Assembly: GCA_035362335.1 (NCBI GenBank)
Contig: DAOSDL010000009.1
Location: forward strand, 208-64,207
Reading direction: 5' to 3'
Length of the DNA stretch: 64,000 bases
DNA from: Bacteroidota bacterium
GTDB lineage: Bacteria > Bacteroidota > Ignavibacteria > SZUA-365
Shown here: positions 1 through 64,000 of the stretch, piece by piece
Position numbering within the stretch: the first letter of the stretch is position 1
Layout: every line of letters starts with the position of its first letter
Program-made: the position numbers and the translations under genes
The notes under the pieces: generated by a model
Told to the model about the DNA's origin: nothing
What the model saw: the letters and a program-made list of their open reading frames with translations, nothing else
Databases searched by the model: none

Positions 1-11
1 CATCGCATACT

Positions 12-569
12 TTACCGAACGGTGAATTGCGCCGTCCGACTGCCCTCCGGTCCTGTTACTCGAAGGAAATACAAACCTGCGGGGAGCGCAGGGAGGCGCA
101 GCGCATGATTTGCGCCGCGAGCACCTTCCATATCCTGTCGCTGTAATTCCACACCAAGCACGCTGTGAATGCGCAGTGTTTGCGCACCTTCAAACGGAAG
201 TGCGACTGTCACAGTAGCGGCTGCGGAAGCGATACTCGGGAATAGCACTAATCGACTGTCGTTCGGGAAGCTCACCGCCCGATGTTGCTCAGCTTGCTTC
301 GGCGTGGGCGACTCGTGAAAGTAATGGTCGCGCGAAAGCGTCATACTGTAAGAACCGGTCACAAACGGTCCACGCCAGGCCGTGGTATGCAGCGTCACCG
401 TCGCTTGTTGCACACCGCTGGGAAGCTCCAGTCCAATGATGAGCGTGGTGTCGGCCTTCCCGGGCGGTATACGGTACTCACCACCACGAACAAGCACGGT
501 GTTGGTGAGGACGTCACCGACGGTGCAGGTTTCACATAGGGTCAAGGTGCCTCCTTTCTCACTTTCCAC
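12..569 (-). CDS. T9SS C-terminal sorting domain protein, probable fragment (no N-terminal signal peptide from the annotated Met)
   Basis: C-terminus ...LPAGLYFLRVTGPEGSRTAQFTVR matches the Por/T9SS CTD pattern. The ORF begins without a signal peptide. A MITE-like element and repeat array lie immediately upstream. Confidence 0.45.
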   Translation of the reverse strand: MESEKGGTLTLCETCTVGDVLTNTVLVRGGEYRIPPGKADTTLIIGLELPSGVQQATVTLHTTAWRGPFVTGSYSMTLSRDHYFHESPTPKQAEQHRAVSFPNDSRLVLFPSIASAAATVTVALPFEGAQTLRIHSVLGVELQRQDMEGARGANHALRLPALPAGLYFLRVTGPEGSRTAQFTVR

Positions 570-849
570 ATCAATGCGAGTTCAGGCAAAGCGGTATGTA
601 TCTGATGTGCTTTCCCAATAACCGTCAATGATGCGACACCATCATGGACATTTCCACGACGTTCACATGCCATAACACCCGCCAATCGGGTCACTGCTCG
701 CGTCGCATTCGGTGGAACGCCCGCAAGGTAAGGATTATCGGAGCAATTTGTCAAGAGATAGACGTTTTGAATTTTCTCGTGCTTACATGCTCGGTTGCGC
801 ATCACACGCTTTACGTCCAAACGCACATTCAGCACCCGCTGGCCAGCCC

Positions 850-1201
850 CCGGATTTCGTCATTTCAGCACCCGTGACACGGGAGGAAGCACAATTTCCG
901 CCTCGCTGCAGAAAGCTCATTGATTCGCGAAACGAGAACAACTCCCTCTCGTCACGTTGCGTCTCTGCTTCTCTGCGACGTTGCGTTCCATTCTTCTGAA
1001 GTCAGAAGGGAATGCAACGAAAAGATGCCAAGGCGCAATGACAGAAAGTAATGGCTATTCTCACGAGCCCTGTCGTTTTGTGAAATAGACGCCTACGCCC
1101 TGATATCGCTATTGCAGCACCCAGATCACAAGCGGAGCCCCCGTAAGTCATTGAAAACAATGATTCACATTTGCAATCCTGAAAAGCGTGGCGAAATCAG
1201 G
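850..1201. repeat. MITE-like element copy A (~350 bp, with ~90-bp internal insertion/partial duplication). Termini CCGGATTTCGTCA...GCGAAATCAGG.
   Basis: Near-identical to 2369-2624 over ~250 bp. Terminal inverted repeats are CCTGATTTCGCCA / TGGCGAAATCAGG. Contains stem-loop CATTCTTCTGAagTCAGAAGGGAATG. Confidence 0.6.
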
Positions 1202-1245
1202 AATATCGGCACGGGATGCTCGCGTCTGGTCTTGGACTTGGTCAG

Positions 1246-2360
1246 GGCTATTCACTGAATATGTCGACCGGAACAGTACGACCTCCATGACGGGATCAAT
1301 TTCGCGTGAGCGAAACCGATGACGTCGGCGCGGAGGCCAAGGATCGGGATTTGGCTATTCAGTGAATATGCCAGCTGATGCCGCTGGTAAGGGCCGAGGT
1401 TCCGGGCTTGGCTATTCAGTGAACATGCCAGCTGATGCCGCTGGCGAGGGTCGAGGTCCTGGGTTTGGCTATTCAGTGAATATGCCAGCTGATGCCGCTG
1501 GCGAGAGCCGAGATCCCGGGCTTGGCTATTCAGTGAACAACCCACGCCCTGAGCGGAAAGGCGGAGCGGGCGGGCCAGGATTAGGCTATTCACTGAATGA
1601 CCCACGCTCGGCGCGGAAAGACGGAGCGGGCGACGGGGATTTGGCTATTCAGTGAACATGCCAGCCGATGCCGCTGGCGAGGGTCGAGGTCCCGGGCCTG
1701 GCTATTCAGTGAACAACCCACGCCCTGAGCGGAAAGGCGGAGCGGGCGGGCCAGGATTTGGCTATTCAGTGAACATGCCAGCCGATGCCGCTGGTAAGGG
1801 TCGAGGTCCCGGGCTTGGCTATTCAGTGAACATGCCAGCCGATGCCGCTGGCGAAGGTCGATGTCCCGAGCTTGGCTATTCAGTGAACAACCCACGCCCT
1901 GAGCGGAAGGACGGAGCGGGCGGGCCAGGATTTGGCTATTCACTGAATGACCCACGCTCGGCGCGGAAGGCGGAGCTGTCGGGCCAGGATTTGGCTATTC
2001 ACTGAATGACCCACGCTCGGCGCGGAAGGCGGAGCTGTCGGCGGGGATTTGGCTATTCAGTGAATATGCCAGCCGATGCCGCTGGCGAGGGTCGAGGTCC
2101 CGGGCTTGGCTATTCAGTGAACAACCCACGCTCAGCGCGGAAAGGCGGAGCGGGCGGGCCAGGATTTGGCTATTCAGTGAACATGCCAGCCGATGCCGCT
2201 GGCGAGGGCCGAGGTCCCGGGCTTGGCTATTCAGTGAACAACCCACGCCCTGAGCGGAAGGCGGAGCGGGCGGCGGGGATTTGGCTATTCAGTGAATATG
2301 TCGGATGGGGATACTCGCGCCTGATCTCGGATTCGGACTTGGCTATTCACTGAATATGTC
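1246..2360. repeat. Tandem array 1: ~19 copies of a 56-60-bp unit with conserved 22-bp core GGNTTGGCTATTCA(G/C)TGAA(C/T)A and recurrent GC-rich ~36-bp 'spacers'
   Basis: Core occurrences at ~1246, 1351, 1408, 1464 ... 2281, 2341. Spacers fall into 3 families. Overlapping ORFs on both strands are frame-broken, so the array is non-coding. Confidence 0.85.
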
Positions 2361-2368
2361 TGGCCGAA

Positions 2369-2624
2369 CCTGATTTCGCCATTGCAGCACCCGAGACACG
2401 GGAGGAAGCACAATTTCCTCCTCGCAGCAGAAAGCTCATTGATTCTCGAAACGAGAACAACTCCCTCGCGTCACGTTGCGTCTCTGCTTCTCTGCGACGT
2501 TGCGTTCCATTCTTCTGAAATCAGAAGGGAATGCGACGAAACGACGCCAAGGCGCAATGACGGAAATAAGTCATTGATAACAATGATTCACATTGGCAAT
2601 CCCGAAAATCGTGGTGAAGTCAGG
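2369..2624. repeat. MITE-like element copy B (256 bp) with 13-bp terminal inverted repeats
   Basis: Starts CCTGATTTCGCCATTGCAGCACCCG and ends GTGGTGAAGTCAGG (reverse complement of the start). Direct-orientation duplicate of 850-1201. Confidence 0.6.
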
Positions 2625-3012
2625 CCACGGCGTCCACCACGGCGCGTAGCGTTTCCTCGACTTCGTCGGGAATGTCGCCGAGTCCCGCGTCGGGCATGAT
2701 GGCATTCATGGCCGAGGGACGCATGAGCTGCACCATGGTATGCTCGCCATCGGCGTATACCACAATGCGACACGGCAGCATCATGCCCACCGGCTTGAAG
2801 GCGCTGATGGCCTGAAAGGCGTAACGTGCGTTACACACCTCGATGATGCTGTAGGAGGGAATGTCGAAACCCTTGTCCCTGAGTGTGGCCTGCACGTCAT
2901 GCACGTGCAGTGTGCGGAAACCGCGCTCGAGAGCCGCGTCCTGCACCGCATTCACCACATCCGCAAAGGGCTTGGAAGAGGTCTTGCTGTATTCGAGTTG
3001 CGAAAGATCCAT
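2620..3012 (-). CDS. DUF302-family protein
   Basis: 130 aa with the size and pattern of DUF302 proteins. The stop codon lies inside the terminal repeat of MITE copy B. Confidence 0.6.
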   Translation of the reverse strand: MDLSQLEYSKTSSKPFADVVNAVQDAALERGFRTLHVHDVQATLRDKGFDIPSYSIIEVCNARYAFQAISAFKPVGMMLPCRIVVYADGEHTMVQLMRPSAMNAIMPDAGLGDIPDEVEETLRAVVDAVA

Positions 3013-3113
3013 GTCGTACTCCGTTCATCGTTCCATTCAACGGACATCGTATCGTGTGCCGGCCGATGTCGCCTGCGTTATGCATGTCGGATGCGCGGAG
3101 TGCGCGGGGAGAT

Positions 3114-3401
3114 TCAGTGCTCGTCGGCAACGCCGAGAGCTGCGAGGAGTGATTTGCGCGCGTCTTCAGGAAAGCAGGGCGACGCCGCCCGGTACAGACC
3201 GATCATTTTGTCCATGGAGTCGCAATAGGTACTGCAATCCGGACAGGCGTCGAGGTGTTTCTTCAATTCGCGACAACGCTCGGAGTTTTCGTCCTCACCA
3301 AAGTGCCCGCAAATGTAGTCGACCACTTCCTGGCAATTGGCAAAATGCGTATGCATCGTTCTATCCATCCTGCTGTTCATCAAATACGGGTGAGAGTTCA
3401 T
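3114..3401 (-). CDS. Anti-sigma factor, zf-HC2 type (true start likely internal, around 3356-3380)
   Basis: ANCQEVVDYICGHFGEDE...HLDACPDC zinc-finger anti-sigma signature. Immediately downstream of, and overlapping, the ECF sigma gene. Confidence 0.6.
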   Translation of the reverse strand: MNSHPYLMNSRMDRTMHTHFANCQEVVDYICGHFGEDENSERCRELKKHLDACPDCSTYCDSMDKMIGLYRAASPCFPEDARKSLLAALGVADEH

Positions 3402-3942
3402 TGCGTAAAAACGCCCGGGCGCGGTGCAGACGCGATTTCACGGCAGGCACGCTGAGATTAGTGATGCTGCTCACTTCCTCCGTCGACAGGCCCTCGATGT
3501 CCCGCAGGACGAAAATCACCTTGTACTCGGGAGCGAGTTTGTCTATGGCCGCGTCGAGATGTTGTTTGAGATCGGCGCGCTCCACCGCCGCCTCGGGATC
3601 GTGATCCCAATGATCGACGGCGATATCCGGGTAGTTGCCTTCGTCGTCGTCGAGCGAGACGTGGCGACGCGATTTCTCGCTGCGGGCCAGCATCAGGCAG
3701 TGATTGGACACGATGGTGTACAACCAGGTGCTGAATTTCGAGCGATTGTCGAATTGCTTCAATTTCTTGAGCACACTCATGAAGGTTTCCTGCGTGGTGT
3801 GCTCGGCCTTGTCCTGATTGCGGCAGATGTTGTACGAGAAACGAAAGATCACCGGCGCGTACTCGTCCACCAGTTGCCGTATCGCTCGTGCGTCTCCTTG
3901 CTTGGCTTTCTCGATGACTTCGACTTCGTCTTCAGCGCTCAT
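3361..3942 (-). CDS. ECF-family RNA polymerase sigma-70 factor
   Basis: Region 2 and region 4 motifs (..YAPVIFRFSYNICRNQDKAEHTTQETF.., ..LSTEEVSSITNLSVPAVKSRLHRAR..). Confidence 0.85.
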   Translation of the reverse strand: MSAEDEVEVIEKAKQGDARAIRQLVDEYAPVIFRFSYNICRNQDKAEHTTQETFMSVLKKLKQFDNRSKFSTWLYTIVSNHCLMLARSEKSRRHVSLDDDEGNYPDIAVDHWDHDPEAAVERADLKQHLDAAIDKLAPEYKVIFVLRDIEGLSTEEVSSITNLSVPAVKSRLHRARAFLRNELSPVFDEQQDG

Positions 3943-4032
3943 ACATGTGATGCCCGTGAGTGGGAAATGATTCGAATGAGAAACATACGGAATTCCCCGC
4001 TGCGGAGGTACGCGAATCCTCGTGCCTCGCGA

Positions 4033-4749
4033 TCATTCCAGCAACCATGCCGCCTCGCGCAGCAAACGCCGCTGCGTCCGATACTCCGGGCAATGCCGTT
4101 CCACCAGCGCCCAGAATCGTCGGGAGTGATTCAGTTCTACCATGTGCGCAAGTTCATGCAGCAGCACATAGTCGCTGAGCGACTCGGGAAGGCAGACGAG
4201 CAGGGCATTGAGACTGATGCTTCTCTGCGCGGAACAACTCCCCCATTTCGTCGTCTGTTTGCGCACGGTCACGCGCGTCGGTTGTCTGGAAAAATTCTCC
4301 GCCAGCAACATGATGCGCCGTGTGAGATACCAGCGCGCGTATTTGCGCAGCCATTGCTCGAAAATGGAGCGGACCACCGCCTCCTCGTCGTCAAGCCCTG
4401 TCGGCAGGTCGATCAAAAAGTCCCTTCCCTCCAAGCGCAAGCGGGCCTGGGCGGAATGCCATTGCCGCACAGTGATGCGATGCGGTACGCCGTGCAAAGG
4501 AAACTCGTCACCGTCGCGATAGCGTAGTGTACGCTGACTCCGCGCCTGTTCCTCGAATTCGCGCAGCTTACCGGCGATCCACGCCGCTTTTTCCCGCACC
4601 AACGCATGCATGGCGGCTTCGGGACATCCGCGAGGCGCGGAGACACGCACGCCGGTACGCGCGGACACGGTGATGCGGATGTTTTTATTCTTCCGCGTCT
4701 TCAGTACGCGATACGCGATGTCGACATCCCCGTGGCGAATACTGAACAC
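4033..4749 (-). CDS. YgjP/DUF45-like zinc metallopeptidase (M48/WLM superfamily)
   Basis: HELAHMVELNHSRRFW (HExxH...H) near the C-terminus. ~240 aa. Confidence 0.65.
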   Translation of the reverse strand: MFSIRHGDVDIAYRVLKTRKNKNIRITVSARTGVRVSAPRGCPEAAMHALVREKAAWIAGKLREFEEQARSQRTLRYRDGDEFPLHGVPHRITVRQWHSAQARLRLEGRDFLIDLPTGLDDEEAVVRSIFEQWLRKYARWYLTRRIMLLAENFSRQPTRVTVRKQTTKWGSCSAQRSISLNALLVCLPESLSDYVLLHELAHMVELNHSRRFWALVERHCPEYRTQRRLLREAAWLLE

Positions 4750-4758
4750 CGCTGGGCC

Positions 4759-5385
4759 TCAGCGCTTGGTGCATACGAGCAAACCGTCGCGCAGAGGGAG
4801 AATCATCGCATCGCAGGCGGGATCGGCAAAGGCCATGCGATTCAATTCCACCACGCCCCGTGTTGAAGCGCTGTCGTCGCCTTCGAGCATGCGCCCGCTC
4901 CACAGCGCATTGTCGAATATCAGCAAGCCGCCGCGACGCACGCGGGGAAGCGCCGCGCGGTAGGCGTCCGGATACTCGTGCTTGTCGATGTCGCAGAAGA
5001 TCATATCGAACATACCCTCCACTGTCGAGAATACCGTCAGCGCATCGCCCACGTGCATGGTGATGTTCTCTTCCACGCCGGCGCGCGCGAAGGCCTCGCG
5101 CGCCCGTCGGGCATTCTCCGCATCGCCATCGGTGCAGATGATGCGCGCATCGGCGTGCAGGGCCGCGGCAACATGCAAGGCCGAGTACCCGAAGCCCGAC
5201 CCCAGCTCCATGACCCGGCGCGCGTCGATCAGCGTTGCCAGGCGCGCGATAGCCACTCCGGCGAGCGGGCCGATGATGGGGAAGCGATGTTCCGCCGCCC
5301 AGGCCTCCATTTCCCGCAGCACTTCGGAGCGCTGCGGCAGCAGTTCCAGCATGTAGTGTTCGATTCGCTCATCGACAATGCGCAT
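4759..5385 (-). CDS. Class I SAM-dependent O-methyltransferase (caffeoyl-CoA OMT-like, family 3)
   Basis: VMELGSGFGYSALHVA SAM-binding motif. ~208 aa, typical family-3 OMT size. Confidence 0.75.
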   Translation of the reverse strand: MRIVDERIEHYMLELLPQRSEVLREMEAWAAEHRFPIIGPLAGVAIARLATLIDARRVMELGSGFGYSALHVAAALHADARIICTDGDAENARRAREAFARAGVEENITMHVGDALTVFSTVEGMFDMIFCDIDKHEYPDAYRAALPRVRRGGLLIFDNALWSGRMLEGDDSASTRGVVELNRMAFADPACDAMILPLRDGLLVCTKR

Positions 5386-5559
5386 CGCTTGTCCTTTCCA
5401 TTTGCCTGTGCCGTGAAAATAAAACGCCCCTCCACCGCTGACCGCGCTTCGCCGTCCCCCGGTGCAAGTAGTGAGGAATGGTTCTCATGCGACGGTCCCT
5501 TTCACGACGATGGCAGGGGCAGGGGGACGACGAATTTTCACTCTAACAGCGCTATGCCT

Positions 5560-8500
5560 CTATTTGGCCAGCACCATCGAAATCATGCGTACATACGATC
5601 CGCTCCGCAGGCGCGTGATATACACGCCGCTCGGCAAGGCGCTGCCGTCGAAATGTACACGATGGGTTCCTTCTTGCAGTGGTCCGTCATGCAGCACTCG
5701 TACGACGCGGCCATGCATATCCAACACTTCCAGCACGCCCGGCATTCCCGTCAAGGCATCGGAAACCACGTACTCGATCACCGTGACCGGGTTGAAGGGA
5801 TTCGGTGCATTTTGTCGGAGGAACAGGTCGCTTTTCAACGGCTCGATGCAATCACCCGACACGGTGATCAGCCCGTCGCTGTACACCACGGCGATGCCCG
5901 GTCCGAAGTCCGGAGTACCCGCGAAGAGCACCGGGTAACGGAACACCCCGAAGGCGCCGTCCCTGCCCTTTTGCGGCAACAGCAGGCATCGCAGCGAGAA
6001 CAACACGCCGTCATCAACAATGGGCGTACCCGAAGCGCCATCGATTGTCACACCGGTTGCGGTTTCGTTCATGGCCAACGGCCAACCCGCGGCGAGCGCG
6101 CCTTCCTTCTTCACTTCCAGAATGCGGACGGCGGCGGGGTCGACGTCGATGCGCATGGACATGCGCCGCAGCAGCGCGCGTCGGGGATTGCTGAATCGCA
6201 CCGGCACTGTCACCTCGCGTCCCATCATTCCGACGATATCCTGCGGCATGCTCAACAGCACCACCAGCAAACGCGACTGCACGAGTATGGACTGCGCGCA
6301 TTCCACTGAGCTGGTCTGATCGCTATTCACGATACAGCGAATCGTACTCAGTACATCGTCATCGCCGCCCGAGGGAACGCAGGTGAAGGAGAGCACGCCC
6401 GTGGCGCCCGGCTGCAAGTCCACACCGAGCACTTTGACCGGGGTTTCTCCGGTATTCAACGTGATATTCGCCGGCAGCATGAGCATGCCCGAAATACCTG
6501 TCAACGTGCGATTGCCATTGTTGTGAATACGCACCGTTACCGTAAATGGCGAGGGCACGTACGTATCGCTGCCGGCATCGTAACGGATGGTGTCGGGAAT
6601 GTCGCAATCGATAGCCAGCGAGGCGCTGTCCACGATCGGCGGGTGATGGAGCAGAATATCGCTGCCGCATTGCCGAGACGAGGCGGCGTCGGCGGTGACG
6701 GTGACGACGGGACGCAGTATTGTGCTGGCGCTTTGCGGCGCCGCCCGCAACAGCCATCCGATGGTGGCTATTTCACCGGGAGCGAGATCCACGCCCAGTG
6801 GCTTGGTGTAGCTTTCGCCCGCTTCCACCGATGCGATGGAGGGAAGCGAGAGCGTCGCGCGGATACCGCGCAGCGTGGTCGATCCGGTATTTTGAATTTC
6901 CACGGTGAATGAAAACGGTGCGGGGCGATAGCCCTGCGAGGCGCCAATGAACCAGAGTGTATCGGGCGCATCACAGCGTACGACAAAACCCGTGGGCTGC
7001 GGCGGAGCCGGCATCAGCGTCACCGACGCGGTACACTGCTGCAAATCGCCGCCAGCATAGGCGCGGACACGGAATATACGCGACCGCGGTACTGTGGCGG
7101 TATCGACCAGCATGCGCACATGCCATATCGCATTCGCGGAGGTACCGGCAGCGATGTTCCGCAGCACGATATCCAATTGCTCGCCGCTTTCGAGCTGTGC
7201 CCCTTGCGGCAGTTGGAGCGTTGCCACAACGGAGTCCAGCATGACGGGAGAAGGATTGCCAATCCGCGCCGACACCGTCAGCAGCGGATACAATCCAGAT
7301 TGCTCATCCACGCGCAGTGTATCCATATCGAGCGCGCATTGCACATCGAAGCTCGCCTCTTCCAGCGCGGGAATGCGCACCATGGTACAACAACGCTCGG
7401 GCGCGAGCCCGCGGGCGGCGCTCTCTATACAGACTGCTACAGAATCGACCTGCATGCCGCGTTGTACAACTGCTTTCCATGTGGCGGTGAACTGCGCTCC
7501 CGGAGCCAGAACGCCGACATCGATCACGGGAAGGGGCGTCTCGGCCGTAAGCCGGAGACGCTGCGGCACTTCGATACGCAGATTGCCCTGATAAGCGGAA
7601 GCGCTGCCCACATTGCGCAGCACCGCGCTGATCACCACGGTGTCGTCCTCGCCAGCCTGTTTGAGCAGTTCGCAACTCAGGCGCAACTGCGGCATGCGGG
7701 CGGCGGGGATGTGAATTTCCACCGGGCAGGGTGCGGTCTGTTGCAGAGTTTTTCCCTTGGCCTTCACCTGCACGAGCACCGTATCCATGCGCGCAACCGA
7801 GCGCGGCGTGGCGCGCAGCCACCAGCGCGCATTGCCCGTCTCGCCCACGGCGAGTGTGGATGGCAGCAGCATTTTCGCGGCCTGCTCGCCGGTGGCCATG
7901 GTCATATCGGGAGGCGGCAGGATTTCCGCGACCACCGAATCGGCGAGAGCAGTACCGATATTACGCACATCCACCGACACCAGGAAGGGCTCGGGCATGT
8001 ACCCGGCCAGCGAGTCCACGAAGTGCAGGGAGTCGGGTCCGGCACAGGCGAGTTCGAGCACGGGTCCTTTCACCGCTTCGATAAACATGCGCTTGGCACA
8101 CAAGGTCCCGCCACCGTTGGCCGCGAACACCGTGATTTTCACCGTGTCGTGCCTCGCATTGTCGCGATCGAGTACGCGCAAACGGAAGGAGCCTTCCACC
8201 GAAGCACCGGCGGCGAGAGAATCGCTCAACAATTTGAACGGTTGGTCGCTGCCGTCGATGGACAAATCCTCGCCCTGAAGCAACGCGGCGGTCACACCCT
8301 TGGCTGGAGTTGTGCCGTTGTTGGTCACACGCACGCGCACCGTCATGGGATTCGGATCGTATGCGCCGTCGATATACCGCACCGTATCCGGACCCTCCAC
8401 TGTGCAGGCGAGCGAGGGAATGGCATTGTCCACAATCACATCGAGCGGCGTGCAGCACTGCGCACCGGCAAAATTTTCGGCGGTGACATTCACGCAAATG

Positions 8501-10830
8501 GAAGAGGGCAATACCGGCTGGCCGCGCAACTCCACCACCCACATCACCACACCGCTATCGCCCGGGAGAATCACCGCACCGTTCGGAAAATCCTTCGACG
8601 CAAAATCCGACGAACCCAGTCGGGCAAAGGATGGCAACTGAATATGCGCACGCGCGCCCGTCATGTTCAGGGCCGACACGTTGCGCACCGTAGTGCTGAT
8701 AAACAGATACGCCGGATCGTAATTCCCCGAGCCGTCGTCGAAGCGCACCACGCGCGTATCTGTGCACAGCATGCGCGCACGCACAGGCGAGGCGGTAATG
8801 AACAGCTCCTGACAACATTCAGCGGTATCGCCTCCCACGGCAACCTTGATACAGAACCGCAACAGGTCCGATGTCGTACGCTCGAGCGGACGCACATACC
8901 ACAGCACGTAGCCGGAGTCGTTGCGCGTCAGCGTACCGGGTGCGACGAAGGTGTTGACCGGCGTGGTACTATCCACGACGAATCCCTGCGGCACATGAAT
9001 CCACGCCGCCACATCCCGCGCTGCGAGGTCACTGTGATTTGTCACGAGCACGCGCACGGGGAAGCGATCGGGAACGAAGGAATTCAGACTGTCACTCCAC
9101 TCGATGCGATTGATAAAATCGCATTCCACGCGGAGCTTCGGATAGGCCTTCTCCACCAGCACTTCGGTGCAGCACCGCGTGATCTGCCCGCTGTCGGGTT
9201 GCACCTCCACGCAAATGGAGAGGCGTCGCTCCCTGTCCGCCGGCAGCATGCGCAAATCGAAGGAGGCGTATTCGGTGGCACCCACCGGGAGTTCGGTGGC
9301 ACTGAGATAAATTTCGTTTGACGGTGAAATCAATTCCACGCCATCAGGGACGTCGATACGCACGCGGGTATTTTTCGCGGTAAGCACACCCGGATTGCGC
9401 ACGGTGACAGAGACGCGGAAGTATCCATTATTGTAGCGTCCCTCGTTGCGATCCCAGGTGATGCGCAAGGTGTCCTCGCACACCGCGCTGAGTTTCGGGC
9501 GTTGAAGAATGGCGACGTTGGTGGTTCGGGCCAGTAGACGGAGGCATTCCACCGTTGTTTTATCGAGGAAAAACGCCGGATACACGAAGCTGGTATCTTT
9601 CGTCAGCGTGCCGGGAGTGGAGTAGCGCAGCACCAGCAGAGTATCGCGATTTCCGCTGAGTGCAAGCGGTCCGGTAAGTTCGCAGATCACCGAATCCACC
9701 ACCCGACCAAAAATTGCAGTCATCTTCTCGGCCACATACCCTGTGGTCACAATACCCTTGTACTGCAGCGGTGCGCGTTCGAGTACTTTGAAGTTGAGAT
9801 GATTCAGCGTGGCACCCGCCGGTCCTTCGATCATCACGGGTATGCGCATCTCGCCGCCGGCATAAGCGAAGGTGGAGTCGAATGACACTTTGATGTCCGG
9901 TACCGAAGGATGATGCGGCGTACGGAAGCGTACCTCGGCGGTATCGGCCACACCACAGGCCTCGGCGATCACCCGCAACTCGCGCATCGATCCATCCGGA
10001 CAATCGGAGGTGTAATTCATGCGGCAATCGTTTGCACCGCCGGTAATCAGGGACATGATCGAAGTGAAGGCCGGCACGATATCGTCCGGATGATTGAGTT
10101 CGATGTACATGCCACCAGTTTGGTCCGCGATCATGCGCATCACATCGAGATCGGCGTTGTCGTCGACATAAGAAAGGCCGAGGCAATACACCGGAATCCC
10201 GGTACTTACTGATCGCAGAATCACGTCCTGGGCAGTAGCGATACTGTTGTTGTCTCCTCCGTCGGAGAGCAACACCACTGCCTTGATTGGATTACTCGCA
10301 TTGGCCGCCACTTCGTTGATGCCCGCGATGACGGCGTCGAACATCGTGGTGACGCCGTAGGGATAAATGTTGCGAATGGCGTCGAACAGCAGGGCGATGT
10401 TGGAGGTCATGCCCTGATGCATGGTGACGTTGTCCCCGAAACTGAAAATCGCCCCTTCGTCGCTGCCGGTTGTGTGATGCTGAAACATTTCCACAAACTT
10501 CCATGCGGCGTCGCGTATGCGAAAGATGCTGGTGCCCGCCACCGAGCCACTGCGATCCAGCACCAGAGCCACGGACATGGGTACAGTTTGCTGCGGGCAG
10601 GTCAAGGATTGCAGCGTGCGCAGTTGACCGTTTTCATAGATGCGCACAGTGAGCTGATTGCCGATGCCGACTTGCTGCCCGCCGCAAAAAGCGCGCACGT
10701 GCACATTGACGGAGGGAAAATTCTGCGTATCCACATGGAGGATGCGGACCTCATTGCCGATTTGTGCCTCGACGAGCACAGGCGGCAGGAACAGCAGGAG
10801 GAGTACGACATACGGGAGCAATCGACTCAT
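5560..10830 (-). CDS. Giant secreted adhesin-like protein: N-terminal VWA domain, ~9 DUF11/CARDB-like repeats, C-terminal T9SS sorting domain
   Basis: Signal peptide MSRLLPYVVLLLLFLPPVLVEAQ. VWA motif VALVLDRSGSV. Repeats show V(R/T)N.G...A....LP.G and end in CC/C motifs. C-terminus SGVYITRLRSGSYVRMISMVLAK. Confidence 0.8.
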   Translation of the reverse strand: MSRLLPYVVLLLLFLPPVLVEAQIGNEVRILHVDTQNFPSVNVHVRAFCGGQQVGIGNQLTVRIYENGQLRTLQSLTCPQQTVPMSVALVLDRSGSVAGTSIFRIRDAAWKFVEMFQHHTTGSDEGAIFSFGDNVTMHQGMTSNIALLFDAIRNIYPYGVTTMFDAVIAGINEVAANASNPIKAVVLLSDGGDNNSIATAQDVILRSVSTGIPVYCLGLSYVDDNADLDVMRMIADQTGGMYIELNHPDDIVPAFTSIMSLITGGANDCRMNYTSDCPDGSMRELRVIAEACGVADTAEVRFRTPHHPSVPDIKVSFDSTFAYAGGEMRIPVMIEGPAGATLNHLNFKVLERAPLQYKGIVTTGYVAEKMTAIFGRVVDSVICELTGPLALSGNRDTLLVLRYSTPGTLTKDTSFVYPAFFLDKTTVECLRLLARTTNVAILQRPKLSAVCEDTLRITWDRNEGRYNNGYFRVSVTVRNPGVLTAKNTRVRIDVPDGVELISPSNEIYLSATELPVGATEYASFDLRMLPADRERRLSICVEVQPDSGQITRCCTEVLVEKAYPKLRVECDFINRIEWSDSLNSFVPDRFPVRVLVTNHSDLAARDVAAWIHVPQGFVVDSTTPVNTFVAPGTLTRNDSGYVLWYVRPLERTTSDLLRFCIKVAVGGDTAECCQELFITASPVRARMLCTDTRVVRFDDGSGNYDPAYLFISTTVRNVSALNMTGARAHIQLPSFARLGSSDFASKDFPNGAVILPGDSGVVMWVVELRGQPVLPSSICVNVTAENFAGAQCCTPLDVIVDNAIPSLACTVEGPDTVRYIDGAYDPNPMTVRVRVTNNGTTPAKGVTAALLQGEDLSIDGSDQPFKLLSDSLAAGASVEGSFRLRVLDRDNARHDTVKITVFAANGGGTLCAKRMFIEAVKGPVLELACAGPDSLHFVDSLAGYMPEPFLVSVDVRNIGTALADSVVAEILPPPDMTMATGEQAAKMLLPSTLAVGETGNARWWLRATPRSVARMDTVLVQVKAKGKTLQQTAPCPVEIHIPAARMPQLRLSCELLKQAGEDDTVVISAVLRNVGSASAYQGNLRIEVPQRLRLTAETPLPVIDVGVLAPGAQFTATWKAVVQRGMQVDSVAVCIESAARGLAPERCCTMVRIPALEEASFDVQCALDMDTLRVDEQSGLYPLLTVSARIGNPSPVMLDSVVATLQLPQGAQLESGEQLDIVLRNIAAGTSANAIWHVRMLVDTATVPRSRIFRVRAYAGGDLQQCTASVTLMPAPPQPTGFVVRCDAPDTLWFIGASQGYRPAPFSFTVEIQNTGSTTLRGIRATLSLPSIASVEAGESYTKPLGVDLAPGEIATIGWLLRAAPQSASTILRPVVTVTADAASSRQCGSDILLHHPPIVDSASLAIDCDIPDTIRYDAGSDTYVPSPFTVTVRIHNNGNRTLTGISGMLMLPANITLNTGETPVKVLGVDLQPGATGVLSFTCVPSGGDDDVLSTIRCIVNSDQTSSVECAQSILVQSRLLVVLLSMPQDIVGMMGREVTVPVRFSNPRRALLRRMSMRIDVDPAAVRILEVKKEGALAAGWPLAMNETATGVTIDGASGTPIVDDGVLFSLRCLLLPQKGRDGAFGVFRYPVLFAGTPDFGPGIAVVYSDGLITVSGDCIEPLKSDLFLRQNAPNPFNPVTVIEYVVSDALTGMPGVLEVLDMHGRVVRVLHDGPLQEGTHRVHFDGSALPSGVYITRLRSGSYVRMISMVLAK

Positions 10831-10887
10831 ACCTTCCTCGAAGAGGTTAATCGACAACAGAATCAGGTGTACAAGGCCGGGCGTTGG

Positions 10888-12243
10888 TCAACGCTCCGGG
10901 CTTTCGTGCGTGACCTTCGGCCATTCGCGCACGCCTTCGGCATCGACGGTGGAAAGAATGAGCGCCGGATGTTCCGGAATTCCATCCGCGATACGAAACG
11001 CGGCGGTGGCGCGCTCGCGAAACGCGACGAGGCTCTCTACTGTCGACGAGCAGAGTCGACACAGTGCTTCGTCCTCAGCGACAGCATCACCGCGTTTTTT
11101 CAATACAATGATGCCCGCAGTGTGATCGACCATGTCGCTCGAACGCCGTCTGCCTGCACCGATTTCCGTCGCGATCATACCAAGCGTACGAGCGTTGATC
11201 CCTTGCACCACTCCAGATCGCGGCGCGGGCACGTCCACCATGGAGCGGGGATTCGGGTAACGGAGAGTATCCTCCACCATGGTCACATCACCACCTTGAG
11301 CGCGGACGAGTGCTAGCCAGCGTTCCCACGCAAGACCCGAACGCACGGTTTCGCGGGCAATCGCCATACCTTCCTCAACGCTTTGGGCCTTCCGTCCTTC
11401 ATGGAGCATCACTCCTGCGAGAGCGTAGGTCACCTCCATGAGATCGGGACTTGAGCGGCCTTGCAGGCAATCCACCACTTCCACTACTTCCAGCCATGAG
11501 CCGATAGCGCGGCCGAGAGGTTCGCTCATATCCGTGATCAGGGCGGTCGTGGTCAGACCGAAGTGCCCGCCGACACGGACCAGCAGACGAGCAAGCTCCT
11601 CCGCCTCTTCCCGTCGTTGCATGAAGGCGCCTTCGCCGGTTTTGACATCGAGCACCAGCGCATCCGCGCCGGTTACGATTTTCTTGCTCATGATACTCGC
11701 CGCAATGAACGGCAAAATCTCCACCGTGGCGGTCACGTCGCGTAGCGCGTACATCCTTTTGTCCAGCGGAACCAGTCCCTCGCTTTGGCCTGCGAGCACT
11801 GCACCAGTTTGATCGAGTATGCGCAGAAACTCCGATGAACCCAGTGTGGTACGGAAGCCTGGAATACTCTCCAGTTTGTCCAGTGTTCCACCGGTGTGTC
11901 CCAATGCTCGACCAGACATCATCGGCACTCGCACACCCGCCGCCGCGACGATAGGTGCCAGCAACAGCGAGGTTTTGTCCCCCACACCGCCGGTGGAGTG
12001 CTTGTCCACCTTCCGGCCCTGTACGCTTGATAAATCCAGCCGTGTACCGGAATCGATGAACAGTTGCGTAAGCAGCAACGCCTCCTGCTCGTCGGGAGGA
12101 TGGAAGTAACTGGCCATGAGAAACGCGGCCATCTGATAGTCCGCAACCTCCCCTGCCAGATATCCGGCAAAGAATTCACGCAGCTCGTCCGACGACAGTG
12201 TCAGTCCGTCACGCCGTTTTCGAATGGTTTCTTGTGGAAGCAT
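10888..12243 (-). CDS. Thymidine/pyrimidine-nucleoside phosphorylase
   Basis: KHSTGGVGDKTSL motif and glycosyltransferase family 3 architecture. 451 aa. Confidence 0.85.
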   Translation of the reverse strand: MLPQETIRKRRDGLTLSSDELREFFAGYLAGEVADYQMAAFLMASYFHPPDEQEALLLTQLFIDSGTRLDLSSVQGRKVDKHSTGGVGDKTSLLLAPIVAAAGVRVPMMSGRALGHTGGTLDKLESIPGFRTTLGSSEFLRILDQTGAVLAGQSEGLVPLDKRMYALRDVTATVEILPFIAASIMSKKIVTGADALVLDVKTGEGAFMQRREEAEELARLLVRVGGHFGLTTTALITDMSEPLGRAIGSWLEVVEVVDCLQGRSSPDLMEVTYALAGVMLHEGRKAQSVEEGMAIARETVRSGLAWERWLALVRAQGGDVTMVEDTLRYPNPRSMVDVPAPRSGVVQGINARTLGMIATEIGAGRRRSSDMVDHTAGIIVLKKRGDAVAEDEALCRLCSSTVESLVAFRERATAAFRIADGIPEHPALILSTVDAEGVREWPKVTHESPER

Positions 12244-12574
12244 CTCTCACATCGCCTATAACGTTTCATGGTAAGAAAACTCCCCTCAATATGCAATGGA
12301 CATCGTGCAGCCCGAAGCCGCCCGGTCCGCCGGGCCGCACGGCATGCCGCGAAGATTCGGTGACTCGTAATGACGATACCATCGGATGGATATCGCTCGT
12401 GAGGCCGTTCGCGCGTCATGCGCACCGCCTCGCCGTTTCACAACCACGAGGTGCGATCGACCCAGCCTTCCCCAGGTGGCAAGCCCTGAGCGCATACAGA
12501 AGTGCATTGCGGGATTCGAACGTCCTGGATATGTTGCACGTTCCATTTCACTTTCATCCATTAGTTGGGAGCTA

Positions 12575-13399
12575 ATGATGCAACTTGAGATACCCTATCG
12601 GCACGCGCGCGCGCGCGGCCACAACTACTCCGAACCCGGCACCTACTGCCTGCGACTCGAAACCGCAGGCGAAGAGGCGTTGTTCGGCGAGGACGGCGAC
12701 GGCGGGCTGCGGCTCAACGCCTTCGCGGAAATCGCCTTCGAGAAGCTCGCCCTCGCCGTGCAGCGTTACCCCTGTCTGCGCCTGGACGCAGCGCGCTTCA
12801 CGCCCGACGCGCTTGAAATCCTTGTGACCATTACCGAGTACCGCAATCACAAGGCGGAGAATCCGGAGCTGTGGGGAAATCGCCTTCGCGCGCGTCGTCT
12901 GATGACCATCCCCATGTTCGTGGGCTTTCTGAAAATGAACAGCGCCCGAGCCATCAACACCGCGCGCGGCACACGTGGACGCGCCGTGTGGAAACGGCGT
13001 TACCACGATTGCATCGTCGCGGAGGCTGGAGAAATCCAGAATATCCGCTGCGCATTCAACGCTGCGATGCAGCGTACGCAGCTCACGCGCGACAAGGCGA
13101 ATCCCTCGGTGCGCAATCTGCGCACCGTGCTGAACGAGGCCTTTGCGCTGTTCGGTGAGGATCACGCCCGGGCACCGCGGTCCGAGGCGCAGCCAACCTC
13201 CGGATTGCTCATGCTCGGCCGCGCGGTGTTCCTGCGAGACACCGTACTGAGATCGCCATCCATGGTTTCGGCATCGTCTCGAACTGGTAAGGGGAAAAAG
13301 AAGCGATCCCCCACGGTAACGGAAATGGTGGACGCCTCGCTGGCGATGCTGCACACCGTGGATCCGGAGGCGATGTTGCTATCGATGGCGCCGGGGTAG
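12575..13399 (+). CDS. IS200/IS605-like (RAYT-like) Y1-transposase-fold protein with degenerate HuH motif. Possibly domesticated.
   Basis: Aligns by eye to IS200 TnpA. GTYCLRLETAG..ALFG matches the YHIVF..AFYG strand. PDALEILVTI replaces the HuH segment (both His lost). FVGFLKMNSARAIN and AVWKRRYHDCIV match FMGYLKGKSSLMLY and FWCRGYYVDTV (catalytic-Tyr region kept). RBS GGAG lies upstream of the ATG at 12575. Confidence 0.5.
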   Translation: MMQLEIPYRHARARGHNYSEPGTYCLRLETAGEEALFGEDGDGGLRLNAFAEIAFEKLALAVQRYPCLRLDAARFTPDALEILVTITEYRNHKAENPELWGNRLRARRLMTIPMFVGFLKMNSARAINTARGTRGRAVWKRRYHDCIVAEAGEIQNIRCAFNAAMQRTQLTRDKANPSVRNLRTVLNEAFALFGEDHARAPRSEAQPTSGLLMLGRAVFLRDTVLRSPSMVSASSRTGKGKKKRSPTVTEMVDASLAMLHTVDPEAMLLSMAPG

Positions 13400-13664
13400 T
13401 GCATCAGGATATAGGACGGGATGGTCCGCGATAGGCCGTCGCATCCGCTTGCTGTAATCGATTGATTTCCGAGTGAGGTCCGAAGCGCCCCGCGGCGATT
13501 CGCGGGAGAGCTATGCGCGGAGGCGGAGGATTTGGGACGTGGGAGTGGTTTTTCCGAGGTTGTCGCGGACGTTCAGCGATTTCGGAGCTTACGGTATTGT
13601 GAAATTCGGGGAAATCGGCTGGGGGGCGGGGCGGTCGAGGGCTGAGATTGCGGGTTCGGGGTGG

Positions 13665-14270
13665 GGATTTGGCTATTCACTGAATAACCCATGCCCGGAT
13701 CGGGAGGCGGCGCGGTCGGCCCGGATTTGGCTATTCACTGAATATCTCAGCCGGGCCGGGGTGCACGGAGACCAGGGTCTGGATTTGGCTATTCACTGAA
13801 TAACCCTGGCCTTGCGACGGGAGGTGGCGCTGTCGGTCCGGATTTGGCTATTCACTGAATAACCCTGGCCTTTGGACGGGAGATGGCGCTGTCGGTCCGG
13901 ATTTGGCTATTCACTGAATAACCCTGGCCTTGGGAGGGGAGGCGGCGCGGTCGGCCCGGATTTGGCTATTCACTGAATATCTCAGCCGGGCCGGGGTGCA
14001 CGGAGACCAGGGTCTGGATTTGGCTATTCACTGAATAACCCTGGCCTTGCGACGGGAGGTGGCGCTGTCGGTCCGGATTTGGCTATTCACTGAATCACCC
14101 ACGCCCTGAGCGGAAGGCTGTGCGGTCGACCCGGATTTGGCTATTCACTCAATATCTCAGCCGGACCGGGGTGCGCGGAGACCAGGGTCTGGATTTGGCT
14201 ATTCACTGAATATGTCAGCTGGCGATGCCCGCGCCGAGTCCTGGTTCCGAGCTTGGCTATTCACTGAATC
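13665..14270. repeat. Tandem array 2: 11 copies of a 58-59-bp unit with core GGATTTGGCTATTCACTGAAT(A/C) and recurrent ~37-bp spacers
   Basis: Core starts at 13669, 13727, 13785, 13844, 13903, 13962, 14020, 14079, 14137, 14195, 14254. Spacer families recur (S2=S6~S9; S3~S4~S5~S7). Confidence 0.85.
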
Positions 14271-14315
14271 ACCCACGCCCTGAGAAGGGTCACGCCTCAC
14301 CCGCGCTTCCACGAT

Positions 14316-14360
14316 TCATCTGTGCTAATCTGTGTAAAATCTGTGCAATCTGTGGTTTTG
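14316..14360. promoter_or_regulatory. Four helically phased ATCTGTG heptamers (iteron-like putative protein-binding array)
   Basis: tcATCTGTGctaATCTGTGtaaaATCTGTGcaATCTGTGg with 9-11-bp spacing. Confidence 0.3.
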
Positions 14361-14525
14361 AAACTCTGCTGATCCGCTCCGACAGTAATCATGGCACACG
14401 CACCATGTTCATTCTCCCGGGTGTGACGAAGGAACATGAAAGACTGTGGTTCCCCCCCCGCAATCCCAACCACGGTCATTGCGCCTTTGCGGCAACGCGT
14501 CTCATTCCCCGCTGCGCTCCCGCAA

Positions 14526-14978
14526 CTATTCCAACTCCATGTCGATGCGCTCGCTCAGTAACACCTTCCCCGCTGCATCAAAACGTACAAGCAGTGCGTC
14601 CGCGTCACTCTCCAGCGTGGCTTCGTAGTAACTGCCGCCTGCGGGTTCCTCCACCTTCATCACATCGTACATCTCGTAAGAGGAGTACTTCCTCGCAACA
14701 GTGGCATGAATCGGCTGCGGGACGTCCGACTGATCGAGATAGATGAGCGTTCCCAGCCACATACCCTTCTCGTCGTAACGCGAACTCAATTCCAACGCGC
14801 CAAGCATGAAGGTGGCGACGAACTCGCCCTCCTCCGTGGCATCCCAAATCACCGCCTCCGCCTTGGGATAGCGCAAGTTCTGCGCCTCCTGCACCGGAAC
14901 AGGTATCTCGATCTGCTGCGCCATCAGCGTGAGAACAAGAGAGAAAAAAAGGGCGAGACTGAATGTGAGCTGTTTCAT
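14526..14978 (-). CDS. Secreted PepSY-like/BLIP-like small protein (hypothetical)
   Basis: Signal peptide MKQLTFSLALFFSLVLTLMAQQ. ~150 aa two-lobed pattern. Confidence 0.45.
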   Translation of the reverse strand: MKQLTFSLALFFSLVLTLMAQQIEIPVPVQEAQNLRYPKAEAVIWDATEEGEFVATFMLGALELSSRYDEKGMWLGTLIYLDQSDVPQPIHATVARKYSSYEMYDVMKVEEPAGGSYYEATLESDADALLVRFDAAGKVLLSERIDMELE

Positions 14979-15464
14979 GGCTGTGCGTATGTATGGAATC
15001 GGCGCGCGCGGGAGAACGGCGTGATGATTTTCATCCGATCCTTTTCTGTTTCGTAATCAGACGCACTGCCCCCGCGCCCGGCCTCCGCGTTCGCGTGACC
15101 GGCATGCAAATATAGATGAGCGAACGCGGCACTATCAAGAGCACCACGCGTGGAGCCAATGTTTACAGGGGGAAAAATCGTTACCACACCGAACCGCATC
15201 CGCATTGCGATTTGCATCGCGCCTTCCCAGCACCTTCGTGGCAGGCATGCGCTGTTCGCAGCATCCCGGCGTATGGAAATGGTGTCGTGCAAAAGATTGG
15301 ACTTTACACATCACCACAAAACCAACAATGGAAATTTCAAAGAATCTAGTTAGAGAAGACCAGGTTGAAGATCGATGATCCTCAGTGGAGAGGCGACAAG
15401 AGGGATCATCCACAGAACCTTTTCCCGTTCAACTCCCCGCACCGTGTACGGGATCTTCACCACT

Positions 15465-16766
15465 TCACGAGTGCGACGACTTCGCGCGTATTTCCGCTTC
15501 CAACTCCGCACGAAAACGCTCGATCGTAAAGCGCACGGGCCAGGCCGCGGCATCGCCGAGGGCGCATACCGTGTTGCCCTCGATGTTGCTCGCCACGCTG
15601 TGTAGCAAATCCAGATCGGCCGAAGCACCGTCTCCATGCTCGAGGCGATGCAGCACCTTGAGCATCCAGCCGGTGCCTTCCCGGCAAGGCGTGCACTGGC
15701 CGCAGGATTCCACTTTGTAAAAATGGGTGATACGCGTCAACACGCGCGTGAGATCGGTATCCTCATCCATCACCATGATGCCGGCGGTGCCGATGGCCGA
15801 ACCCACCTCCTTGAGGGAATCGGCATCCATGCGCACGCCTTCGAGCTGGTCGCCGCGAAGCGGCGGCATGGACGAGCCCCCGGGGATCACCATTTTGATG
15901 CGCTTGCCGCCCGGTACTCCACCCGCTACCTCGTGAATCAGCTCGGTGAGCAACATTCCCGTGGGCAACTCATACACGCCGGGCTTGTTCACGTGTCCGC
16001 TGATGCCATACAGTATCGGACCAGGATGCTTCTCCGCGCCAATGGCTTTGAACCAATCTGGACCGCGATCAATGATCACCGGCACGTTCGCGATGGTTTC
16101 CACATTGTTGATCGTGGTCGGACAACCCCAGAGACCGTACTGCGCGGGGAACGGTGGCTTGACTCGCGGATAGGGTCGCTTGCCCTCGATGGAATTCATC
16201 AGCGACGACTCTTCGCCGCAAATGTACGCGCCTGCGCCGCGGTGCACATAAATATCCATGGCGAAATCGGTGCCAAAGGTCTGTTTCATCCGCTCGCCGA
16301 TGTACCCCCGCTCGTAAGCGTCCTTCACCGCCGCCTCGACCATGCGCACCCAGGTTTCGTACTCGCCGCGAATGTAAATGTACGCCGCACGCAACCCCAA
16401 TGCCCAACCCGCGATGAGTATGCCCTCGATCATGAGATGCGGATTGAACTCGAAAATCTGGCGATCCTTGAACGACCCGGGCTCCGACTCGTCGCCATTC
16501 ACACAGAGATACTTGGGCTTGTCTGTCTCCTTGGGCATGAACGACCACTTGAGCCCGGTGGGAAACGCCGCGCCACCGCGTCCGCGCAGACCCGAGGCCT
16601 TCACGACATTGATCACCTCGTCGGGTGTCATGCCTATGGCCTTGCGAATATGCTGATACCCCCGGTGCTGCTCGTACACATCGATGCGGTGCAGGTCGGG
16701 AATGGAAGGAAGAATGACGGGCTGGTAATCGATCATGGCGTTCGCGCGCTTCATGGCCGGGGTCAC
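15465..16766 (-). CDS. nuoF: NADH-quinone oxidoreductase subunit F
   Basis: GGAAFPTGLKWSF motif for NADH/FMN binding and 4Fe-4S cysteine motif CGQCTPCREG. Confidence 0.9.
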   Translation of the reverse strand: MTPAMKRANAMIDYQPVILPSIPDLHRIDVYEQHRGYQHIRKAIGMTPDEVINVVKASGLRGRGGAAFPTGLKWSFMPKETDKPKYLCVNGDESEPGSFKDRQIFEFNPHLMIEGILIAGWALGLRAAYIYIRGEYETWVRMVEAAVKDAYERGYIGERMKQTFGTDFAMDIYVHRGAGAYICGEESSLMNSIEGKRPYPRVKPPFPAQYGLWGCPTTINNVETIANVPVIIDRGPDWFKAIGAEKHPGPILYGISGHVNKPGVYELPTGMLLTELIHEVAGGVPGGKRIKMVIPGGSSMPPLRGDQLEGVRMDADSLKEVGSAIGTAGIMVMDEDTDLTRVLTRITHFYKVESCGQCTPCREGTGWMLKVLHRLEHGDGASADLDLLHSVASNIEGNTVCALGDAAAWPVRFTIERFRAELEAEIRAKSSHS

Positions 16767-17242
16767 GCCCGGGCCTTCAGATTATCGATGAGTGCATTGA
16801 TGGATTCAGGTGTCAGCTTCTCGTGGTATTCCTTGTTCACCGAGACCACCGGAGCGGTGCCGCAGGAACCGAGGCATTCCACTTCGTGCACGGAGAACAG
16901 TCCGTCGGCCGTGGTCTCGCCGATGCCGATGCCGATCTTGTCTTTGATCGTCTTCAACACCATATCGGATCCGCACAACAGGCAGGAGACATTTGTACAC
17001 ACCTGCAGCTTGTACTTGCCCGTCGGGTGCTGATGGTACATTTCGTAAAATGTCACCACACCTAGCACATTCTCTTCGGGAATGTCGAGCAGCTTCGCCA
17101 CCGAGGTGATGGCTTCGTCGGAAATGTAGCCGTATTTGTCCTGCACCATGTGCAGCACACCCATCACCGCGGCCAAATTGGTCGGGTAGTGGGACCGGAT
17201 TTCCTGAACCTGTTGCAGTTCTTCTTCTGTGAACATGGGCAT
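16763..17242 (-). CDS. nuoE: NADH-quinone oxidoreductase subunit E (24 kDa)
   Basis: 2Fe-2S cysteine motif CLGSCGTAP. 4-nt overlap with nuoF. Confidence 0.9.
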   Translation of the reverse strand: MPMFTEEELQQVQEIRSHYPTNLAAVMGVLHMVQDKYGYISDEAITSVAKLLDIPEENVLGVVTFYEMYHQHPTGKYKLQVCTNVSCLLCGSDMVLKTIKDKIGIGIGETTADGLFSVHEVECLGSCGTAPVVSVNKEYHEKLTPESINALIDNLKARA

Positions 17243-17254
17243 GTACGAGTATGG

Positions 17255-18556
17255 CTATTTGTCGGCCTCGCCCATCACGGGGTCGATGCTGCCGAGCACC
17301 GCGAGAATATCGGACAACAGATGTCCCTTGAGAAGCACCGGCAGGGCCTGAAGGTTGCAGAATGACGGCGATCGAATCTTCAATCGCCACGGGTGGCCTT
17401 CGCCACGGGATACGATATAAAATCCGAGCTGGCCTTTGGAGGATTCGATGGCGTGATACACTTCGCCGGAGGGCGGATTCACACCGAAATTCACAATCAT
17501 GAAATCGTGAATTAGCTCTTCCATGCGCGTGTAAATGCGCTCCTTGCGGGGCAGCACTTTCTTCGGCTCATGCGCGTGCACCGGTCCCGCCGGAATCTTG
17601 TCCATGCATTGAAGCACGATTTTCACGCTCTCCTTCATTTCACGGAGACGCACGTAGTAGCGCGAAAGCGAATCGCATTCGTTCTCCGTGATCACATCGA
17701 AGTCGAGGTCGTTGTACACGAGATACGGCTGGTCGCGCCGTAAATCATGCGCCACGCCGGAACCGCGGAGATTCGGACCGGTGAAGCCCCAGGCCAGAGC
17801 TTGCTCCGCCGTCATGATTCCCGTACCGCGACAGCGGTCGAAGAAAATGCGGTTGCGGTTCAGCAAGCGCTCGCCCTCGTTGAGCCGCTCGGGGAATTGA
17901 TCGATAAACGCGCGAATTGCCGCAAGACCCTCGTCCGTAATGTCCTGTGCAACACCGCCAATGCGGGTGTAGCTGGTGGTGAAACGCGCGCCGATGACGA
18001 GATCGTAGATGTCATGGATTTTCTCGCGCTCGCGGAAACACCACAGCAGCAGTGTCATCGCGCCCACGTCCATGGCCATCACGCCGAAGCCGACCAGATG
18101 TGAGGAAATGCGTGCCAACTCGGCCAGCAACGTACGGATGTACTGCGCACGGGGTGGCGCCTCTATACCCAGCAGCTTCTCCACCGCCAGGATGTAGCCC
18201 ACGTTGTTGTGCACAGGCTGGAGATAGTCGAGACGGTCGGTGTGCGTGATGAATTCGTGATAGGTTTCATTTTCCGCGATTTTTTCATAACCGCGGTGCA
18301 AATAACCGAGTTCGGGCATGGCCGAGACAATGGTCTCGCCATCGAGACGCAACAGGATGCGCAACACCCCGTGCGTGGCGGGATGCGACGGACCCATGTT
18401 GAGAATCATGTCGTTCTCGAGCGGATCGTCGAAAGAGATGTCCGGATCCATGTCGAGCAGCGCCTGGAGCAGCTTTGTACGCTTCTCTTTCGGCGGCAGA
18501 CTCGCCGTCATCACAGGAGCATTGAAAAAATCACCGTCGTGTGCCTGGCTGCTCAT
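17255..18556 (-). CDS. nuoD: NADH-quinone oxidoreductase subunit D (49 kDa)
   Basis: NMGPSHPATHGVLRILLRLDGE motif. Confidence 0.9.
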   Translation of the reverse strand: MSSQAHDGDFFNAPVMTASLPPKEKRTKLLQALLDMDPDISFDDPLENDMILNMGPSHPATHGVLRILLRLDGETIVSAMPELGYLHRGYEKIAENETYHEFITHTDRLDYLQPVHNNVGYILAVEKLLGIEAPPRAQYIRTLLAELARISSHLVGFGVMAMDVGAMTLLLWCFREREKIHDIYDLVIGARFTTSYTRIGGVAQDITDEGLAAIRAFIDQFPERLNEGERLLNRNRIFFDRCRGTGIMTAEQALAWGFTGPNLRGSGVAHDLRRDQPYLVYNDLDFDVITENECDSLSRYYVRLREMKESVKIVLQCMDKIPAGPVHAHEPKKVLPRKERIYTRMEELIHDFMIVNFGVNPPSGEVYHAIESSKGQLGFYIVSRGEGHPWRLKIRSPSFCNLQALPVLLKGHLLSDILAVLGSIDPVMGEADK

Positions 18557-18559
18557 CGC

Positions 18560-19054
18560 TCAACCCCGTTTCGGCAAGGGAATGGAACCGGGAACACCCA
18601 TCAGCGGAAAATCCTTCCGCAATGGATGGTATTCGAAGTCCTCGGTCATGTACATGCGGCGCAAATCCTTATGCCCTGGGAAGTGTACGCCGATCATATC
18701 GTAGGCTTCGCGTTCGTACCAGCCGGCTCCAGGAAATACGCCGGTAATGCTCGGTACGGAGGCATCGTCCTCGTCGACGCGCACCTTCAGGTGGATGCGC
18801 ACTTTCTTGAGTACGGAGAAAAAGTGGTAGTTGACTTCGAAGCGCTTCTTGCGCGTGAATTGATCGATGCCGAACACATCCTCGCACAACGGAAATGGAC
18901 AGAAGGGGTGGTCGCGGAGATACTCCACCACGGTCACTATACTGTCGCGTGCCACGGTCACCACCACGTCGCCGCGGAATTCGACGACATCCTCCACGGC
19001 CTCGCCGAAGCGCTCGCGGAGCGATGCAATCACCTGTTCCAAAGTCTCGTTCAT
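18560..19054 (-). CDS. nuoC: NADH-quinone oxidoreductase subunit C (30 kDa)
   Basis: MNETLEQVIASLRERFG... 164 aa. The listed ORF to 19525 is an artefactual 5' extension overlapping nuoB. Confidence 0.85.
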   Translation of the reverse strand: MNETLEQVIASLRERFGEAVEDVVEFRGDVVVTVARDSIVTVVEYLRDHPFCPFPLCEDVFGIDQFTRKKRFEVNYHFFSVLKKVRIHLKVRVDEDDASVPSITGVFPGAGWYEREAYDMIGVHFPGHKDLRRMYMTEDFEYHPLRKDFPLMGVPGSIPLPKRG

Positions 19055-19080
19055 AACTATACTATCCGGCGGCTGCGCCG

Positions 19081-19587
19081 CTATTGAATGTGAATCGCTT
19101 CCTTGCGGTCGCGGTAATCCAACACGCTGGAATTCTCCACCTTTTTCTGCAACTCCATCAGCGCATGGAAAAGATTTTCCGGGCGCGGCGGACATCCCGC
19201 AGTGAACACATCCACGGGCAGAAACTGATCGATACCCTGCACAACGGAGTAGGAGCGGAACATGCCACCCGAGGATGCGCAGGCACCCATGGCCACTACC
19301 CAGCGCGGCTCCGCCATTTGATCGTAAATCTTCCGCACCACACTCGCCATTTTGTAGGTGATGGTGCCCGCCACCAGCAACACGTCGGACTGCCGCGGCG
19401 AAAAACGCATCACTTCCATGCCATAGCGCGAAATATCGTGCCGCGGATCGCCCGCCGACATCAATTCGATCGCGCAGCACGAGGTGCCCATGGGCATGGG
19501 CCACAGCGAACTTTTGCGCGCCCAACCCACCAGCGCATCGAGTTTCGTGGTGAGATATCCCTCACCCAGCGCCGATTCTAATCCCAT
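19081..19587 (-). CDS. nuoB: NADH-quinone oxidoreductase subunit B (20 kDa)
   Basis: CCAIE...GACASSGG...GCPPRP Fe-S motifs. Start [10 protein letters not shown] chosen. Overlaps the nuoA stop by 10 nt. Confidence 0.85.
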
Positions 19588-19949
19588 CGTAAAGCTCCTT
19601 TCTTCAGCTCGTACACAAAACCGACCACGAGAACAAGGACGAACACCAGCATAACAACAAAACCGGTCCATCCGAGTTCCTGAACGCGCACGGCCCAGGG
19701 ATACATGAACACCACTTCGATGTCGAAAATGATGAACGACAACGCCACCATGTAGTATTTCACCGAAAAACGGTAATGCGCGGTGCTCACGGGCTCCACG
19801 CCGCTCTCGTAGGTGGTCATTTTCTCGCGGTAGGGCCGCTGCGGACCCAACAGCCACGACAGATTCACCGAAACCACACCGAACACCACGGCGGCGCCCA
19901 GAATGAGGAAGATGGGTATGTACGATTCGATCATGCCGTCACGAAACAA
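19578..19949 (-). CDS. nuoA: NADH-quinone oxidoreductase subunit A
   Basis: ~120-aa 3-TM protein with YESGVEP motif. Confidence 0.85.
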
Positions 19950-20241
19950 GTGTTAGTATCAAAAGATGAATGTAGGAAATTCCCCGTCCCTGACCAAACC
20001 CGCCCGCCTCCGGCAGCCCGCGGCCTCTTCGGCGTGGCAAGGGTGTCCCTTGAGCGCACTGCCCCCGGTCACTCCCCGGCCCGGCAGTTCCCCGTCACAC
20101 CAGCGTTCGCACGCTCCGGGTCAGCGCGCAAGCATTGTCCCGCCCGTCAATACCGCCACCGAAAACGAGCGGAAATACACCGGCCGGTAATTTGGAATGT
20201 TCTATGACCTGCGCATGACAGACCAACAGCCCCGGCTCCCG

Positions 20242-22050
20242 TCAGGAGCGGTACATGCCTTCGATCACGTCCTTGTAGTGTTCCTCTACGGCCTTGCGGC
20301 GGATTTTCATGCTCGGCGTCATCTGACCGTTTTCTATGGTGAAGGGCTCCTTGAGCAAGGTAAAGCGCCGCACCTTCTCGAAATTCGCCAAATCCTTCTG
20401 CCGCGCCTGTATGGTCTGCTCGATGAGCTTGAGAATGTCCGGATGTCCGGTCAATTCTTCGGGATCATCGTAGGTGATGCCGTTCTTGGCGGCGTACTGC
20501 TTCAGCGCCTCATAATCCGGCACAATCAACGCGGTGAGAAACATGCGTTTGTCGCCGATGAGCACGAACTGGTCGATGAACTCGCTGCCGGCGAAGAGAT
20601 TCTCGATGGGCTGCGGTGCGATGTTCTTGCCACCCGAACTCACGAAAAGATGCTTTTTCCTGTCGGTGATGTGCAGGAAACCTTCCTCGTCCAGCACGCC
20701 AATGTCGCCGGTGTGCAGCCACCCCTCGGCGTCGATGGCCTCGGCGGTGGCCTCGGGATTGTTGTAGTAACCACGCATCACATGGGGACCGCGCGTGAGT
20801 ATTTCCCCGTCTTCGGCAATGCGCACTTCAATACCCGGCAAGGGCAATCCCACCGAGCCGAAGCGGTAATTGTCGAGGCGGTTCGCGGCGATCACGGGTG
20901 AACTTTCCGTGAGTCCGTAACCTTCGATAATCAGCAAGCCCACTGCTTCGAAAAATTCGCCCAACTCGCGGGGCAGTGCGGCCCCGCCGGAAACGAAATA
21001 GCGAATCCGTCCGCCGGTGCGCTGCTTGAGTTTGCCGAACACGAGCGCGTTGGCGGCGGCATGTCGCGCGGCGAGCAGCGGACCCACGCCGGACTGCTTC
21101 CTTGCGCGCGCGTAGGCCTTGCCGGTGCCGATTGCGGCGTGGAAAATGCGCCGTTTCACGGCGGCATCCTTCTCGACCATGCGCATCACGCGATTGTAAA
21201 TGCGCTCGAACAGGCGCGGCACGGCAATGACAATGGTGGGTTTGATCTCCAACATGTTCTCGGCCACGGTTTCGATGCTTTCGGCGTAGGCCACGGTGGC
21301 GCCGCAGGAAATGGCGGTGTAATAGCCAGCCATGCGCTCGAACACATGGCACAGCGGAAGGAAAGAAAGCAGGGTATCCGTGTCCGAAATCGGCAGGATT
21401 TTCGCGGCCGCGACGATGTTCGATACGAAATTCGCATGCGAAAGCATCACGCCTTTGGGATTGCCCGTGGTGCCCGAGGTGTAGATGATGGTGCACAAAT
21501 CCTCGGGCAGGATGGTGGCCGCCGCTTCGCGCAACGCGTGCGGGTGCTGCTGATGATCCGAAGCGCCGGAAGCGAGTACTTCAGCGAAGGACAGCACATT
21601 GTCCGGCCTGTCGTCGAGTTCGTTCATCACGATAACGTGCTTCAGCGACGGCACATCGTCACGTATGCGTTCGATCTTGGATAGCTGGTAACGATTCGAC
21701 ACCACCACTACCGAGGCACCGGCGTCGCGGAGAATGAACTCGATTTGCTTGGCGGTCTGCGAGGGAAAAATGGGAACGTTCACCGCACCGTGAAACAACA
21801 CTGCCTGATCGGTGATCACCCACTCCGGGCGATTCTCCGACACCAACGCGACACGATCGCCCCGGCGCACACCCAGCTTGAGCAGGCCGTGGAAAAACAT
21901 GGCCACCTGCGTGCGCATGTCCCCATACCGCAACGGCTGGAATTGCCCCTCCACCTTGCGCATGAACAACGGTCGCTCTTCATGGGCATACAGATCCGTG
22001 AGATTCAGGAACATCTCCGGAATTGTCGAAAAGGTCACGGCAAGACTCAT
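20242..22050 (-). CDS. Long-chain fatty-acid--CoA ligase (AMP-dependent synthetase)
   Basis: TSGTTGNPKGVMLSH AMP-binding motif. 602 aa. Confidence 0.85.
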   Translation of the reverse strand: MSLAVTFSTIPEMFLNLTDLYAHEERPLFMRKVEGQFQPLRYGDMRTQVAMFFHGLLKLGVRRGDRVALVSENRPEWVITDQAVLFHGAVNVPIFPSQTAKQIEFILRDAGASVVVVSNRYQLSKIERIRDDVPSLKHVIVMNELDDRPDNVLSFAEVLASGASDHQQHPHALREAAATILPEDLCTIIYTSGTTGNPKGVMLSHANFVSNIVAAAKILPISDTDTLLSFLPLCHVFERMAGYYTAISCGATVAYAESIETVAENMLEIKPTIVIAVPRLFERIYNRVMRMVEKDAAVKRRIFHAAIGTGKAYARARKQSGVGPLLAARHAAANALVFGKLKQRTGGRIRYFVSGGAALPRELGEFFEAVGLLIIEGYGLTESSPVIAANRLDNYRFGSVGLPLPGIEVRIAEDGEILTRGPHVMRGYYNNPEATAEAIDAEGWLHTGDIGVLDEEGFLHITDRKKHLFVSSGGKNIAPQPIENLFAGSEFIDQFVLIGDKRMFLTALIVPDYEALKQYAAKNGITYDDPEELTGHPDILKLIEQTIQARQKDLANFEKVRRFTLLKEPFTIENGQMTPSMKIRRKAVEEHYKDVIEGMYRS

Positions 22051-22123
22051 ACGCGTCTCGTGCTATGATGGTGAGGCCTGATGCCGGAAAATACCTCCCG
22101 GCGCGGTAACGATCAATGCGGCG

Positions 22124-22705
22124 TCACTTCTTGCCGGAACGACCCGGCTTGCGTATGGGCACGCCGTCGCGGCACAGTGGACAGTCGTCGGGCTGATGCG
22201 TGATCACGTCCAGCGTGAGCAACGCCCGTGAGGGAATGCCGAAATCCACCTTGCCTCCACTGCGGTCCACCAAGAATGCGAGCCCCAGCAGCGTGGCGCC
22301 CGTGGCCTTCACCACGTCGATCACTTCGAACATGCTGCCACCCGTGGTCACAATATCCTCCACCAGCAGCACGCGGTCCTCGTCTGTCAGCTCGAAGCCC
22401 CGGCGCAGCACCATGGCACCATCCACCCGCTCGGTGAACATGGCGCGAATGCCCAGCTGCTTTGCGGTTTCATGCGCGAGAATAATGCCTCCCGTGGCGG
22501 GACCAAGTACAACGGTGGGACTCTGTGCGCCCCACTGCGCCACGAATTCCGCGCATAGCTCCGCTGTGTGCGCGGGATGCTCCAGCACGCGGAACTTCTC
22601 CACGTAATGCGGGCTGTGCAACCCGGAAGTGAGCACGAAATGCCCTTCGAGAAACGCTCCCGCCTGCTTGAAAATGTTCAACAATTCGTCGTGTGTCTTT
22701 GCCAT
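22124..22705 (-). CDS. pyrE: Orotate phosphoribosyltransferase
   Basis: PRPP-binding motif VLLVEDIVTTGGS. Start MAKTHDEL chosen (the ORF track extends further upstream). Confidence 0.8.
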   Translation of the reverse strand: MAKTHDELLNIFKQAGAFLEGHFVLTSGLHSPHYVEKFRVLEHPAHTAELCAEFVAQWGAQSPTVVLGPATGGIILAHETAKQLGIRAMFTERVDGAMVLRRGFELTDEDRVLLVEDIVTTGGSMFEVIDVVKATGATLLGLAFLVDRSGGKVDFGIPSRALLTLDVITHQPDDCPLCRDGVPIRKPGRSGKK

Positions 22706-22789
22706 GCATGCTCCTGCTTTCGCGTGAAAAACGATGCGATGGTCAAGTATACGCAAAGCACGGGGGCTCATGCAATTCCTCGACATTCC

Positions 22790-22890
22790 GGGTTGGCACA
22801 GTACGGGATACATTCGAAGGGCGCGGAGACGATTAGGCGCGAACCCTCTGAGCCCTCGGTGTGGCGAAGCCCTCGGTGTTCTCCGTGTTC
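22790..22890. repeat. Small dispersed intergenic repeat (copy 1), shared with 41905-42130
   Basis: Shares GTACGGGATACATTCGAAG and CCTCTGAGCCCTCGGTGT..CGAAGC.CTC.G.GTTCTC.GTGTTC with the second copy. Confidence 0.4.
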
Positions 22891-22930
22891 ACATTGCATT
22901 CACCCGGACCACGATGCAAGCAAGCTCCCA

Positions 22931-23218
22931 CTACCCGCCCACATACGCTTCGTCAATCCCCCGCGCAAGAGCAACGTCCTTCTCCGTGATGCCGCCTTCA
23001 CTGTGCGTGGACAGCGCGAAGGTGACGCGATTGTAACGGATGTCGATGTCCGGATGATGATCGGCAACATCGGCGAGCATGCCCGCCTGAACCACGAGGG
23101 CGATGGCGCGATGAAAGGTGGGGGTGACAAATACGCGGTGCAACTGGCCATTCACAATCGACCATCCGTCGAGTGTGGCGAGTTGCGCGTCGAGTTGACT
23201 GGCTGTGAGCAATGCCAT
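22931..23218 (-). CDS. 4a-hydroxytetrahydrobiopterin (pterin-4a-carbinolamine) dehydratase
   Basis: ~95 aa PCD/DCoH pattern (..WSIVNGQLHRVFVTPTFHRAIALV..HHPDIDIRYNRVTF..). Confidence 0.75.
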   Translation of the reverse strand: MALLTASQLDAQLATLDGWSIVNGQLHRVFVTPTFHRAIALVVQAGMLADVADHHPDIDIRYNRVTFALSTHSEGGITEKDVALARGIDEAYVGG

Positions 23219-23311
23219 GATCGTTCCTTGCTGATGGGACATGACAGACACAACACGCACCGCGCTTGTATGGTTCTGGCCCGCGTTCCCTTCGCCGCCC
23301 GGCCGCCGGTG

Positions 23312-25180
23312 CTATTCCTCGTCCGGATCCGGAAGTTCGGTGATGCCAGCGATGTCGTTCAACGTGAGCAGAATTTTATCCACTTCCGCCTTTTTCCGCA
23401 TGAGGTCGAGCTGCGTTTCCGTGTCGAGGGCGACACGCAGAGCGTCCATGTAGCCACGCCGGCGCTCGTCGAAACGCAGCCGCAGCACGGCGCGGTAGTC
23501 GTCGCAGAGCACACGGCGATGGTCCACATCCACCACGGTTTGCCGCTCGCTCCAATCGCTGTTGGGTTCGTCGCGTGGCATCATCAGATCGGCGAGCAGC
23601 GTGTGCATCGCGGCATCGTCGGTGGCGAGATTCCACAGGGCGTTGCTGTTCACCGCGCCTTCGTGCTCCTCCTGCTCGAACAGCTCATGCAGTATGCGCT
23701 GTATGCGCGGATGGCGGAAATGGGCGATGCTGATGGAGTGCAACACCTCGCTCTGCACGTCGCTCGGGGCCAGCAGTAGATGCGAACAGAATATCCGTTC
23801 CTCCTTCGGTAGCGGCGCATCACGTTCCTCGGCCCGCGGCGCTTCCTCCGCTTCTTCCACGCGCACAGGTCGTTCGCCGCGCTTCGTCCCGCGCAGCACC
23901 TTGGCCAATTCCTGAAACAGCACGTTCTCGTACATCCCGTATTTGCGGGCGATATGACGCACGTAGAATTCACGCCTGATGGGATCGTCCATTTTCGCGA
24001 TCATGCCCACGATGTGATGCACGGCCGAGGCCATGCCTTCGGGTGAATCCAGCCGACCCTCGGCCTTATAGCGGTCGGTGACGAAATCCACGAAGGAGAC
24101 GGCGGTGCCGAGCTGCTCGCGCACGGCTTCTTCTCCGAATTTCAGGACGTAGGAATCCGGATCCTCCCCCGCGGGCAAGCGCACCACGCGCGCATCGCAA
24201 TCCTCGGCGAGTATCACATCGAGGCCGCGCAGCATGGCTGCTATACCGGCCGAGTCGGCGTCGTAGAGGAAGAAGATGTTCCGCGTGTACCGCCGCAGCA
24301 TGTGCACCTGATCAGGCGTGAGCGCGGTGCCACTGGTCGACACGGTGTTGCGCACACCGGCCTGATGCATGCTGATCACATCCGCGTAGCCCTCGACCAC
24401 AATAACAGCGTCGCGCTCGCGAATAGCCGAGGATGCCTGCGACAAACCGTACAGCACGCGGCTTTTGTTGTATATCACCGAATCGGGCGAATTCAGATAC
24501 TTGGGTTCATCCTCGGGCGACAGTGCGCGGGCACCGAAGCCCACCACCTTGCGCGTGACGTGGATGATGGGGAACACCACGCGATTGCGGAAGCGGTCGT
24601 AGTTGCGGCCACCATCCTTGCGCACCACCAGGCCGGCTTTCTCCATGATATCCATATCCACGCCTTCACTGCGCAAATGGTCGAGCAAGCCGCTCCAGCC
24701 CGAAGGCGCAAAACCCAGCCCGAACGCGCGCTGCGTCTCGATGGTCCACTGCCGGCGCTTGTAATACTCCCGCCCGATGGCGCCCGCATCCGATTGCAGG
24801 GTGTCGTGGAAAAAATGCGCGGCCAGGCGCGTGGCGTCGTACAGCGCCTCGATGTCTTCACGCTTCTCCGCCGTGGGTTGCGTGCCCTCGCGATCGATCG
24901 CGATGCCGTAGCGGTCGGCGAGTTCCTCCACGGCTTCGAGAAAGGACACGCTCTCGATGTCCATGATAAAACCGATCGGATCGCCTCCTTTGCCGCAGCC
25001 GAAACATTTGTAAATGTTCCGCTCGGGATTCACGTTGAAGGAAGGCGTTTTTTCCTTGTGAAACGGACAGAGGCCGACGAAATTCCGCCCGGCCTTTCTC
25101 AAACGCACGAAGCCGCTGACAATGTCGACGATGTCAGCGGCCGCGCGTACACGTTCTATCGTGCCGTCCGTTATTCTCAT
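23312..25180 (-). CDS. dnaG: DNA primase
   Basis: Zinc ribbon CPFHKEKTPSFNVNPERNIYKCFGCGKGGD. TOPRIM region EGYADVISMHQAG. Confidence 0.9.
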   Translation of the reverse strand: MRITDGTIERVRAAADIVDIVSGFVRLRKAGRNFVGLCPFHKEKTPSFNVNPERNIYKCFGCGKGGDPIGFIMDIESVSFLEAVEELADRYGIAIDREGTQPTAEKREDIEALYDATRLAAHFFHDTLQSDAGAIGREYYKRRQWTIETQRAFGLGFAPSGWSGLLDHLRSEGVDMDIMEKAGLVVRKDGGRNYDRFRNRVVFPIIHVTRKVVGFGARALSPEDEPKYLNSPDSVIYNKSRVLYGLSQASSAIRERDAVIVVEGYADVISMHQAGVRNTVSTSGTALTPDQVHMLRRYTRNIFFLYDADSAGIAAMLRGLDVILAEDCDARVVRLPAGEDPDSYVLKFGEEAVREQLGTAVSFVDFVTDRYKAEGRLDSPEGMASAVHHIVGMIAKMDDPIRREFYVRHIARKYGMYENVLFQELAKVLRGTKRGERPVRVEEAEEAPRAEERDAPLPKEERIFCSHLLLAPSDVQSEVLHSISIAHFRHPRIQRILHELFEQEEHEGAVNSNALWNLATDDAAMHTLLADLMMPRDEPNSDWSERQTVVDVDHRRVLCDDYRAVLRLRFDERRRGYMDALRVALDTETQLDLMRKKAEVDKILLTLNDIAGITELPDPDEE

Positions 25181-26148
25181 TGCAGCAGGAGCATGCTCCT
25201 CGTCGCGGTGACACCACCACTGAGCAGCCGCGCCATGTACATACCCGGCGGCAAGCCACGCGCATCGAATTGCACACTGTGCGATCCGGCATCCATCATG
25301 CCATCGGCCAACACCGATACCACACGGCCGAGCATGTCATGCACGGTGAGCGTTATTGCCGCACGCCCGGGCAGGGAGTAATGCAGCGTGGTGCCCGAGA
25401 TGAAGGGATTGGGAAAATTGGCAGCAAGCGTCGGCTGCGCAGGCAGGGGCGTTTCCTCCACCGCGGTGACATCCACATTCGGGAGATTGGGATTGTACGT
25501 CACCACCGAGCGGATGAACAGTGAGACATTCGCGCCTTGCGTGGCGAAGTCGTTGCGCGAATTCTTTTCTTCGGGAGCGATGAGGTAGCGGCGGTAACGC
25601 TGATACTCCGGCTGCTCGGGATTGGAAAGCACGCTGAAGCCATTCCACAATCCCTGCCCCACCGCGATTTTCTGCCGCGAGAGGATTTTCACCCCTACGA
25701 TGAAATCGCGCTTTGGCGAGAAAATAATCGGCGGATTGAGTTTCACCGCCAGCACGTCGCGGCCACCGGCTTCGAGTGGATCCTGGAAGCGAATGTTCGG
25801 ACTGGGGAAGCCCGCGTCGCCGAGATTGACCGTGTAGGTTTTCTGCAACCCCACCAGCATCGGCGGCACATTGCCGTTTTCGAACACGAACACCACCAGC
25901 GTGTCGTTGCCGGTCAGCGCCTGAAACTTCACCACGCTGAAGCCCACCAGCACGGTGTGCAGGGTACATTTTTCCGCAGGCGAAAAGCGGGCATTGAAAA
26001 TCACGTCCAGCTCGCCCGGAAAGCGGGTAACGGCGATGAGCTTGCCTTCCATGATGTTGGTGATACCGTCGTACATCAACGTATCCACCTGCGCATGCGC
26101 GGGCAGGACGAGTGTGCAGGCGAGAATGAGAGCGGCCAGGTAACGCAT
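25177..26148 (-). CDS. Secreted protein with T9SS C-terminal sorting domain
   Basis: Signal peptide MRYLAALILACTLVLPAHAQ. C-terminus NFPNPFISGTTLHYSLPGRAAITLTVHDMLGRVV...GMYMARLLSGG. Confidence 0.7.
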   Translation of the reverse strand: MRYLAALILACTLVLPAHAQVDTLMYDGITNIMEGKLIAVTRFPGELDVIFNARFSPAEKCTLHTVLVGFSVVKFQALTGNDTLVVFVFENGNVPPMLVGLQKTYTVNLGDAGFPSPNIRFQDPLEAGGRDVLAVKLNPPIIFSPKRDFIVGVKILSRQKIAVGQGLWNGFSVLSNPEQPEYQRYRRYLIAPEEKNSRNDFATQGANVSLFIRSVVTYNPNLPNVDVTAVEETPLPAQPTLAANFPNPFISGTTLHYSLPGRAAITLTVHDMLGRVVSVLADGMMDAGSHSVQFDARGLPPGMYMARLLSGGVTATRSMLLLQ

Positions 26149-26202
26149 GGGTACTCCTCTATACTCTACTCTTGTGATAGCATTGCGTGCGCGTGCGCGC
26201 CA

Positions 26203-27891
<1,689 letters not shown>

Positions 27892-28821
27892 CTACGCGAA
27901 TACAATGAAATCAAGGTAGAGAAAGACCGCAGGCGATACAAATATAAGACTGTCGAAGCGGTCGAACACGCCGCCATGTCCGGGCAGCATGCCTGAGGAA
28001 TCCTTCACCCCGGCATCGCGCTTGAGCAGCGATTCCGTCAGATCGCCGAGCTGCCCGAGCACGCCGATCATGAGTCCGAGCAGCACGGCATCGACAACGC
28101 CGAGATAATCGAGCGCGATGGCGCGCGCCGCCAGCATGCTGCCCACAGCCGCCACGGCACCCCAGATGGCTCCTTCCCAGGTTTTTTTCGGACTCACCCG
28201 CGGGAAGAGTTTGTGCCGTCCCATGGCCCGTCCGCCGAAATATGCGGCCGTGTCGCACATCCAGATTCCGGCCAGCACGGCTATCATGGTGCCGCCACCC
28301 CAGCGTTCGAGTTGCGCAAGCTGCGCGGTGTTGAGCGTGGCCGTGCCGAATACGCGGCCGACGGGGAATTCCACCACGGTGAAAATCTCGCGAATTCCCA
28401 CGGTGGTGGCCAGAAACAGTCCGATGTACATCACGCCCAGCAGCGTGCTTCCGAGATTGAGCAAGGGCGCGTCGGCACCACGGAACAATTCCACCAGCAA
28501 CGCCAGCATCACGCCCAGCAACAGCACCCAGAGCAACGCCTGCCATTGCAGCGGCCAGGCGAGCGGACCAAACAGCAGCACCGCATCCGCCGCCAGGCGC
28601 TCGTGCATGAACACCACGAGTAGCAGCAGCGACAATGCGATCATGGTACCGCGTTGCGGCGTGGCACCCTTGGCACGCACAAGGCGGCCGTACTCCACTA
28701 TCGCGGCGACCTGCACCGCCGCGATAAACAGCATCCACGCGTAACCGCCAAACCACGCCATAGCCACCACTGCGGGGATGGCAAACAGCGCGAACAGGAC
28801 GCGCGTCCGCGTATCACTCAC
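27892..28821 (-). CDS. cdsA: Phosphatidate cytidylyltransferase
   Basis: C-terminal signature LGDLTESLLKRDAGVKDSSGMLPGHGGVFDRFDS. Confidence 0.85.
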   Translation of the reverse strand: MSDTRTRVLFALFAIPAVVAMAWFGGYAWMLFIAAVQVAAIVEYGRLVRAKGATPQRGTMIALSLLLLVVFMHERLAADAVLLFGPLAWPLQWQALLWVLLLGVMLALLVELFRGADAPLLNLGSTLLGVMYIGLFLATTVGIREIFTVVEFPVGRVFGTATLNTAQLAQLERWGGGTMIAVLAGIWMCDTAAYFGGRAMGRHKLFPRVSPKKTWEGAIWGAVAAVGSMLAARAIALDYLGVVDAVLLGLMIGVLGQLGDLTESLLKRDAGVKDSSGMLPGHGGVFDRFDSLIFVSPAVFLYLDFIVFA

Positions 28822-29396
28822 GCGCCGTTCTCCTCGGGCAATTCCCCTTCGGCAAGGCCTTCGTCCTTGAGCAGCGCCTCGATGATTTCACGCGCCTCTT
28901 CGAGTTGCGCGCGCGGCACCATCACATTCACCAACGCCAGCATGCCCATGGTGGTGAAATACACATGATCGTGCTGGTTGAAAATCAGCGCATGAATGCC
29001 CGCACCGTCAAGATTGGCCTTGATCATCTCGGCTTCATAATCCGTGGACGTGGTGTACACCACCACGAAACCCTGATGCACATTCAGATGCTCATCGCTC
29101 TCGCAGAACACGCGGCCATTTTGCTCGCGCGCGCAATCCTCGCACAGCGGTTTGCCGCAGATCACGCAGCCACCCACCGCATCGCGGTCGGGGTGGTTTT
29201 CGCATTCCGGAGTTTCATCTCCGGGAATTTCCTCCAGCAGCACGCCGCAGTTGTTGCAGAACGTGTCGTTCGCCGATACCGGCTCCTGGCAATTGTAGCA
29301 AAACACGGGCGTACCCTCGACGAGGGGAATGCCGCAATCCACGCATTCGGCCACGCCGGCTTGATACTCGGTTTGACATTGCGGACAGTACGACAT
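28818..29396 (-). CDS. Zinc-ribbon protein with C-terminal DUF2007-like domain (hypothetical)
   Basis: Three CxxC..CxxC ribbons (CPQC..CVDC, CYNC..CNNC, CVIC..CEDC). 4-nt overlap with cdsA. Confidence 0.5.
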   Translation of the reverse strand: MSYCPQCQTEYQAGVAECVDCGIPLVEGTPVFCYNCQEPVSANDTFCNNCGVLLEEIPGDETPECENHPDRDAVGGCVICGKPLCEDCAREQNGRVFCESDEHLNVHQGFVVVYTTSTDYEAEMIKANLDGAGIHALIFNQHDHVYFTTMGMLALVNVMVPRAQLEEAREIIEALLKDEGLAEGELPEENGA

Positions 29397-29408
29397 GGGA
29401 TCCTCCTT

Positions 29409-30347
29409 CTACATTGTGTCGGCGTGTGGCTCCGCGGTCATGCGCCAGAACATCCGCGCGAACACGGCGAACACCGCGAGTGCAAGCGCAAGGATGAGCA
29501 GCAGCGGACCGAAGGGCAACGCACCGCCGGATGAAGTGGGAACAAGTTGCTCGGTGTCCAACGCATACAACGCCACCACGGCGAAGGTGTTGTTCACCGC
29601 ATGTCCGAGAACGGGATAGGCAATGGATTTTCCACGCCACACCGTGGCGCTGAACCACATGCCCAACGCGGTGAGCGGAATGAGTGTGACGGGATTGAGA
29701 TGAAAGGCCGCGAACAGCCCGCCGGACAACACGATGGCCCAACGCGCGGGAAGCACCTTTTCGAACGAGTACTGCACCGTGCCCCGGAACAAGCCCTCCT
29801 CGCACAGCGCCGGTGTGAGTCCGACCACCAACCACACAAACAGCGCCTCGGGCAACGAGTGCATGCCGAGCAGGGACGAGTACAGCTCGGTGATCATTTC
29901 CTCGAAGGCATCCAGGACCGGCAGCAGAAAATCCGGCAGAAGATATTCGCGCAGCACGAATTGCTGCATCTCCAACCAGGCCTGCCCCGCCATCTGCAAG
30001 GCCAACACCGACACGATCACGGCGATCGATGGACCCAGCCGCGGCCAGCGGAGACGCAGCACCTGCCGTATGGACCAGGGTTGCAGATACAGCATGGCCA
30101 CCGCGGGGCCCAGCAACAGCACGTATTGCGACACCATGGTCGCAACGCGTACGGCGTGCGTGTTCTTCCCGAAATCCAACCCGAAAAGCAAAAAGCTTAT
30201 CAGACCGCCGACGAGCTGATAGGAGATGAACACCAACGCCAGCACGAGCACCGCGAAGCCCGCGGGATGAATGGTCCACTCCCGCAGCAGCGGAGTGACG
30301 GGTGCGCGTTCTTCCTCGGGTTCGATATGCGGCGTCGGTTCGCTCAT
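29409..30347 (-). CDS. CPBP-family intramembrane metalloprotease (CAAX protease-like)
   Basis: EEGLFRG, FAAFHL and HAVNN motifs in a polytopic membrane protein. Confidence 0.75.
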   Translation of the reverse strand: MSEPTPHIEPEEERAPVTPLLREWTIHPAGFAVLVLALVFISYQLVGGLISFLLFGLDFGKNTHAVRVATMVSQYVLLLGPAVAMLYLQPWSIRQVLRLRWPRLGPSIAVIVSVLALQMAGQAWLEMQQFVLREYLLPDFLLPVLDAFEEMITELYSSLLGMHSLPEALFVWLVVGLTPALCEEGLFRGTVQYSFEKVLPARWAIVLSGGLFAAFHLNPVTLIPLTALGMWFSATVWRGKSIAYPVLGHAVNNTFAVVALYALDTEQLVPTSSGGALPFGPLLLILALALAVFAVFARMFWRMTAEPHADTM

Positions 30348-31298
30348 TCAGGATGTTCCTTCCAAAGCGCCATGCACCAATGCGGCCAGCAGTGGCAGCA
30401 TGATTTCATGATGGCCGGTGAAAGAAAATGCCCGGCCCTCGTGCTGCGTGGGACGCGTCACCACGTTGAGATTGGGCCGGTAATGTTGAATCATGTCGAA
30501 ATTCGCGGCGGCGAAGCCCCTTGCGGCATGGCCGAGATTGCGGGCCACGGTGAGCGCCTTGAGAAACACCTCGGGCAAAATCACCGCCGAGCCCACATTC
30601 ATCACCACACTGTGTGCACGCAAGCCCGCCACGCTGTGCGCGAACACACGAAAATCCCGGAAGCTCATCTCGCCTGTCACCGCGCCATCCATGCCCGGCT
30701 GCTGATGCACAATATCGGTGCCGATGGCCGCGTGCACGCTCACCGGCACGCCCAGCCGCACGCCGGCCGCCAGAATGCTGTGGTCCAGATGCGGAGCCCG
30801 CGCCTGCTGCAACGCGGCTCCGATCGCTTCGCCAAAACCCACCGTATCGCCATGACAAGCCGCGGCCAACGAGCCGTTGATGAAATCCCCCGTCTCGCGC
30901 CACATGCCGAAGGAGCCGTCCTGCAAATTGGTCGCCACATCCTCCGAGGTCACACCAAACAGCGCGGATTCCGCATCGTGAATGGCGCCGGCGCTGTTCA
31001 TGGCCACATGCGTCAGCACGCCGCGCTGCATCAAATCGATGATCAGCGGTGCACAACCGGTCTTGATCACGTGCGCGCCCATCATCAAGAGACAGGACTC
31101 GCCCGCGAGTCGCGCATCGGCGATGAGCTGGGCAAAGGCGCGCAATTCGGCGGCTTTGAGAATGTTGGGCAAGGTGCGGGCAAAATCCGCGAAACTGCCG
31201 CCGTGAAACGGACGCGCGCAATCGCTCAGCGCAACCTTGCTCCGTCGTTCACGCACCGACTGCGTCGTGATGCCGCTGAAATCAAGTTGGGGAAACAT
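30348..31298 (-). CDS. Deoxyhypusine synthase-like family protein (tentative)
   Basis: By-eye similarity to DHS segments: LLMMGAHVIKTG..LTHVAMNSAGAIHD vs IFLGYTSNLISSG..DVLVTTAGGVEED, and PVSVHAAIGTDIV vs PVFSPALTDGSLG. Confidence 0.4.
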   Translation of the reverse strand: MFPQLDFSGITTQSVRERRSKVALSDCARPFHGGSFADFARTLPNILKAAELRAFAQLIADARLAGESCLLMMGAHVIKTGCAPLIIDLMQRGVLTHVAMNSAGAIHDAESALFGVTSEDVATNLQDGSFGMWRETGDFINGSLAAACHGDTVGFGEAIGAALQQARAPHLDHSILAAGVRLGVPVSVHAAIGTDIVHQQPGMDGAVTGEMSFRDFRVFAHSVAGLRAHSVVMNVGSAVILPEVFLKALTVARNLGHAARGFAAANFDMIQHYRPNLNVVTRPTQHEGRAFSFTGHHEIMLPLLAALVHGALEGTS

Positions 31299-31496
31299 GC
31301 TGCTCTCGTTGGGAACGTCCAGTGAGCGTTGACTTCGTACCTCCTCCCAAGGTACAAAATTCCCCGACGAGGCGCATCAGCGCCAAGGTATGGATGTGAG
31401 CGGGAAAATGAGTGGAAAAGGTCAGGGCATTATCGCGTCGGCTCGACGGGCGGCGGAGCGCAGATTCCGGCGACCGTGTTCGTCCGCTCGCCGCGA

Positions 31497-32324
31497 TTAC
31501 TTGACCTTCGCGCGCACAGGCCCCTTGACGCCCTTTACTTCGGTGAGTTCGCTTTTAATGGAGCCGATGGGAATTTCGGCTTCAACCTGCACGGGAATTT
31601 TCTTTTCGTCGTCGGTCAGCCACACGTAAATGCTGCCGGAGGCCTTGAACAATCCGCCCTCCTCCATCACCGGCTCGAGCACGATGGTGCGGAACGTGCC
31701 GGCTTCGACCTCGATGGTCTCTTTGCGATGGTACACCACGGTCAGCGTGTACGTGCTGTCCTTGTAAAAATTCCGCAGCGTCACCTTCTGCCCGGGCTTC
31801 ATTCCGGAATAATCCTGCGTGCGCATGTAATAGAAGGCGGACAGAATATCCTGCGTGAACATGGGCACGGGATACACGCCCTCGGATGTATAGGCCTTCT
31901 GCGCGTCGTGGTCGAAGCGTGCGTTGAAGTCACGCTTGAAATTGCCCTCGCGGATCTGCTGCACGAATTTCCACGGGAAAAGGCCATCCACATCGATATG
32001 CGATTCGTAGCGGTCGCGCACACGGTAGAAGCTGTCGAAAAACGACGTGGATTTCACCAGGAACTGCACGTTGTAGCATTTGCGTCCCTTCTGCCACGAG
32101 TACGAGGGAATGGCCATGCGCGCCTGCCCGGCGGTGACGAAACCGTAGTTCACGTCGAATATGAGTTCCTCGCCCACATCGAAGGCCTTGTTCTCGATTT
32201 TCCGATACGAGGGCGGGCGCTTGCTGTCGGGGGCGCCGCTGCCTGTTTTCTGCGCGAGCAATTCGGGAAATATCAGCGACGTGTAGAACAGGGCGAGCAG
32301 TGCATATATGGAAAGGCGTTTCAT
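31497..32324 (-). CDS. DUF3108-like secreted protein
   Basis: Signal peptide MKRLSIYALLALFYTSLIFPELLAQ. The ORF track extends spuriously to 32708. Confidence 0.55.
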   Translation of the reverse strand: MKRLSIYALLALFYTSLIFPELLAQKTGSGAPDSKRPPSYRKIENKAFDVGEELIFDVNYGFVTAGQARMAIPSYSWQKGRKCYNVQFLVKSTSFFDSFYRVRDRYESHIDVDGLFPWKFVQQIREGNFKRDFNARFDHDAQKAYTSEGVYPVPMFTQDILSAFYYMRTQDYSGMKPGQKVTLRNFYKDSTYTLTVVYHRKETIEVEAGTFRTIVLEPVMEEGGLFKASGSIYVWLTDDEKKIPVQVEAEIPIGSIKSELTEVKGVKGPVRAKVK

Positions 32325-32518
32325 CGTCGTTCTCCAGTTGGTACTCATTGTATGCCCTGTCCCAATTTCCAGTTCCATGATTTGTGACGTTCTTGCATTC
32401 TCCACAGTATTCGCATTCCGATCAAGGATGTTGCACGTGACCGTACGCGGCATTGCCCCGCACGAGTGCACCCCGCATCCACTGCGACGTGTGTCCACAC
32501 CACAGCGGGGGCGCGTGC

Positions 32519-33553
32519 TCAGCGTTCCTGAGTGCGCGGCTGTTGCAGCAATTCCTCCAGCGCCGTCAACGCCTCGTCCACGCTGATGCGCTCCATCGCA
32601 TCGTGCTCGTCGCAACGACCGGCCGCACAGGCGGCGCAGTCGGACGCGGGCCGAGGCATAAGCACGCGCGTGGCCGTGCCGAGCGGGCCCCATCTGCGCG
32701 GATGGCATTCACGCTGGAATGGATACAGGCCCAGCACCGGCGTACCCAACGCGGCTGCCATATGCAGGGGACCGGTGGAATTGGCCACCACGCAATCGAC
32801 GGCGGCGAGCACGGCGGCGAGTTCGGTGAGCGCGAGCCCCCGAGGCAGCACATGCGCACGCTGGTCCAGTCCTTCGCGCAGAGCGCGCACGCGTGGCAAT
32901 TCCTCGGTGGAAGCGGAAAACAGCACGCGCACGTCGGCGTGACGCGCCATAACGTCGCGGGCCAATGCGTTCATGCGCTCCATGGGCCAGTCCTTGGCCG
33001 AGCCGCCACTGCCGGGATGCAGCAGCACGACGCGCCCTGCGGCGATTCCGCTTTCCTCGAGTATCCTGCGTCCCGCCGTGCGTTGAGCGGCATCGAGCAC
33101 GAGGCGCGGCGCGGGGAAGTCCTCCTGGACGCTACCGAGTGCGCCGAGCAGCGACAGGTTGTAGTCGCGTTCATGGCGCACGCTTTCGCGTCGATGTTCG
33201 TGATGACGGTGGGTGAACAGGGGCGCATACCAGCGGTAGGCCGTTCCGACGCGAAGCGGTACGCGCGCCAGGGCCGCGGCAAGCGCCAGTCCGGGACGCG
33301 GATAGGCGAAGAGCACGAGCCGAACCTGCCGCTGCCGCAACAGCCGCGCGAGAGGAAAGGGATTGCGCACATCGCGCTCCTCTATTTCCATCACCTCGTC
33401 CACATCGGGACAGAGTCGAGGGATGGCGGCCGCGTAACGCTGCGCGCAGAAGAGCACGCGTTCGCCTGGATACTGCCGGCGGAGGGCGCTGGCCAGAGGC
33501 AGGGTCAGCACCACATCGCCGATACGATCGGTGCGGAAAATGAGAATGCTCAT
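32519..33553 (-). CDS. Glycosyltransferase family 9 (heptosyltransferase-like)
   Basis: ILIFRTDRIGDVVLTLP N-terminus. C-terminal GT9 region ANSTGPLHMAAALGTPVLGLY. Confidence 0.8.
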   Translation of the reverse strand: MSILIFRTDRIGDVVLTLPLASALRRQYPGERVLFCAQRYAAAIPRLCPDVDEVMEIEERDVRNPFPLARLLRQRQVRLVLFAYPRPGLALAAALARVPLRVGTAYRWYAPLFTHRHHEHRRESVRHERDYNLSLLGALGSVQEDFPAPRLVLDAAQRTAGRRILEESGIAAGRVVLLHPGSGGSAKDWPMERMNALARDVMARHADVRVLFSASTEELPRVRALREGLDQRAHVLPRGLALTELAAVLAAVDCVVANSTGPLHMAAALGTPVLGLYPFQRECHPRRWGPLGTATRVLMPRPASDCAACAAGRCDEHDAMERISVDEALTALEELLQQPRTQER

Positions 33554-33572
33554 CGCCCCGCTCGGCGTGGGA

Positions 33573-34193
33573 TTAAAGTTCGGCCATGTAGGCCTTGGCG
33601 CGCGCGGCGTCTTCGGAGTCGGGGAAGCGCTTGATCAAATCCTGCCAGGCCTTTTTCGCCTCGGCCTTGCGCTCGGTGGAAGCGTAAATGGCGCCGAGAT
33701 TGTACATCGCGGTGGTGTTGTTCGGCTCGACACTCAGCACCTTGCGCGTCATTTGTTCCGCTTTGTCCACCTGCTTGGTCTTGGCGTAGGCGGCGGCGAG
33801 ATCCAGCATGACCGGCACATTCCTGGGCGCGGCCTTGTGATAGCGCTCGAAAAGGGGCACGGATTGTTTTTCCTGATGCGCGTCGAGCAGCATGCGTGCA
33901 TACACGAGCACATCGCTGGTGTCGCTCGCGGGCTGGGCTTCCACCTTGTCGCGCAGCCGCGTGAAAGTTTCCATGAAATCCGAGCGCACATTGCCCGCGC
34001 CGGGCTGCGTTTCGGCACCCGCGCCCTGCTGCATCTGGTTCACATCCGGATGTCCGGGCGGCATGTCCGTGGCCTGCTCGTGCACATGCGTGTCATTGCC
34101 TTCGGGCAGCAACAGGAACACCACCACCGCGGTGAGCAGTAGAGCGCCGATGATCAGGTACAGTCGTTGCGTATTCATAGTGTCCTCTTCCAT
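33573..34193 (-). CDS. Membrane-anchored TPR-repeat protein
   Basis: TM segment LYLIIGALLLTAVVVFLLL. TPR-like repeats (..AMYNLGAIYASTERKAEAKKAWQ..). Confidence 0.55.
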   Translation of the reverse strand: MEEDTMNTQRLYLIIGALLLTAVVVFLLLPEGNDTHVHEQATDMPPGHPDVNQMQQGAGAETQPGAGNVRSDFMETFTRLRDKVEAQPASDTSDVLVYARMLLDAHQEKQSVPLFERYHKAAPRNVPVMLDLAAAYAKTKQVDKAEQMTRKVLSVEPNNTTAMYNLGAIYASTERKAEAKKAWQDLIKRFPDSEDAARAKAYMAEL

Positions 34194-34399
34194 TCGAGAT
34201 TGAGTAACGGATTCAAACAATAATGATACGAATCGCACGGCAAGGGGAAAAATGCCCGAACGAGCAGTCCATTGCATCCTCTGGTAGAGGAGGCGTGCTG
34301 CGTTTACCCTCATTCCGTGCTGATGGCACATTTTTCCCTTTTTCCAAAGGCCGCGAGTCGCCATATTGAATTTTTTTCGTAGTCCATCCATCATTCGAC

Positions 34400-34990
34400 G
34401 TGCAACCACCGCCCATTGTCCTCGCCTCGGCCTCGCCGCGCCGCAAACATCTGCTGCGACAGATCGGCCTGACCTTTGACTGCATCCCGAGCGGCGTGGA
34501 GGAATTCATCGATCCTCCCGTGCCGCCGGACGAGCACGCCATGATTTTGGCCGAGCGCAAGGCACGCGACGTGGCCTTTCGCGTACCCGGCGGCATCGTG
34601 ATCGGCGCGGACACCATCGTGGTGCTCGAGGGCGAGATCATCAACAAGCCGGAGTCCGCAGACGATGCCGTGCGCATTCTCCATCGGCTCAGCGATCAGC
34701 GCCACGAGGTGTACACCGGCTTCTCGCTGGTGGAAGTGCCCGGACTGCGCACGATCACGCGCGTGGAGCGCACCGAGGTGTGGTTTCGCAAGCTGTCGAG
34801 CACGGAAATCCTCGATTACGTGCGCTCCGGCAGTTGCATGGACAAGGCCGGCGCCTACGGTATACAGGACGACTTCGGCGCGGTGTTCGTGCGCCGCATC
34901 GACGGGGATTTTTACAATGTGATGGGTTTGCCACTCTGCAATTTTTACTGTGCGTTTCAGGAATTCACCGGTCGGGGGCCACGGCCATGA
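34400..34990 (+). CDS. maf: Maf-like nucleoside triphosphate pyrophosphatase
   Basis: IVLASASPRRKHLL...GADTIVVLEGEIINKP pattern. Confidence 0.85.
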   Translation: MQPPPIVLASASPRRKHLLRQIGLTFDCIPSGVEEFIDPPVPPDEHAMILAERKARDVAFRVPGGIVIGADTIVVLEGEIINKPESADDAVRILHRLSDQRHEVYTGFSLVEVPGLRTITRVERTEVWFRKLSSTEILDYVRSGSCMDKAGAYGIQDDFGAVFVRRIDGDFYNVMGLPLCNFYCAFQEFTGRGPRP

Positions 34991-35958
34991 AGAAGAACTG
35001 GCGCACCAAACTGCTGTTGTCGCTGGCCTTCGGCGCACTCGTGTTTTTTGCGTTGACGCTGTACGCCGACATGGACAAGCTGATCGCGGCGTTCGCCGGC
35101 TTCAACTGGGCCTGGGCCCCGGTGATACTGGCCTGCACGCTCACGAATTATTTTTTCCGTTTCTGGAAATGGGATTACTACACGCGTGCGCTGGACATGC
35201 ATCCGGGCCGTGGCACCAACGCCATCATTTTTTTCACCGCCTTCACCATGGCCGTCACGCCGGGCAAATTCGGTGAAGTGCTGAAATCCTATTTGCTCAA
35301 ACGTGTGAACGGCACACCGATCAGCAAATCGGCGCCCATTGTGATCGCCGAGCGTCTCACGGATTTCATCGGTCTGGTGCTGCTGCTTATTCTCGGCGCA
35401 TGGATGTTCGGCATAGCGCGGGGCGCCGTGCTGGCCTTTGCGCTGTTTTTCAGCGCCGTGACCGTGCTGCTGGCCTGGCGCCGCGGCGCGCTGGCCATCA
35501 TCGGCTGGATGGCGCGCCTGCCGTTGCTGCGCCGTTATGCCTCGCATGGCGCCGATGCCTACGAGAGCATGCACGCGATGCTGCGTCCGGGACCGCTCGG
35601 CATAGCGGTGCTGCTGAGCGTGGTCGCGTGGTTTTTCGAATGCCTCGGCTATTGGATCATCCTGCACGTCTTCGACGCCCCGCCCACGGTGTTGAAAGCC
35701 ACCTTCATCTACGCATTTTCCACCGTTGTGGGCGCGGTAAGCATGTTGCCCGGCGGACTCGGCACGACCGAGGGCAGCCTGACCGGGCTCAGTCAACTCG
35801 CGGGAGTCACACGCGATGTCGCCGTGGCTTCCACCTTCATCATCCGTGTCGCCACACTGTGGTTCGCCGTGTTGCTGGGCATACTGGTGACGCTGGTATT
35901 TCAGCACCGGCTGCCCGTCTCGCTCGACGACGTCCCTTTGGACGAATTGCAATCCTGA
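34987..35958 (+). CDS. Flippase-like / LPG-synthase-TM (UPF0104) domain membrane protein
   Basis: 8 predicted TM helices. ATGA start/stop overlap with maf. Confidence 0.6.
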   Translation: MKKNWRTKLLLSLAFGALVFFALTLYADMDKLIAAFAGFNWAWAPVILACTLTNYFFRFWKWDYYTRALDMHPGRGTNAIIFFTAFTMAVTPGKFGEVLKSYLLKRVNGTPISKSAPIVIAERLTDFIGLVLLLILGAWMFGIARGAVLAFALFFSAVTVLLAWRRGALAIIGWMARLPLLRRYASHGADAYESMHAMLRPGPLGIAVLLSVVAWFFECLGYWIILHVFDAPPTVLKATFIYAFSTVVGAVSMLPGGLGTTEGSLTGLSQLAGVTRDVAVASTFIIRVATLWFAVLLGILVTLVFQHRLPVSLDDVPLDELQS

Positions 35959-36071
35959 CCCACTGCGCATCGCGTACAGGGAGTGCGCGCGATAGCTGAC
36001 TCGCCGCGCGGCGTCGCATGCCGCCTGTCCGTATCATTCACTGTTGTTCACGGTATTTGGGAGAATCCGTC

Positions 36072-38081
36072 ATGACATCGCATCACCACGGCCGATTGAT
36101 TTCGGCAATACTGATCCTTTTTCTTTGCACGCACAGCAGCCGGTCGCAACAGAGCGACGCGCGTGCCAGCCATTGGGAGCGCGCCTACGACGTGCTGCTC
36201 GAGCGTTCGGAGGAGGGCGATTGCTCCGACCTTGCCGAGATGCTGGAGCGCGCTGTGGAACAGCCGCTGTGCCTCCACAGCAGCACGCTCGGCGAGCTGG
36301 AGGAGCTTCCCTTTCTCACGCCCGTGTCGGCCCGTGCGCTGCACGCGCTGCTGCAAGCGGACAGCGCCATCGGCTGGTCCGACATCCGCGCACTACCGCA
36401 ATTGAGCCGCGACGACTATGCCTTGCTGCGTGTCTGCGCTACACTGCAGTGTCCGCGACGTGCCGTGTTGCCCACGCACACGTCGTACCGTCTCCGCATG
36501 CAGCAGGAGGACGAGCCGCGGGCGGGCTTTCTCGACGGAAGTTATCCCGGCGGGAGGGCGCGCGTGGTGCAGCGCATCGAAGTGCAGCGCTGGGAGCACG
36601 TGCGTGTTGCGCTTCTGCAGGAGCGCGATCCCGGTGAAAAGGACTTCGCGGATCATCTTTCCGGACACATCGCTCTGGAACACCTCGGAGCCGTGCGGCG
36701 CGCGGTGCTTGGTGATTTCCACGTCACCGCCGGACAGGGCCTGGTGTTCTGGCAGCCCTTTGGCTTCGCCAAGGGTGGCGACGCATTGACGGTGGCGAAA
36801 CGTGGCGCGATGGAGCTTCGTCCATCCGCGTCGGCCACCGAGGGGCTGTTCTTTCGCGGCGCGGCGATGCAGCTGAGCAGCGGCGAATTCCGTCTGCTGG
36901 GTTTCGGCAGCAGCAGCGCACTCGACGCCGGGCTGGACGAAGAGACAGGCACCGTCGGCAGCTTCTCCGCCGATGGCATGCATCGCGGCGCGAGCGAGGC
37001 GGCGCGGAAAGCCGCGGTACGTGAGCGGATTTTCGGCGGCGGACTGGCGTGGCGCAGGGAGCGCGAACACTGGCTGCTGGATCTCGGCATCACCGGCTGG
37101 CACGGCAGCTACTCGCAGGTATCCGAGCCGCGTACGCCCTTCGGCTTTCGCGGCGATCGCGCCTGGGCAAGCGGAGTGAATTTGAACGCGGCCTGGGGCG
37201 ATGCGCAGCTGTTCGGCGAACTCGCCCTCTGTCACACACGGCACAGTGCCATGCTGCTGGGCGCACGCGCGCGCCTCTCCGAGCGCATTGATGCAGTGCT
37301 GCTCTATCGCCGGTACGACGCAAGGTTTATCAACATCCATGGACTGGGCTTCGGCGAGCGCGGCGGAGAGTTGCAGAATGAAGAAGGCGTGTACGCCGGG
37401 GTGCGCCTGCGCGCAGGCCGTGAATGGCGCATCGACGCCTGGACCGATGTGTTCCGCCTTCCCAATCGCACCTACTTCCTTCACCTGCCAACGTCGGGCG
37501 GAGAATTCCTCCTCCACGCGCAGTGGCAGCGCGACGATGGTCTGCATGCGTCGCTGCGCTTCGCGCATGGCCAAAAGGACATGACCATCGCCGCGGTCGA
37601 CGTATTGGGTCGCGACATCCGTCCCCTCGCGCGTCGGGCCGCCGGCAGTGTGCGAGTGCAAATGGGTTGCGAGCCCGGCGATGGCGTACGATTGCGTCTG
37701 CGTCTGGATCGCAGCTATACGCGCTACGATGCGTGGGGCAACGATGACGATGGCATGCTCCTGGCCGCGTCCTGCCGCCTCCGTCTTCGCCACAACCTCT
37801 CCTGCACGTTTTCTGTGAGTTCCACCGCCACGGGCGCATACGATGCGCGATTGTACGAATTCGAGCACGATGTACCCGGCGTGTTCCAGAATGTGGCCGT
37901 GTACGGCGACACCTGGCGCTGTGCCGTGTTGTGCGAATGGCATGCGGCCGACTGGCTGCGCGCGGCTGTGCGTTACGGCGTGCAACTGCGCGAGGGAAGC
38001 ACTGCCATCGGCGAAGGACGCGACCGCGTGCTCGGCGATCGCCTCGGGCGCGTCTCCGCGCAAATCGACCTGCGCTACTGA
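36072..38081 (+). CDS. Hypothetical outer-membrane beta-barrel-like protein with N-terminal helix-hairpin-helix (ComEA-like) motif
   Basis: Signal peptide and LGELEELPFLTPVSARALHALL HhH motif. Long beta-rich C-terminal part ending ...QIDLRY. Confidence 0.4.
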   Translation: MTSHHHGRLISAILILFLCTHSSRSQQSDARASHWERAYDVLLERSEEGDCSDLAEMLERAVEQPLCLHSSTLGELEELPFLTPVSARALHALLQADSAIGWSDIRALPQLSRDDYALLRVCATLQCPRRAVLPTHTSYRLRMQQEDEPRAGFLDGSYPGGRARVVQRIEVQRWEHVRVALLQERDPGEKDFADHLSGHIALEHLGAVRRAVLGDFHVTAGQGLVFWQPFGFAKGGDALTVAKRGAMELRPSASATEGLFFRGAAMQLSSGEFRLLGFGSSSALDAGLDEETGTVGSFSADGMHRGASEAARKAAVRERIFGGGLAWRREREHWLLDLGITGWHGSYSQVSEPRTPFGFRGDRAWASGVNLNAAWGDAQLFGELALCHTRHSAMLLGARARLSERIDAVLLYRRYDARFINIHGLGFGERGGELQNEEGVYAGVRLRAGREWRIDAWTDVFRLPNRTYFLHLPTSGGEFLLHAQWQRDDGLHASLRFAHGQKDMTIAAVDVLGRDIRPLARRAAGSVRVQMGCEPGDGVRLRLRLDRSYTRYDAWGNDDDGMLLAASCRLRLRHNLSCTFSVSSTATGAYDARLYEFEHDVPGVFQNVAVYGDTWRCAVLCEWHAADWLRAAVRYGVQLREGSTAIGEGRDRVLGDRLGRVSAQIDLRY

Positions 38082-38232
38082 GGCGGTGGTGCTAGGCGTC
38101 CGCCGCAGTGCATCGCGGATGCGGCGGACGCACGCGGTCGGCGGTGCAACATGGTGTACGTCCTCCTCCGGTCGATTCCCTCGTTGCAACGATGTATCTT
38201 TGCAGGACCATCATCAGATTCCGGAGAGTGCC

Positions 38233-40593
38233 ATGAAAGGATTTGTCACCGCCATCTGCACGCTGCTGCTTCTCGCCGCGGGCACGAAGGCGCAGGATGT
38301 GCTGATTCAGCGAGACAATGGTTCGGCGTACGGCGCGTATTACAACAATCCCTCATTCACCAACGAATCGGTGATCATCCCACTCGCCGGGCCCTGCCAG
38401 ATTCTGGAGGTGCATGTCTATTACATGGGCACGACGGCCACACGCGACACGCTGATCATTGCCGGCGATGCCTCGGAAGGCGCAGTGCCGCCCACACACT
38501 GGGTGTGGGATTACAATCTGCGCAGCGATCCCATTATCGTGGACTACGGCGGCCAAGCGGAGTGGAAGATCATCGATCTGCGCGCGCGCAATTTGCGGGC
38601 CGACGGACACGAACGTCTGGTGGTGCAGCATTGGACCAAGCCCGGCGGGCCGTTCTTCGCCGTGGACCGCGACGCGCAGACCACGCCGTACTGGTCGTTC
38701 ATCATGAATCCCGCCGAAACCAATTCGCTCGGTGGTCCTGGCAAATACTATCTCAGCACGAACGACTTCATGGTGCGCCTTCTGGTTCGTTACGACTATC
38801 CTCTGAACAACGGTTCGCAACCGCCTCCTTCGCCAAGTCTGGTGAATGTAACCACGCAGGCGGGCCTGCTCAGCGGCAACGCACCGGTAAAATCCGCCAT
38901 TGCTTCCGTGGCCGACTGGAACAACGACGGCTGGGACGACATCGCCATCGGCCGCAACTACTTCCGCAATCGTGGCGACGGAACGTTCGAGCGCGAAACG
39001 GGGCTGGGACTGAGTGCCGGCTACGCGGTGTGGGGAGATTTCGACGACGACGGACTCGTCGACGCCTACATGGCGAACGGCGGAGAAGCGGACAGTCTAT
39101 TCCGCAATACCGGCAGCGGCTTTGTGAACGTCACCGCCGCAACCGGCATACGCAATCCCGCGCCCACGGTGTCGCCGGTGTGGTTGGACTACAACAACGA
39201 CGGGAAGCTCGACCTCTTTCTGGCGAATGGTCGCCGTGAATCCGGAGGCAACGAGACCTATTTTCAGGACAAGCTCTGGCGCAACAACGGCGACGGCAGT
39301 TTCACCGATGTCACCACCGAAGCGGGCATCGCCGCGGCCGAAAAGGCGCCCTTCCTCGATACCTGGGGCGCCACCGCCTGCGATTACAACAATGATGGGT
39401 TGACGGATATATTCGTGGCGACGTATCGCCTCGCTCCGGATTACCTCTACCGCAACAACGGCGACGGAACCTTTACGGAGGTGGGCGCCGCCACCGGAGC
39501 GTGCGGCGCTCCCACGGCTTCGCCGCAGTACTTCGGCCATGGCATGGGCTGTGACTGGGGCGATTTCGACAATGACGGGTGGAGCGACGCCGCGGTGGGC
39601 AATCTCGGTCATCCGGACTGGAGGGGATCGGTGTCCAATCCTTCGCTCATTCTGCACAACAATGCGGGACAGACGTTTGAAAATGTACAGCCGCAGCTCG
39701 GGTTGAAATTTTACGAAATGAACAGCGGTATCGCCTGGGTGGATCTGGACAACGACGGCTGGCTCGACCTCTGGCAATCGCAATACGCCTATCAGCCCGC
39801 CGGTACGCAGGGCGAACCCGCACGCTACTCGCGCGTGTACCGCAACAGCGGCGCTCCCGACTACACGCTGCGCGACATGACCTGGCATTACGGCGCATTG
39901 ATCCATGGCGCCTGGACGGTGTCGCGCCTGGATTACGACAACGATGGCGATGTGGATCTGCTGGTCGCGAGTCCGCACGACGGGGTGCTGCTGTTCCGCA
40001 ACGACATCCGCCGCGAGGGTCGCTGGCTGGCGCTGCGTCTTGGTGGCAAGCCTGATGAGGGTGTGACGCGCGCCGCCTTCGGTACGCGCGTGCAGGTCCA
40101 TGCCGGAGGCCGCGTGTACACGCGCACACTGTCAACAAGCAGCGCGGGGTCGCGCGCGGCTACGCATAGCACCGAACTGTTCTTCGGCCTCGGCTGGGTG
40201 CAGTCCATCGACAGCGTGGTGGTGCTGTATCCCAATGGCGTACGCCGTACGCACGTCACGCTCTCCATCGACCGCCGCTATTTCCTGCCCTATGACGGCG
40301 CGCCGACTGTGGATGTGGAGCGCGTGGCGAGTCCGGCGCAGTGGGACATCGCTTCCGCATCGCTGAGCAACGGCCTGCTGCAATTCACGCTCGAAGGCGC
40401 TGTTCCGACGGAGGAAATGACCGTGGAGTTGTACTCCTTGCTCGGACAGCGGCTGTTCACGCTCGCGCTGCCCTTGGCTCGGGCGGGACAGCACGCGCTG
40501 TACGTGCCTGCGGCGCTCGCCAGCGGTTCGTACCATCTCGTGCTGCGCAGCGCGTCTGCCACACGGATCACACGCGTGCTCATGACGCGGTAA
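38233..40593 (+). CDS. FG-GAP repeat / UnbV-ASPIC (CRTAC1-like) protein with T9SS C-terminal sorting domain
   Basis: Repeated DxDxDGxxD (NNDGWDD, DDDGLVD, NNDGKLD, NNDGLTD, DNDGWSD, DNDGWLD, DNDGDVD). ASPIC-like tail. CTD ...SGSYHLVLRSASATRITRVLMTR. Confidence 0.75.
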   Translation: MKGFVTAICTLLLLAAGTKAQDVLIQRDNGSAYGAYYNNPSFTNESVIIPLAGPCQILEVHVYYMGTTATRDTLIIAGDASEGAVPPTHWVWDYNLRSDPIIVDYGGQAEWKIIDLRARNLRADGHERLVVQHWTKPGGPFFAVDRDAQTTPYWSFIMNPAETNSLGGPGKYYLSTNDFMVRLLVRYDYPLNNGSQPPPSPSLVNVTTQAGLLSGNAPVKSAIASVADWNNDGWDDIAIGRNYFRNRGDGTFERETGLGLSAGYAVWGDFDDDGLVDAYMANGGEADSLFRNTGSGFVNVTAATGIRNPAPTVSPVWLDYNNDGKLDLFLANGRRESGGNETYFQDKLWRNNGDGSFTDVTTEAGIAAAEKAPFLDTWGATACDYNNDGLTDIFVATYRLAPDYLYRNNGDGTFTEVGAATGACGAPTASPQYFGHGMGCDWGDFDNDGWSDAAVGNLGHPDWRGSVSNPSLILHNNAGQTFENVQPQLGLKFYEMNSGIAWVDLDNDGWLDLWQSQYAYQPAGTQGEPARYSRVYRNSGAPDYTLRDMTWHYGALIHGAWTVSRLDYDNDGDVDLLVASPHDGVLLFRNDIRREGRWLALRLGGKPDEGVTRAAFGTRVQVHAGGRVYTRTLSTSSAGSRAATHSTELFFGLGWVQSIDSVVVLYPNGVRRTHVTLSIDRRYFLPYDGAPTVDVERVASPAQWDIASASLSNGLLQFTLEGAVPTEEMTVELYSLLGQRLFTLALPLARAGQHALYVPAALASGSYHLVLRSASATRITRVLMTR

Positions 40594-40620
40594 GCGTCGA
40601 TGATCGATTTGATTGGTTTT

Positions 40621-40665
40621 TGAAAAAAAAGGAAACGCCGATTCTTTGCGGAATCGGCGTTTCCA
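40621..40665 (-). terminator. Rho-independent terminator between convergent genes (mainly for the minus-strand lipoprotein gene)
   Basis: Perfect 14-bp stem GGAAACGCCGATTC-tttgc-GGAATCGGCGTTTCC. AAAAAAAA on the plus strand becomes a U8 tract after the hairpin in the minus transcript. Confidence 0.7.
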
Positions 40666-40684
40666 CTTGTAATTCATCACGAAC

Positions 40685-41836
40685 TTACCTGGGATTGCTC
40701 AACTCGCGTGAAAGTGCGAGCGGACCGCTCAGTTTTCCTCGGGCGATCACGCGCTGGATTCCACCTCCGCGCTGAGCTACAATCCAGGCGTCGTCATTCT
40801 CGGTGGTCTTTGCGCGCATTGCAAACCAGGCGGCATCCGGACTGATGCTCAAGTCTTGCACCACAGCGGTGAAGGGCAGTAGTTCCGTCGCCGAGAGTCC
40901 GCCCGCAATGGGTCGGAGCAGCACCTCGGAACTATTCCAGTCGATGTATTCCGAACTGCCCGCAGTGACGCGGTGACTGGCATGCTCGAAGTAGGGCACA
41001 AAGCCAACTTCGCGCACGCCGAGTGAGGTGGCGTCGAAGGCCAAGGTGCGGAGATGCCTGCCCTGCTCGTTCCAGGCGGAAGCGTATAGCACTCCGGTCG
41101 CCGGATCGAATATGTTGTACCGAGTAAAGGTGAGGTCGGTGAACGTTTCGTATCCGGGAAAGGTCTCGAGCTGCCCGTTGCGATAACGCAGCAACGCGGC
41201 GAAGTTCCTCAGGTTACTATCCGCTGCCTGAACCACGATAATGCCGAGTAGGGCGGTCGCGCCGTCGGCCGAGAGCCACACCGCCTCGCAGCGGAGGCGG
41301 AACGCCTCCGACAATTCCGCAGGGAAGCGTTCACGCAAAAAAGCGGTGACGTCGGCACTTTCCATGCGCCAGGCCGCGCAATCGAACACGCAGATGCGCG
41401 CAGACCATGCGCTGCTGTCGGTGGATGTTTTCAGCTTGTCCCACACCACGAAGGCGGCGTGATGCCCGGCGCGTGAGAGAGCCGGCTCGGCCTCGTCCAG
41501 CAGCGCTTCGCGCTGCACATCCGACGAGATGGGCATGGGCACAGCGAGAATGCTGCCGTTGTCACAGCGTCCCCACAGCTGCATTCCCACAGCGCTGTGC
41601 GAGCGAAACAGCACGATGCCGTTGTCGGCCACGGTGCTCAGCCAGCGCACATCGCCTTCGAACACCGTCTCGTCTCGATGCGTGTACAGCCACTGCCGGT
41701 GCAGTCCTTCACCGCCAATGATATAGTAGGCAAATCGATCGGGTTGAACGTTATCCGCATCGTCGTCGCAGGCGAGGCAGAAGCACAGCAGCAGGGAGAG
41801 CAGTGCGATGCGCGATGTCATGGCGGGGGTCCTCAT
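40685..41836 (-). CDS. Hypothetical lipoprotein
   Basis: MRTPAMTSRIALLSLLLCFCLAC lipobox. No recognisable catalytic motifs. Confidence 0.5.
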   Translation of the reverse strand: MRTPAMTSRIALLSLLLCFCLACDDDADNVQPDRFAYYIIGGEGLHRQWLYTHRDETVFEGDVRWLSTVADNGIVLFRSHSAVGMQLWGRCDNGSILAVPMPISSDVQREALLDEAEPALSRAGHHAAFVVWDKLKTSTDSSAWSARICVFDCAAWRMESADVTAFLRERFPAELSEAFRLRCEAVWLSADGATALLGIIVVQAADSNLRNFAALLRYRNGQLETFPGYETFTDLTFTRYNIFDPATGVLYASAWNEQGRHLRTLAFDATSLGVREVGFVPYFEHASHRVTAGSSEYIDWNSSEVLLRPIAGGLSATELLPFTAVVQDLSISPDAAWFAMRAKTTENDDAWIVAQRGGGIQRVIARGKLSGPLALSRELSNPR

Positions 41837-41904
41837 GTTCACACAGGATGTTATTGTCATAATAGGGATTTTTGCGATTTCTTTTCGGCTATTAATTTCT
41901 GGGC

Positions 41905-42130
41905 TGGCTGAGTACGGGATACATTTGAAGAGATGAAAGAGAGCGGAGAGGATTTGTTGAGGTCGCATCCCCCCCGAATCCTGCGCCCCGCCGCATTCGA
42001 GCCAACGCAAGGACGGTAGAGACTCAAAGCCGCGATTCCTCTGAGCCCTCCGTGTTCGCGAAGCGCTCAGGGTTCTCTGGGCTAGCGAAGCTCGGTGTTC
42101 GCGAAGCGCTCAGGGTTCTCTGTGTTCCCG
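41905..42130. repeat. Small dispersed intergenic repeat (copy 2) with internal 45-bp tandem duplication
   Basis: GTGTTCGCGAAGCGCTCAGGGTTCTCTG occurs twice (42052-42079, 42097-42124). 5' part GAGTACGGGATACATTTGAAG matches the 22790 copy. Confidence 0.4.
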
Positions 42131-42200
42131 CGACGCCCCTCCTTACTCTCACCACCTCACTACTCTCATTCTTCATTTGCGTCTGAAACATTCGCCGCAT

Positions 42201-42220
42201 ATATTCGTCTATGCGAATAT
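42201..42220. promoter_or_regulatory. Putative ArsR operator (7-bp inverted repeat)
   Basis: ATATTCG-tctatg-CGAATAT, 16 bp upstream of the arsR ATG. Confidence 0.5.
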
Positions 42221-42235
42221 GCGAATGGATTTACC

Positions 42236-42619
42236 ATGACAAAGAAAGCAAGCACCGCCTCCTCTCTCGATGATCTCGTACTGCTCATGCAGGCGTTGGG
42301 CGATGCCAATCGTCTGCGTATACTCGCGCTGCTGATCGGCAGGGACGAGTTGTGCGTGTGCGACATTCAACGCGTGCTGGACATGCCGCAGCCCCGCGTT
42401 TCGCGCCATCTCAACATGCTGCGGCATGCGGGCTGCGTGCGCGCGCGGCGAAGCGGACGCTGGATGTACTACGCGTTGCGACGGGACAACGTGGCGCTGC
42501 TTGAATTGCTCGACGCGCTGAATCGCGGCTTCTCCATGTTGCCGGAATTCATTCACGACCGCAACTCCCTCGATCACACACCGGATCTGGTGTGTTGCAG
42601 CATTCCCCTCACCGACTAA
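42236..42619 (+). CDS. arsR: ArsR/SmtB-family metalloregulator
   Basis: wHTH with ELCVCD metal-binding motif. LGDANRLRILALL. Confidence 0.85.
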   Translation: MTKKASTASSLDDLVLLMQALGDANRLRILALLIGRDELCVCDIQRVLDMPQPRVSRHLNMLRHAGCVRARRSGRWMYYALRRDNVALLELLDALNRGFSMLPEFIHDRNSLDHTPDLVCCSIPLTD

Positions 42620-42628
42620 GGAAGGACC

Positions 42629-43702
42629 ATGAGCACCTCACCGCGCAAGCTCGGCTTTCTCGATCGCTATCTCACTGTGTGGATTTTTCTGGCCATGGGC
42701 GCCGGTGTGGCGCTCGGGCATTTCCAACCGGGTATAGCGGAGTTCTGGAACCGATTTCAATCGGGCACCACCAACATCCCCATTGCACTCGGGCTGATTC
42801 TGATGATGTATCCTCCGCTCGCGAAGGTGCGCTATGAGGAACTCGGTGACGTGTTCCGCAATCGTCGCGTGCTGCTGCTGTCGCTGGTGCAGAACTGGAT
42901 CATCGGTCCGGTATTGATGTTCGTGCTGGCGATCATCTTCCTTCCCGATCGTCCGGAATACATGACGGGACTCATTCTCATCGGTCTCGCGCGCTGTATC
43001 GCCATGGTGATCGTGTGGAATGAGCTGGCCTGCGGCGACAACGAATACGCGGCGGGGCTGGTGGCCTTCAACTCCATTTTCCAGGTGCTGTTCTATTCGC
43101 TGTACGCCTGGGTGTTCATCACCGTGCTGCCCACCTGGTTCGGTTTGGAAAGCATTGTGGTGAATGTGTCGATGGGCGACATCGCCGAGTCGGTGTTCAT
43201 TTACCTCGGCATCCCCTTTCTCGCGGGCATGCTCACGCGCGCAGCGTTGGTGAAGGCGAAGGGGAAGCAATGGTATCACGAGCGCTTCATCCCGCGCATT
43301 TCCCCCATCACTCTGATAGCGTTGCTGTTCACCATTTTCGTGATGTTCTCGCTCAAGGGCGAATTGATCGTGGAATTGCCCCTGGATGTACTGCGCATCG
43401 CCCTCCCGCTCCTGATTTATTTCGTGCTGATGTTTCTCGTGTCCTTTTTCATGGGACGCGTCTTCGGAGCGGATTATCCCAAAACAGCGACGTTGTCCTT
43501 CACCGCCGCGAGCAACAACTTCGAACTGGCCATCGCCGTGGCGGTGGCGGTGTTCGGTATCAGCTCCGGCGAGGCCTTCGCGGCCGTCATCGGTCCCCTC
43601 GTCGAAGTACCCGTGCTCATCGCTCTCGTCGCGGTGGCCTTGCGCCTTCGGGGGAAGTACTTCTCCGCCATTGACATTCGATTGAAAGGCGGCGCCTGTT
43701 GA
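42629..43702 (+). CDS. acr3: Arsenite efflux transporter, ACR3 family
   Basis: [24 protein letters not shown]-terminus. 10 predicted TM helices. RBS AAGGAAGG. Confidence 0.9.
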
Positions 43703-43773
43703 TCGCTCCGGCTCTTTCACGAGCCGGATACGGCACACAGCCGACGCTACACATTTTAGATCATGGAGCACAC

Positions 43774-45216
43774 ATGTCATCAACAGCATTTCACTCCGTT
43801 CTCGAAGACAGCGTACGCACACTCGCAACGCTCGAGGCCGATATTCCCGAAGCGCGACGCGACGTGTTGCGCGACATCGCGCAATGGATAGCGAAGCGAT
43901 GCAACGTCGGCGAGCGCGCGGACCTCGTGTTCATTTGCACACACAACTCCCGCCGAAGCCATATAAGCCAGATCTGGGCTCGCGCCCTGGCCTGGAAATT
44001 CGGCCTCGGCCGCGTGCGCAGCTTCTCGGGAGGCACGGAGGCGACAGCCTTCCATCCCAATGCCATACGCGCATTGCGCGAATTGGGTTTTTCCATCGAG
44101 TTGAAAGAAGGTGGCGACAATCCCCGCTACACCGTGTCCTTCGCCGGAAGCGCACCCACCATCGAAGCGTTTTCCAAAACATTCAACGACAGCTTCAATC
44201 CCTCGGCCGGCTTCGCAGCCATCATGACCTGCAACGAAGCCGACGAAGCTTGTCCGGTGGTGCCCGGCGCGGCTGCGCGGTTTTCCCTTCCCTCCATCGA
44301 TCCCAAACATGCCGACGGCACGGAACAGGAGACCGCGGAGTACCGCGAGCGCTCGTTGCGCATCGGAGCGGAAATGCTCTTTCTGATGCGACTGGCGTCC
44401 TCTCTGGTGGCGGAGGATTTGAAAAACGTGGTGCGTGAAAAATATGCGATGATCGCCGAGCAGTCGCGCGATCGCAATGCCTCGTCCTGCTGCGGCGCCA
44501 CATCGTCGTGCTGCGGCGACGGGATGACCTACACCATCATGGCCGATGACTACAGCGGTCGTGCGGGCTATGTGGAAGACGCCGATCTCGGTCTCGGCTG
44601 CGGCATCCCCACAGATGCGGCGCGGCTGCGTCCCGGCATGACTGTGCTGGATCTCGGCAGCGGTGCGGGCAACGATGCGTTCATCGCCGCGCGCAGCGTG
44701 GGCGATGAGGGACTGGTGATCGGCGTGGACATGACCGAGGCCATGATCGCCAAGGCCAATGAGAACAAAATCAAGGTGGGCGCTCGCAATGTGGACTTCC
44801 GTCTCGGAGAAATCGAGGCCTTGCCGGTGGACAGCGACAGCGTGGATGTGATTCTTTCCAATTGCGTGCTGAACCTCGTACCGGACAAGCGTGCGGCGTT
44901 TACCGAGATGCGCCGCGTACTCAAATCCAATGGGCACTTCGCCGTTTCCGATATCGTGCATGACGGCGATATGCCGCCGGCGCTGAAAAGCGTGGCCGAG
45001 CTGTACGCCGGCTGTGTGTCGGGCGCGATCCACAAGGACGAGTACCTCGCCTTGATCGCCGAAGCCGGCTTCACCGATGTGGAAATTTGCAAAGAGAAGA
45101 CCATCGATATTCCGGAGGATGTACTCCGCGAAGTGGCTTCCACCTTGCCCGACGACGTAGCCACATTGAACGCCACGCGCTTGCTGAGCGTTACTGTCCG
45201 CGCACGCAAGCCCTGA
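43774..45216 (+). CDS. arsM: Fusion protein: LMW-PTP-type arsenate reductase (ArsC) domain + arsenite S-adenosylmethionine methyltransferase (ArsM) domain
   Basis: N-terminal domain has CX5R P-loop VFICTHNSRRSHIS and the Cys pair CNEADEAC. C-terminal domain has VREKYA..SCCGATSSCCGDG cysteine pairs and SAM motif VLDLGSGAGND. Single uninterrupted ORF. Confidence 0.75.
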   Translation: MSSTAFHSVLEDSVRTLATLEADIPEARRDVLRDIAQWIAKRCNVGERADLVFICTHNSRRSHISQIWARALAWKFGLGRVRSFSGGTEATAFHPNAIRALRELGFSIELKEGGDNPRYTVSFAGSAPTIEAFSKTFNDSFNPSAGFAAIMTCNEADEACPVVPGAAARFSLPSIDPKHADGTEQETAEYRERSLRIGAEMLFLMRLASSLVAEDLKNVVREKYAMIAEQSRDRNASSCCGATSSCCGDGMTYTIMADDYSGRAGYVEDADLGLGCGIPTDAARLRPGMTVLDLGSGAGNDAFIAARSVGDEGLVIGVDMTEAMIAKANENKIKVGARNVDFRLGEIEALPVDSDSVDVILSNCVLNLVPDKRAAFTEMRRVLKSNGHFAVSDIVHDGDMPPALKSVAELYAGCVSGAIHKDEYLALIAEAGFTDVEICKEKTIDIPEDVLREVASTLPDDVATLNATRLLSVTVRARKP

Positions 45217-45267
45217 TCCCCGCACATTCGCGGATATCCGCACGCCCGGAGCGTTGTCGTCACGACG

Positions 45268-45300
45268 TTGTCGTCACGACGCTTCGGGCGTTGCTTTTCT
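45268..45300 (+). terminator. Weak candidate intrinsic terminator after the ars operon
   Basis: Short stem aCGCttcggGCGt followed by TGCTTTTCT. Stem only 4 bp. Confidence 0.2.
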
Positions 45301-45359
45301 GACCCTCGCGCCGTAACATGCCGCATGAACAAGGGTGCTCATTATCCGGAGTCCTCGCG

Positions 45360-45851
45360 ATGCGCACGGTATTACCGCTGCTCCTTCTGCTGATCTTCGT
45401 TGCCTGTTCGGGTGGCGAAACCAAACCCGCATTCACCAACTATCTCGAAATTCGCGCCGTGCTGGACGACGATCCTCTCGCAACGGTATTCAAGGACGAA
45501 GAGGGCGAGACGCTGCGCCTCGGCGACGCCGTGTTGCACGGCCGCAACGTGTCGCGCATGCAGGTAAAAGGCGGCAGCGACCGCTACGATCTGCTGCTGA
45601 CACTCACCGGCGCCGAAGATGCGCGTTGGCGCCGCTTTGCCCGCAGCCGCGTGGGCAAACCCGCCGCACTGGTGCTGGACGGCAGGGTGCGCACGGTGTT
45701 CAACATTGTCGATCCCGGTCAACCCGAAGAGGACAAGCTCCTTGTGCTGACCGTGCCCAATGTGGCGCAATCCCCCGATGGCGCGCAGCAGCTCGACACC
45801 TGGCTGGAAGCGAACAAGCCCGCAAGCAAACCGGCGAAGCGGGAGCAATAG
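45360..45851 (+). CDS. Hypothetical lipoprotein
   Basis: MRTVLPLLLLLIFVACSGG lipobox. 163 aa. Confidence 0.5.
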   Translation: MRTVLPLLLLLIFVACSGGETKPAFTNYLEIRAVLDDDPLATVFKDEEGETLRLGDAVLHGRNVSRMQVKGGSDRYDLLLTLTGAEDARWRRFARSRVGKPAALVLDGRVRTVFNIVDPGQPEEDKLLVLTVPNVAQSPDGAQQLDTWLEANKPASKPAKREQ

Positions 45852-45854
45852 GCC

Positions 45855-46457
45855 ATGCGCCGCGTACTGCTCTGGTCTGTTCTCGGCATTGCGGTGATCT
45901 TCACCGTAGTGCATTTCTGGCCGGAAAAAGTCATCGAACGCGAGCACGGCGTGCTCTGCCCCGACGAACCCGCGCAGACGCCCAGCACACGCAAGGCACC
46001 CTGGCTGCACGGGGATTTCATGATGACAGCGCTCGCCGACTACGACATTCGCGCACTGGTGCTGCACCGCTACGAGTATTCCAACGGCAAGGAGTCCGAA
46101 ATCTCGCCGGTGGATTTCGCGCTCGGCTGGGGACCGATGTCGGACATGTTTGTCGTGGAAAAGCTCGAGATCTCCCAAGGGCATCGCTGGTATCAATGGC
46201 GCGTAAAGGAATTGATGCCGATTCCCCAGCGCGACATCGAACGCTCGAGCGCCAATGTGCATATCATCCCCGCCACCGCCGATGTCGAGGACAAACTCGA
46301 CGACGTGTATCAGGGCAGCATCGTACACATGAAGGGCCACCTGGTGAAAGTCACCTCCGATGGCGGGTGGCATTGGGTCTCCTCCACCTCGCGCGACGAC
46401 ACCGGGCATGGCGCCTGCGAGGTATTCTGGGTGGATGAGATCACTGTTGAAAATTGA
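45855..46457 (+). CDS. Hypothetical N-terminally membrane-anchored protein
   Basis: TM segment LLWSVLGIAVIFTVVHFW. No recognisable motifs. 4-bp gap to the upstream gene. Confidence 0.45.
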   Translation: MRRVLLWSVLGIAVIFTVVHFWPEKVIEREHGVLCPDEPAQTPSTRKAPWLHGDFMMTALADYDIRALVLHRYEYSNGKESEISPVDFALGWGPMSDMFVVEKLEISQGHRWYQWRVKELMPIPQRDIERSSANVHIIPATADVEDKLDDVYQGSIVHMKGHLVKVTSDGGWHWVSSTSRDDTGHGACEVFWVDEITVEN

Positions 46458-46539
46458 CAACGATTGACGCACCTCCGCGCCGCCTCGGCAGACAGGGGCG
46501 GCGTGCATTTTCTCATTTCACACTGCAAGGAGCGTTGCC

Positions 46540-47325
46540 ATGTGGATTGCCGCCATCATTCTGATCGGAGTCGGTGGACTGCTGCTGTATTTCCGGAAGC
46601 GTACACAGGATCGATTGCTTGACATTCGTTTCGTGAAAACCAGCAGCATCGCCGAAACACTCGAGGAGCAGCGCGCCATCGCTGCCGAACTGGGTCCCGG
46701 CGGCTATGCGCAGCAGAAAGAATTCAAAGGCACGGTACGTTGCGATGCACCGCTCACCGGGGAGTTGTCAGGTCAGCCCTGCGTCTACTACACGATGAGT
46801 GTAGAGGAGCGCTACGAGGAAACGTACACCGAGCGCGACTCGCAGGGCAACACGCAGACACGCACGCGCACGGGCAGTGCCGTGGTGGCAAGCAACACGC
46901 AACACACGCGTTTTCTTTTGGACGATGGCAGCGGCAGCATTGCCGTGGACTTCGATGGCGCCAGCGTGGACGCGCGCAAGGTGGTGGAGCGCTACGAACC
47001 CTACGCGGGCGGCGGTGGTTCGCTGCGCGTGGGGAGTTTCACCCTGTCGCTGGGCATGGCTGCTGGTCCCCGGCGTGTACTCGGCTACCAGTACCGCGAG
47101 TCCATCATCCCGGTCGGCCAGGCACTGTACGCGCTGGGCGAGGTAAACGACAGCGGTGGCGAGGCGGTGCTGCGGCGTCCCGGGGATAAAAAAGCCCCGT
47201 TCATTCTTTCCATCAAGAGCGAAGAGGAACTCACCCGCGACAGCGAGCGCAGCATCACCTTTCTGCTCTGGGGCGCGGTGGGTTGTTTCGTCATCGGCGC
47301 AGTGCTGTTGGCACTGTCGTTCTGA
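46540..47325 (+). CDS. Hypothetical membrane protein with N- and C-terminal TM helices (GIDE-like architecture)
   Basis: TM1 WIAAIILIGVGGLLLYF and TM2 FLLWGAVGCFVIGAVLLALSF flank a ~200-aa soluble domain. Confidence 0.4.
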   Translation: MWIAAIILIGVGGLLLYFRKRTQDRLLDIRFVKTSSIAETLEEQRAIAAELGPGGYAQQKEFKGTVRCDAPLTGELSGQPCVYYTMSVEERYEETYTERDSQGNTQTRTRTGSAVVASNTQHTRFLLDDGSGSIAVDFDGASVDARKVVERYEPYAGGGGSLRVGSFTLSLGMAAGPRRVLGYQYRESIIPVGQALYALGEVNDSGGEAVLRRPGDKKAPFILSIKSEEELTRDSERSITFLLWGAVGCFVIGAVLLALSF

Positions 47326-47653
47326 GCCGGGTAACTGGCGCCTGCGCTGCGTGACAAACGCAACGTGACGGTATTAACGGGGCGAAGCAACACCGACCAT
47401 GTCATGTGTTGTCGGAGTGCCCTTTTCAATAAATGCTACAGCGATGTCACGCTGCACTGGCGCGTTCCTGGATTGTGACTTCCAACTTGGCAATCGCCCC
47501 GCCACTCCTGAACCTTTGCGCGTGATCGCATTTCGCAGCGGACAACTTCCGTCTCACGCATCTCATACACATTGCGAACGTGTTGCGAACACTTTGGATG
47601 TAGATTGACATGCGGCAATTTCGCCGTGATGTATCAACAACGTCGGTCGTCGC

Positions 47654-48457
47654 ATGTTTACAACGAGCGGAATCGAGAGCAACAGCACCATACATGCGCA
47701 GCGGTTTTTACCGCTGATGCAGGCCCTGGCCAACGCCAGCGCGGCCTGGATCATGCCGTACTTCCAGTCGGGCACCGCAGTGGAAATGAAGCCCGACGCC
47801 ACGCCCGTTACCGAGGCCGATCGCGGTGCCGAGCGCGTCATGCGCGAGATGATACTCACCGCTTATCCCGAGCATGGGGTGACGGGTGAGGAATATGGCA
47901 GTGTGCACGCCGACGCCGAGTACCGCTGGGTGCTCGATCCCATCGACGGCACAAAATCCTTCGTGGCCGGTGTGCCACTGTTCGGCACGCTTATCGCGCT
48001 GTGCCACTACGGCGTGCCTGTACTGGGCTGTATCAACCTGCCGGCGCTGGGCATGCGCGTGCTGGGCGACGGTACGCGCTGCACGCTGAACGGGCGGGCG
48101 GTGCGTGCACGCAATATCGGCTCGGTGGATCGGGCGACCCTGTTGGTGACCGACCCTGCCGATATCGCGCGCCGGAAATCCGCCGCGGCTTTCCATCGCC
48201 TCAGCCAGCGCGTGGCGCTGTATCGAAGCTGGGGCGATTGCTACGGCTACGCCCTGCTGGCCACCGGCGCGGCCGACATCATGATCGATGCTTCGCTGCA
48301 GTCCTGGGACATGATGGCGCTGCTTCCGATTTTTGCCGGCGCGGGATTGGCCGCCGTGAATTACGAAGGAGGCGGCGCGTTGGGCTCCAACAGTCTTGTT
48401 GCCGCACATCCCGCCCTGCTCGATACCGTGATCTCCCTGCTCAACGAAAAACACTGA
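47654..48457 (+). CDS. Inositol monophosphatase-family phosphatase (possibly histidinol-phosphatase HisN-type)
   Basis: WVLDPIDGTKSF metal-binding motif. WGDCYGYALLATG. Confidence 0.75.
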   Translation: MFTTSGIESNSTIHAQRFLPLMQALANASAAWIMPYFQSGTAVEMKPDATPVTEADRGAERVMREMILTAYPEHGVTGEEYGSVHADAEYRWVLDPIDGTKSFVAGVPLFGTLIALCHYGVPVLGCINLPALGMRVLGDGTRCTLNGRAVRARNIGSVDRATLLVTDPADIARRKSAAAFHRLSQRVALYRSWGDCYGYALLATGAADIMIDASLQSWDMMALLPIFAGAGLAAVNYEGGGALGSNSLVAAHPALLDTVISLLNEKH

Positions 48458-48761
48458 ACCACGCCACGCGCCGCGAAGATGTCGGTATTCGTGATGGGCT
48501 TCATCGGGCTGGGGAGGAACACTCGTGGCTTGCCACTCCGGACACACATTCATCCCGCGAATCTTACCACCTTCGGCGCAGTCCACATCCGTTCAGCGAC
48601 CATCGGTCCGCATCCACGCAATCCGTATGGTGTCGACTTCGCCATCGCCGTGGGACGATTACGCGTCAGCGCACCGAATATTAGGCGGGCGTTCGAATTT
48701 CCCAACAGGGTTTTCACAGAACCGTAACAGGGCGGGAATATTGCGGTGATAGCTTTGTTGC

Positions 48762-49841
48762 ATGAAACAACGCATCACCCCCCGCACACTGCTTTCCCGC
48801 TTCCTCGTCGCATTGCTGCTGGCCGGGAGCGCCTATGTGTTCTGGCTTCAGATTGGCGACGTTCCGCTCCGAAACATCTACTCGCTCATCGCCGACATGG
48901 GACCATCGATCGCGCTGATCCTTCTTCCGTTCGGCGTGGTGATGTTTTTCGATGTGCTTGGCTGGCGGCATTGCATCACCGACGAGCGCGTGTTGCCGCT
49001 GCGTCGCCTCTTCGCCATCCGTCTCTCGACGGATGCGGTGATGAACACCTTGCCTGCGGGCGTGGCCGTGGCCGAGCCCCTGCGCAGCGTGTTGCTGCGT
49101 GACGTGCTCGGACTGCGCATGACCGATGCAGTGGGCGCCACCATTCTCGCCAAGATCAATCTGGCCATCGCGCAATTCCTCTTCATTCTTACAGGCGTGG
49201 GACTGGTGCTGCTGCACGCCCGGCAGCACGAGGGCAGCGCGATGTTGCTCGATGCGGCTGGAGGATGGACATCGGTGCTGCCGGTATCGGTACTCGCTTT
49301 GGGACTGCTGGCGCTGCCCTACAGCGGGCCCCGACTGTCGCAGCTCCTGCGCTTGCTGGCAAGCATTCCCTTGCGGCCGTTGCGGCGCGGTCTTGCGCGC
49401 ATTGACGAGGCCGTGCGCTCCATTGACAGCTATGTGGGAACGTTCGCGCGGGAGCATCGCAGTCGCTTCGTGACCTCGCTGTTGCTGTTCACCTGGAGTT
49501 GGCTGTTCATGGCCGCCGAGACCTGGTTGATCCTGCAGTTGCTCGGCGCGGACATCAGCATGACGCAGGCCATTGTCTTCGAGGGCGTTGCCTCGATTGT
49601 GCGGCTGATGTTCTTCTTCCTTCCCGCTGGCATCGGCGCGCAGGATGTGAGTTTCGTGGCCATGCTGCAGGCTTCGGGCATTCCCGAGGCGGCCGTCATC
49701 GCGGTGGCCTTTGTGCTGCTGCGCCGAGGCAAGGAACTGCTGTGGAACGGCGGTGGCCTGCTCTTACTGGCATGGCTGCGGGTGGGACGGTTGCGGCGCC
49801 GCGATGATGGACTCGCGCTGTCGCCGGAGGCCGCCACATGA
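48762..49841 (+). CDS. Flippase-like / LPG-synthase-TM (UPF0104) domain membrane protein
   Basis: Polytopic membrane protein. Second member of this family in the window. ATGA overlap with the next gene. Confidence 0.6.
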   Translation: MKQRITPRTLLSRFLVALLLAGSAYVFWLQIGDVPLRNIYSLIADMGPSIALILLPFGVVMFFDVLGWRHCITDERVLPLRRLFAIRLSTDAVMNTLPAGVAVAEPLRSVLLRDVLGLRMTDAVGATILAKINLAIAQFLFILTGVGLVLLHARQHEGSAMLLDAAGGWTSVLPVSVLALGLLALPYSGPRLSQLLRLLASIPLRPLRRGLARIDEAVRSIDSYVGTFAREHRSRFVTSLLLFTWSWLFMAAETWLILQLLGADISMTQAIVFEGVASIVRLMFFFLPAGIGAQDVSFVAMLQASGIPEAAVIAVAFVLLRRGKELLWNGGGLLLLAWLRVGRLRRRDDGLALSPEAAT

Positions 49842-50890
49842 AGCGCATTCTTTTCATCTGCGGATCGATGAATCAGACCACGCAGATGCACGCCATCGCT
49901 CGGCAGCTCGAGGAATACGACTGCCATTTCACTCCGTTTTATTCGCATGGTCTGCTGGGATGGCTCGCGAAGCATGGCGTGCTGGAGTTTTCCATTCTGG
50001 GATCGAAGCTCGGTACACGAGCGCTTGCATACATGCGTCAGCACGATCTCCAGGTGGACCTTCATGGCAAACAGCATCGCTACGATCTCGTACTCACATG
50101 CAGCGACCTCGTCATACCTCGCAACATCCGCGATAATCGTGTGATACTGGTGCAGGAGGGCATGACCGATCCGGAGGGACTGGCCTATCATCTGGTGAAA
50201 TGGCTGCGACTTCCGCGATGGCTGGCCAGCACGAGCACAACGGGACTGAGTCACCGGTACGATCTGTTCTGCGTGGCGAGCGAGGGTTATCGTCGTCATT
50301 TCCTCCGCAAGGGTGTGCGGCCGGAAACACTGCGCGTGACGGGTATTCCCAATTTCGACAACTGCGCGGCCTATCGCGACAACAGCTTCCCGCATCGGGA
50401 TTTCGTGCTTGTGGCCACCAGCGATGCGCGTGAGACCTTCAAGTACGAGAATCGCTCCGCACTGATCCGTCGCTGTCTGCGCATCGCCGATGGACGGCAG
50501 CTCATTTTCAAACTCCATCCGAACGAGGACGCGCGGCGCGCCACGCGCGAAATCGCCGCGCTGGCACCGGAAGCTCTGGTGTATGCCGACGGCGACATTC
50601 ATCACATGATCGCCAACTGTGCGGTGCTCGTCACACGTTTCTCCAGTGTGGTGTATGTGGGACTCGCGCTGGGAAAAGAGGTGTACTCCGCCTTCGACAT
50701 CGACGAATTGCGCGCGCTGCTCCCGTTGCAAAACGGCGGCACATCGGCGCAGCATATCGCTCGGGAGTGTCGCATGCTCATGGAACGGGAAAGCGCGCCA
50801 CGACGTGTTGTCCGCGACGCGTATCCCTGGCTCGACACGTTCTTTTCTCCACAACCATTCGCGCGCCTGCGCGCAAAATTCCGGGGCTGA
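49838..50890 (+). CDS. Putative GT-B-fold glycosyltransferase (MGDG-synthase/2-epimerase-like)
   Basis: N-terminus KRILFICGSMNQTTQMHAIARQL and C-terminal Rossmann-like half. Translationally coupled to the upstream membrane protein. Confidence 0.45.
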   Translation: MKRILFICGSMNQTTQMHAIARQLEEYDCHFTPFYSHGLLGWLAKHGVLEFSILGSKLGTRALAYMRQHDLQVDLHGKQHRYDLVLTCSDLVIPRNIRDNRVILVQEGMTDPEGLAYHLVKWLRLPRWLASTSTTGLSHRYDLFCVASEGYRRHFLRKGVRPETLRVTGIPNFDNCAAYRDNSFPHRDFVLVATSDARETFKYENRSALIRRCLRIADGRQLIFKLHPNEDARRATREIAALAPEALVYADGDIHHMIANCAVLVTRFSSVVYVGLALGKEVYSAFDIDELRALLPLQNGGTSAQHIARECRMLMERESAPRRVVRDAYPWLDTFFSPQPFARLRAKFRG

Positions 50891-50893
50891 ACA

Positions 50894-51742
50894 ATGCGCA
50901 TCGTGATAGTGATACAAGCGCGCATGGGCAGCACGCGATTGCCCGGCAAAGTGATGCTGCCTCTTGCCGGCGAGCCGCTGCTGCTGCGCATGATCGAGCG
51001 CGTGAAAGCCGCGCGCACGCATGCCACCGTTGTGGTGGCAACAACCAGCAGCAAGGATGACGACCCCATCCGCGCGCTTTGCGCAGCCAACTTCGTGCCC
51101 TGCTACAGCGGCGACGAGCACGACCTGTTGGACCGGCACTACCGCGCCGCCTTGCTGCACGATGCCGATGTCGTGGTGAAAATTCCTTCGGACTGCCCTC
51201 TCATTGACCCCAAAGTCATCGATCGCGTCATTCTGGAGTACGTACGCTACGCGCGGGCCTACGATTACGTGAGCAATCTCCACCCCGCCACCTGGCCCGA
51301 CGGCAACGATGTGGAGGTGATGCCCATCCGTGTGCTGCGCGAGGCATGGAAAGAAGCGCGCCGGCTCTTCGAGCGCGAGCACACCACACCATTCATCTGG
51401 GAGCAGCCCGACCGGTATCGCATCGGCAATGTGCTGTGGGAGAGTGGACTGGATTACTCGATGTCGCATCGCTGGACTATCGATTATGAAGAGGACTACC
51501 GCTTCATCGCGGCGGTGTACGATGCGTTGTACAGTGCGGAGCGCCCGATCTTCGGCGTACACGACATACTCGCGCTGCTACATCGACAACCCGACATCGC
51601 GACGCTCAACAGCGGCTACGTGGGAGTAAACTGGTACCGCCATCATTTGCACGAGTTGCGTACCGTGCGACCGGAACACACGTGCATGCCTGGCAACTCA
51701 CGGGATTTTCATTCACCTTTCGCCATTGGGAACGCCTCATGA
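50894..51742 (+). CDS. Cytidylyltransferase, CTP_transf_3 family (SpsF/PseF/NeuA-like CMP-sugar synthetase)
   Basis: MRIVIVIQARMGSTRLPGKVMLPLAGEPLL N-terminal signature. Confidence 0.75.
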   Translation: MRIVIVIQARMGSTRLPGKVMLPLAGEPLLLRMIERVKAARTHATVVVATTSSKDDDPIRALCAANFVPCYSGDEHDLLDRHYRAALLHDADVVVKIPSDCPLIDPKVIDRVILEYVRYARAYDYVSNLHPATWPDGNDVEVMPIRVLREAWKEARRLFEREHTTPFIWEQPDRYRIGNVLWESGLDYSMSHRWTIDYEEDYRFIAAVYDALYSAERPIFGVHDILALLHRQPDIATLNSGYVGVNWYRHHLHELRTVRPEHTCMPGNSRDFHSPFAIGNAS

Positions 51743-52596
51743 CCGATATGGAACACCTCGCCTTGCACGAACGCGCGATGCGCGTGCGCGAACATATCAT
51801 CCGCATGTCCACCGACGGCGGCTGCTTCATCGGCGCCTCGCTCTCCTGCACCGATCTCATCATGTATCTGTACAGCAGCGTGCTGAACATCGCGCCCGAT
51901 CGCGTGGACGATGCGCAGCGCGACTACTTTCTGCTCTCGAAAGGCCACGATGTACCGGCGGTGTACGGCACCTTCGCCGAGCTGGGCTACATCGGCGCGG
52001 AGCGACTGCGCAATCACCTGCACGCGCATGACGTTCTGTACTGGCATCCGAATCGCGGCGTGCCCGGCGTGGAATTCCACTCCGGCTCGCTCGGTCACCT
52101 CTTGTCGGTGGGCATCGGCGTCGCGCTGGATATTCGCCTGCGCAAGGCGGGCAATCGCGTGTTCGTAATGCTGGGTGATGGCGAATTGAACGAAGGCAGC
52201 GTATGGGAGGCCTGCCTGGTGGCGGGTGCGCAAAAACTGGATCAGCTGGTTGTGATTATCGATCGCAATGGCTTTCAGGCGAACCTGCGCACCGAAGAAC
52301 TGCTTCCGCTGGAATCGCTGGAACAAAAGTTCGAGGCCTTTGGCTGGGCTGTGCGCCGCATCGACGGGCATTCCTTTCCCGCGATGGAGGACGCCTTCTC
52401 GTCACTGCCGTTCGAACAGGGCAAACCGAGCGTGCTCATTGCGGATACTGTGCGTGGCAAGGGCCTCCCAAGCATAGAGCAACGCGCGGACCGCTGGTTC
52501 GTGAATTTCAGCGGCGAGGAAGTGAGTATGCTGTTGGACGAATTGCACGGGCACTCCGCGGCGCAACTGCACTCGGCCGCTCTGCACGTGCGTTGA
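51739..52596 (+). CDS. Transketolase, N-terminal (TPP-binding) subunit of split transketolase
   Basis: HPNRGVPGVEFHSGSLGHLLSVGIGVAL and VMLGDGELNEGSVWEA motifs. Confidence 0.85.
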   Translation: MTDMEHLALHERAMRVREHIIRMSTDGGCFIGASLSCTDLIMYLYSSVLNIAPDRVDDAQRDYFLLSKGHDVPAVYGTFAELGYIGAERLRNHLHAHDVLYWHPNRGVPGVEFHSGSLGHLLSVGIGVALDIRLRKAGNRVFVMLGDGELNEGSVWEACLVAGAQKLDQLVVIIDRNGFQANLRTEELLPLESLEQKFEAFGWAVRRIDGHSFPAMEDAFSSLPFEQGKPSVLIADTVRGKGLPSIEQRADRWFVNFSGEEVSMLLDELHGHSAAQLHSAALHVR

Positions 52597-52626
52597 TCAA
52601 CTATCCGTGTACAAGGACATCGCATC

Positions 52627-53580
52627 ATGACGTACGAAGAACAACTCCTCGCCCTCGCCAAAGAGGACGAGCGCATTGTGGTGATGACAGCCGAGAATCG
52701 CGCCGCCATCCGCGGTTTGCCCGCGCAACTGGGCGAGCGCTTCATCGACGTGGGTATTTGCGAACAGACCATGGTGGGCGCGGCCGCCGGGCTGGCGCTG
52801 CGCGGGCGCATTCCCGTGCTGCACGCTCTCGCCACCTTCCTCACCATGCGCGCCTTCGAATTCATTCGCACCGACATCGGCATCGGGGGACTGCCCGTGA
52901 AACTGGTTGGCGCCGTTCCCGGGTTTCTTTCCGATGGCAACGGCCCCACGCATCAGGCGTTGGAAGACATCGCCATCATGCGCGGCATTCCGGGTATGCA
53001 GGTGTTTTGTCCCGCCGACAACGATGAATTGCTGGCGGGTCTGCCCGCCATGCTGGCGACACCCTTCCCCTGCTACATCCGCTACAATGCGATGCCGGCA
53101 GTGGTGCGGCATCACGAGCCCTTCGCGCCGGGACGCGCCGAGCAATTCGGAGAGGGAAATGATGTGGCCTTGCTGACCTACGGTTTCCTGTTGCGCGAAG
53201 TGCTCGAAGCGCAGCGCCTGCTCGAAGCCGAGGGATTGGCCTGCCGCGTGGTGAATCTGCGCACGCTCGCTCCCCTCGACAAGGACATGCTGCTTTCCGC
53301 CGTCGCCGCGTGCGGCACCGTGGTGACCGTGGAGGATCACTTCCTCACCGGCGGCTTGTACAGCATACTCGCCGAGTTGCTGTTGGCGCATGGCATGACC
53401 GCTTCGGTGCTGGCCATCGCCATGGACAGCCGCTGGTTTCGTCCGGCCACCCTTCCGCGCGTGCTTGAGCACGAGCATTTCACCGGCGCACATATCGCGC
53501 GTCGCATACTCCACGCCCTTGCCCCCGAGGAAGAATTTGTGCGCGGCAACGGGCAACCTCTGTTCAAAACCTATCTCTGA
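52627..53580 (+). CDS. Transketolase, C-terminal (pyrimidine-binding) subunit
   Basis: FIDVGICEQTMVGAAAGLALRGRIP. HQALEDIAIMRGIPGMQVFCPAD. Confidence 0.85.
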   Translation: MTYEEQLLALAKEDERIVVMTAENRAAIRGLPAQLGERFIDVGICEQTMVGAAAGLALRGRIPVLHALATFLTMRAFEFIRTDIGIGGLPVKLVGAVPGFLSDGNGPTHQALEDIAIMRGIPGMQVFCPADNDELLAGLPAMLATPFPCYIRYNAMPAVVRHHEPFAPGRAEQFGEGNDVALLTYGFLLREVLEAQRLLEAEGLACRVVNLRTLAPLDKDMLLSAVAACGTVVTVEDHFLTGGLYSILAELLLAHGMTASVLAIAMDSRWFRPATLPRVLEHEHFTGAHIARRILHALAPEEEFVRGNGQPLFKTYL

Positions 53581-53583
53581 GTC

Positions 53584-54924
53584 ATGGCCAATACCGTCGC
53601 TTTCAACGAACACTACCCCGTCATCGAGCAATCCACACAACTGCTCGCGCGCGCCGAAGCGCTGATACCCGCGCAAACGCAAACGCTCGCCAAAGGTCCC
53701 GGACAATACGTGCGCGGCGTGGCGCCGGTGTTTGCCGTGCGCGGCAAGGGTGCGCATGTGTGGGATGTGGACGGCAACGAATACATCGACTACAACATGG
53801 GGATCGGTCCGATTTCGCTGGGCTACGCCTACCCGCGCGTGGACGAAGCGATACGCGCGCAGCTCGAGGACGGCATCACCTTCTCGCTGGTGCATCCGCT
53901 GGAAGTGGAAGTGGGAGAATTGCTGCGCGAGATTGTGCCATCGATCGAGATGCTGCGCTACTCCAAAGCCGGCAACGACGTGACCTCGGCAGCGGTGCGT
54001 CTGGCGCGCGCGTTCACCGGCCGCAACACCGTGCTGTGTTGTGGCTACCACGGCTGGCACGACTGGTACATTGCCGTGACCGACCGCAATCGCGGCATTC
54101 CGCAAGCGACACAGGATTTGACGTACACCTTTCAATACAACGACATCAACTCCGTGATCGACTCCATCGACGACGACACCGCCTGCGTGATTCTCGAACC
54201 CGCGGTATTCGAGGCGCCGCGGGAGGGATTTCTCGAAGAACTCCGCGCGGTGTGTGATCGGCACGGCGTGTTGTTGATTTTCGATGAAATGTGGACGGGG
54301 TTTCGTCTGGCCCTGGGCGGAGCGCAGGAGTACTTCGGAGTGCGCGCGGATCTGGTGTGCTACTCGAAGGCCATTGCCAACGGCATGCCGCTCAGTGTGC
54401 TGGGCGGTCGCGCCGACGTGCTTCGCCTGTGCGAGCGCGACGTGTTCTTCTTCACCACTTTCGGCGGAGAGGCGCTGTCGCTGGCGGCGGCCAAGGCCAC
54501 CATGCTGGAAATGCGCGAGAAGCATGTGCAGGACGAGCTGTTCCGCCTGGGCTCACGAATGATGAATGGTTTCCGGAGTCTCCTGTCGGATATGCATATC
54601 GACTATGTGGGCATCACCGGCTTCGCCCCGCGCAGCATGGTGACCTTCGATGCGCGTGCCGGCAATCCACTCATTCTCAAATCGCTGGCGCAGCAGGAAT
54701 TGATAAAGCGCGGCGTGCTGTGGTCCGGATTTCACACCATGAGTTTCTCCCACAGCGATGCCGACATCGACCACACGCTGGCGGCATGGCGCGAGACACT
54801 GCAATTGCTGGACGAGGCCGTGGCCGGCGGCGATCCCTCAGCGATGCTGCGGGGCGCACCGGTGGAGCCGGTGTTTCGCAAGACGTCGAATTTCAACACG
54901 CGGGCACGCGGCGTGACGCGTTAG
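53584..54924 (+). CDS. Class-III PLP-dependent aminotransferase (glutamate-1-semialdehyde aminomutase-like)
   Basis: LIFDEMWTGFRLALGG and catalytic Lys in YSKAIANGMP. Confidence 0.8.
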   Translation: MANTVAFNEHYPVIEQSTQLLARAEALIPAQTQTLAKGPGQYVRGVAPVFAVRGKGAHVWDVDGNEYIDYNMGIGPISLGYAYPRVDEAIRAQLEDGITFSLVHPLEVEVGELLREIVPSIEMLRYSKAGNDVTSAAVRLARAFTGRNTVLCCGYHGWHDWYIAVTDRNRGIPQATQDLTYTFQYNDINSVIDSIDDDTACVILEPAVFEAPREGFLEELRAVCDRHGVLLIFDEMWTGFRLALGGAQEYFGVRADLVCYSKAIANGMPLSVLGGRADVLRLCERDVFFFTTFGGEALSLAAAKATMLEMREKHVQDELFRLGSRMMNGFRSLLSDMHIDYVGITGFAPRSMVTFDARAGNPLILKSLAQQELIKRGVLWSGFHTMSFSHSDADIDHTLAAWRETLQLLDEAVAGGDPSAMLRGAPVEPVFRKTSNFNTRARGVTR

Positions 54925-54957
54925 GTCGCCAGCAACATACGCAAGCCGGAGCATGCC

Positions 54958-55911
54958 ATGATAAGCCAGTTGATGTCGGAAGCGGTGCGCACACGAAGCA
55001 CCATACTGCGCGAACGCCTGAGTGCGCAACTCACCGCCGAATACCGTCTGCGCTGTCTCTCCATCAATACACATCGCGGCCAGGGACCGAAGTTGTCGCT
55101 GTTGCGCGACACGCGTTCGCCCGAAGAGGCGCAGCGCATTGCGCTGATGCACGACACGCGCGCCTACGCGTATTTCATCGCGGAGTGGTTGAATACGCAT
55201 CGGCAGCGCTACGATGTGGTGGCCTTGCAGGAAGTGTTCAGCGGCATTTTGGGCGTGGGCGAGCGCATCGTGCAGAAGTATCGGCAGCGCGACCATTACC
55301 GCGTACTGAGCGGTTTCGCGAGTTATCTCGAGCACGGTGTGGGCTTCGCGGGATTCCGGTATCAGAATCTGCTGCTCAGTCAGATGCCCAAGCTCTCGCA
55401 ATGCGCCTTCAACCGCCATCTCCCCGGCAAGGTGTTTTTTCTCGCGAGTTGCGGTTTTACGCTCGCGCCGTTTCTTTTAAAAGATGTGATCGTCTGGATT
55501 GGCAATACGCATTTGCACGCGTACAGTCCCGCCGCGCGCATGCGGCAGGCGCGCAGCATCGCGCAGGTGATACGCTCGCTGGGTGATGTGCCCGTGGTGT
55601 TCATGGGCGACTTCAACACCGTGCCGGAGGGTTTCCGCATCGACAGTTTCGGACCGGGCGACATCGACCGCTACGACTACCGCAACGACAGCACGCTGCG
55701 CATACTCGAGGACGCCGGTCTCTCGACCGTGCACCATGCCGACGCGCGGCCCTTTCACACCTATCCCACAGGCATGCCCAATCGCACACTCGACTACATC
55801 ATGTGGAGTCGGCATTGGCATGTGCACGATTACGGCGTACTGCACGATTTCACCCTCAGCGACCATTATCCTGTCCACGCCGAACTGGAATTGAAACTCC
55901 GCGACAACTGA
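54958..55911 (+). CDS. Endonuclease/exonuclease/phosphatase (EEP) family protein
   Basis: C-terminal [13 protein letters not shown] motif. NTHLHA..., GDFNTVP. Confidence 0.6.
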
Positions 55912-55918
55912 GAACAGC

Positions 55919-56776
55919 ATGCACAACATCACCATGAACGGCGCCGCCGAGCAGGGCGCGCTGCAGCAGTTTCGACTCGATGGCCGCGTGGCCATCGTCA
56001 CCGGCGCTCTCGGTCTGATCGGCCGCGAGCATTGTCGCGCTCTGGCGGAGGCGGGTGCCACCGTGGTGCTCACCGATACCCGCGCCGACGCCTGCGAGCA
56101 GGCCGCAGCAGCACTGGCCGCTTCCACGGGCATGCCCGCCTTGGGAATGGCGACGGACATTACCGACGCCGAAGCGCTGCGCGGGTTGCGCGACACTGTA
56201 CTCGAGCGCTTCGGCCGCGTGGACATTCTGGTGAACAATGCCGCCATCAACGATATGGTGGAAGATCCCGTGGCCGCCGCCGAGCTTTCGCGCTTCGAGA
56301 ATTATCCGCTCGAACTCTGGCGTCGCTGCCTCGATGTGAATGTGACGGGCGCCTTTCTCTGCTCGCAAATTCTTGGAGCACCCATGGCCGAAGCGGGCCG
56401 GGGCTCCATCATCAACATAGCGAGCACTTACGGCATAGTGGCGCCCGACCAGTCGCTGTACCTCAAACCCGATGGGACGCAGCCCTTTTTCAAATCGCCC
56501 GTGTATCCCGCAAGCAAGGGGGCGATACTCTCCTTCACGCGTTTTCTCGCCGCCTACTGGGGAGCGCGCGGTGTGCGCGTCAACGCGCTCTCGCCCGGCG
56601 GTGTGGAGAACGGGCAGGCCGACTACTTCGTGCAGGCCTACAGCCGCCGCACTCCGCTGGGACGCATGGCATCGAACAGCGACTACCGCGGTGCCCTGCT
56701 CTTCCTTGCCAGCGACGCATCGTCGTATGTCACCGGCGCGAATCTCGTGGTGGATGGCGGCTGGACCATCTGGTGA
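55919..56776 (+). CDS. SDR-family oxidoreductase
   Basis: [11 protein letters not shown] Rossmann motif. NNAAIND. Catalytic YPASK. Confidence 0.85.
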
Positions 56777-56811
56777 TTGCGGGACACGCGCCCGCGTTGT
56801 ACTTTGAGCGC

Positions 56812-57378
56812 ATGAACACACTCGAAGCCAACAGCATACTCCCCGCGCCGCTCGGCGGCTTTCAACATATCGCGCCGGCCGAGGCCCGCAAACGCGCAGC
56901 CCGCATTCGCCTGCTGCTCACCGACAACGATGGCGTGCTGACCGACACCGGCGTGTACTACGGTCCCGACGGCGAACTGGTGAAGCGCTACAGCATACGC
57001 GACGGCATGGGCGTCGAGCGGCTTAAGCTCATCGGCGTGGAAACCGGCATCATCACCGGCGAGAAATCGCTCAATCTCAAACGTCGCGCCGAAAAGCTCC
57101 GCCTCGCGCATCTGTACCTCGGCATCAAGGACAAGACCGCCACCATCGAGGCCATTCGCCGCGCGGCGAATTTGTCCATGGATGAAATCGCCTATATCGG
57201 CGACGATGTGAACGATCTCCGCGCCATGGATCTGATCGGCGAGCGCGGACTGACCGCGGCTCCCGCCGACGCCATGCCGCAGGTGCGCGCCATCGCCCAG
57301 TACCTCTGCGCCTGGAATGGCGGCGCGGGCGCGTTCCGCGATTTCGCCGAGGCGCTGATTACCTTGCGGGGGAGGTGA
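56812..57378 (+). CDS. HAD-family KdsC/YrbI-like phosphatase (Kdo-8-P / KDN-9-P phosphatase type)
   Basis: LLLTDNDGVLTD motif I. IGDDVNDL motif. Confidence 0.8.
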   Translation: MNTLEANSILPAPLGGFQHIAPAEARKRAARIRLLLTDNDGVLTDTGVYYGPDGELVKRYSIRDGMGVERLKLIGVETGIITGEKSLNLKRRAEKLRLAHLYLGIKDKTATIEAIRRAANLSMDEIAYIGDDVNDLRAMDLIGERGLTAAPADAMPQVRAIAQYLCAWNGGAGAFRDFAEALITLRGR

Positions 57379-57425
57379 ATCGGTAATCGTGAATCGTGAA
57401 TCGTTAATCGTTAATCGTGAAATGT
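57377..57425. repeat. Tandem octamer repeat (AATCGTKA)x6 immediately after the KdsC-like stop
   Basis: gaatcggtaatcgtgaatcgtgaatcgttaatcgttaatcgtgaaatg. Confidence 0.5.
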
Positions 57426-57707
57426 GAACAGGCGTGAGGAAGCTGTCCTTGAGACGAGAGCGTCCACTTTCCAGGCGCCTGCTGTCAGACTCGACTAATA
57501 CGCGCATATACCTCGATTAACGTCACTTGATCCTGTCGCAATCGGCGTACCGTCTTTACTCTTTACTCTCCTCCTCCCCTCACACTGCGCTCACACCACC
57601 CTCACCCCGGCGCAACGAAAGACACAACAGTATTTAACCGAGCGCTCAAATTCTCCTTACATGCCGCGGCTACATTGCTATCGTAAGGTAATTCCACCAT
57701 TGGAGGC

Positions 57708-58619
57708 ATGCGTATGGCAACGGCAGTGCGCCGCATCGGAGACATCGAGGTCGGGGAAGGTCATCCCGTCTATATCATCGCGGAGATCGGCATCAATCAC
57801 AACGGTTCGCTGGACATCGCGAAAAAGCTGATCGACGGCGCGGTGTTCGCCGGCTGCAACGCGGTGAAATTCCAGAAACGCACGCCTGAACTGTGCGTAC
57901 CCCGCGAACAATGGGACGTGCAGCGCGATACGCTGTGGGGTCGCATGTCGTACATCGATTACCGGCGTTTGATGGAGTTCACCGAGGAGCAATACGCCGA
58001 GATCGATCACTACTGTCGTGCGAAAGGTATACACTGGTTCGTGTCCGCATGGGACGAGGAAGCGGTGGACTTCATCGAACGCTTCGACACTCCGTTGTAC
58101 AAGGCGCCGTCCGCATCGCTCACCGATCTCCCGCTGCTCCATCACATGAAAGCCACGGGCAAGCCGCTGATGATATCCACGGGGATGTCCAGCATGGAAG
58201 AGATCGAAACCGCAGTGGACGAACTCGGCACCGACAATCTCCTCATCGCGCATTCCACCTCCGCCTATCCCTGCGAGATTCACGAGTTGAATCTCCGCAT
58301 GATCGACACGCTGAAAAGCAACTATCCGGACACCCCGATCGGGTATTCGGGACATGAAACGGGTCTCGCGCCCACCTGGGCGGCGGTGGCGCGTGGCGCC
58401 TGCTTCGTCGAGCGCCATATCACGCTGGATCGCGCCATGTGGGGATCCGACCACGCGGCGTCGGTGGAAATCGTCGGTTTGTACCGCATGGTGTCCAATA
58501 TCCGCGACATCGAGCGCGCGATGGGCGACGGCGTGAAGCGCGTGTACGAAAGCGAACTCGCCCCGCGGAAGAAATTGCGCCGCGTGCACACGAACACGCA
58601 GGCAATGACCACGAACTGA
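57708..58619 (+). CDS. NeuB-family synthase (sialic acid/KDN-9-P/pseudaminic-type PEP-condensing enzyme). Apparently lacks the C-terminal SAF domain.
   Basis: IIAEIGINHNGSLDIAKKLIDGA. HSTSAYPC. 302 aa. Confidence 0.8.
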   Translation: MRMATAVRRIGDIEVGEGHPVYIIAEIGINHNGSLDIAKKLIDGAVFAGCNAVKFQKRTPELCVPREQWDVQRDTLWGRMSYIDYRRLMEFTEEQYAEIDHYCRAKGIHWFVSAWDEEAVDFIERFDTPLYKAPSASLTDLPLLHHMKATGKPLMISTGMSSMEEIETAVDELGTDNLLIAHSTSAYPCEIHELNLRMIDTLKSNYPDTPIGYSGHETGLAPTWAAVARGACFVERHITLDRAMWGSDHAASVEIVGLYRMVSNIRDIERAMGDGVKRVYESELAPRKKLRRVHTNTQAMTTN

Positions 58620-58707
58620 CTCTCCGTACCATTCATCTCCGCGCTTCGCCGGCATCGGTACGCACGCCACGGCGTCCGATGCCGGTCGAAGTTTCGGCTT
58701 CATCCGT

Positions 58708-59490
58708 ATGACGCTCACCCTGCTCTCTCCCCTGATCATCGTCGCCGCGGCCGTGCTGATCGTGCTGCTGGAGCGCCGCTTTCCCTATGCGCCAGAACAG
58801 CACTTTTTGCGCGAAGGATTCTGGAACGACCTGCTGCTGTACTCCATCGTACAGAGTTACGTACTCGGTTTGCTGATCAGCGTTGCGTTGACGGCGGTGG
58901 ACAATGCCACCGGACTGTCGCGGGCCCGCATCGTCAGCGATTGGCCGGTATGGACGCAGGTGTTGCTGTTCGTGGTGACGCACGATTTGTACATTTATGG
59001 CTTCCACCGCTGGCAGCATCGCAACAAGCGACTGTGGCGTTTGCACGAGGCGCATCATTCCACCAGGGACGTGGATTGGTTGTCGGGTTCACGCTCGCAC
59101 GCACTGGAGATTGTGATCAATCAAAGCGTGGAATTCGCTCCCATCGTGTTGTTGGGCGCCGCACCGGAGGTGGCGCTGTACAAAGGCATGATCTCCGCCG
59201 TGTGGGGCATGTGGATACATGCCAATGTCAATGTGCGCAGTGGCTGGCTGCAGTTCGTGATCAACGGTCCGGAAATGCACCGTTGGCATCACTCCGACGA
59301 GATCGCCGATGGGTCGTACAACTACGCCACCAAGCTGGCGCTGTGGGATTGGTTGTTCGGAACGGCCCGCCTTCCCGGACGCAAACCCGGCGCCTATGGC
59401 CTCAAGGAAATCGATTTCCCCCGCAACTATCTCCGCCAACATCTTTTCGCCTTCCGTCCTTTCCGCGGCGACGTGTATCTCGATCGCTGA
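58708..59490 (+). CDS. Fatty acid hydroxylase/sterol desaturase superfamily membrane protein
   Basis: Histidine boxes HRWQH, HEAHH, HRWHH. Confidence 0.8.
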   Translation: MTLTLLSPLIIVAAAVLIVLLERRFPYAPEQHFLREGFWNDLLLYSIVQSYVLGLLISVALTAVDNATGLSRARIVSDWPVWTQVLLFVVTHDLYIYGFHRWQHRNKRLWRLHEAHHSTRDVDWLSGSRSHALEIVINQSVEFAPIVLLGAAPEVALYKGMISAVWGMWIHANVNVRSGWLQFVINGPEMHRWHHSDEIADGSYNYATKLALWDWLFGTARLPGRKPGAYGLKEIDFPRNYLRQHLFAFRPFRGDVYLDR

Positions 59491-59630
59491 TGGAGTTTCC
59501 GCCGCCAAGCTGCTCACGCTGGTCATTAGCGTGGAAGCATGGCGGCGATACGACGTTCAGGATAGCAGCGTCCCGCTGGTGAGGTTCATCGCGGACCTCC
59601 GTGCCGGAGTGCTTTCGAAGAAGTGAGCCC

Positions 59631-59930
59631 TCACCCGCCGGCCACGCGCAGCATTTTCGTGTGCGTGCCGCGTTCGGTGTGCAGACGCAGTATGTACACG
59701 CCGCCGGGCATCCCGGCTGTGGAAATGCCGCGCGCGTGCTCGCCCGCCGGCAGCGCCGCGTCCACAACGGTGTGAAGCGTCCGGCCCAGCAGATCGTGTA
59801 TCGTGACACGCGCCCGCCCGGGGCCGGACAACAGGAAGGTCACCGTGGCGTGACGGGGCGCCGGGTCGGGATACGCGCCGCGGAGTTTGTCAACGGGGAG
59901 GACGTAAGGCACACGAACTGAATGCACCAG
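59631..59930 (-). pseudogene. Remnant of a T9SS-substrate gene (CTD only). The 5' part is missing or displaced by the IS1380 insertion.
   Basis: ...TVTFLLSGPGRARVTIHDLLGRTLHTVVDAALPAGEHARGISTAGMPGGVYILRLHTERGTHTKMLRVAGG is a T9SS CTD. The ORF track's run to 61376 is an artefactual antisense read-through of the transposase gene. Confidence 0.45.
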
Positions 59931-60099
59931 AATACCTGCAACATCTAGAAATGTTAAAAATCCATCGCTCTGTCCTGCTCTCATTTTTTGCATTGCATCC
60001 GGTGTTAAAGGATAGTCGTTTGAGTACGTCATGCCCGGAAGTGCGATGGTTCCGTTCTGATAGTATGCATCGCCCAGTGTGGTGTAATCCGACCCTCCA

Positions 60100-61700
60100 T
60101 ATCGTATTCCATACACAAGATTGGAAAAAGAGCTGTCAATTATCCCTGAATCCATGAGTCCCGATTTTTGAGAAGTGCGTTTGAGGCCGTATTTTAGGGG
60201 GTACGCGCCACTTTCCACCTTCCGAACGGTCTCACCTGACAGGTTATGAACATTCGCGTTGAATCCACCTCCTCGACGATCACCAATCACGATGGTTTGT
60301 TTCCGATCGGCGAGTTTTTCAAGAAATCCGATTTCGGAAAGGACATCAACGCCCACTCGTCGGTTGTGGAGCGAAAGAGTGTGCCGAGTGACCGCGACGT
60401 GGTTTTCAGCATGATCGCGCTGTATGTGATCGGCAAGCCCACCTACGAAGCCATCGAGGAGTATCGCTATGACCGGTATTTCCGCGAGGTGCTCGGAATA
60501 CGAAAGATTCCATCGGCCGAAACCCTTCGCCAGCGTATCGAACAGCTTCCCGCAGGTGTGCAGCGGGTGATCCTTCGCTGGAACGCGGAAATCATCAAGG
60601 CCGGGTTTGCCGATGTGGCATCGCAGGGAAGCGCACGGGAGCGGTGGAGCGAAGCGGTGACGGTCGGAGAGAGGCAGTACATGATGGTCGACAGCGATGA
60701 CTCGGTGCTCGACAACTCGAACAGCAACAAGGAAGGCGTGAGCTGGACCTACAAGAAATGCGATGGCTACGGCCCGATGTTCAGCTATATAGGCAGGAGC
60801 GGTTATATGCTCAACAACGAGTTGCGCGAGGGCTCGGCGCACTCGAACTGCCCCGGTACGGTGGAGTATTTCACCGAAACGATCACGTTGGCGAAGACGA
60901 TGACGGATTTTCCGCTGTTGATGGTACTCGACAGCGGGAACGACGCGAAACCCGTGTTGCAGGAAATGCTCTACATCGACAATGTGTTTTTCGCCATCAA
61001 GCGCAATCCCCGCAAGGAACCGACGCAGGAATGGATCGATTACGCCATCGAGCACGCGGAGCATGTGCGCACGGCGAAAGATGGCAGCACGGTATACTAT
61101 GCGACGGAGAAGCGCGATCTGAACTTCGATGACGTCGTCATGCCGGTCCGCGTGGTGCATGTGGCGCGCGAGCGCTTCGCCGATGAGCACGGCCAGATGC
61201 TGCTCGAATCGGAGCGGAGTGTCGAGGGCTACTGGACGAACCTCGACGCGACGGCGACCGAGGTCGAAGAGGTATATCATCAGCACGGAACGAGCGAGCA
61301 ATATCACGCCGAATTGAAAAGCGATCTCGGCGTGGAACGCCTCCCTTCTGGGAAATTTTATGCCAACAAGTTGCACTTGCTGTTCTCCATGATCGGGTTC
61401 AATCTGCTGCGTCGTATGGGAACGAAGTTGCTGTTGACCGGGAAATCGCCCGGCAAGCGCGGCAGACGTCTACGCTTGCGCACGGTTCTCCAGAGTGCGA
61501 TCTATCTCGCCGGCGTTGTGGTCTCGCACGCGGGCCAGTTGATTCTGCGTGTTTGCGAGCACAATGCCTGGACGCCGGCATTTCTCTCGTCTCTCTGAGG
61601 AAGCTCCTCCTCCCGTGTTGAAATAATGCCTTCGCTCCGATCACCGGAGCCGTTCCGGCATGTACATGATCATATTATCCGATATATTCAGCGCATGAAA
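60100..61700 (+). mobile_element. IS1380-family insertion sequence (ends not precisely defined)
   Basis: Transposase ORF plus lower-GC flanks. Terminal inverted repeats could not be confidently identified by eye. Confidence 0.4.
60246..61598 (+). CDS. IS1380-family DDE transposase
   Basis: C-terminal signature YHQHGTSEQYHAELKSDLGVERLPSGKFYANKLHLLFSMIGFNLLR. 450 aa. Confidence 0.8.
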   Translation: MNIRVESTSSTITNHDGLFPIGEFFKKSDFGKDINAHSSVVERKSVPSDRDVVFSMIALYVIGKPTYEAIEEYRYDRYFREVLGIRKIPSAETLRQRIEQLPAGVQRVILRWNAEIIKAGFADVASQGSARERWSEAVTVGERQYMMVDSDDSVLDNSNSNKEGVSWTYKKCDGYGPMFSYIGRSGYMLNNELREGSAHSNCPGTVEYFTETITLAKTMTDFPLLMVLDSGNDAKPVLQEMLYIDNVFFAIKRNPRKEPTQEWIDYAIEHAEHVRTAKDGSTVYYATEKRDLNFDDVVMPVRVVHVARERFADEHGQMLLESERSVEGYWTNLDATATEVEEVYHQHGTSEQYHAELKSDLGVERLPSGKFYANKLHLLFSMIGFNLLRRMGTKLLLTGKSPGKRGRRLRLRTVLQSAIYLAGVVVSHAGQLILRVCEHNAWTPAFLSSL

Positions 61701-61950
61701 TCGTCATAAAAATCGAATCGGTCATGTGAAAGGAACTGGCCATCTCGGAAGTCAATCTCGATTATGTTATTTGGGACGCGCAGATGGAGCTACTCACGGA
61801 TTCAGGCAGCTAGCATGAGTTTGTTGCTGCGCCAAGGTTGCATTTGAAGCCAGCAATAACATCGACAATAATATAGGCAGGCGTTTAATTATTTTCGCGA
61901 TCATAACGTCTCCTTTAAACTTCTGATAAGTACAGTTAGAATCAGAATTC

Positions 61951-63222
61951 TTATTGAGCGAGCGGTTCTTGTATTCCATGAAATACTAGCGACACGATCC
62001 CACCAGAAATTCGTCGCATTCTGGCTAAAACAAAGACATGCCCATCTGAAATATTTATTTGCTTAAATGTCAGATAATCGTTTTCCAATCTCGCAACTTG
62101 TGTGCTTTTCATTCCTTCTACTCGGAATATCTCTCCATCTTCTGTCATGGCAAATAGGTTTGAGTATTGATCCTCAGCCATGGACACTACTGAACTGCCT
62201 TCCCTCAAATCACATATCTCGGAGATCTGGTCGTTAATTACCTGATATATACTGTTACCACCAAATATATATACACTGCCTGAACTACCAAGATAGAATC
62301 GTACATGTTCGCCATTTGATCCTAAGCGCTCATTAAGATTGATACTAAGTATCAACTTATTGAAATATTTATATACATTCCGTAAGCTTCTTCCAGTTGA
62401 CCTCTCGTAGGTTGACACAATCGCATATGTTTCGCTTCGCTCTGTGATTAGAACATCAGATATATAATGTCTCGTTCCTCCTTCGGAATATTTTGCAACG
62501 GGCATTACTACGCTCTCCCAATTAACTCCATTTGAAAGATAAATTGCACCTGAATCCGCACCTAATACGATCTCCCCTTTCGAATTTATAGCACCAGAAT
62601 AAATATGATTGTTCATCTTTACTAAGTTATCAGATCTGTTATTTGTTGCTAAAAAGCCAGTCTCAGTGAGGCTAATTCGTTCTCCTGCTAAGAAATACTC
62701 TGAATTTAATCTTCCAAACACTGAGCTCGGGCTCAGGTCGGATGTGCTCTGGTATCTTTGCTCGATCATTATTGCTCGCCAGGAAGTACCATTATATTCC
62801 CAAACATCCCCACCACGAGAAGAGCAAAAACCCGCAACCACAATCAACGACGGATCATGCCCCCAAAGCTCAGTAAGATCTGTTTGATACGTACCTTGGA
62901 AACTGAGAGTATCACACTCCCATTCCAACTTATCGAATATGCTGATTTTGGCGGTCGATTGAGAAATATCGTCGTTACACCCTCCTATCAATATTCCAAT
63001 CAGAAGACAAGTCACCTGAATAGCATGACGACTCGTTCGCGATACTTTAGTATCAAATAAACGTATTTTGTCCAAAATATATCGAACCCATCTCAACTCT
63101 CGAAGGACTTGCCGGTCAACTTCGTTGATCATATCCTGAATAGCTAAAGCGTATTCTCCGTTGATCAGCCACAGTTTCCGCGAAAAGTTCTGCTTGGACA
63201 TCTTAGACGCTCCACCCGTCAT
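61951..63222 (-). CDS. Hypothetical protein in low-GC island, possibly a lipoprotein with beta-propeller-like repeats
   Basis: Internal ..VTCLLIGILIGGCNDD.. lipobox-like segment. Repeated GxxxxIYxSxxG/W beta-strand-like motifs. ~40% GC vs ~65% surroundings. Confidence 0.4.
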   Translation of the reverse strand: MTGGASKMSKQNFSRKLWLINGEYALAIQDMINEVDRQVLRELRWVRYILDKIRLFDTKVSRTSRHAIQVTCLLIGILIGGCNDDISQSTAKISIFDKLEWECDTLSFQGTYQTDLTELWGHDPSLIVVAGFCSSRGGDVWEYNGTSWRAIMIEQRYQSTSDLSPSSVFGRLNSEYFLAGERISLTETGFLATNNRSDNLVKMNNHIYSGAINSKGEIVLGADSGAIYLSNGVNWESVVMPVAKYSEGGTRHYISDVLITERSETYAIVSTYERSTGRSLRNVYKYFNKLILSINLNERLGSNGEHVRFYLGSSGSVYIFGGNSIYQVINDQISEICDLREGSSVVSMAEDQYSNLFAMTEDGEIFRVEGMKSTQVARLENDYLTFKQINISDGHVFVLARMRRISGGIVSLVFHGIQEPLAQ

Positions 63223-63936
63223 TGTTGATCTGCTTTATTGCACGGTCAGAGAACATAATACCTATTTATATTTTATGGCAATCCCCAGACCCAGAGACCA
63301 CCCCACTCGATCTTCCAGCGATTCTTACATACTGAGGATATCTCCGTTGGTTGATCCACTCCACCCACAGCGAACGGGAAAGAGAGCACATAGCATATAC
63401 TCGACGGATACAAACCGCTATTTCGTACAAATCCCATACTATGCACGCCATGCAGTTTAACACGTATCGAATCCGGCAGATCCTGTCCCCCGGCTTCGAC
63501 TGCCGCCAACATGCCGGACGTCGACACCATCACATTGAGCGATACCAAACACACCGCTATCGTAATCTTCGCATGTCTCGCGAAATATGCGGGTTGATTG
63601 TTCACACGGCCACTCCAAGCTCGGATTGCAGGGGAACGTATTCGTCAGCCGACACACCAGACCCCACGAGATCCGCATATCGCAGCATTACCGTCGATCA
63701 CGTACCGGACTATTGTTCAGGCAGGTCTGGTTGAATGAAACTCGACGATGCGCAAGGATAACATAAAAACACGTCCCTGTCAAGTATAGCCGATGGCTTT
63801 CCGGGCGCAGGAGCCCGCGGCCCTTTGCGACGGAGCAGTCTCCCGCGGCAACGAACGCACGCGCCCCGCCGTGTGCTTGCGGCGGGGCGCGTGCGGGGTG
63901 CAGTGCGGGAATGAATTCGCGCGAAGCGCGACAAGG

Positions 63937-64000
63937 TTATTTCACCTCCACCACCACGCCGGCGGTGTGCGCGGCGAATTCGGGAGCGTACATGCTCTGT
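63937..64000 (-). CDS. 3' end of an unidentified gene (partial)
   Basis: Reads ...MYAPEFAAHTAGVVVEVK* in high-GC sequence running off the window. Confidence 0.25.
   Translation of the reverse strand, partial: QSMYAPEFAAHTAGVVVEVK

Follow-up and report, generated by a model that had tools for sequence, protein, structure and literature searches.

In a 64-kb stretch of DNA from a Bacteroidota bacterium (the window), a tandem array of short palindromic cores (array 1) lies between two near-identical, directly repeated segments, copy A upstream and copy B downstream. The arrangement raises the question of what these segments are and how they came to bracket the array.

Copies A and B are built on a common foldback

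BLASTN comparison of copy A with copy B aligned positions 850 to 1047 with 2369 to 2566 without gaps (185/198 identical, 93%) and positions 1144 to 1201 with 2567 to 2624 (52/58 identical, 90%), leaving 96 bases (1048 to 1143) that are extra in copy A. Together with recovery of the A-array-B arrangement at 99.9 to 100% identity in five independently assembled contigs (L002 to L005 and L128), these values confirm the near-identity of the two segments that had been noted from the letters alone (here, the sequence-only reading). Variants of copy B (91 to 94%) were found in strains L006 to L010. The elements contain 51 to 52% G+C versus 58 to 62% in their surroundings, and no open reading frame is conserved from copy to copy. 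The gaps of 44 and 8 bp claimed between array 1 and its flanking copies were reproduced from the core positions, and genes for VWA, methyltransferase, YgjP, ECF sigma, anti-sigma, and DUF302 proteins neighbor the array.

The 13-nt terminal inverted repeats that had been described are present in both segments. Copy A starts with CCGGATTTCGTCA and ends with TGGCGAAATCAGG, and copy B starts with CCTGATTTCGCCA and ends with TGGTGAAGTCAGG; 11 of 13 positions are complementary in each, and the start of B is complementary to the end of A at 13/13. Across complete copies of the family, 10 to 12 of the 13 positions are complementary within each copy. The internal stem-loop reported for the pair, CATTCTTCTGA-ag/aa-TCAGAAGGGAATG, is likewise seen in both, where the CATTCTTCTGA/TCAGAAGGGAATG stem forms the tip of a long hairpin, M.

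The basic unit proved to be not the ~260-bp segment but a foldback of ~103 nt, S, with add-on modules. In copy A, the 24-nt S-start motif is followed by a hairpin module of 174 nt, a linker of 51 nt, and then a full S (Table 1). An earlier claim that copy A internally repeats part of its 5' end holds for 24 nt at 1099 to 1122; the extra piece as a whole is instead the linker followed by a complete foldback. Sizes in the family range from 89 to 103 nt for S through 256 nt for B to ~350 nt for A-type copies. Judging from the alignment, copy B is probably a deletion derivative of an A-type copy that lost 96 nt internally. The sequence CTGGCCAG stands before copy A, and in a related copy elsewhere, A', the S-start motif is tandemly doubled.

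The cores of array 1 span 1246 to 2354 and number 19, versus 0.01 expected by chance. A single 107-nt gap follows the first core, higher-order periods of 117, 176, and 234 nt are present, and a small number of related families account for the variable parts of the units. The core ATTCA-S-TGAAT lengthens to GGCTATTCA-S-TGAATAGCC in several units, a property of the array units and not of the S, A, or B elements. A resemblance between the end of S and the array core was considered and dropped, since the ungapped match within S (6/13) is not significant. The left junction is 75 to 77% identical to internal X-type units (repeat families D3 and D7).

TABLE 1 Positions of repeat modules, arrays, and the associated gene in the window
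Feature	Coordinates	Strand	Remarks
Degenerate extra 3' half of the 24-nt S-start motif (CATTCAGCACCCG)	828..840	+	Just upstream of copy A; read from sequence
Copy A, full A-type composite repeat, 352 nt	850..1201	+	Match to copy B; architecture recurs elsewhere
24-nt S-start motif CCGGATTTCGTCATTTCAGCACCC	850..873	+	Bears left inverted repeat; repeat family D9, S alignment
174-nt multi-hairpin module	874..1047	+	Contains long imperfect hairpin M, ~960-1043, 29 pairs
51-nt linker	1048..1098	+	Present in A-type copies, absent from copy B; alignments of A, A', L124, L125-rev
S, complete ~103-nt foldback	1099..1201	+	13-nt terminal inverted repeat plus internal hairpin AGTCATTG-AAAA-CAATGAyT
Left junction AATATCGGCACGGGATGCTCGCG...	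1202..1245	+	Truncated X-type array unit, beginning within a core
Array 1, 19 cores GGCTATTCA(S)TGAA	1246..2360	+	Units 57-60 nt
Right junction TGGCCGAA	2361..2368	+	Last core to copy B; CTGGCCG(A/G)A also before right-hand S of array 4
Copy B, A-type repeat minus 96 nt internally	2369..2624	+	Matches copy A
Copy B, S-start motif	2369..2392	+
Copy B, 174-nt module	2393..2566	+	M hairpin ~2479-2562
Copy B, last 58 nt of S	2567..2624	+
Gene for 273-aa catalytically dead Y1/HUH transposase homolog (IS200/RAYT-type)	12578..13399	+	Context, not part of the element
Conserved leader of array 2	13400..13665	+
Array 2, 11 cores	13671..14268	+	Follows the dead-Y1 gene

The elements form a dispersed family

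Copies A and B belong to a dispersed, multicopy family with conserved terminal inverted repeats. Contigs of the same organism, all from short-read metagenome assemblies that represent essentially one species, contain at least eight copies or fragments, spread over four genomic regions. A solo A-type copy with the same architecture as copy A (87%) occupies L124 6860 to 7208, 75 nt downstream of tRNA-His. The A' copy (L001/L121/L127; 85%, same architecture) adjoins an array with at least 14 cores. Contigs L125 and L126 hold four pieces of the family, including one of A-type architecture at L125 10367 to 10632 (78%), and other copies flank a tRNA-Asp gene. S and A-type copies occur away from arrays as well (L124; L125 10367 to 10632 and 11665 to 11805). 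An S profile (nhmmer) gave matches with E values from 1e-30 to 1e-14 in L124, L125 (three copies), and A'; six distinct copies, full or short, were obtained, and their alignment has a mean column identity of 84%. Homology between loci ends at the element ends. A YefM-YoeB gene pair in L125 is bracketed by 222-nt direct repeats bearing M, so the family brackets other cargo too.

Contig L122 was rejected as a family member, its 22-nt match being a chance one in an unrelated low-GC contig. Viral contigs contained no arrays and matched the S motif over only 17 to 20 nt, which is at chance level. Contigs were observed to break within the M hairpin or within arrays.

Capped arrays share junctions and units

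Further copies abut core-repeat arrays, on the left side of the A' array and on both sides of array 4 in L125. Array 4 is bracketed by S alone, in direct orientation (L125 9240 to 9328 and 9858 to 9959). The left junction is the same at three arrays (1, A', and 4), reading ...GAAGTC(A/G)GG up to the boundary and AATATCGGCnCG(A/G)GAT beyond it. The right junction, GAATATG(C/T)CTGGCCG(A/G)A followed by CCTGATTTCGCC, is the same at arrays 1 and 4, the only two composites seen with both ends, as the right flank of the A' array was never assembled. Read together, the left and right junctions resemble one X-type unit with one S interposed. The outer ends of the composite are complementary at 12 of 13 positions for array 4, and only 9 of 13 match for array 1. 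All copies at arrays are oriented as the array cores, and the two copies flanking one array may differ in subtype (A versus B, short versus full S).

Arrays 1, A', and 4 have 19, at least 14, and 8 cores, respectively. Their unit repertoires are 87 to 94% identical to one another and 68 to 78% identical to those of six arrays that follow the transposase-like gene described below. Array 4 holds a recent duplication of three units (171 nt, 98%).

Contig L001 was considered as an array-variant allele and rejected: its two halves overlap by 191 nt common to both arrays, more than the k of 141 used, and it may be a chimera across arrays. An attempt to rescue the join by synteny with a relative failed, as the two giant kinase-like genes are only 24% identical versus 83% for the ECF sigma factor.

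A second array class follows an inactivated Y1 gene

The same cores also occur in uncapped arrays, at four loci here and at four array loci (three of them gene linked) in JAMIQH01, one other metagenome-assembled genome. The latter contains at least four true array loci among the matches listed for the 16-nt core in the genome collection, the other matches listed being mostly single chance ones, and S is absent from all four JAMIQH01 arrays. None of the S, A, or B elements was found in the array class that follows the dead-transposase gene, array 2 included.

The best 30 PDB matches of the 273-aa product of this gene are all Y1 transposases, RAYT 4er8 included. Its distant homologs carry PF01797, so sequence homology independently backs the Y1 fold class, for which alone the low-confidence structure model (pLDDT 47) was used. 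The protein has TPDALE instead of MPNHxH, and neither the histidines of HUH nor the tyrosine motif YIxxNP is present. P0016, a more distant dead-Y1 homolog, has no array downstream, and no Y1 gene adjoins array 1.

Folding and signs of mobility

The S of copy A (1099 to 1201) folds as RNA with z = -3.6, S copies in general reach z = -3.3 to -5.2 on the plus strand, and copy B reaches z = -6.6 on the plus strand versus -3.0 on the minus strand. Such scores alone prove little, because any inverted-repeat DNA folds well. Helix 1 of S is 94% paired over six copies, and the six-copy consensus fold of M keeps 29 pairs. The covariation analysis proposed for the element, run on S and M, came out negative: compensatory double changes were seen in 0 of 27 pairs in S and 0 of 29 in M, and covariation showed no excess over shuffles. 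One-sided changes in the stems of S and M mostly yield U-G pairs on the plus strand. Rfam 15 gave no match at gathering score over the whole window; at E ≤ 1 within 750 to 2700, only three chance-level microRNA models appeared. Scans for sigma-70 promoters and intrinsic terminators from 500 to 3100 were at or below chance.

No target-site duplication accompanies any copy or composite. At nine boundaries, comprising single copies and composites, abutting direct repeats never reached 3 bp, and the sole match (2 bp around the array 1 composite) is at chance level. The label MITE-like thus holds in part: the elements are small, noncoding, and dispersed and have inverted repeats, but a target-site duplication is absent, and a classical MITE is consequently not shown. 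In the contigs examined, no insertion sequence or transposase with matching ends was detected, and no recombinase gene was seen adjoining any copy.

At the orthologous position in two related lineages (L129 and L138 to L140), DUF302 is followed directly by a Crp-like gene, with no array and no element; in a further relative (L131), a different gene lies 21 nt downstream of DUF302, again with neither. These absences fall at a synteny breakpoint and not at a base-precise empty site. At the DUF302 locus, neither an array-minus allele, which had been suggested as a check, nor a solo-recombinant allele or a circle junction was found in the 10 places listed, of 23 contigs.

Explanations for the bracketed array

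The reading that we favor, tentatively and at a strength a little short of probable, is of a BOX-like composite repeat, copied as a unit, in which copies A and B serve as end modules on either side of a tandem array. Each end module would be built on the ~103-nt foldback S with its 13-nt terminal inverted repeats, and the modules would cap an internal array of 57- to 60-nt palindrome-bearing units. Everything between the outer boundaries of the left and right S, both S included, would be copied to new sites as one piece, either by transposition via the outer inverted repeats or by excision of a circle of S plus array that then recombines into a resident S. Afterwards, array length would shift by slippage or unequal crossing-over, and copy B would stem from an A-type copy through the 96-nt deletion. 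Among the options raised by the sequence-only reading, unitary behavior of the composite is the best supported, because the capped arrays agree in both junction sequence and unit repertoire. These common junctions and units could also come from gene conversion between arrays, and it counts against the composite that the sole nearby transposase relative lacks catalytic residues.

Alternatively, S may be an attachment-like recombination site and not a transposon end, with circles of S plus array excising and reentering at solo S or A-type copies; integration would then recreate S-array-S without a target duplication. The lack of such duplications anywhere fits this idea, as do the solo A-type copy past tRNA-His and the copies flanking tRNA-Asp, the junctions that read as one X-type unit split by a single S, and the differing subtypes around one array, as crossovers would give. 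No recombinase gene adjoins any copy, however, and the 10 DUF302 places listed yielded no circle junction or solo recombinant. The idea overlaps heavily with the composite repeat and present data fit both; we consider it unlikely as the explanation in its own right. S elements might instead be small elements, each mobile by itself, with a preference for inserting at the borders of existing arrays, the array being the target (for example, as hairpin-rich or replication-stalling DNA), so that the bracket arrangement would arise repeatedly. S and A-type copies away from arrays agree with independent mobility, and junction positions fixed relative to the core could mean a sequence-specific target. 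Against this stand the dead-transposase-linked arrays, which have the same cores without S at four loci here and four in JAMIQH01, the common unit repertoire of the three capped arrays, which independent insertions would not be expected to give, and again the missing target-site duplications; we judge such insertion improbable.

A role as structured RNA or single-stranded DNA modules (in end protection, processing, or termination of an array transcript, or as small RNAs), with spread being secondary, seems quite unlikely. The structured-RNA option is encouraged by stronger folding on the plus strand, the predominance of U-G changes there, and the uniform core orientation of array-side copies; it is countered by the absence of compensatory pairs, above-shuffle covariation, Rfam matches, and above-chance promoter or terminator signals, and by the general tendency of inverted-repeat DNA to fold. 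That copy A is a CRISPR-like leader of array 1 is highly improbable. Copy A does lie directly upstream of the array, on its strand, with a G+C content below that of its surroundings, but the leader idea fails because the gene-linked arrays lack this element and carry a conserved leader of another sequence. A near-identical copy also lies downstream of array 1, the variable parts of the units form a few related families and not unique spacers, and there are no cas-like genes among the neighbors; on the same grounds, array 1 was rejected as a CRISPR array with leader. An integron attC site was dismissed as well, the S ends CCTGATTTCGCCA and TGGCGAAGTCAGG having neither RYYYAAC nor GTTRRRY by eye. 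A local segmental duplication or assembly artifact with no wider family could appeal to the window holding only two copies, A and B. Such a duplication is refuted by at least six further copies or fragments in three other regions, and five independent assemblies agree on the arrangement; we give this account next to no weight.

Relation to known repeat systems

The likeness to BOX is one of working alike and not of membership; it is an analogy in which architecture, not sequence, is compared, and in a genome of the Bacteroidota sequence homology to streptococcal boxA, boxB, or boxC is not to be expected. In Streptococcus pneumoniae and Streptococcus suis, BOX elements consist of a variable tandem array of boxB between a boxA and a boxC end, so that, as in the composite repeat, end modules cap a tandem array of internal modules of ~45 to 60 nt (PMC3049150). 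In S. suis, larger end modules of 115 to 133 nt surround the same internal module, and lone modules occur (PMC3049150). Both systems have a number of internal modules that varies by locus (here 19, at least 14, and 8), inverted repeats as outer ends, and strong folding of the element as a whole, and in both dispersal appears to be as a unit, which here is suggested by the left junction at three loci and the right at two. The systems differ in that BOX end modules are unlike each other, whereas here they are direct copies of one foldback with its own inverted repeats; array length here reaches 19 units (1.1 kb), far more than in BOX; the internal unit occurs also in other arrays, downstream of a gene for a dead Y1 transposase; and BOX is reported to make target-site duplications, of which there are none here.

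A pair of MITEs around an integron in Acinetobacter offers a second comparison, a case that reportedly depends on a target-site duplication flanking the composite; no such duplication surrounds the composite here. MITEs of 439 bp lie at both ends of that integron and apparently mobilize the intervening DNA (PMC3934969). There, too, two copies of one small noncoding element with terminal inverted repeats bracket cargo, and movement of the composite as a unit has been proposed; the cargo there consists of genes, whereas here it is a noncoding tandem array, save for YefM-YoeB between the M-bearing repeats of L125.

Affinities to REP, BIME, and REPIN sequences concern the arrays. The array core GGCTATTCA-S-TGAATAGCC is likewise a short extragenic palindrome, one array class directly adjoins a Y1/HUH homolog much as REP clusters flank RAYT genes, and the noncoding modules share the mosaic organization of BIMEs (PMC6006769; PMC3116915). 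Unlike RAYTs, the Y1 homolog of the present arrays has neither the histidines of HUH nor a YIxxNP tyrosine motif. REP sequences are scattered inverted doublets, whereas the units here form head-to-tail arrays with a 57- to 60-nt period; the 14-nt core GGCTATTCA(S)TGAA, taken by itself, has no GTAG or CGTC tag, and REP systems have no counterpart to the S, A, and B elements. A broader proposal, which we regard as improbable, is that the capped arrays represent cassettes, mobile or excisable, that belong to an array system not yet described. Each genome would carry at least four paralogous dead Y1 (RAYT-like) proteins, each followed by a conserved leader and then by hairpin units in a polar array that decays distally, and the S foldbacks would be the sites by which segments of these arrays exit the Y1 loci and become established elsewhere. 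A domesticated single-stranded DNA transposase would thus act as an array-binding or array-building factor, equipped with a dispersal module of its own.

Implications

These repeats break short-read assemblies and may create chimeric joins, which matters for the binning of this lineage. If the composite-repeat reading is true, the locus would represent a modular repeat of BOX-like design from a phylum in which hardly any have been described, with an internal module common to arrays behind inactivated RAYT-type transposase genes. It would thereby link modular MITE-like composites with REP/RAYT systems, two poorly understood classes of bacterial noncoding repeats, and would provide a concrete case for how tandem arrays are seeded at new loci.

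Anatomy of the element flanking array 1

Copies A and B, the two segments that enclose tandem array 1, shared 93% identity over 198 nt and 90% over the last 58 nt, confirming their near-identity as first read from the sequence. Both start CC(G/T)GATTTCG(T/C)CA and end TGG(C/T)GAA(A/G)TCAGG, and the 13-nt inverted ends ascribed to them held up: complementarity was 11/13 within each copy and 13/13 for the start of B versus the end of A. Array 1 comprises 19 cores of the form GGCTATTCA(S)TGAA, all on the + strand (chance expectation, ∼0.01 matches), with higher-order periods of 117/176/234 nt. Because the cores span 1246-2354, the array does start 44 bp after A and stop 8 bp before B. The same A-array-B structure was recovered at 99.9 to 100% identity in five independently assembled contigs (L002 to L005 and L128) and is therefore not an assembly artefact of the window.

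Alignment of all copies showed that the basic element is smaller than the ∼260-bp unit first proposed. This element, S, is a ∼103-nt foldback with 13-nt terminal inverted repeats and an internal hairpin (consensus, CCTGATWTCGCCATTGCAGCACCCAAATCACAAGCGGAATCCCCGTAAGTCATTGAAAnCAATGACTCACATTTGCAATCCCGAAAGCGTGGCGAAGTCrGG). Copy A is a four-part composite that ends in a full S, and this A-type architecture was also found at L124, at A' (a further copy with its own array, in L001/L121/L127), and in L125. Copy B has the A-type structure with a 96-nt deletion, which fuses the module to the final 58 nt of S; GTAA is common to both deletion endpoints. Since B is an A-type structure minus 96 nt, the extra bases in copy A did not arise, as had been supposed, by partial duplication of its 5' end; judged from the alignment, they would be the ancestral state. 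The 24-nt S-start motif tends to occur in tandem, with two copies in A' and a degenerate third upstream of copy A.

Positions of the repeat elements, arrays, and associated features
Feature	Sequence	Position	Remark
Degenerate third S-start motif	window	828-840	
Copy A, part 1	window	850-873	24-nt S-start motif
Copy A, part 2	window	874-1047	174-nt multi-hairpin module
Hairpin M	window	∼960-1043	29-pair imperfect hairpin inside the module; stem-loop noted in the sequence-only reading at its tip
Copy A, part 3	window	1048-1098	51-nt linker
Extra bases of copy A	window	1048-1143	96 nt
Copy A, part 4	window	1099-1201	full S, the complete S of the window
Irregular start of array 1	window	1260-1345	
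Copy B	window	2369-2624	
273-aa gene	window	12578-13399	
Array 2	window	13671-14268	
Degenerate distal cores	window	14197-14290	
Degenerate distal cores	L136	11330-11600	
ATCTGTG repeats	window	14318-14354	
ATCTGTG repeats	L058	3168-3195	
ATCTGTG repeats	L119	∼11778-11818	
Match to right arm of M	window	14475-14509	− strand, inverted
Heptad tandem	window	57375-57421	
Heptad-like cluster	L133	∼5070-5110	
tRNA-adjacent site	L124	7286-7361	tRNA-His
S copies flanking array 4	L125	9240-9328, 9858-9959	direct orientation
tRNA-adjacent site	L125	10062-10136	tRNA-Asp, S copies both sides
A-type copy	L125	10367-10632	
222-nt direct repeats	L125	10537-10758, 11710-11931	
Joined A' flank and array 1	L001	10600-11250	

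A dispersed family that caps arrays

No third copy was detected in the 64-kb window, where the sole other match (35 nt, 80%, to the right arm of M) lies past array 2, immediately after the stop codon of a PepSY-like gene, and could be a remnant of the A/B/S repeat family. Scanning of metagenome contigs with a 22-nt stretch of M returned nine loci; one (L122) was rejected as a chance match, and the rest belong to the same organism. These copies lie in other genomic regions, and the pair is thus a part of a dispersed family rather than a local segmental duplication. In L124/L120, tRNA-His is followed after 75 nt by a full A-type copy (87%), with no array core within 10.9 kb of sequence. Other copies do abut core-repeat arrays. 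At L121/L127, the 5'-truncated A' (85%) sits after the terminator of a Por_Secre_tail gene and is followed by at least 14 cores running off the contig end, and at L125/L126/L123, the 8-core array 4 lies between two plain S copies, with tRNA-Asp, a reverse A-type piece, and a further M piece beyond it.

At every capped array the junctions are alike, and homology between loci ends at the element ends. The left-hand junction, seen at three loci, consists of S plus a truncated X-type unit that reads AATATCGGCnCG(A/G)GAT(A/G)CTCGC; in the right-hand one, seen at two loci, GAATATG(C/T)C-TGGCCG(A/G)A separates the last core from S. The variable parts of the units in arrays 1, A', and 4 form one repertoire (mean best-hit identity, 87 to 94%), versus 65 to 78% against six other-class arrays and one orphan array. 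Array 4 contains a 171-nt three-unit duplication at 98%. In array 1, the right-junction-like GAATATGTCGACCGGAAC follows the first core, and the regular array begins after a further ∼70 nt of unique sequence; array 1 may represent a one-unit remnant fused to a larger array.

Element copies are adjacent to tRNA genes in two of the four regions. Separately, a YefM-YoeB toxin-antitoxin pair in L125 (Pfam E = 9e-20 and 8e-7) is enclosed by two M-containing direct repeats of 222 nt (89%). Coding sequence is thus flanked by this family as well, which suggests that the family brackets cargo other than arrays.

Gene-linked arrays

Array 2, built of the same cores as array 1, lies behind a conserved leader of ∼270 nt that separates it from a gene for a 273-aa protein upstream. 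This gene-leader-array order recurs in the same organism at L118, L119, and L136, giving at least four paralogous loci, and in another MAG, JAMIQH01, at L058, L109, and L116; L118 and L109 have downstream sequence in common. None of these loci, window array 2 included, carries S, M, or A-type sequence. Copy A was accordingly rejected as a leader of core arrays, as was the suggestion that the ∼260-bp element is one, and S/A/B elements are not a general feature of such arrays.

The 273-aa protein had no Pfam match, and its close family numbers only 15 members at ≥79% identity. phmmer recovered 962 distant homologs, many with PF01797 (Y1_Tnp), and the top 30 PDB structural matches to a low-confidence model were all IS200/IS605 or RAYT transposases. 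When aligned with canonical members, it has TPDALE in place of the HUH motif MP(N/D)HxH and lacks the YIxxNP tyrosine motif. Given this homology and the missing motifs, the protein is predicted to be a catalytically dead RAYT-type protein, and the array units are thus REP-like palindromes linked to it.

Gene-linked arrays decay away from the gene, with distal cores increasingly degenerate, a polarity reminiscent, by analogy, of leader-proximal renewal. Some of these arrays are closely followed by a conserved cluster of four ATCTGTG repeats. Elsewhere in the window, the heptads GTGAATC/GTTAATC form a short tandem of 6.7 copies, and the array core palindrome likewise has GTGAAT as one of its halves. 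Comparable clustering, of GTGAATC/GATTCAC, occurs in L133 downstream of a distant dead-Y1 gene.

Mobility, possible RNA function, and probable origin of the composite

Of the features expected of a MITE, small size, terminal inverted repeats, and several dispersed copies were all observed, but no target-site duplication was found at nine boundaries of single copies and composites, and MITE identity is not proven. No transposase or recombinase gene was found near the copies, whose G+C content is 51 to 52% versus 58 to 62% in the surroundings. Action as RNA, the other possibility raised for the element, was not supported but may still apply. Folding is strong (+ strand, z = −6.6 for copy B and −3.3 to −5.2 for S; − strand, z = −3.0 for copy B), and one-sided stem substitutions mostly yield U-G pairs on the + strand. 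However, compensatory double changes were absent (0/27 S pairs and 0/29 M pairs), covariation did not exceed that in shuffles, Rfam returned no match, and promoter and terminator scans were at chance.

In two related lineages (71 to 75% protein identity), a Crp-like gene follows the orthologous DUF302 gene by 290 to 380 bp, and in a further relative (L131) a different gene lies 21 nt downstream; no array or element was found downstream of DUF302 in any of these. The array 1 composite thus appears to be a lineage-specific acquisition, but its site is a synteny breakpoint. Taken with the caps at both ends, the identical junctions, the distinct shared repertoire, and the homology that stops at the caps, this presence makes it most likely that the composite was copied as one piece, caps included, as the idea of a composite behaving as a unit had anticipated. 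Array length would then change after copying, as the duplication in array 4 and the periods of array 1 suggest. Two routes fit the missing target duplications. The composite could have transposed through a class of enzyme that does not generate them, or recombination between the direct caps could have released an S-plus-array circle, with later re-entry at a resident S such as the solo copy beside tRNA-His.

The closest functional analogue of the capped arrays is streptococcal BOX, a strongly folding, MITE-like element in which boxA and boxC ends surround a variable tandem boxB array, with larger end modules in S. suis (PMC3049150). In contrast to BOX, one foldback supplies both caps as direct copies, array length is far greater, gene-linked arrays use the internal unit as well, and no target duplication was seen. 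MITE pairs flanking cargo are a second analogue (PMC3934969). The array units resemble REP/BIME beside RAYT genes (PMC6006769), but the protein associated with them lacks the catalytic motifs. The capped-array elements are not assigned to any of these families.

Copy B is present in strains of ∼96 to 98% nucleotide identity (L006 to L010), whose contigs are interrupted within M, the usual effect of a multicopy repeat; four from other samples (L007 to L010) stop at copy B positions 114 to 127. In L001 (ERZ27257444), the A' flank and its Por_Secre_tail gene are joined to array 1, copy B, and DUF302 through 191 nt common to both arrays, longer than the assembler k-mer (k = 141); this contig may be a chimera or a real array-mediated recombinant. 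Overall, the first interpretation is partly supported: the flagged pair belongs to a dispersed family, and the composite appears to act as a unit. The family fragments short-read assemblies of the lineage. The dead-RAYT genes with their polar arrays arguably exceed the flagged element in novelty.

Follow-up and report, generated by a model that had tools for sequence, protein, structure and literature searches.

RAYT genes and tandemly reiterated REPs are already known, and they are the closest described relatives of the locus analysed here. To our knowledge, RAYT/REP is the classic domesticated bacterial transposase, and the studies so far have assumed catalysis. Y1 transposases recognize the foot and stem of their own hairpins, and, as in IS608, they work as dimers with trans active sites. 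The reiteration of REPs in tandem together with flanking DNA has been described (PMC3733652), and the REPs of BIMEs alternate in orientation (PMC2817692). "Double-foot" REPs were described for the TnpA_Y1 subclass 2.4 in the main phylogenomic survey (Quentin et al. 2018, PMC6006769), where the family members lacking HuH and Tyr were set aside as probably non-functional. In the literature searched, no description was found of RAYT homologues that lack HUH and Tyr and are accompanied by arrays.

The locus lies in a 64-kb stretch of DNA (64,000 nucleotides; hereafter, the window), and its features are given in Table 1. The periodic array near the left end of the window (array 1) consists of REP-derived units clustered head-to-tail in tandem, and it is not a CRISPR. 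Each unit consists of a conserved core of 16-26 nt built on (GGC)TATTCA-S-TGAATA(GCC), a conserved 5' flank, and a G-rich, fast-evolving linker of approximately 36 nt. Array 1 is an orphan member of a family that is represented a second time in the window by array 2, which is located 11.3 kb away on the same strand. Array 2 belongs to a lineage-specific module, which is composed of a promoter-like region, a dead RAYT/Y1-like gene, a G-rich leader and the array. A selected, multi-copy clade of RAYT homologues without HUH and Tyr, with a C-terminal extension and with a leader and a head-to-tail array for each member, is apparently undescribed. The sequence-only reading of this DNA had called the element an uncharacterised satellite, a term that overlooks its membership of the REP/RAYT world.

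Table 1. Positions of the features in the window, and tandem arrays found beside distant relatives of the encoded protein.
Feature	Position	Strand	Remarks
Direct repeat X (256 nt), left copy	850..1201	+	Brackets array 1; contains a 96-nt insert at 1048-1143
Array 1	1240..2360	+	19 units, core TTGGCTATTCA-S-TGAA; cores span 1246-2354
Direct repeat X, right copy	2369..2624	+	Brackets array 1; 93% and 90% identity to the two parts of the left copy
Promoter-like TTGCGG-N17-TATGTT	12507..12535	+	Left edge of the conserved module; pattern inference from 10 aligned paralogous upstream regions
Gene for the 273-aa Y1 (IS200/RAYT-like) transposase homologue	12578..13399	+	Homology, fold, HUH and Tyr loss, dN/dS
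G-rich leader	13400..13664	+	Between the gene and array 2; conserved among paralogues
Array 2	13665..14315	+	11 units of 58-59 bp, core GGATTTGGCTATTCACTGAATA; gene-linked
Conserved tail after array 2 (CCACGATTCATCTGTGCTAATCTGTGTAAAATCTGTG...)	14306..14450	+	Common to paralogous modules
Arrays beside dead relatives, units unrelated			L116, 31.5 x 20 bp; L118, at least 3.7 x 115 bp; L119, 45 bp; L144, 14 x 58 bp

When at most one mismatch was allowed, GGCTATTCASTGAA was matched 35 times in the window versus 0.01 times expected from dinucleotide-preserving shuffles. Nineteen copies on the plus strand constitute array 1; they follow one another at intervals of 57-60 bp (17 intervals), apart from the first interval, which measures 107 bp, in agreement with the approximately 19 periodic units reported before. 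Tandem Repeats Finder gave periods of 57 and 117. The three recurring linker families of the earlier description were also recovered, as 8 A-type units (TGCCAGCYGATGCC... or TGCCAGCYGATGCCGCTGG...), 5 B-type units and 3 C-type units, with 3 unique units at the edges. The succession of A, B and C linkers in the interior produces the 117-bp super-period, and the edge units (1240-1346 and 2277-2360) are degenerate. The interior seems to have expanded recently, by A/B/C units, between edges that are older and degenerate. The core had been described as almost invariant, which is correct for TTGGCTATTCA-S-TGAA, the strictly invariant part, but not for the prefix, GGATTT or GGGCTT, which covaries with the class of the preceding linker. 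Similarly, the near-palindrome TATTCA(G/C)TGAATA that had been assigned to the core is fully kept in 6 of the 19 cores, but not in the other 13, which read TGAACA (10 cores) or TGAATG (3 cores). The hairpin GCCAGC..GCTGGC noted in the A family is indeed predicted by folding of the A-type units, and it is absent from the other linker classes.

The module to which array 2 belongs extends over 12507-14450 and begins with two hexamers, TTGCGG and TATGTT, which are conserved among the paralogues, the 17-nt spacer between them being variable. A Shine-Dalgarno sequence, GGGAG, is found at 12567-12571. A generic promoter scan returned nothing, the promoter and terminator scans being uninformative, and no terminator was predicted between the stop codon and the array. 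The leader contains GGAGGATTTGGGA and a degenerate palindrome, GGTATTGTGAAAT, approximately 185 nt past the stop codon. Its median JC distance among the paralogues is 0.30 versus a dS of 0.34-0.67, which indicates a divergence of the leader roughly half as fast as that of synonymous sites. Array 2 starts 265 nt past the stop codon of the 273-aa gene. The tail that follows it is 91% identical over 143 nt to that of L110 and 92% identical over 52 nt to that of L048, and it is also present in L121 and L122. All 30 cores in the window fall within the two arrays and are on the plus strand, and the core matches on the minus strand are the palindrome read backwards. The last two units of array 1 and those of array 2 are 81% identical. 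No Y1-like gene or leader adjoins array 1, and searches with tblastn and blastn found no second copy of the gene or of the leader in the window. Array 2 and the adjacent Y1-like gene, which are the key to the identification, had been missed in the sequence-only reading.

The 273-aa protein has an N-terminal HUH-fold domain of approximately 170 aa, which is followed by an uncharacterised C-terminal extension of approximately 105 aa. Its close homologues form only 15 clusters, all from metagenome bins labelled as Bacteroidota. Searches of Pfam, PDB and NCBIfam with the single sequence gave nothing significant, the best match being REP_Tyr_transpos at E = 0.06. A profile search of 1.8 billion representatives gave 1826 hits, of which those farther away belong to the ordinary Y1 (IS200-like) transposases and carry Pfam Y1_Tnp. 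When a profile of 106 sequences was compared with the PDB, the best match was 4er8 (E. coli TnpA_REP; E = 5.9e-5), followed by the ISDra2, IS608 and IS200 transposases. The AF2 model, which rests on the 106-sequence alignment since the shallow alignment of 15 sequences gave an unusable result (pLDDT 43), has a pLDDT above 90 over most of residues 1-170. In the Foldseek comparison with the PDB, the top 30 matches are all Y1 transposases of the IS200/IS605/RAYT type. The modelled structure indicates that the protein has the Y1 (HUH-type) fold. For the C-terminal extension, Pfam gave no match even with a threshold of E<=10, and the AF2 confidence is low in this part. None of the PADLOC profiles for anti-phage defence matches the protein of the window, and a P0020 hit at E = 0.03 was judged to be noise.

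The column of the HUH motif reads A-L-E in this protein (TPDALEILV), where canonical members have MPNH-u-H, and the column of the tyrosine lies in IRCAFNAAM, versus the canonical IREYIAQNP (IRxYIxxNP). The tyrosine position is occupied by A or G in the window family and by E, R, Q or M in a deeper dead clade. Both motifs, i.e., the two histidines and the tyrosine, are missing from 25 of the 106 aligned sequences, which include the window family and almost every one of its closest relatives, and both are kept in 78 more distant ones. Outside the window family, the dead clade comprises at least 17 clusters at 50% identity. The motif-less sequences are mostly 260-330 aa long and have a C-terminal extension. 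The protein is a divergent Y1 homologue, which the loss of HUH and Tyr predicts to be catalytically inactive. Among six gene copies, dN/dS is 0.14-0.27 at a dS of 0.34-0.67, in the Y1 domain and in the extension alike. Because these values indicate purifying selection, the gene is not a decaying pseudogene.

The layout of the module, with the promoter-like region, the gene, a G-rich leader of approximately 270 nt and a same-strand array, was found for every paralogue recovered from related metagenomes (approximately 15 distinct loci), and the gene and the array are linked. In each of the 12 metagenome loci with 300 nt or more of downstream sequence, the same-strand array begins 272-276 nt past the stop codon. 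The same is true of L109-L112, L048, L099 and L106. One locus, L113, has no array. Upstream of the paralogous genes, approximately 75 nt are conserved, including the hexamers and the GGGAG ribosome-binding site. The paralogous arrays hold 3-12 units, and several copies share the tail. The copy number of the module is at least 3 per MAG and reaches 7-8 per assembly: three paralogues with locus tags come from one MAG, seven loci were found in OFEK01, and in the Bacteroidota MAG JAMIQH01, which has at least three gene-linked arrays, a homologous ORF and then a homologous spacer of approximately 270 nt stand ahead of each of three arrays that have the same core. JAMIQH01 was the one informative MAG in a scan of a genome collection with the 16-nt core, in which the matches listed were otherwise mostly chance singles. 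The neighbouring genes differ from copy to copy, and therefore the module is dispersed.

In 121 units taken from 17 sources, the core is near-invariant and the linkers vary, being variants of two ancient themes that are common to arrays and genomes. The unit length is 58 nt in 68 of these units and 57 or 59 nt in 38. Loci that are nearly identical may differ in the number of units (10 in L121 and 3 in L122). All the comparative loci come from short-read metagenome assemblies, in which repeats can collapse, so that array lengths may be underestimated, and contigs often end inside arrays. Isolated cores outside the arrays were found neither in the window nor in the fetched loci.

The descent of the core from a REP is shown by the more distant relatives. 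Beside the dead relatives with 25-32% identity, a palindrome of the ATTCATGAAT type, [AT]T[TA]CATG[AT]A[TA], lies 160-361 nt past the stop codon in all nine loci with at least 230 nt of downstream sequence. The outer arms of this palindrome differ between the loci yet stay complementary, and L142 has a perfect palindrome of 36 bp. In five of the nine loci, a tandem array is also present, with a period of 20, 45, 58 or 115 bp; the units of the L144 array do not contain the palindrome. The repeated origin of arrays at the same position in separate lineages suggests either selection for several sites or a bound palindrome that promotes local duplication. The nearest relative with intact HUH and Tyr, P0028, is encoded inside a textbook REPtron (locus L147), where the gene is flanked by five double-foot REPs, GTAGGGCGGATTCATGAATCCGCCCTAC, with three upstream at a spacing of 116-117 bp and two downstream. 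These REPs possess a GTAG foot and match those described for subclass 2.4. The palindrome variant tracks the clade of the protein. The palindromes beside the dead relatives, taken together with the REPs of P0028, indicate that the core in the window is a diverged REP, from which the GTAG foot has disappeared and in which a central base has been added. The ancestral palindrome, WTTCATGAAW, does not occur in the window.

The locus resembles a REPtron of subclass 2.4 in that the protein is homologous to the class, the canonical relatives of which carry NH[IFV]H, WQ and YIxxNP, and in that the core is palindromic and short, three G-C pairs forming the foot of its stem. In L147, the REPs beside the nearest active relative have a related centre, GATTCATGAATC, and are partly in tandem, and the arrays adjoin a RAYT-derived gene in the case of array 2 and the paralogues, array 1 being an orphan. 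However, the window-family gene lacks HUH and Tyr yet is under purifying selection, its product has the additional C-terminal extension, and the module is multi-copy, whereas RAYTs are present in low copy per genome. The repeats are also confined to the downstream side of the gene, at a constant distance and after the G-rich leader, and are all head-to-tail. They do not form a canonical REP family: the GT[AG]G foot is absent, with GGATTT or GGGCTT preceding the foot of the stem. REPs are imperfect palindromes of 20-40 bp that can fold into a stem-loop, and they occur in many copies scattered between genes, alone or as pairs; scattered single copies of the core turned up neither in the window nor in the other loci that were fetched. 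The clusters of regularly spaced REP-type palindromes, with linkers of a few recurring types, are similar to BIMEs, but the locus is not a strict BIME because all 30 cores in the window face one way. The ends of IS200/IS605 elements with their TnpA (IS608 and ISDra2) offer the same fold and the example of a Y1 protein recognizing a subterminal palindrome and its 5' flank; here, in contrast, catalytic residues, tnpB and a left-end hairpin are all lacking, nothing points to a bounded mobile element, and the palindromes are amplified into arrays.

Judging from the genomic linkage, the cores are most likely binding sites of the inactive protein, and it is rather probable that the arrays, both linked and orphan, serve as candidate multi-site binding platforms. 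The earlier suggestion that the palindromic core is a protein-binding site is plausible, the core being the functional-looking part of the unit. In the proposed mechanism, the protein would still recognize the 5' flank and the palindrome, in the manner of Y1 transposases with the foot and stem of a hairpin, and would bind the core without cutting it; the bound substrate may be ssDNA, an extruded hairpin, duplex DNA or RNA. Slippage or unequal recombination would make the arrays longer or shorter, and the bound palindromes may promote these events. Candidate outputs are autoregulation of the module or control of its 3' end, organisation of the local DNA, and the titration of active Y1 enzymes.

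The conservation of the core is asymmetric: the 5' flank and the left arm are invariant, and the right arm is looser. This fits a recognition of the foot and stem type better than a simple symmetric duplex operator. The uniformity of the cores could, however, stem from recent duplication or gene conversion rather than from selection. When folded as ssDNA, the best form of the core, GGCTATTCA-S-TGAATAGCC, gave -6.4 kcal/mol (z = -3.95), which is modest beside the values of the REP (-13.7 kcal/mol) and of the L142 palindrome (-16.8 kcal/mol). The right arm is degraded in 13 of the 19 cores of array 1, and the variants tested gave -2.1 to -2.5 kcal/mol as ssDNA, with z about 0. The recognition of a hairpin is doubtful for array 1, because the right arms are mostly degraded and have no ssDNA advantage over shuffles. 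The lack of a gene beside array 1, the missing GT[AG]G foot, the L144 units without the palindrome and the locus L113 without an array also speak against the binding of the cores by the protein.

The arrays are always located downstream on the strand of the gene, no terminator is predicted from the stop codon to the array, promoter-like hexamers were found only upstream of the gene, and the leader is better conserved than synonymous sites. These observations would also be expected of an RNA-level element, in which the gene, the leader and the array are co-transcribed and the units act as a 3'-UTR stabiliser, as an array processed into small RNAs, or as hairpins bound by an RRM-like Y1 domain. 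This explanation is nevertheless quite unlikely. Rfam 15 gave no hits at the gathering score, and the E-value searches gave only chance-level miRNA matches. The array segments fold like shuffled sequence (z-scores of -0.3 to -1.0), as do most of the array-1 cores; no consensus structure was obtained for the linkers, with an alifold energy near 0 on either strand for 46 B-type units, or for the leader, where the covariation term was unfavourable at +0.98, the term for the linkers being zero or unfavourable as well. An AU-rich stem of 5 bp with a loop of 3 nt would make a weak RNA hairpin, and the orphan array 1 has neither a leader nor a promoter module. A structured RNA is not supported by the results of Rfam, the folding z-scores, alifold and the covariation in the leader, and the word "structured" used in the earlier description is not borne out. 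A degenerate or orphan CRISPR array would account for the regular direct repeats of approximately 22 nt with intervening segments of approximately 36 nt, and the leader adjoining the array and the degenerate terminal units add to the likeness; its probability is practically negligible, as had been concluded before, since the intervening segments share homology, both inside one array and from array to array, and are not foreign-derived, having no match among phages, plasmids or viral contigs in the spacer check, and the linked gene is a Y1-transposase homologue. The leader of a CRISPR is AT-rich, whereas the leader here is G-rich. The statement that cas genes are lacking also stands: a Pfam scan of the plausible long ORFs in the window and of the genes called in L108 returned housekeeping functions only, with approximately 9 ORFs having no Pfam hit. 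ORFs of 83-121 aa run across array 1 on both strands, and unit lengths of 57 and 60 nt are divisible by 3, as a protein-coding tandem repeat would have it, in disagreement with the earlier statement on unit lengths. That statement is correct for the units of 58 and 59 nt, which break every frame, and 58 nt is the dominant length; a coding repeat was ruled out by these lengths, its chance being close to nil, and the array is non-coding, as claimed.

It is also conceivable, though unlikely, that the arrays are a passive satellite, i.e., functionless expansions of relic REPs that arose by slippage or unequal crossing-over beside a decayed REPtron, the protein being kept for a reason independent of the arrays. 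The linkers evolve freely and are without structure, the unit number may vary between near-identical loci (L121 and L122), the array-1 cores are partly degraded, and tandem reiteration of REPs is known (PMC3733652) and is seen also beside the active relative P0028. On the other hand, the core is far better conserved among the paralogues than the leader, the linkers and the synonymous sites at a dS of up to 0.67, the start of the array is fixed at 272-276 nt in every paralogue, and relatives with 25-32% identity again have arrays or palindromes in this place, the unit sequences being unrelated. If the cores were instead live REPs, mobilised by an intact paralogue in the same genome, the arrays would be a substrate or decoy of an active RAYT, and the dead copies would regulate or inhibit it in a dominant-negative manner. 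The active relatives share the centre of the palindrome, and in Y1 dimers with trans active sites the dead subunits could poison the active ones. This explanation is very unlikely, since the search for an active Y1 gene was negative for the window and for the loci retrieved from the same assemblies, and these sequences do not contain the isolated, dispersed cores that are expected of a mobilised REP.

Beyond the reading of the arrays as binding platforms for the inactive protein, the promoter, the dead RAYT gene, the leader and the array may tentatively be regarded as a selected, self-contained system, in which a nuclease-dead Y1 protein was domesticated together with a REP-derived satellite. 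Here, the protein would decorate the palindrome arrays, possibly on the G-rich strand when it is displaced in transcription or replication, and the orphan arrays would be trans-acting platforms. The protein could thereby control DNA or RNA transactions in its neighbourhood, or else neutralise active Y1 elements. In eukaryotes, CENP-B is a domesticated transposase that binds a box within the tandem units of alpha-satellite. The likeness, which is one of analogy only, is that of a non-transposing, transposase-derived protein combined with tandem arrays that have one short conserved site per unit. The two differ in that CENP-B derives from a pogo DDE transposase and the present protein from an HUH Y1 transposase; the binding here is putative, and no centromere function is implied.

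The arrays mimic CRISPRs and break short-read assemblies, and their recognition avoids false CRISPR calls. For the family, the results describe a clade of motif-less proteins that are under purifying selection, multi-copy, and invariably tied to a REP-derived palindrome or a tandem array. If the protein binds the arrays, the locus would represent a nuclease-dead DNA-binding protein derived from an HUH transposase and, with it, bacterial satellite arrays of a new class, and it would provide a tractable model for the origin of binding-site arrays beside their binding protein.

Comparisons between assemblies showed differences at related metagenome loci. L121 and L122 represent one locus from two assemblies. 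Their flanks are 99.7–100% identical, but the array counts 10 units in L121 and 3 in L122; either seven units were truly gained or lost between identical units, or the array collapsed during assembly. L113, L114, and L115, taken from three assemblies, all carry the gene for P0016, a dead-Y1 protein, i.e., a homologue of the RAYT/Y1 transposases without the HUH motif and catalytic tyrosine. These loci share at least 99.5% identity from approximately 240–310 nt upstream of this gene to 5 kb downstream, whereas their upstream neighbors are entirely different. This pattern points either to a break in synteny shortly before the gene or to assemblies that are chimeric.

As listed in the table, very regular arrays also lie 3' of distant dead-clade genes. 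The units of the L144 array contain no palindrome, and one single palindrome is located 225 nt past the stop codon. In the leaders 3' of the dead-Y1 genes, the coding strand is remarkably rich in G and has numerous runs of G3 to G6, which would be prone to form G-quadruplexes or R-loops. This G-richness is kept throughout the deep clade, although the leader sequences cannot be aligned.

Features of the analyzed loci.
Feature	Locus	Position	Details
Array	L121	4093-4650	
Array	L122	4093-4270	
P0016 gene	L113, L114, L115	4001-4828	
Array	L144	3730-4563	14.2 x 58 bp, very regular; 3' of distant dead-clade gene
Array	L116	4035-4664	31.5 x 20 bp, unit CGCCATGGGGTYTCATGAAT, 97% identity; 3' of distant dead-clade gene
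G-rich leader	window	13400-13664	
G-rich leader	L113	4830-5040	
G-rich leader	L118	3900-4020	
Tandem repeat GTGAATC/GTTAATC	window	57375-57421	7-bp unit, ~6.7 copies; directly after stop of + strand gene
ORF	window	61951-63222 (-)	423 aa; in low-GC stretch
Repeat X, left copy	window	850-1201	96-nt insert inside
Repeat X, right copy	window	2369-2624	
Portion of X, inverted	window	14475-14514	40 nt; shortly past array 2
Block between arrays	window	2361-13664	11.3 kb

Elsewhere in the window, the unit of the 7-bp tandem repeat is similar in sequence to TGAATC, a half-site of the REP palindrome in its ancestral form. The GC content is 0.40 at 62001-63000 compared to about 0.60 elsewhere, and this stretch, whose ORF has no Pfam match, may be foreign DNA.

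Array 1, the orphan array, is enclosed by a 256-nt direct repeat, X, whose copies are 90–93% identical and contain several small hairpins; X matched nothing in Rfam or the related loci. Arrays 1 and 2, the latter following the Y1-like gene, have the same orientation and flank a block encoding DUF302, an ECF sigma factor, YgjP, an O-methyltransferase, a 1765-aa VWA/CARDB/T9SS-tail protein, pyrimidine-nucleoside phosphorylase, and the Y1-like protein. If the two arrays recombined with each other, the block could be lost or duplicated.

Follow-up and report, generated by a model that had tools for sequence, protein, structure and literature searches.

What does a transposase-like protein do beside a long tandem array of short palindromes, and do the gene and the repeats belong together? 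This question is raised by a locus in the stretch of DNA analysed here (the window, 64 kb), in which a RAYT/IS200-like gene is followed on the same strand by regularly spaced repeats. The gene lies in a module with the following components:

12504..12574, + strand: promoter-like region and 5'UTR of the module, conserved in an alignment of eight module copies
12575..13399, + strand: gene for a Y1 (RAYT/IS200-like) protein of 274 aa, predicted to be catalytically dead; assigned from homologues, profile, AF2/Foldseek, alignment and dN/dS
13400..13664, + strand: leader, the 265 nt between stop codon and array, with indels of only 1–2 nt in an alignment of nine copies
13665..14275, + strand: array 2, 11 units of 58–59 bp, with cores at 13669–14268
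14306..14420, + strand: element Y, a 115-bp non-coding module after array 2 with four ATCTGTG repeats, which recurs after arrays at other loci

The open reading frame proposed at 12575–13399 (+) is a real, conserved gene, with 15 close homologues that are all 271–274 aa long. It starts at a conserved pair of ATG codons (12575/12578) preceded by a Shine-Dalgarno sequence, GGGAG, at 12567–12571, and its stop codon is at 13399. Within 12504–12574 the order is GCATTGCGGGATTCG, about 12 nt, TATGTTGC and then CGTTCCATTTCACYTTCATCCATTAG with the GGGAG Shine-Dalgarno, an arrangement that presumably resembles the Bacteroidota -33/-7 promoter. A sigma-70 promoter scan found none, and such a scan is uninformative for Bacteroidota. 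When eight copies of paralogous modules were aligned, they were unrelated upstream of about -75 and conserved downstream. Residues 1–170 of the protein form the Y1 fold, while residues from about 175 to 274 are a clade-specific C-terminal extension with an LLMLGRAVFL motif and a basic KGKKKR patch. The only tblastn match to the protein in the window is the gene itself (12575–13396). PADLOC and PHROGs gave zero matches, and a defence or phage origin was rejected.

Assigning the protein to a family required a profile search and a structure model, because direct searches of Pfam (no match) and NCBIfam (REP_Tyr_transpos, only E = 0.06) gave nothing significant. Comparison with PDB sequences by phmmer retrieved only spurious weak matches to the metapneumovirus F protein, and a 15-sequence profile had no match in the PDB. 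The A1 family profile retrieved 1826 proteins at E <= 1e-3 and reached canonical Y1_Tnp/RAYT proteins at E 1e-24 to 1e-19; canonical matches such as P0028 and P0032 themselves pass the Pfam Y1_Tnp cutoff. Membership of Pfam Y1_Tnp (PF01797) was thus missed by the direct search and recovered through the canonical members that the family profile reaches. With the broader A4 profile, the best match in the PDB was 4er8 (TnpA-REP, E = 2e-5), accompanied by 2xm3, 2ec2 and 2f4f. An AF2 model from a shallow alignment was unusable (pLDDT 43). The usable one, built on a 96-sequence alignment, had a mean pLDDT of 75.9, with residues 1–170 above 90 and low confidence in the C-terminal third. This model shows a predicted Y1 fold, an RRM-like beta-sheet core with alpha helices, and its top 30 Foldseek matches in the PDB were all ISDra2, IS608 or Sulfolobus TnpA or RAYT proteins (probability 1.0, TM-score 0.53–0.67). 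Family profile, 4er8 match, model and Foldseek search all bear out the RAYT/IS200 fold claimed in a preliminary description of this DNA.

The alignment places the active-site positions as follows:

12809..12811 and 12815..12817, + strand: A79 and E81, the two HuH positions
residues W139/Y143, + strand: W motif
13052..13054, + strand: A160, the position of the nucleophile tyrosine

The HuH histidines are replaced, as had been reported: the protein reads P77-D78-A79-L80-E81 where canonical members have MP[DN]H[VIF]H. The catalytic tyrosine, however, had been wrongly thought to be retained in 'AVWKRRYHDCIV'. That region is the W motif (WQxxY), to which Y143 belongs, and the true nucleophile sits some 17 residues closer to the C-terminus, within the YIxxNP helix, in a column that aligns with Y115 of E. 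coli TnpA-REP. Y115 is the catalytic residue of that enzyme (4er8; Y115F mutant, PMC8266576; motif table in PMC6006769). In the open reading frame this column holds Ala160 (IRCAFNAAM). With both HuH histidines and the nucleophile tyrosine gone, the protein is, judged by its residues, catalytically dead on all counts, a stronger loss than the compromised activity first proposed. The non-catalytic motifs are kept, namely the N-terminal YSxPG, RRxMTIPxFVGxxKMNSAxxIN and the W motif; conservation of the N-terminal motif and of the RRxMTIPxFVGFLKMNSA helix had been claimed correctly.

The same loss defines a clade. No histidine at either HuH column and no tyrosine at the YIxxNP column were found in 19 of the 96 aligned relatives (the dead clade), whereas almost every one of the remaining 77 retains the three catalytic residues. 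Members of the dead clade carry A, R, C, G, Y, L or Q at the first histidine column, E, D, I, V or Q at the second and A, G, E, R, Q or M at the tyrosine column, and their C-terminus is extended by a tail of about 100 aa. The range of the clade is narrow, consisting of uncultured Bacteroidota/Ignavibacteria-like MAGs, and we found no HuH-less RAYT clade described in the literature.

The window contains a second array, which has no gene beside it:

1244..2355, + strand: array 1 (orphan), 18 units at 1351–2354 plus a solitary core at 1244–1260

No second gene copy or remnant was found next to it by tblastn of the protein against the window. In array 2 each unit consists of an invariant core, GGATTTGGCTATTCAcTGAAT, and a more variable stretch of about 37 nt behind it; the core is an imperfect palindrome, GGCTATTCA-s-TGAATAnCC, and higher-order periods of 117, 175 and 235 bp are present. 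Most units of array 1 have G as the central base. The 16-mer core was found 50 times on both strands of the window, against 0.42 occurrences expected by chance. All 19 occurrences of ATTCAsTGAAT fall inside the two arrays and in direct orientation, with no dispersed copies of the core in the 64 kb, so the repeats are organized in tandem arrays and not as dispersed REP doublets, as had been noted. The period of 57–59 bp breaks the reading frame, which rejects an interpretation of the arrays as coding repeats (open reading frames such as 1362–1655, GYSVN...).

A comparison of 146 units drawn from 18 arrays shows GGATTTGGCTATTCA-s-TGAAT to be almost invariant, whereas the remainder of the unit drifts. 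Conservation of the core is asymmetric, the left arm and the 5' flank being much better kept than the right arm. The flank is GGATTT and bears no GTAG (or CGTC) tag. As single-stranded DNA, single units fold no better than shuffled sequences (z -0.8 to +1.3), and the AT-rich core hairpin is weak, its stem being worth only some -1 to -3 kcal/mol. The layout, in which 21-nt conserved repeats alternate regularly with about 37 nt of other sequence behind a conserved leader, recalls CRISPR. However, the spacers are a few homogenized types repeated within an array (whole 58-bp units are 76–91% alike, with higher-order repeats of 117–235 bp), and relatives have 20-bp units with no spacer. A CRISPR array was therefore rejected. 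Repeat finders will nevertheless misreport arrays of this CRISPR-like class.

The proposed pairing of the gene with a cognate repeat holds among its relatives. Sixteen close-clade loci extend 300 bp or more past the gene, and in all of them (16/16) an array of 3–12 cores starts 255–273 nt after the stop codon. In the distant dead-clade families examined, a GGCGATTCATGAATCGCC-type palindrome is found 165–370 bp after the stop codon in 9/9, and forms tandem arrays with periods of 20–115 bp in 7/9. Downstream arrays measure 31.5 x 20 bp in P0018, 3.7 x 115 bp in P0020, 3.6 x 42 bp in P0022 and 3.2 x 45 bp in P0024. P0025 (P0025/L119) is the sole case with arrays on both sides of the gene, in inverted orientation; two motif copies follow the gene in P0019, and P0016, L124 and P0021 have one each. 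The motif alignment has the consensus TGGCGATTCATGAATCnCC. With <= 2 mismatches allowed, unrelated loci contain GATTCATGAATC at a density of 0.047 per kb, compared with its presence 165–370 bp after the stop codon at every dead-clade locus with enough flank. The proteins of the clade are only about 30% identical, yet the module is kept: a promoter and the gene, then about 265 nt of G-rich leader and the palindrome array. Arrays without an adjacent gene are array 1 of the window and those in L079, L017 and L050, and two nearly identical loci have different numbers of cores (11 in L103 and 4 in L104).

The nearest catalytically intact relative, P0028, indicates where these palindromes came from. 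Its gene has GTAG-tagged REPs on both sides, five copies in all, some slightly degenerate, with the consensus GTAGGGCGGATTCATGAATCCGCCCTAC. Upstream there are three, each in its own unit of a 116-bp tandem. Because these REPs share the palindrome, the arrays appear to be REP-derived, and the GTAG tag is present only in the REPs of this intact relative. The canonical relative P0031, for which little flank is available, has one motif match 5 bp before the gene.

The locus thus shares much with RAYT/TnpA-REP ('REPtron', 4er8), its best sequence match among solved structures: the Y1 fold, physical linkage of the gene to a co-evolving palindromic repeat, for which P0028 is the classical case with the same palindrome core, and vertical inheritance instead of IS-like spread. 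The flanking REPs of a RAYT are found in altered form, as a tandem direct array 165–370 bp downstream. In contrast to RAYT/TnpA-REP, the HuH histidines and the catalytic tyrosine have been lost and the protein has gained about 100 aa at its C-terminal end. RAYTs typically occur as one copy per genome (PMC5581495), against at least 6–7 diverged copies here. Unlike REPs, REPINs and BIMEs, the repeats follow the gene as direct tandem arrays, with no dispersed copies or inverted pairs in the 64 kb, no GTAG tag and a weak hairpin.

The figure of at least 6–7 modules per genome is an estimate, since the genomes are MAGs; it comes with six gene copies in the GTDB representative MAG JAMIQH01, seven loci in one metagenome assembly, two of them on one contig, and three locus tags of the family in one NCBI MAG. 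The copies have diverged by dS 0.34–0.82, and dN/dS values of 0.14–0.27 over 28 copy pairs indicate purifying selection. Together with the constant length of the protein, these values rule out a decaying pseudogene. At the two loci checked, synteny is kept between species (L001–L033, 88% identical at the nucleotide level across 5 kb, and L002–L045), which along with dN/dS agrees with the suggestion that the gene has been domesticated. TnpA proteins of the IS200/IS605 group (IS608, ISDra2) have the same fold, being the top Foldseek matches, and likewise have imperfect palindromes with a conserved 5' flank by the gene. An insertion sequence of this group was rejected, as there is no left-end/right-end structure, no copies are identical, two loci are syntenic and the catalytic residues are absent. 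Homology between modules begins no further than about 75 nt upstream of the ATG, at the promoter-like region.

The leader separating gene and array measures 265 nt (stop codon at 13399, first core unit at 13665), close to the 270 bp first given. It is rich in runs of G on the top strand (G 42%, C 20%, GC skew +0.36), and skews of +0.23 to +0.55 were found in 10/11 loci across the whole clade. A canonical G-quadruplex motif is present in only 4/12 leaders; hence G-richness is the conserved feature and the quadruplex is not. The leader has no conserved open reading frame, its RNA structure is unsupported (RNAalifold covariation term only -0.43), and Rfam returned nothing but two chance-level matches in bases 1–16000. 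The terminator scan found only one terminator-like hairpin in the region, at 14390–14407, within element Y. Homologues of element Y were detected by blastn in L002, L116/L118, L103/L104, L109 (twice), L018 and L050.

Considering these results, we think it rather likely that the gene encodes a catalytically dead descendant of a RAYT (Y1 HUH family) and that the arrays are tandemly amplified descendants of its cognate REP palindrome. The protein would most likely be the DNA-binding partner of its own bacterial 'satellite' DNA. Although it would no longer cut DNA, it may still recognize the palindrome and the invariant 5' flank GGATTT, in a mode like that of RAYT/TnpA, which read a hairpin plus a 5' guide tetranucleotide. 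Since that mode is strand-specific, the single-stranded top strand is suggested as the ligand; on the other hand the core hairpin is weak, unlike GC-rich REP hairpins, so that the ligand could be duplex DNA or RNA. With many adjacent sites for a protein made next door, a multi-protein nucleoprotein block could form at each locus, while the number of cores would be changed by slippage or unequal exchange and not by transposition. Candidate roles of such a complex are local chromosome organization, a transcription or replication barrier, and self-regulation.

An RNA ligand is the alternative that fares best, and we consider it unlikely. A single transcript would span gene, leader and array, and the protein, with its RRM-like ferredoxin fold, would bind the palindromes in its own long 3'UTR or in an array transcript after processing. 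It would thereby regulate its own mRNA or yield small RNAs, in a manner resembling a CRISPR leader and array. The array always lies on the strand of the gene after a conserved leader, no terminator-like site separates the two (the only one follows the array, in element Y), and the unit geometry of a 21-nt conserved core and a variable part of about 37 nt is CRISPR-like, all of which would suit this proposal. The leader structure, however, lacks covariation support, units fold no better than shuffles, there are no Rfam matches, the 'spacers' are homogenized within arrays instead of unique, and distant relatives have units of 20 to 115 bp or a single palindrome. Known relatives moreover bind single-stranded DNA (PMC8266576).

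Slightly less probable still is a linkage that is only historical, in which the arrays are decaying or drifting REP clusters beside a former RAYT gene whose product now has an unrelated job. The persistence of orphan arrays without an adjacent gene, the free variation of array length and unit sequence and the single motif copy in the P0016 family are consistent with it. Against it, the palindrome is kept at a similar distance from the stop codon across proteins that are about 30% identical, far beyond the retention of neutral DNA; the 146 units hardly differ in their 21-nt core, although the bases next to it drift; and the most conserved part of the clade is the set of non-catalytic motifs common to canonical RAYT-like proteins. 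Very improbable is a protein that remains an enzyme and makes and resizes the arrays by nicking and rejoining palindromes at a non-canonical site (an acidic residue at the second histidine for the metal and another Tyr/Ser nucleophile): Glu or Asp does occupy that column in 13/19 clade members, Y17, S18 and S122 are invariant within the clade and Y142 (273-aa numbering, Y143 in the 274-aa frame) nearly so, and core number differs between L103 and L104 (11 vs 4), but the catalytic columns hold variable, chemically unrelated residues, a pattern of relaxed constraint rather than of a new site, canonical enzymes conserve Y17 and Y142 just as well although neither is their nucleophile, tandem repeats change copy number with no dedicated enzyme, and the 64 kb hold no dispersed cores.

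Returning to a dead RAYT descendant that binds its amplified palindromes, two functional analogies can be drawn. The partition centromere sopC of F lies immediately behind the genes for its binding proteins and comprises 12 x 43-bp repeats, in each of which SopB binds an inverted repeat. As here, tandem palindrome units lie directly downstream of the gene of the (in our case presumed) binding protein; the analogy is one of function only, since here the fold is unrelated, the locus has no partner NTPase gene, and the modules are chromosomal with many copies per genome. CENP-B is a domesticated transposase that binds a box in eukaryotic alpha-satellite. It too pairs an immobile transposase with a tandem satellite bearing its recognition box, again as an analogy only, given that the protein here belongs to another transposase superfamily and another domain of life and its gene adjoins the array.

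More tentatively, the modules may constitute an undescribed chromosomal element, made of satellite-like arrays, each with a locally encoded dead transposase as its dedicated binder, at many fixed loci and with a function at the level of the host. Transcription through the G-rich leader could expose top-strand single-stranded DNA, allowing the palindromes to fold and the protein to coat them, and the coated palindromes could act as a strand-specific nucleoprotein barrier or organizing centre. If so, this would be a prokaryotic counterpart of CENP-B and alpha-satellite, and direct evidence that a non-catalytic cellular role is open to the RAYT/REP partnership. The cellular role of REPs and RAYT transposases has been disputed for decades, and cutting and moving could never be separated from binding. 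An old clade without catalytic residues, in which motifs, purifying selection and a REP-derived palindrome are kept, would isolate a binding-only function in a defined protein/DNA pair. The modules further illustrate how tandem 'satellite' arrays can originate from REPs in bacteria.

Further non-coding sequences accompany the arrays. Array 1 is flanked by a pair of direct repeats:

850..1201, + strand: element X, left copy, about 330 bp, non-coding, a direct repeat with 2369–2624
2369..2624, + strand: element X, right copy, direct repeat

The left and right copies share 93% and 90% identity, and homologues of element X adjoin arrays in L050, L079 and L109 (twice).

The ORF at 12575-13399 (+), encoding a 274-aa protein, is present in the sequence as first described. 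An alternative, longer reading frame is possible from 12386. The alignment of eight paralogous copies begins only ~75 nt 5' of the ATG pair 12575/12578; a promoter-like block (GCATTGCGGGATTCG ... TATGTTGC) lies within these conserved bases, as does a ribosome-binding site, GGGAG. Since all 15 close homologues are also 271-274 aa long, the start was placed at 12575/12578. The gene and the repeats around it are arranged as follows.

Features of the window
850-1201 and 2369-2624: element X, non-coding, ~330 bp, with internal hairpins; a direct repeat bracketing array 1
1351-2354 (+): array 1 (orphan), 18 cores, plus a solitary core at 1244
12575-13399 (+): RAYT-like gene, stop codon at 13399
13400-13664: G-rich leader
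13669-14268 (+): array 2, 11 cores; first repeat unit begins at 13665
14306-14420: element Y, a conserved 115-bp module found after arrays

Every core of both arrays lies on the + strand. By chance, 0.42 occurrences of the 16-nt core would be expected. The arrays repeat every 57-59 bp and also show higher-order periodicity at 117-235 bp, which indicates that they are non-coding and evolve like satellite DNA.

A direct Pfam search with the protein gave no match, NCBIfam returned REP_Tyr_transpos at E = 0.06, and PDB sequence searches with the protein or a 15-sequence profile yielded no meaningful match. Used as a profile in an exhaustive search, the 15-sequence alignment retrieved 1826 proteins at E <= 1e-3. 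The nearest (P0016-P0027, P0029 and P0034; E 1e-38 to 1e-19) have the same unusual features as the query and are mostly 260-330 aa long, P0023 (236 aa) and P0034 (194 aa) being shorter. The next matches, P0028 and P0030-P0035 onwards, have ~170-200 aa and both motifs in canonical form, MP[DN]H[VIF]H and [RQE]YIxxNP; two of them, P0028 and P0032, score above the Pfam cutoff for Y1_Tnp. Against solved structures, a 96-sequence profile aligned best with E. coli TnpA-REP (4er8), followed by ISDra2 and Sulfolobus TnpA. The AlphaFold model built from these 96 sequences is confident over residues 1-170 (pLDDT > 90), and its best 30 Foldseek matches in the PDB were all IS200/IS605 transposases or RAYTs. 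The Y1/RAYT fold, initially read by eye, is thus secure: it is upheld by these structural matches and by a family profile that reaches Pfam-recognized Y1_Tnp proteins, although not by Pfam directly.

The HuH columns are occupied by A79 and E81, so the histidines are indeed replaced. The preliminary description erred in one respect, the retention of the catalytic tyrosine: its W-R-Y region (AVWKRRYHD) is instead the W motif of the family. The nucleophile is the tyrosine of YIxxNP (motif table in PMC6006769), in the helix after the W motif, and aligns with Y115 of 4er8, the catalytic residue of E. coli TnpA-REP (Y115F mutant, PMC8266576). This column holds Ala160 (IRCAFNAAM) in the window protein. 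Both histidines and the tyrosine are absent from 19 of the 96 aligned sequences, with variable, chemically unrelated residues in their place, while nearly all the others keep all three. A C-terminal extension of ~100 aa with a LLGRAxFL motif, modelled at low confidence, occurs in 18 of these 19 sequences, the exception being P0034. In the alignment the active site is lost, and more fully than was first supposed. No HuH-less RAYT clade was found in literature searches; the published RAYT classifications consulted comprise catalytically complete groups only.

Pairwise dN/dS among the eight copies is 0.14-0.27 (dS 0.34-0.82). RAYTs habitually occur once per genome, whereas this gene has at least three copies in one NCBI MAG (inferred from same-prefix locus tags), six in the GTDB representative MAG JAMIQH01 and seven loci in one metagenome assembly, two of them sharing a contig. 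Two loci are syntenic between two species at ~88% nucleotide identity. This synteny and the divergence among copies mark them as vertically inherited, diverged paralogues rather than a recently active insertion sequence, and the gene is both functional and old. Its host is an uncultured Bacteroidota lineage whose NuoD is ~70% identical to that of Ignavibacteria-type MAGs.

The proposed pairing of gene and cognate repeat holds throughout the close clade: each of the 16 distinct loci whose downstream sequence reaches 300 bp or more carries 3-12 cores on the strand of the gene, the first core 255-273 nt past the stop behind a conserved leader. Array-less contigs of this clade end too early to judge. 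When 185,579 species genomes were scanned for the core, multi-copy arrays were found, among the matches listed, only in JAMIQH01, the others being single chance occurrences. Four arrays lack an adjacent gene (window array 1 and those at loci L079, L017 and L050). The link extends to proteins only ~30% identical.

Repeats at distant loci (protein, locus, repeat)
P0018, L101: downstream 31.5 x 20 bp array, CGCCATGGGGTYTCATGAAT
P0020, L130: downstream 3.7 x 115 bp array, reaching the contig end
P0022, L133: downstream 3.6 x 42 bp array
P0024, L131: downstream 3.2 x 45 bp array
P0025, L119: inverted arrays on both sides of the gene
P0019, L128: two motif copies downstream and an unrelated 58-bp array
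P0016, L098: single motif copy downstream
241-aa ORF, L124: single downstream copy, a 36-bp perfect palindrome
P0021, L121: single motif copy downstream

Allowing two mismatches, GATTCATGAATC occurs 165-370 bp past the stop in every locus of the dead clade (relatives without histidines and tyrosine) with enough flank; in unrelated loci, totalling 618 kb, its frequency is 0.047 per kb. The motif consensus is TGGCGATTCATGAATCnCC, and the window sequence GGCTATTCA-s-TGAATAnCC is this palindrome with one arm position changed and a base added at the centre.

P0028 (172 aa), the nearest relative with an intact catalytic site, has five REP copies in its flanks, some slightly degenerate, with the consensus GTAGGGCGGATTCATGAATCCGCCCTAC, a palindrome bearing the GTAG tag typical of REPs. 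Upstream there are three copies, each in its own unit of a 116-bp tandem, and downstream there are two. These flanks indicate that the dead-clade arrays derive from the REP cognate to an ancestral RAYT, in whose lineage the REP was already prone to local tandem arrangement. Common ancestry of protein and palindrome is demonstrated, as are the fold, the lost catalysis, selection and the module structure, and the gene is almost certainly a catalytically dead descendant of a RAYT whose arrays derive from REPs. It differs from RAYTs in lacking their defining catalytic features, and its repeats differ from REPs in lacking the GTAG tag, dispersal and inverted pairs. The protein descends from a RAYT/REP system and putatively works like one.

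Apart from the tyrosine, the preliminary interpretation is supported, and a function confined to binding the arrays seems somewhat the likelier role. The protein would bind the palindrome without cutting it, and recognition would be RAYT-like and strand-specific rather than that of a simple symmetric operator. This is favoured by the best-conserved parts of the protein, which are non-catalytic motifs common to canonical RAYT-like proteins, and by asymmetric conservation in the repeats: across 146 units the 5' flank GGATTT and left arm are near-invariant, and the right arm is conserved over 5 nt only, with a recurrent C.A mismatch. It is also favoured by active relatives, whose ligand is the REP hairpin in single-stranded form together with a tetranucleotide on its 5' side (PMC8266576). 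The weakness of the core hairpin speaks against it, so duplex DNA or RNA may instead be the ligand. Near-identical loci differ in array copy number, with 11 versus 4 cores, as slippage or unequal exchange would produce.

From gene to first palindrome, the top strand is rich in G-runs and strongly G-skewed throughout the clade. GC skew lies between +0.23 and +0.55 in 10 of 11 leaders (equivalents in L001, L002, L018, L080, L098, L128, L130, L131 and L133), compared with ~0 in the genes of the window clade and at most +0.17 in those of distant relatives. Leader sequences are not alignable between distant members, and a canonical G4 motif, found in 4 of 12, is not conserved. Speculatively, the leader might favour strand opening during transcription or relate to R-loops.

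The element X copies around array 1 show 93% and 90% identity, and the element adjoins arrays elsewhere, also in another species (L050 6660-6989; L079 3581-3908; L109 5006-5233 and 5349-5576); the window copy had no Rfam match. Element Y recurs at L002 7769-7883, L116/L118 5269-5383, L103/L104, L109 (twice), L018 and L050. It carries four iteron-like ATCTGTG repeats spaced by 9-11 bp and ends in a hairpin (14390-14407) that is the only terminator-like one in the region. The bases with which the element opens, CCACGATTCA, also adjoin the palindrome at the P0016 locus, a distant one.

Loci L098, L099 and L100, all encoding P0016 and each from a different assembly, share 99.5-99.96% identity starting shortly before the gene, but differ in neighbourhood ~240-310 bp upstream (peptidase M16, FTCD and PAS-HisKA). 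This is either an assembly artefact or a rearrangement at strain level with its breakpoint at the left edge of the module. The P0016 5'UTR contains a perfect palindrome, TTCATGTACATGAA, similar to the downstream motif, which could be an autoregulatory site. At L128 5230-6063, beyond two TTCATGAA-type motifs, the 14 x 58 bp array (CCCGGCAGGCACGACTCCGTAGCGGTCGCGGCATCGTCTGCGCGAAGCATCAGGCGCA) lacks the palindrome yet has the 58-bp period of the window arrays.

Between the window arrays, a 1765-aa ORF (5560-10857, -) contains repeated Ig-like segments; its translation suggests a putative VWA-like region at the N terminus and a putative T9SS-type sorting signal at the C terminus, which, if right, would fit a Bacteroidota host. 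An intergenic heptamer microsatellite (57375-57421; GTGAATC/GTTAATC, ~6.7 copies) shares TGAATC with the family palindrome, probably by coincidence. Over 60001-64000, G+C falls from ~0.60, first to 0.53 and, by the window end, to 0.46, and this segment may be foreign or recently acquired. Cumulative GC skew declines steadily along the + strand (1-64000), and most of the genes read in bases 1-18000 (nuo genes, large ORF) have the - orientation, so the + strand may be the lagging-strand template side. It carries the gene and both arrays, a placement that would matter if the protein reads single-stranded DNA.

Follow-up and report, generated by a model that had tools for sequence, protein, structure and literature searches.

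A tandem palindrome array behind the gene of an inactive RAYT homologue in a Bacteroidota genome is probably a REP-type cluster

Two tandem arrays of short palindromic units lie in the window, our term for the whole 64,000-nucleotide stretch of Bacteroidota DNA analyzed here. They raise the questions of what the second of them, array 2, is, whether it serves the protein encoded upstream, and how it is related to array 1. A sequence-only reading had described array 2 as 11 units with a 58-59-bp period, and the unit starts and TRF output agree with this count, period and location. It had further proposed that the two arrays carry the same palindrome with a flipped center and that they exchange sequence with each other. 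Our analysis suggests a different reading. Array 2 is probably a cluster of REP-derived units that belongs to an inactive homologue of REP-associated tyrosine transposases (RAYT), here called dRAYT. The features are collected in Table 1.

Table 1. Coordinates of the arrays and associated features in the window
Feature	Coordinates	Strand	Description
el200, copy upstream of array 1	850..1201	+	~265-bp hairpin-rich element; split into 850-1047 and 1144-1201
Degenerate solo unit of array 1	1240-1262		
Array 1	1347..2392	+	Class II; 18 units of 57-60 bp; array-2 core, mostly with center G; no adjacent gene
el200, copy downstream of array 1	2360..2625	+	Contiguous; directly after the last array 1 unit
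Putative promoter and 5' UTR of the dRAYT gene	12496..12577	+	Conserved; alignment of 10 paralogous upstream regions
dRAYT gene	12578..13399	+	273 aa; predicted Y1/HUH transposase fold, RAYT clade; catalytic residues replaced; ~110-aa C-terminal tail
Leader	13400..13664	+	265 bp, G-rich; GC skew +0.36; 11 runs of at least 3 G
Array 2	13665..14306	+	11 probably REP-derived units of 58-59 bp; near-invariant core GGATTTGGCTATTCACTGAAT plus GC-rich variable 36-38 bp; last unit truncated and degenerate
Trailer with (ATCTGTG)x4	14306..14420	+	Separate dispersed ~115-bp repeat, not a constant part of the module; motifs at 14318-14354

The units of array 2 are extragenic and arranged head to tail, starting at 13665, 13723, 13781, 13840, 13899, 13958, 14016, 14075, 14133, 14191 and 14249. 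TRF gave a basic period of 59, with further higher-order ones at 117, 175 and 235 bp. All 31 matches to the 16-mer TTGGCTATTCASTGAA in the window (at most two mismatches) are located within array 2 or 1240-2392, compared to 0.04 expected from dinucleotide shuffles of the window. No single or paired units were found outside the arrays in the 64-kb window. Bases 5-22 of the unit are almost invariant save the center, and the other ~36 nt are variable with few fixed positions. The 5' flank GGATTTGG is conserved and kept in a single orientation. The unit at 14133 reads CACTCAA.

The center base is C in all 11 units of array 2. In array 1 it is G, except in copies 1, 6, 12, 13 and 19, exactly the copies to which the sequence-only reading had assigned the array-2 form. 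That reading took the center to be the only difference between the two cores. The G versus C center is correct, but the last base differs as well (GAAT versus mostly GAAC). Similarly, G and C are the alternatives in the two window arrays, but all four bases occur at the center when all related arrays are considered. The proposed flipping of the center has no meaning, as GGATTTGG keeps its orientation and the center takes any of the four bases. By sequence comparison, the center is the middle or loop base of the apparently REP-derived palindrome and is not under constraint.

Folding energies were calculated for single-stranded units. A typical array 2 unit (AACCC type) has a folding energy of -2.1 kcal/mol (z -0.4), and the AGCCC variant among the window units has -6.4 kcal/mol (z -3.7). 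Whole units fold no better than shuffles. The same was found for single-strand folding of units, the whole array and several leaders, none of which was consistently better than shuffles. Two ideas, one long G-rich/C-rich hairpin and strongly structured units, were dropped on this ground. Two other readings were also rejected: a sigma-54 or sigma-70 promoter in the core, on inspection and by a computed check, and protein-coding repeats, because the mixed periods of 57-60 bp are not multiples of three. Rfam gave no match in the whole window at the gathering threshold, and only chance microRNA-like matches in 700-2800 at E<=1.

The protein encoded upstream of array 2 is identical to NCBI HOJ03594.1 (PK916_06295) from a 'Bacteroidota bacterium' MAG. 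Locus tags identify at least four dRAYT paralogues in this PK916_ MAG, and dRAYT sequences form 15 clusters at 90% identity. Direct searches of Pfam and PDB sequences, with the protein or a close-family profile, gave nothing. The sole NCBIfam match, to REP_Tyr_transpos, is weak (E 0.059). The homology is visible only by exhaustive profile search, structure prediction and profile-profile comparison. The exhaustive profile search yielded 3397 relatives, many of which match Pfam Y1_Tnp or NCBIfam REP_Tyr_transpos; for relatives of 170-200 aa, the matches to Pfam Y1_Tnp or the NCBIfam REP-associated tyrosine transposase have E values of 1e-13 to 1e-21. BLAST alignments between dRAYT and HUH-intact relatives show 30-38% identity over ~150 aa (E 1e-16 to 1e-26). 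A phmmer search of PDB sequences with one intact relative, P0044, gave nothing, and PADLOC found no defense-system match for dRAYT.

Structure prediction is in line with these matches. The AlphaFold (AF2) model of dRAYT is confident for residues 1-165 and disordered beyond ~188, and the C-terminal tail has low confidence. In Foldseek, each of the top 30 PDB matches to this model is either an IS200/IS605 TnpA or 4er8, the RAYT-REP complex of E. coli, with E 2e-5 and TM 0.6-0.68 for ISDra2 and IS608 TnpA. The hhalign comparison with 17 intact relatives gave a probability of 99.93% (E 2e-35). Judged from the profiles and the predicted fold, dRAYT is clearly a RAYT homologue.

The catalytic signature of class-2 RAYTs consists of HuH and Y---NP, the Asn being a metal ligand (PMC6006769). 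In the gap-free hhalign alignment, PNHVH in the 17 intact relatives is replaced by PDALE in dRAYT, and YIxNNP by AFNAAM. None of the four catalytic residues is therefore retained: the two histidines of HUH, the catalytic tyrosine and the asparagine that binds the metal have all been replaced. The loss extends over the subfamily: other members lack both histidines, and A, Q, E, R or M occupies the tyrosine column. The subfamily comprises 13 clusters with E < 1e-30 in a library clustered at 50% identity. Its members share the extra C-terminal tail, which carries the motifs LLGRAxFL and GPGRIFLS. Among seven dRAYT paralogues with dS of 0.17-0.74, dN/dS is 0.18 (0.13 for the fold domain and 0.27 for the tail). 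These substitution patterns show the copies to be under purifying selection and not pseudogenes. No HUH-intact Y1 gene was found among the sequences examined from this population genome. As far as our searches went, the literature contains no description of a dead-RAYT subfamily with a conserved leader-palindrome architecture.

The dRAYT gene, the leader and the array constitute a module at 12496-14306. In the window, it is preceded by thymidine phosphorylase and followed by a convergent PepSY-like gene and then the nuo operon. The population genome contains at least 7-8 diverged copies of the module, in seven distinct flanking contexts. With tblastn, an intact paralogue of 271-274 aa (80-96% identity) was found upstream of every array of this type, designated class I; class II arrays are not preceded by a RAYT homologue. 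In an alignment of nine class I loci, the homology covers the gene's 3' end and the whole ~265-bp leader without interruption and reaches into the first unit. On the left, it begins ~82 bp before the ATG, and the sequences further upstream are unrelated in the 10 paralogous regions aligned. The left edge carries TTG-N20-TATGTTGC, which resembles a Bacteroidota -33/-7-like promoter and may function as one. On the right, the homology stops at the array end and the trailers differ among modules. The gene-distal units are the most degenerate. Copies of the ~115-bp ATCTGTG repeat are also found in L122, L132, L134 and L147, and the repeat does not stand behind every array.

The leader is a constrained part of the module. 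Its divergence between paralogous modules is 0.24, half of the synonymous-site divergence (dS 0.48), and this comparison shows purifying selection on the leader sequence. No intrinsic terminator was found between the dRAYT gene and array 2. The leader alignment gave a covariation term of +0.91, which provides no covariation support for an RNA structure. In seven of the nine dRAYT loci tabulated, a leader of 224-297 nt with a skew of +0.31 to +0.55 and 8-17 G-runs is located before the palindrome, and a C-rich stretch after it. Leaders of L157, L159, L160, L163, L168, L170 and the window are conserved in length and composition and not in sequence. The G-richness might favor formation of a G-quadruplex or an R-loop. 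In two groups of loci from different assemblies (L160/L161/L162 and L163/L164/L165), an identical dRAYT gene and downstream DNA are found in three different upstream contexts, either because the left edge of the gene has really been rearranged or because the assemblies are chimeric at a repeated gene.

Three other regions of the window stand out. The minus strand of 5560-10857 encodes a 1765-aa protein with VWA and CARDB/DUF11-type repeats. The protein also matches Por_Secre_tail (type IX secretion sorting), weakly and below the cutoff, which fits an origin in the Bacteroidota/FCB group. An intergenic tandem repeat of GTGAATC/GTTAATC (~6.7 copies) at 57375-57421 looks unrelated to the arrays. 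The region 62001-63000 has a GC content of 0.40, compared to the window average of ~0.60, and may be foreign or non-coding DNA.

Comparison with a catalytically intact family member connects the array core to REPs. The nearest such relative (P0029, locus L172; 38% identity) carries a transposase annotation. GTAG-tagged REPs, GTAGGGCGGATTCATGAATCCGCCCTAC, lie on both sides of it: a tandem of three upstream, spaced by 116-117 bp, and two downstream, 56 bp apart. The array core is the apex of this REP. A joint alignment revealed the consensus GGCnGATTCATGAATCGCCC common to the L172 REPs, the sites of distant dRAYT genes and the window units. In the window lineage, a 1-nt insertion at the palindrome center forms the position that varies between G, C, A and T. 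Among the sites aligned, GTAG is present only in the REPs of L172. It is absent from the window units, which have the invariant GGATTTGG at the equivalent position. As single-stranded DNA, the REP of the intact relative folds with -13.7 kcal/mol (z -7.3). From this alignment, the window units are best explained as worn-down GTAG-class REPs whose outer stem has decayed.

The palindrome is also found at distant members of the dead subfamily. In ten such loci, the gene is followed by 1 to 31 copies of the same palindrome or of one with a single mismatch, and the apex ATTCATGAAT recurs there together with the adjoining arms. L163 and L168 contain ATTCATGAAT once, and L160 contains it once with one mismatch. 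Two palindrome copies 46 bp apart are present in L170, where GGATTTGGGTGATTCATGAATCGCCCAC is visibly the window unit. L171 has 5.7 copies of a 35-bp unit with one mismatch in the core, and L166 has 31.5 copies of a 20-bp unit. Gene and array, or gene and palindrome, are linked in every dRAYT locus examined, down to ~30% protein identity. In L157 and L159, the palindrome occurs once, in the leader, and is followed by unrelated arrays of 58-bp (x14) and 140-bp units, indicating that array formation is not strictly tied to the palindrome. The palindrome-free units there (L157 6230-7063; L159 4493-4948 and 6329-6925) measure 58 bp (x14), 114 bp (x4, upstream) and 140 bp (x4.3, downstream). The 58-bp period thus recurs with a different sequence in L157, and the REP spacing of 116-117 bp at the intact relative is twice 58.

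Arrays with this core are numerous. A metagenome scan with the core 20-mer identified 35 loci, many with 3-10 exact matches, and related metagenome contigs indicate at least 10 arrays per population genome; the single assemblies OFEK01 and Ga0208462 each contain ~10 different arrays. The re-analyzed arrays have 3-15 units, with periods mostly of 56-60 bp and some of 47-49, 53-54 or 63 bp. Many lack an adjacent gene, as array 1 does. A scan of genome contigs with a 15-mer, too short a query, returned chance single matches only, and a scan of viral contigs returned four single matches and no arrays. In L119 (3773-4550), L146 and L149 (1519-1950), units of 53/54/63 bp alternate as a strict dimer of the core variants GGATTTGGCTATTCAGTGAAT and CGACGTGGCTATTCAATGAAT, and the flanks of these dimer arrays are unlike those of class I and class II.

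Array 1 has a leader different from the class I type of array 2. The GC-rich hairpin in class II 'A' units is mostly invariant with one double change, and is therefore uninformative. Array 1 is bracketed by a dispersed element, el200, which consists of two segments separable by ~95 bp. The element brackets most other gene-less arrays as well, and is found in both orientations at 15 or more related loci. It matches no Rfam family, contains no ORF and is not similar to the dRAYT module.

The variable segments, or spacers, allowed us to follow how the arrays evolve. Units 2 and 6 of array 2 are identical, as are units 3 and 7 (100%). The order E-D-D-D-E-D-B-E of spacer families described earlier is correct from unit 2 onward. 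So is the presence of a family common to both arrays: the CACCCACGCCCTGAG type occurs in the B units of array 1 and, in array 2, in unit 8 (14075) and in the last, truncated unit (14249). The conclusion drawn from this family, a common origin with ongoing unequal exchange between the two loci, holds in part. A shared origin and the duplication and deletion of units are supported, but ongoing exchange between the two loci is not. In a nearest-neighbor analysis of the spacers, we found no preferential exchange between arrays 1 and 2. Each array 2 unit has its closest counterpart either among the other units of array 2 or in one of the paralogous arrays found elsewhere in the genome. Unit 1 is similar to the first unit of L142 (0.91), and first units are conserved between paralogous modules. 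Unit 8 is closer to unit 3 of L132 (0.94) and unit 4 of L130 (0.88) than to the best array 1 unit (0.82). Arrays 1 and 2 are not a private pair; they belong to different classes and have different leaders.

Units are gained and lost locally, in blocks of 2-4. The copy of array 2 in ENA ERZ1756056 is identical to that in the window. The copy in JGI 3300009707 has 7 units compared to 11, with the identical units 3 and 7 marking the exact ends of the missing block; one paralogous array has 10 and 3 units in two samples. Short-read collapse could also produce both of these differences. The higher-order periods, the block deletion and the nearest-neighbor result together point to slippage or unequal recombination within arrays, on top of an ancient duplication of modules. 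Essentially no spacer matches were found outside the arrays in ~484 kb of related contigs, so the spacers give no target or protospacer signal.

Taken together, we favor, with moderate confidence, the reading that array 2 is a REP/BIME-type cluster of its cognate inactive RAYT homologue, a putative multivalent binding platform that grows by local tandem duplication. The 58-bp unit would be a worn-down GTAG-class REP with the core GGATTTGG-CTATTCA-s-TGAATAg-CCCAy, tandemly amplified together with ~37 bp of GC-rich flank. Canonical RAYTs recognize a 5' tag and a hairpin. The invariant parts of the window units are the 5' flank and the apex, the outer stem having decayed. We infer that dRAYT lost DNA cutting and joining and kept recognition of the REP-derived core. 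With cutting lost and recognition kept, the array would be a multivalent binding platform next to the protein's own gene, and the sequence evidence suggests that it probably serves dRAYT in this way. Changes in array length would come from slippage during replication or from unequal recombination of identical units, and not from transposition. Most likely, the array would control the module and the surrounding region in cis, at the nucleoprotein level or at the 3' end. Gene-less arrays such as array 1 could provide further dRAYT binding sites in trans.

Several observations speak against the binding platform, namely the missing GTAG, the weak hairpins, the unrelated arrays in L157 and L159 and the gene-less arrays. 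The weak hairpin of the typical unit (-2.1 compared to -13.7 kcal/mol) may mean that classical hairpin recognition has been lost or that duplex DNA is recognized instead.

The units could alternatively be active REP/REPIN-like non-autonomous elements that are mobilized in trans by an intact RAYT elsewhere, the dRAYT copies being bystanders or regulators. Published models of RAYT-mediated REP array formation (PMC3733652) describe such a process, and both the many gene-less arrays and the near-identical unit types in different arrays, such as unit 8 and unit 3 of L132, are in line with it. However, sharing of units is also explained by module duplication, as the conserved first units of paralogous arrays indicate. 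The window contains no single or paired units outside the arrays and the related contigs essentially no spacer matches. The eroded REP stems and the absence of a HUH-intact Y1 gene from the sequences examined also argue against mobilization, which we regard as unlikely.

We give still less credence to a domesticated system in which a nuclease-dead HUH protein would serve regulation or defense by way of its arrays, whose REP-derived handles would act either as DNA or, once transcribed, as RNA. If it existed, the variable 37-nt segments would carry the specificity, and the system would be the Y1-transposase-side counterpart of dead-TnpB regulators or of Cas6-type repeat binding.

Another alternative is a transcribed CRISPR-like or guide-RNA-like array. 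The leader would drive transcription, the core would be a handle bound by the ferredoxin/RRM-like fold of dRAYT, and the 37 nt would be guides or decoys. The layout of gene, conserved leader and co-oriented array with fixed unit length and degenerate distal units fits this scheme. So do the lack of a terminator between gene and array, a leader more conserved than synonymous sites, and the persistence of leader length and G-richness across distant homologues. The spacers, in contrast, fall into few redundant families with identical copies inside one array and are unmatched elsewhere. Rfam and PADLOC gave no match, the leader lacks covariation support, the folding of the units does not surpass that of shuffles, and in several homologues the palindrome stands alone, with no array. 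We consider such an array improbable.

A plain minisatellite without a protein partner, with the two window arrays homogenized by unequal exchange and the gene present by coincidence, would account for the higher-order repeats and for the copy-number differences between metagenomes. The linkage of gene to array or palindrome in every locus examined, down to ~30% protein identity, contradicts it. The core is moreover homologous to the REP of an intact RAYT, and the nearest-neighbor analysis revealed no preferential exchange between the two arrays, which makes this reading very improbable. Finally, the tandem palindrome units directly downstream of a gene are reminiscent of the sopB-sopC layout, but a centromere-like or iteron array (sopC- or parC-like) for partition or replication of an integrated element is barely credible given the lack of ParA/ParB/Rep-type genes in the immediate flanks, the presence of at least 10 arrays per chromosome and the Y1 transposase fold predicted for the adjacent protein.

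The REP/BIME-type reading can be compared with known systems. Like REP/BIMEs and their RAYTs (class 2 Y1, GTAG REPs), array 2 is associated with a homologous protein, and its core shows homology to the GTAG REP, in both the apex and the arms. The arrays are extragenic, between convergent genes, and the REPs of the intact relative are already in tandem. Unlike RAYTs, dRAYT lacks HUH, the tyrosine and the asparagine ligand and has the extra ~110-aa C-terminal tail. It is also present in at least 7-8 diverged and selectively maintained copies, whereas RAYTs are usually single copy per genome (PMC5581495). The sites differ as well. Those of the window type are located only downstream, behind a conserved G-rich leader, and have lost GTAG and most of the stem. 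They form long arrays of one orientation, with no dispersed singletons in the sequence examined.

Compared to IS200/IS605 elements, the module shares the predicted Y1 fold, the multi-copy gene and a defined left boundary. It differs in that dRAYT lacks the catalytic residues and its copies are not near-identical but old, with dS reaching 0.74, and evolve under purifying selection. The module has no left-end or right-end hairpins and no tnpB, and its boundaries are the putative promoter on the left and the array end on the right. CRISPR loci resemble it in several respects: a leader precedes regular repeats whose core is partly palindromic, the distal end is degenerate, and an associated gene lies next to the array. 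Unlike CRISPR, the array has redundant spacer families with no matches elsewhere, and repeat and spacer are duplicated together as blocks. No cas genes are present among the genes flanking array 2 (dRAYT, thymidine phosphorylase, PepSY-like, nuo operon).

Two further systems offer partial parallels. TldR is a nuclease-dead regulator derived from TnpB. By analogy, dRAYT may likewise represent a transposon-encoded nuclease family that lost its catalytic residues and is maintained by selection beside a cognate non-coding element, but the protein families are different and there is no evidence of an RNA guide or repression for dRAYT. The F plasmid centromere sopC is an array of 12 x 43 bp. It shares with array 2 the tandem palindrome units directly downstream of a presumed binding-protein gene. 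Array 2, however, is chromosomal and one of many such loci, and is accompanied by no partition ATPase and by a protein of unrelated fold.

REPs reiterated in tandem with co-amplified flanking DNA have been described (PMC3733652), and the array as such is therefore ordinary. The unusual part is the inactive, multi-copy and selectively maintained partner gene. In published surveys, tree building was restricted to sequences with intact HuH and Tyr (PMC6006769). The subfamily described here has lost all four catalytic residues but is under purifying selection, and the position of its cognate palindrome, behind a G-rich leader, is fixed. In one lineage, the dead RAYT has multiplied into many gene-plus-array modules. 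Array 2 is thus probably best viewed as a REP-type cluster, and neither as a CRISPR-like array nor as one of a pair of loci exchanging sequence.

REP-RAYT is a textbook case of a domesticated bacterial transposase, and its cellular role is still debated. If recognition of the REP-derived core was kept as we propose, DNA recognition is separated from cleavage in the dRAYT family. The family may then provide a natural experiment on whether binding to REPs is enough for a cellular function.
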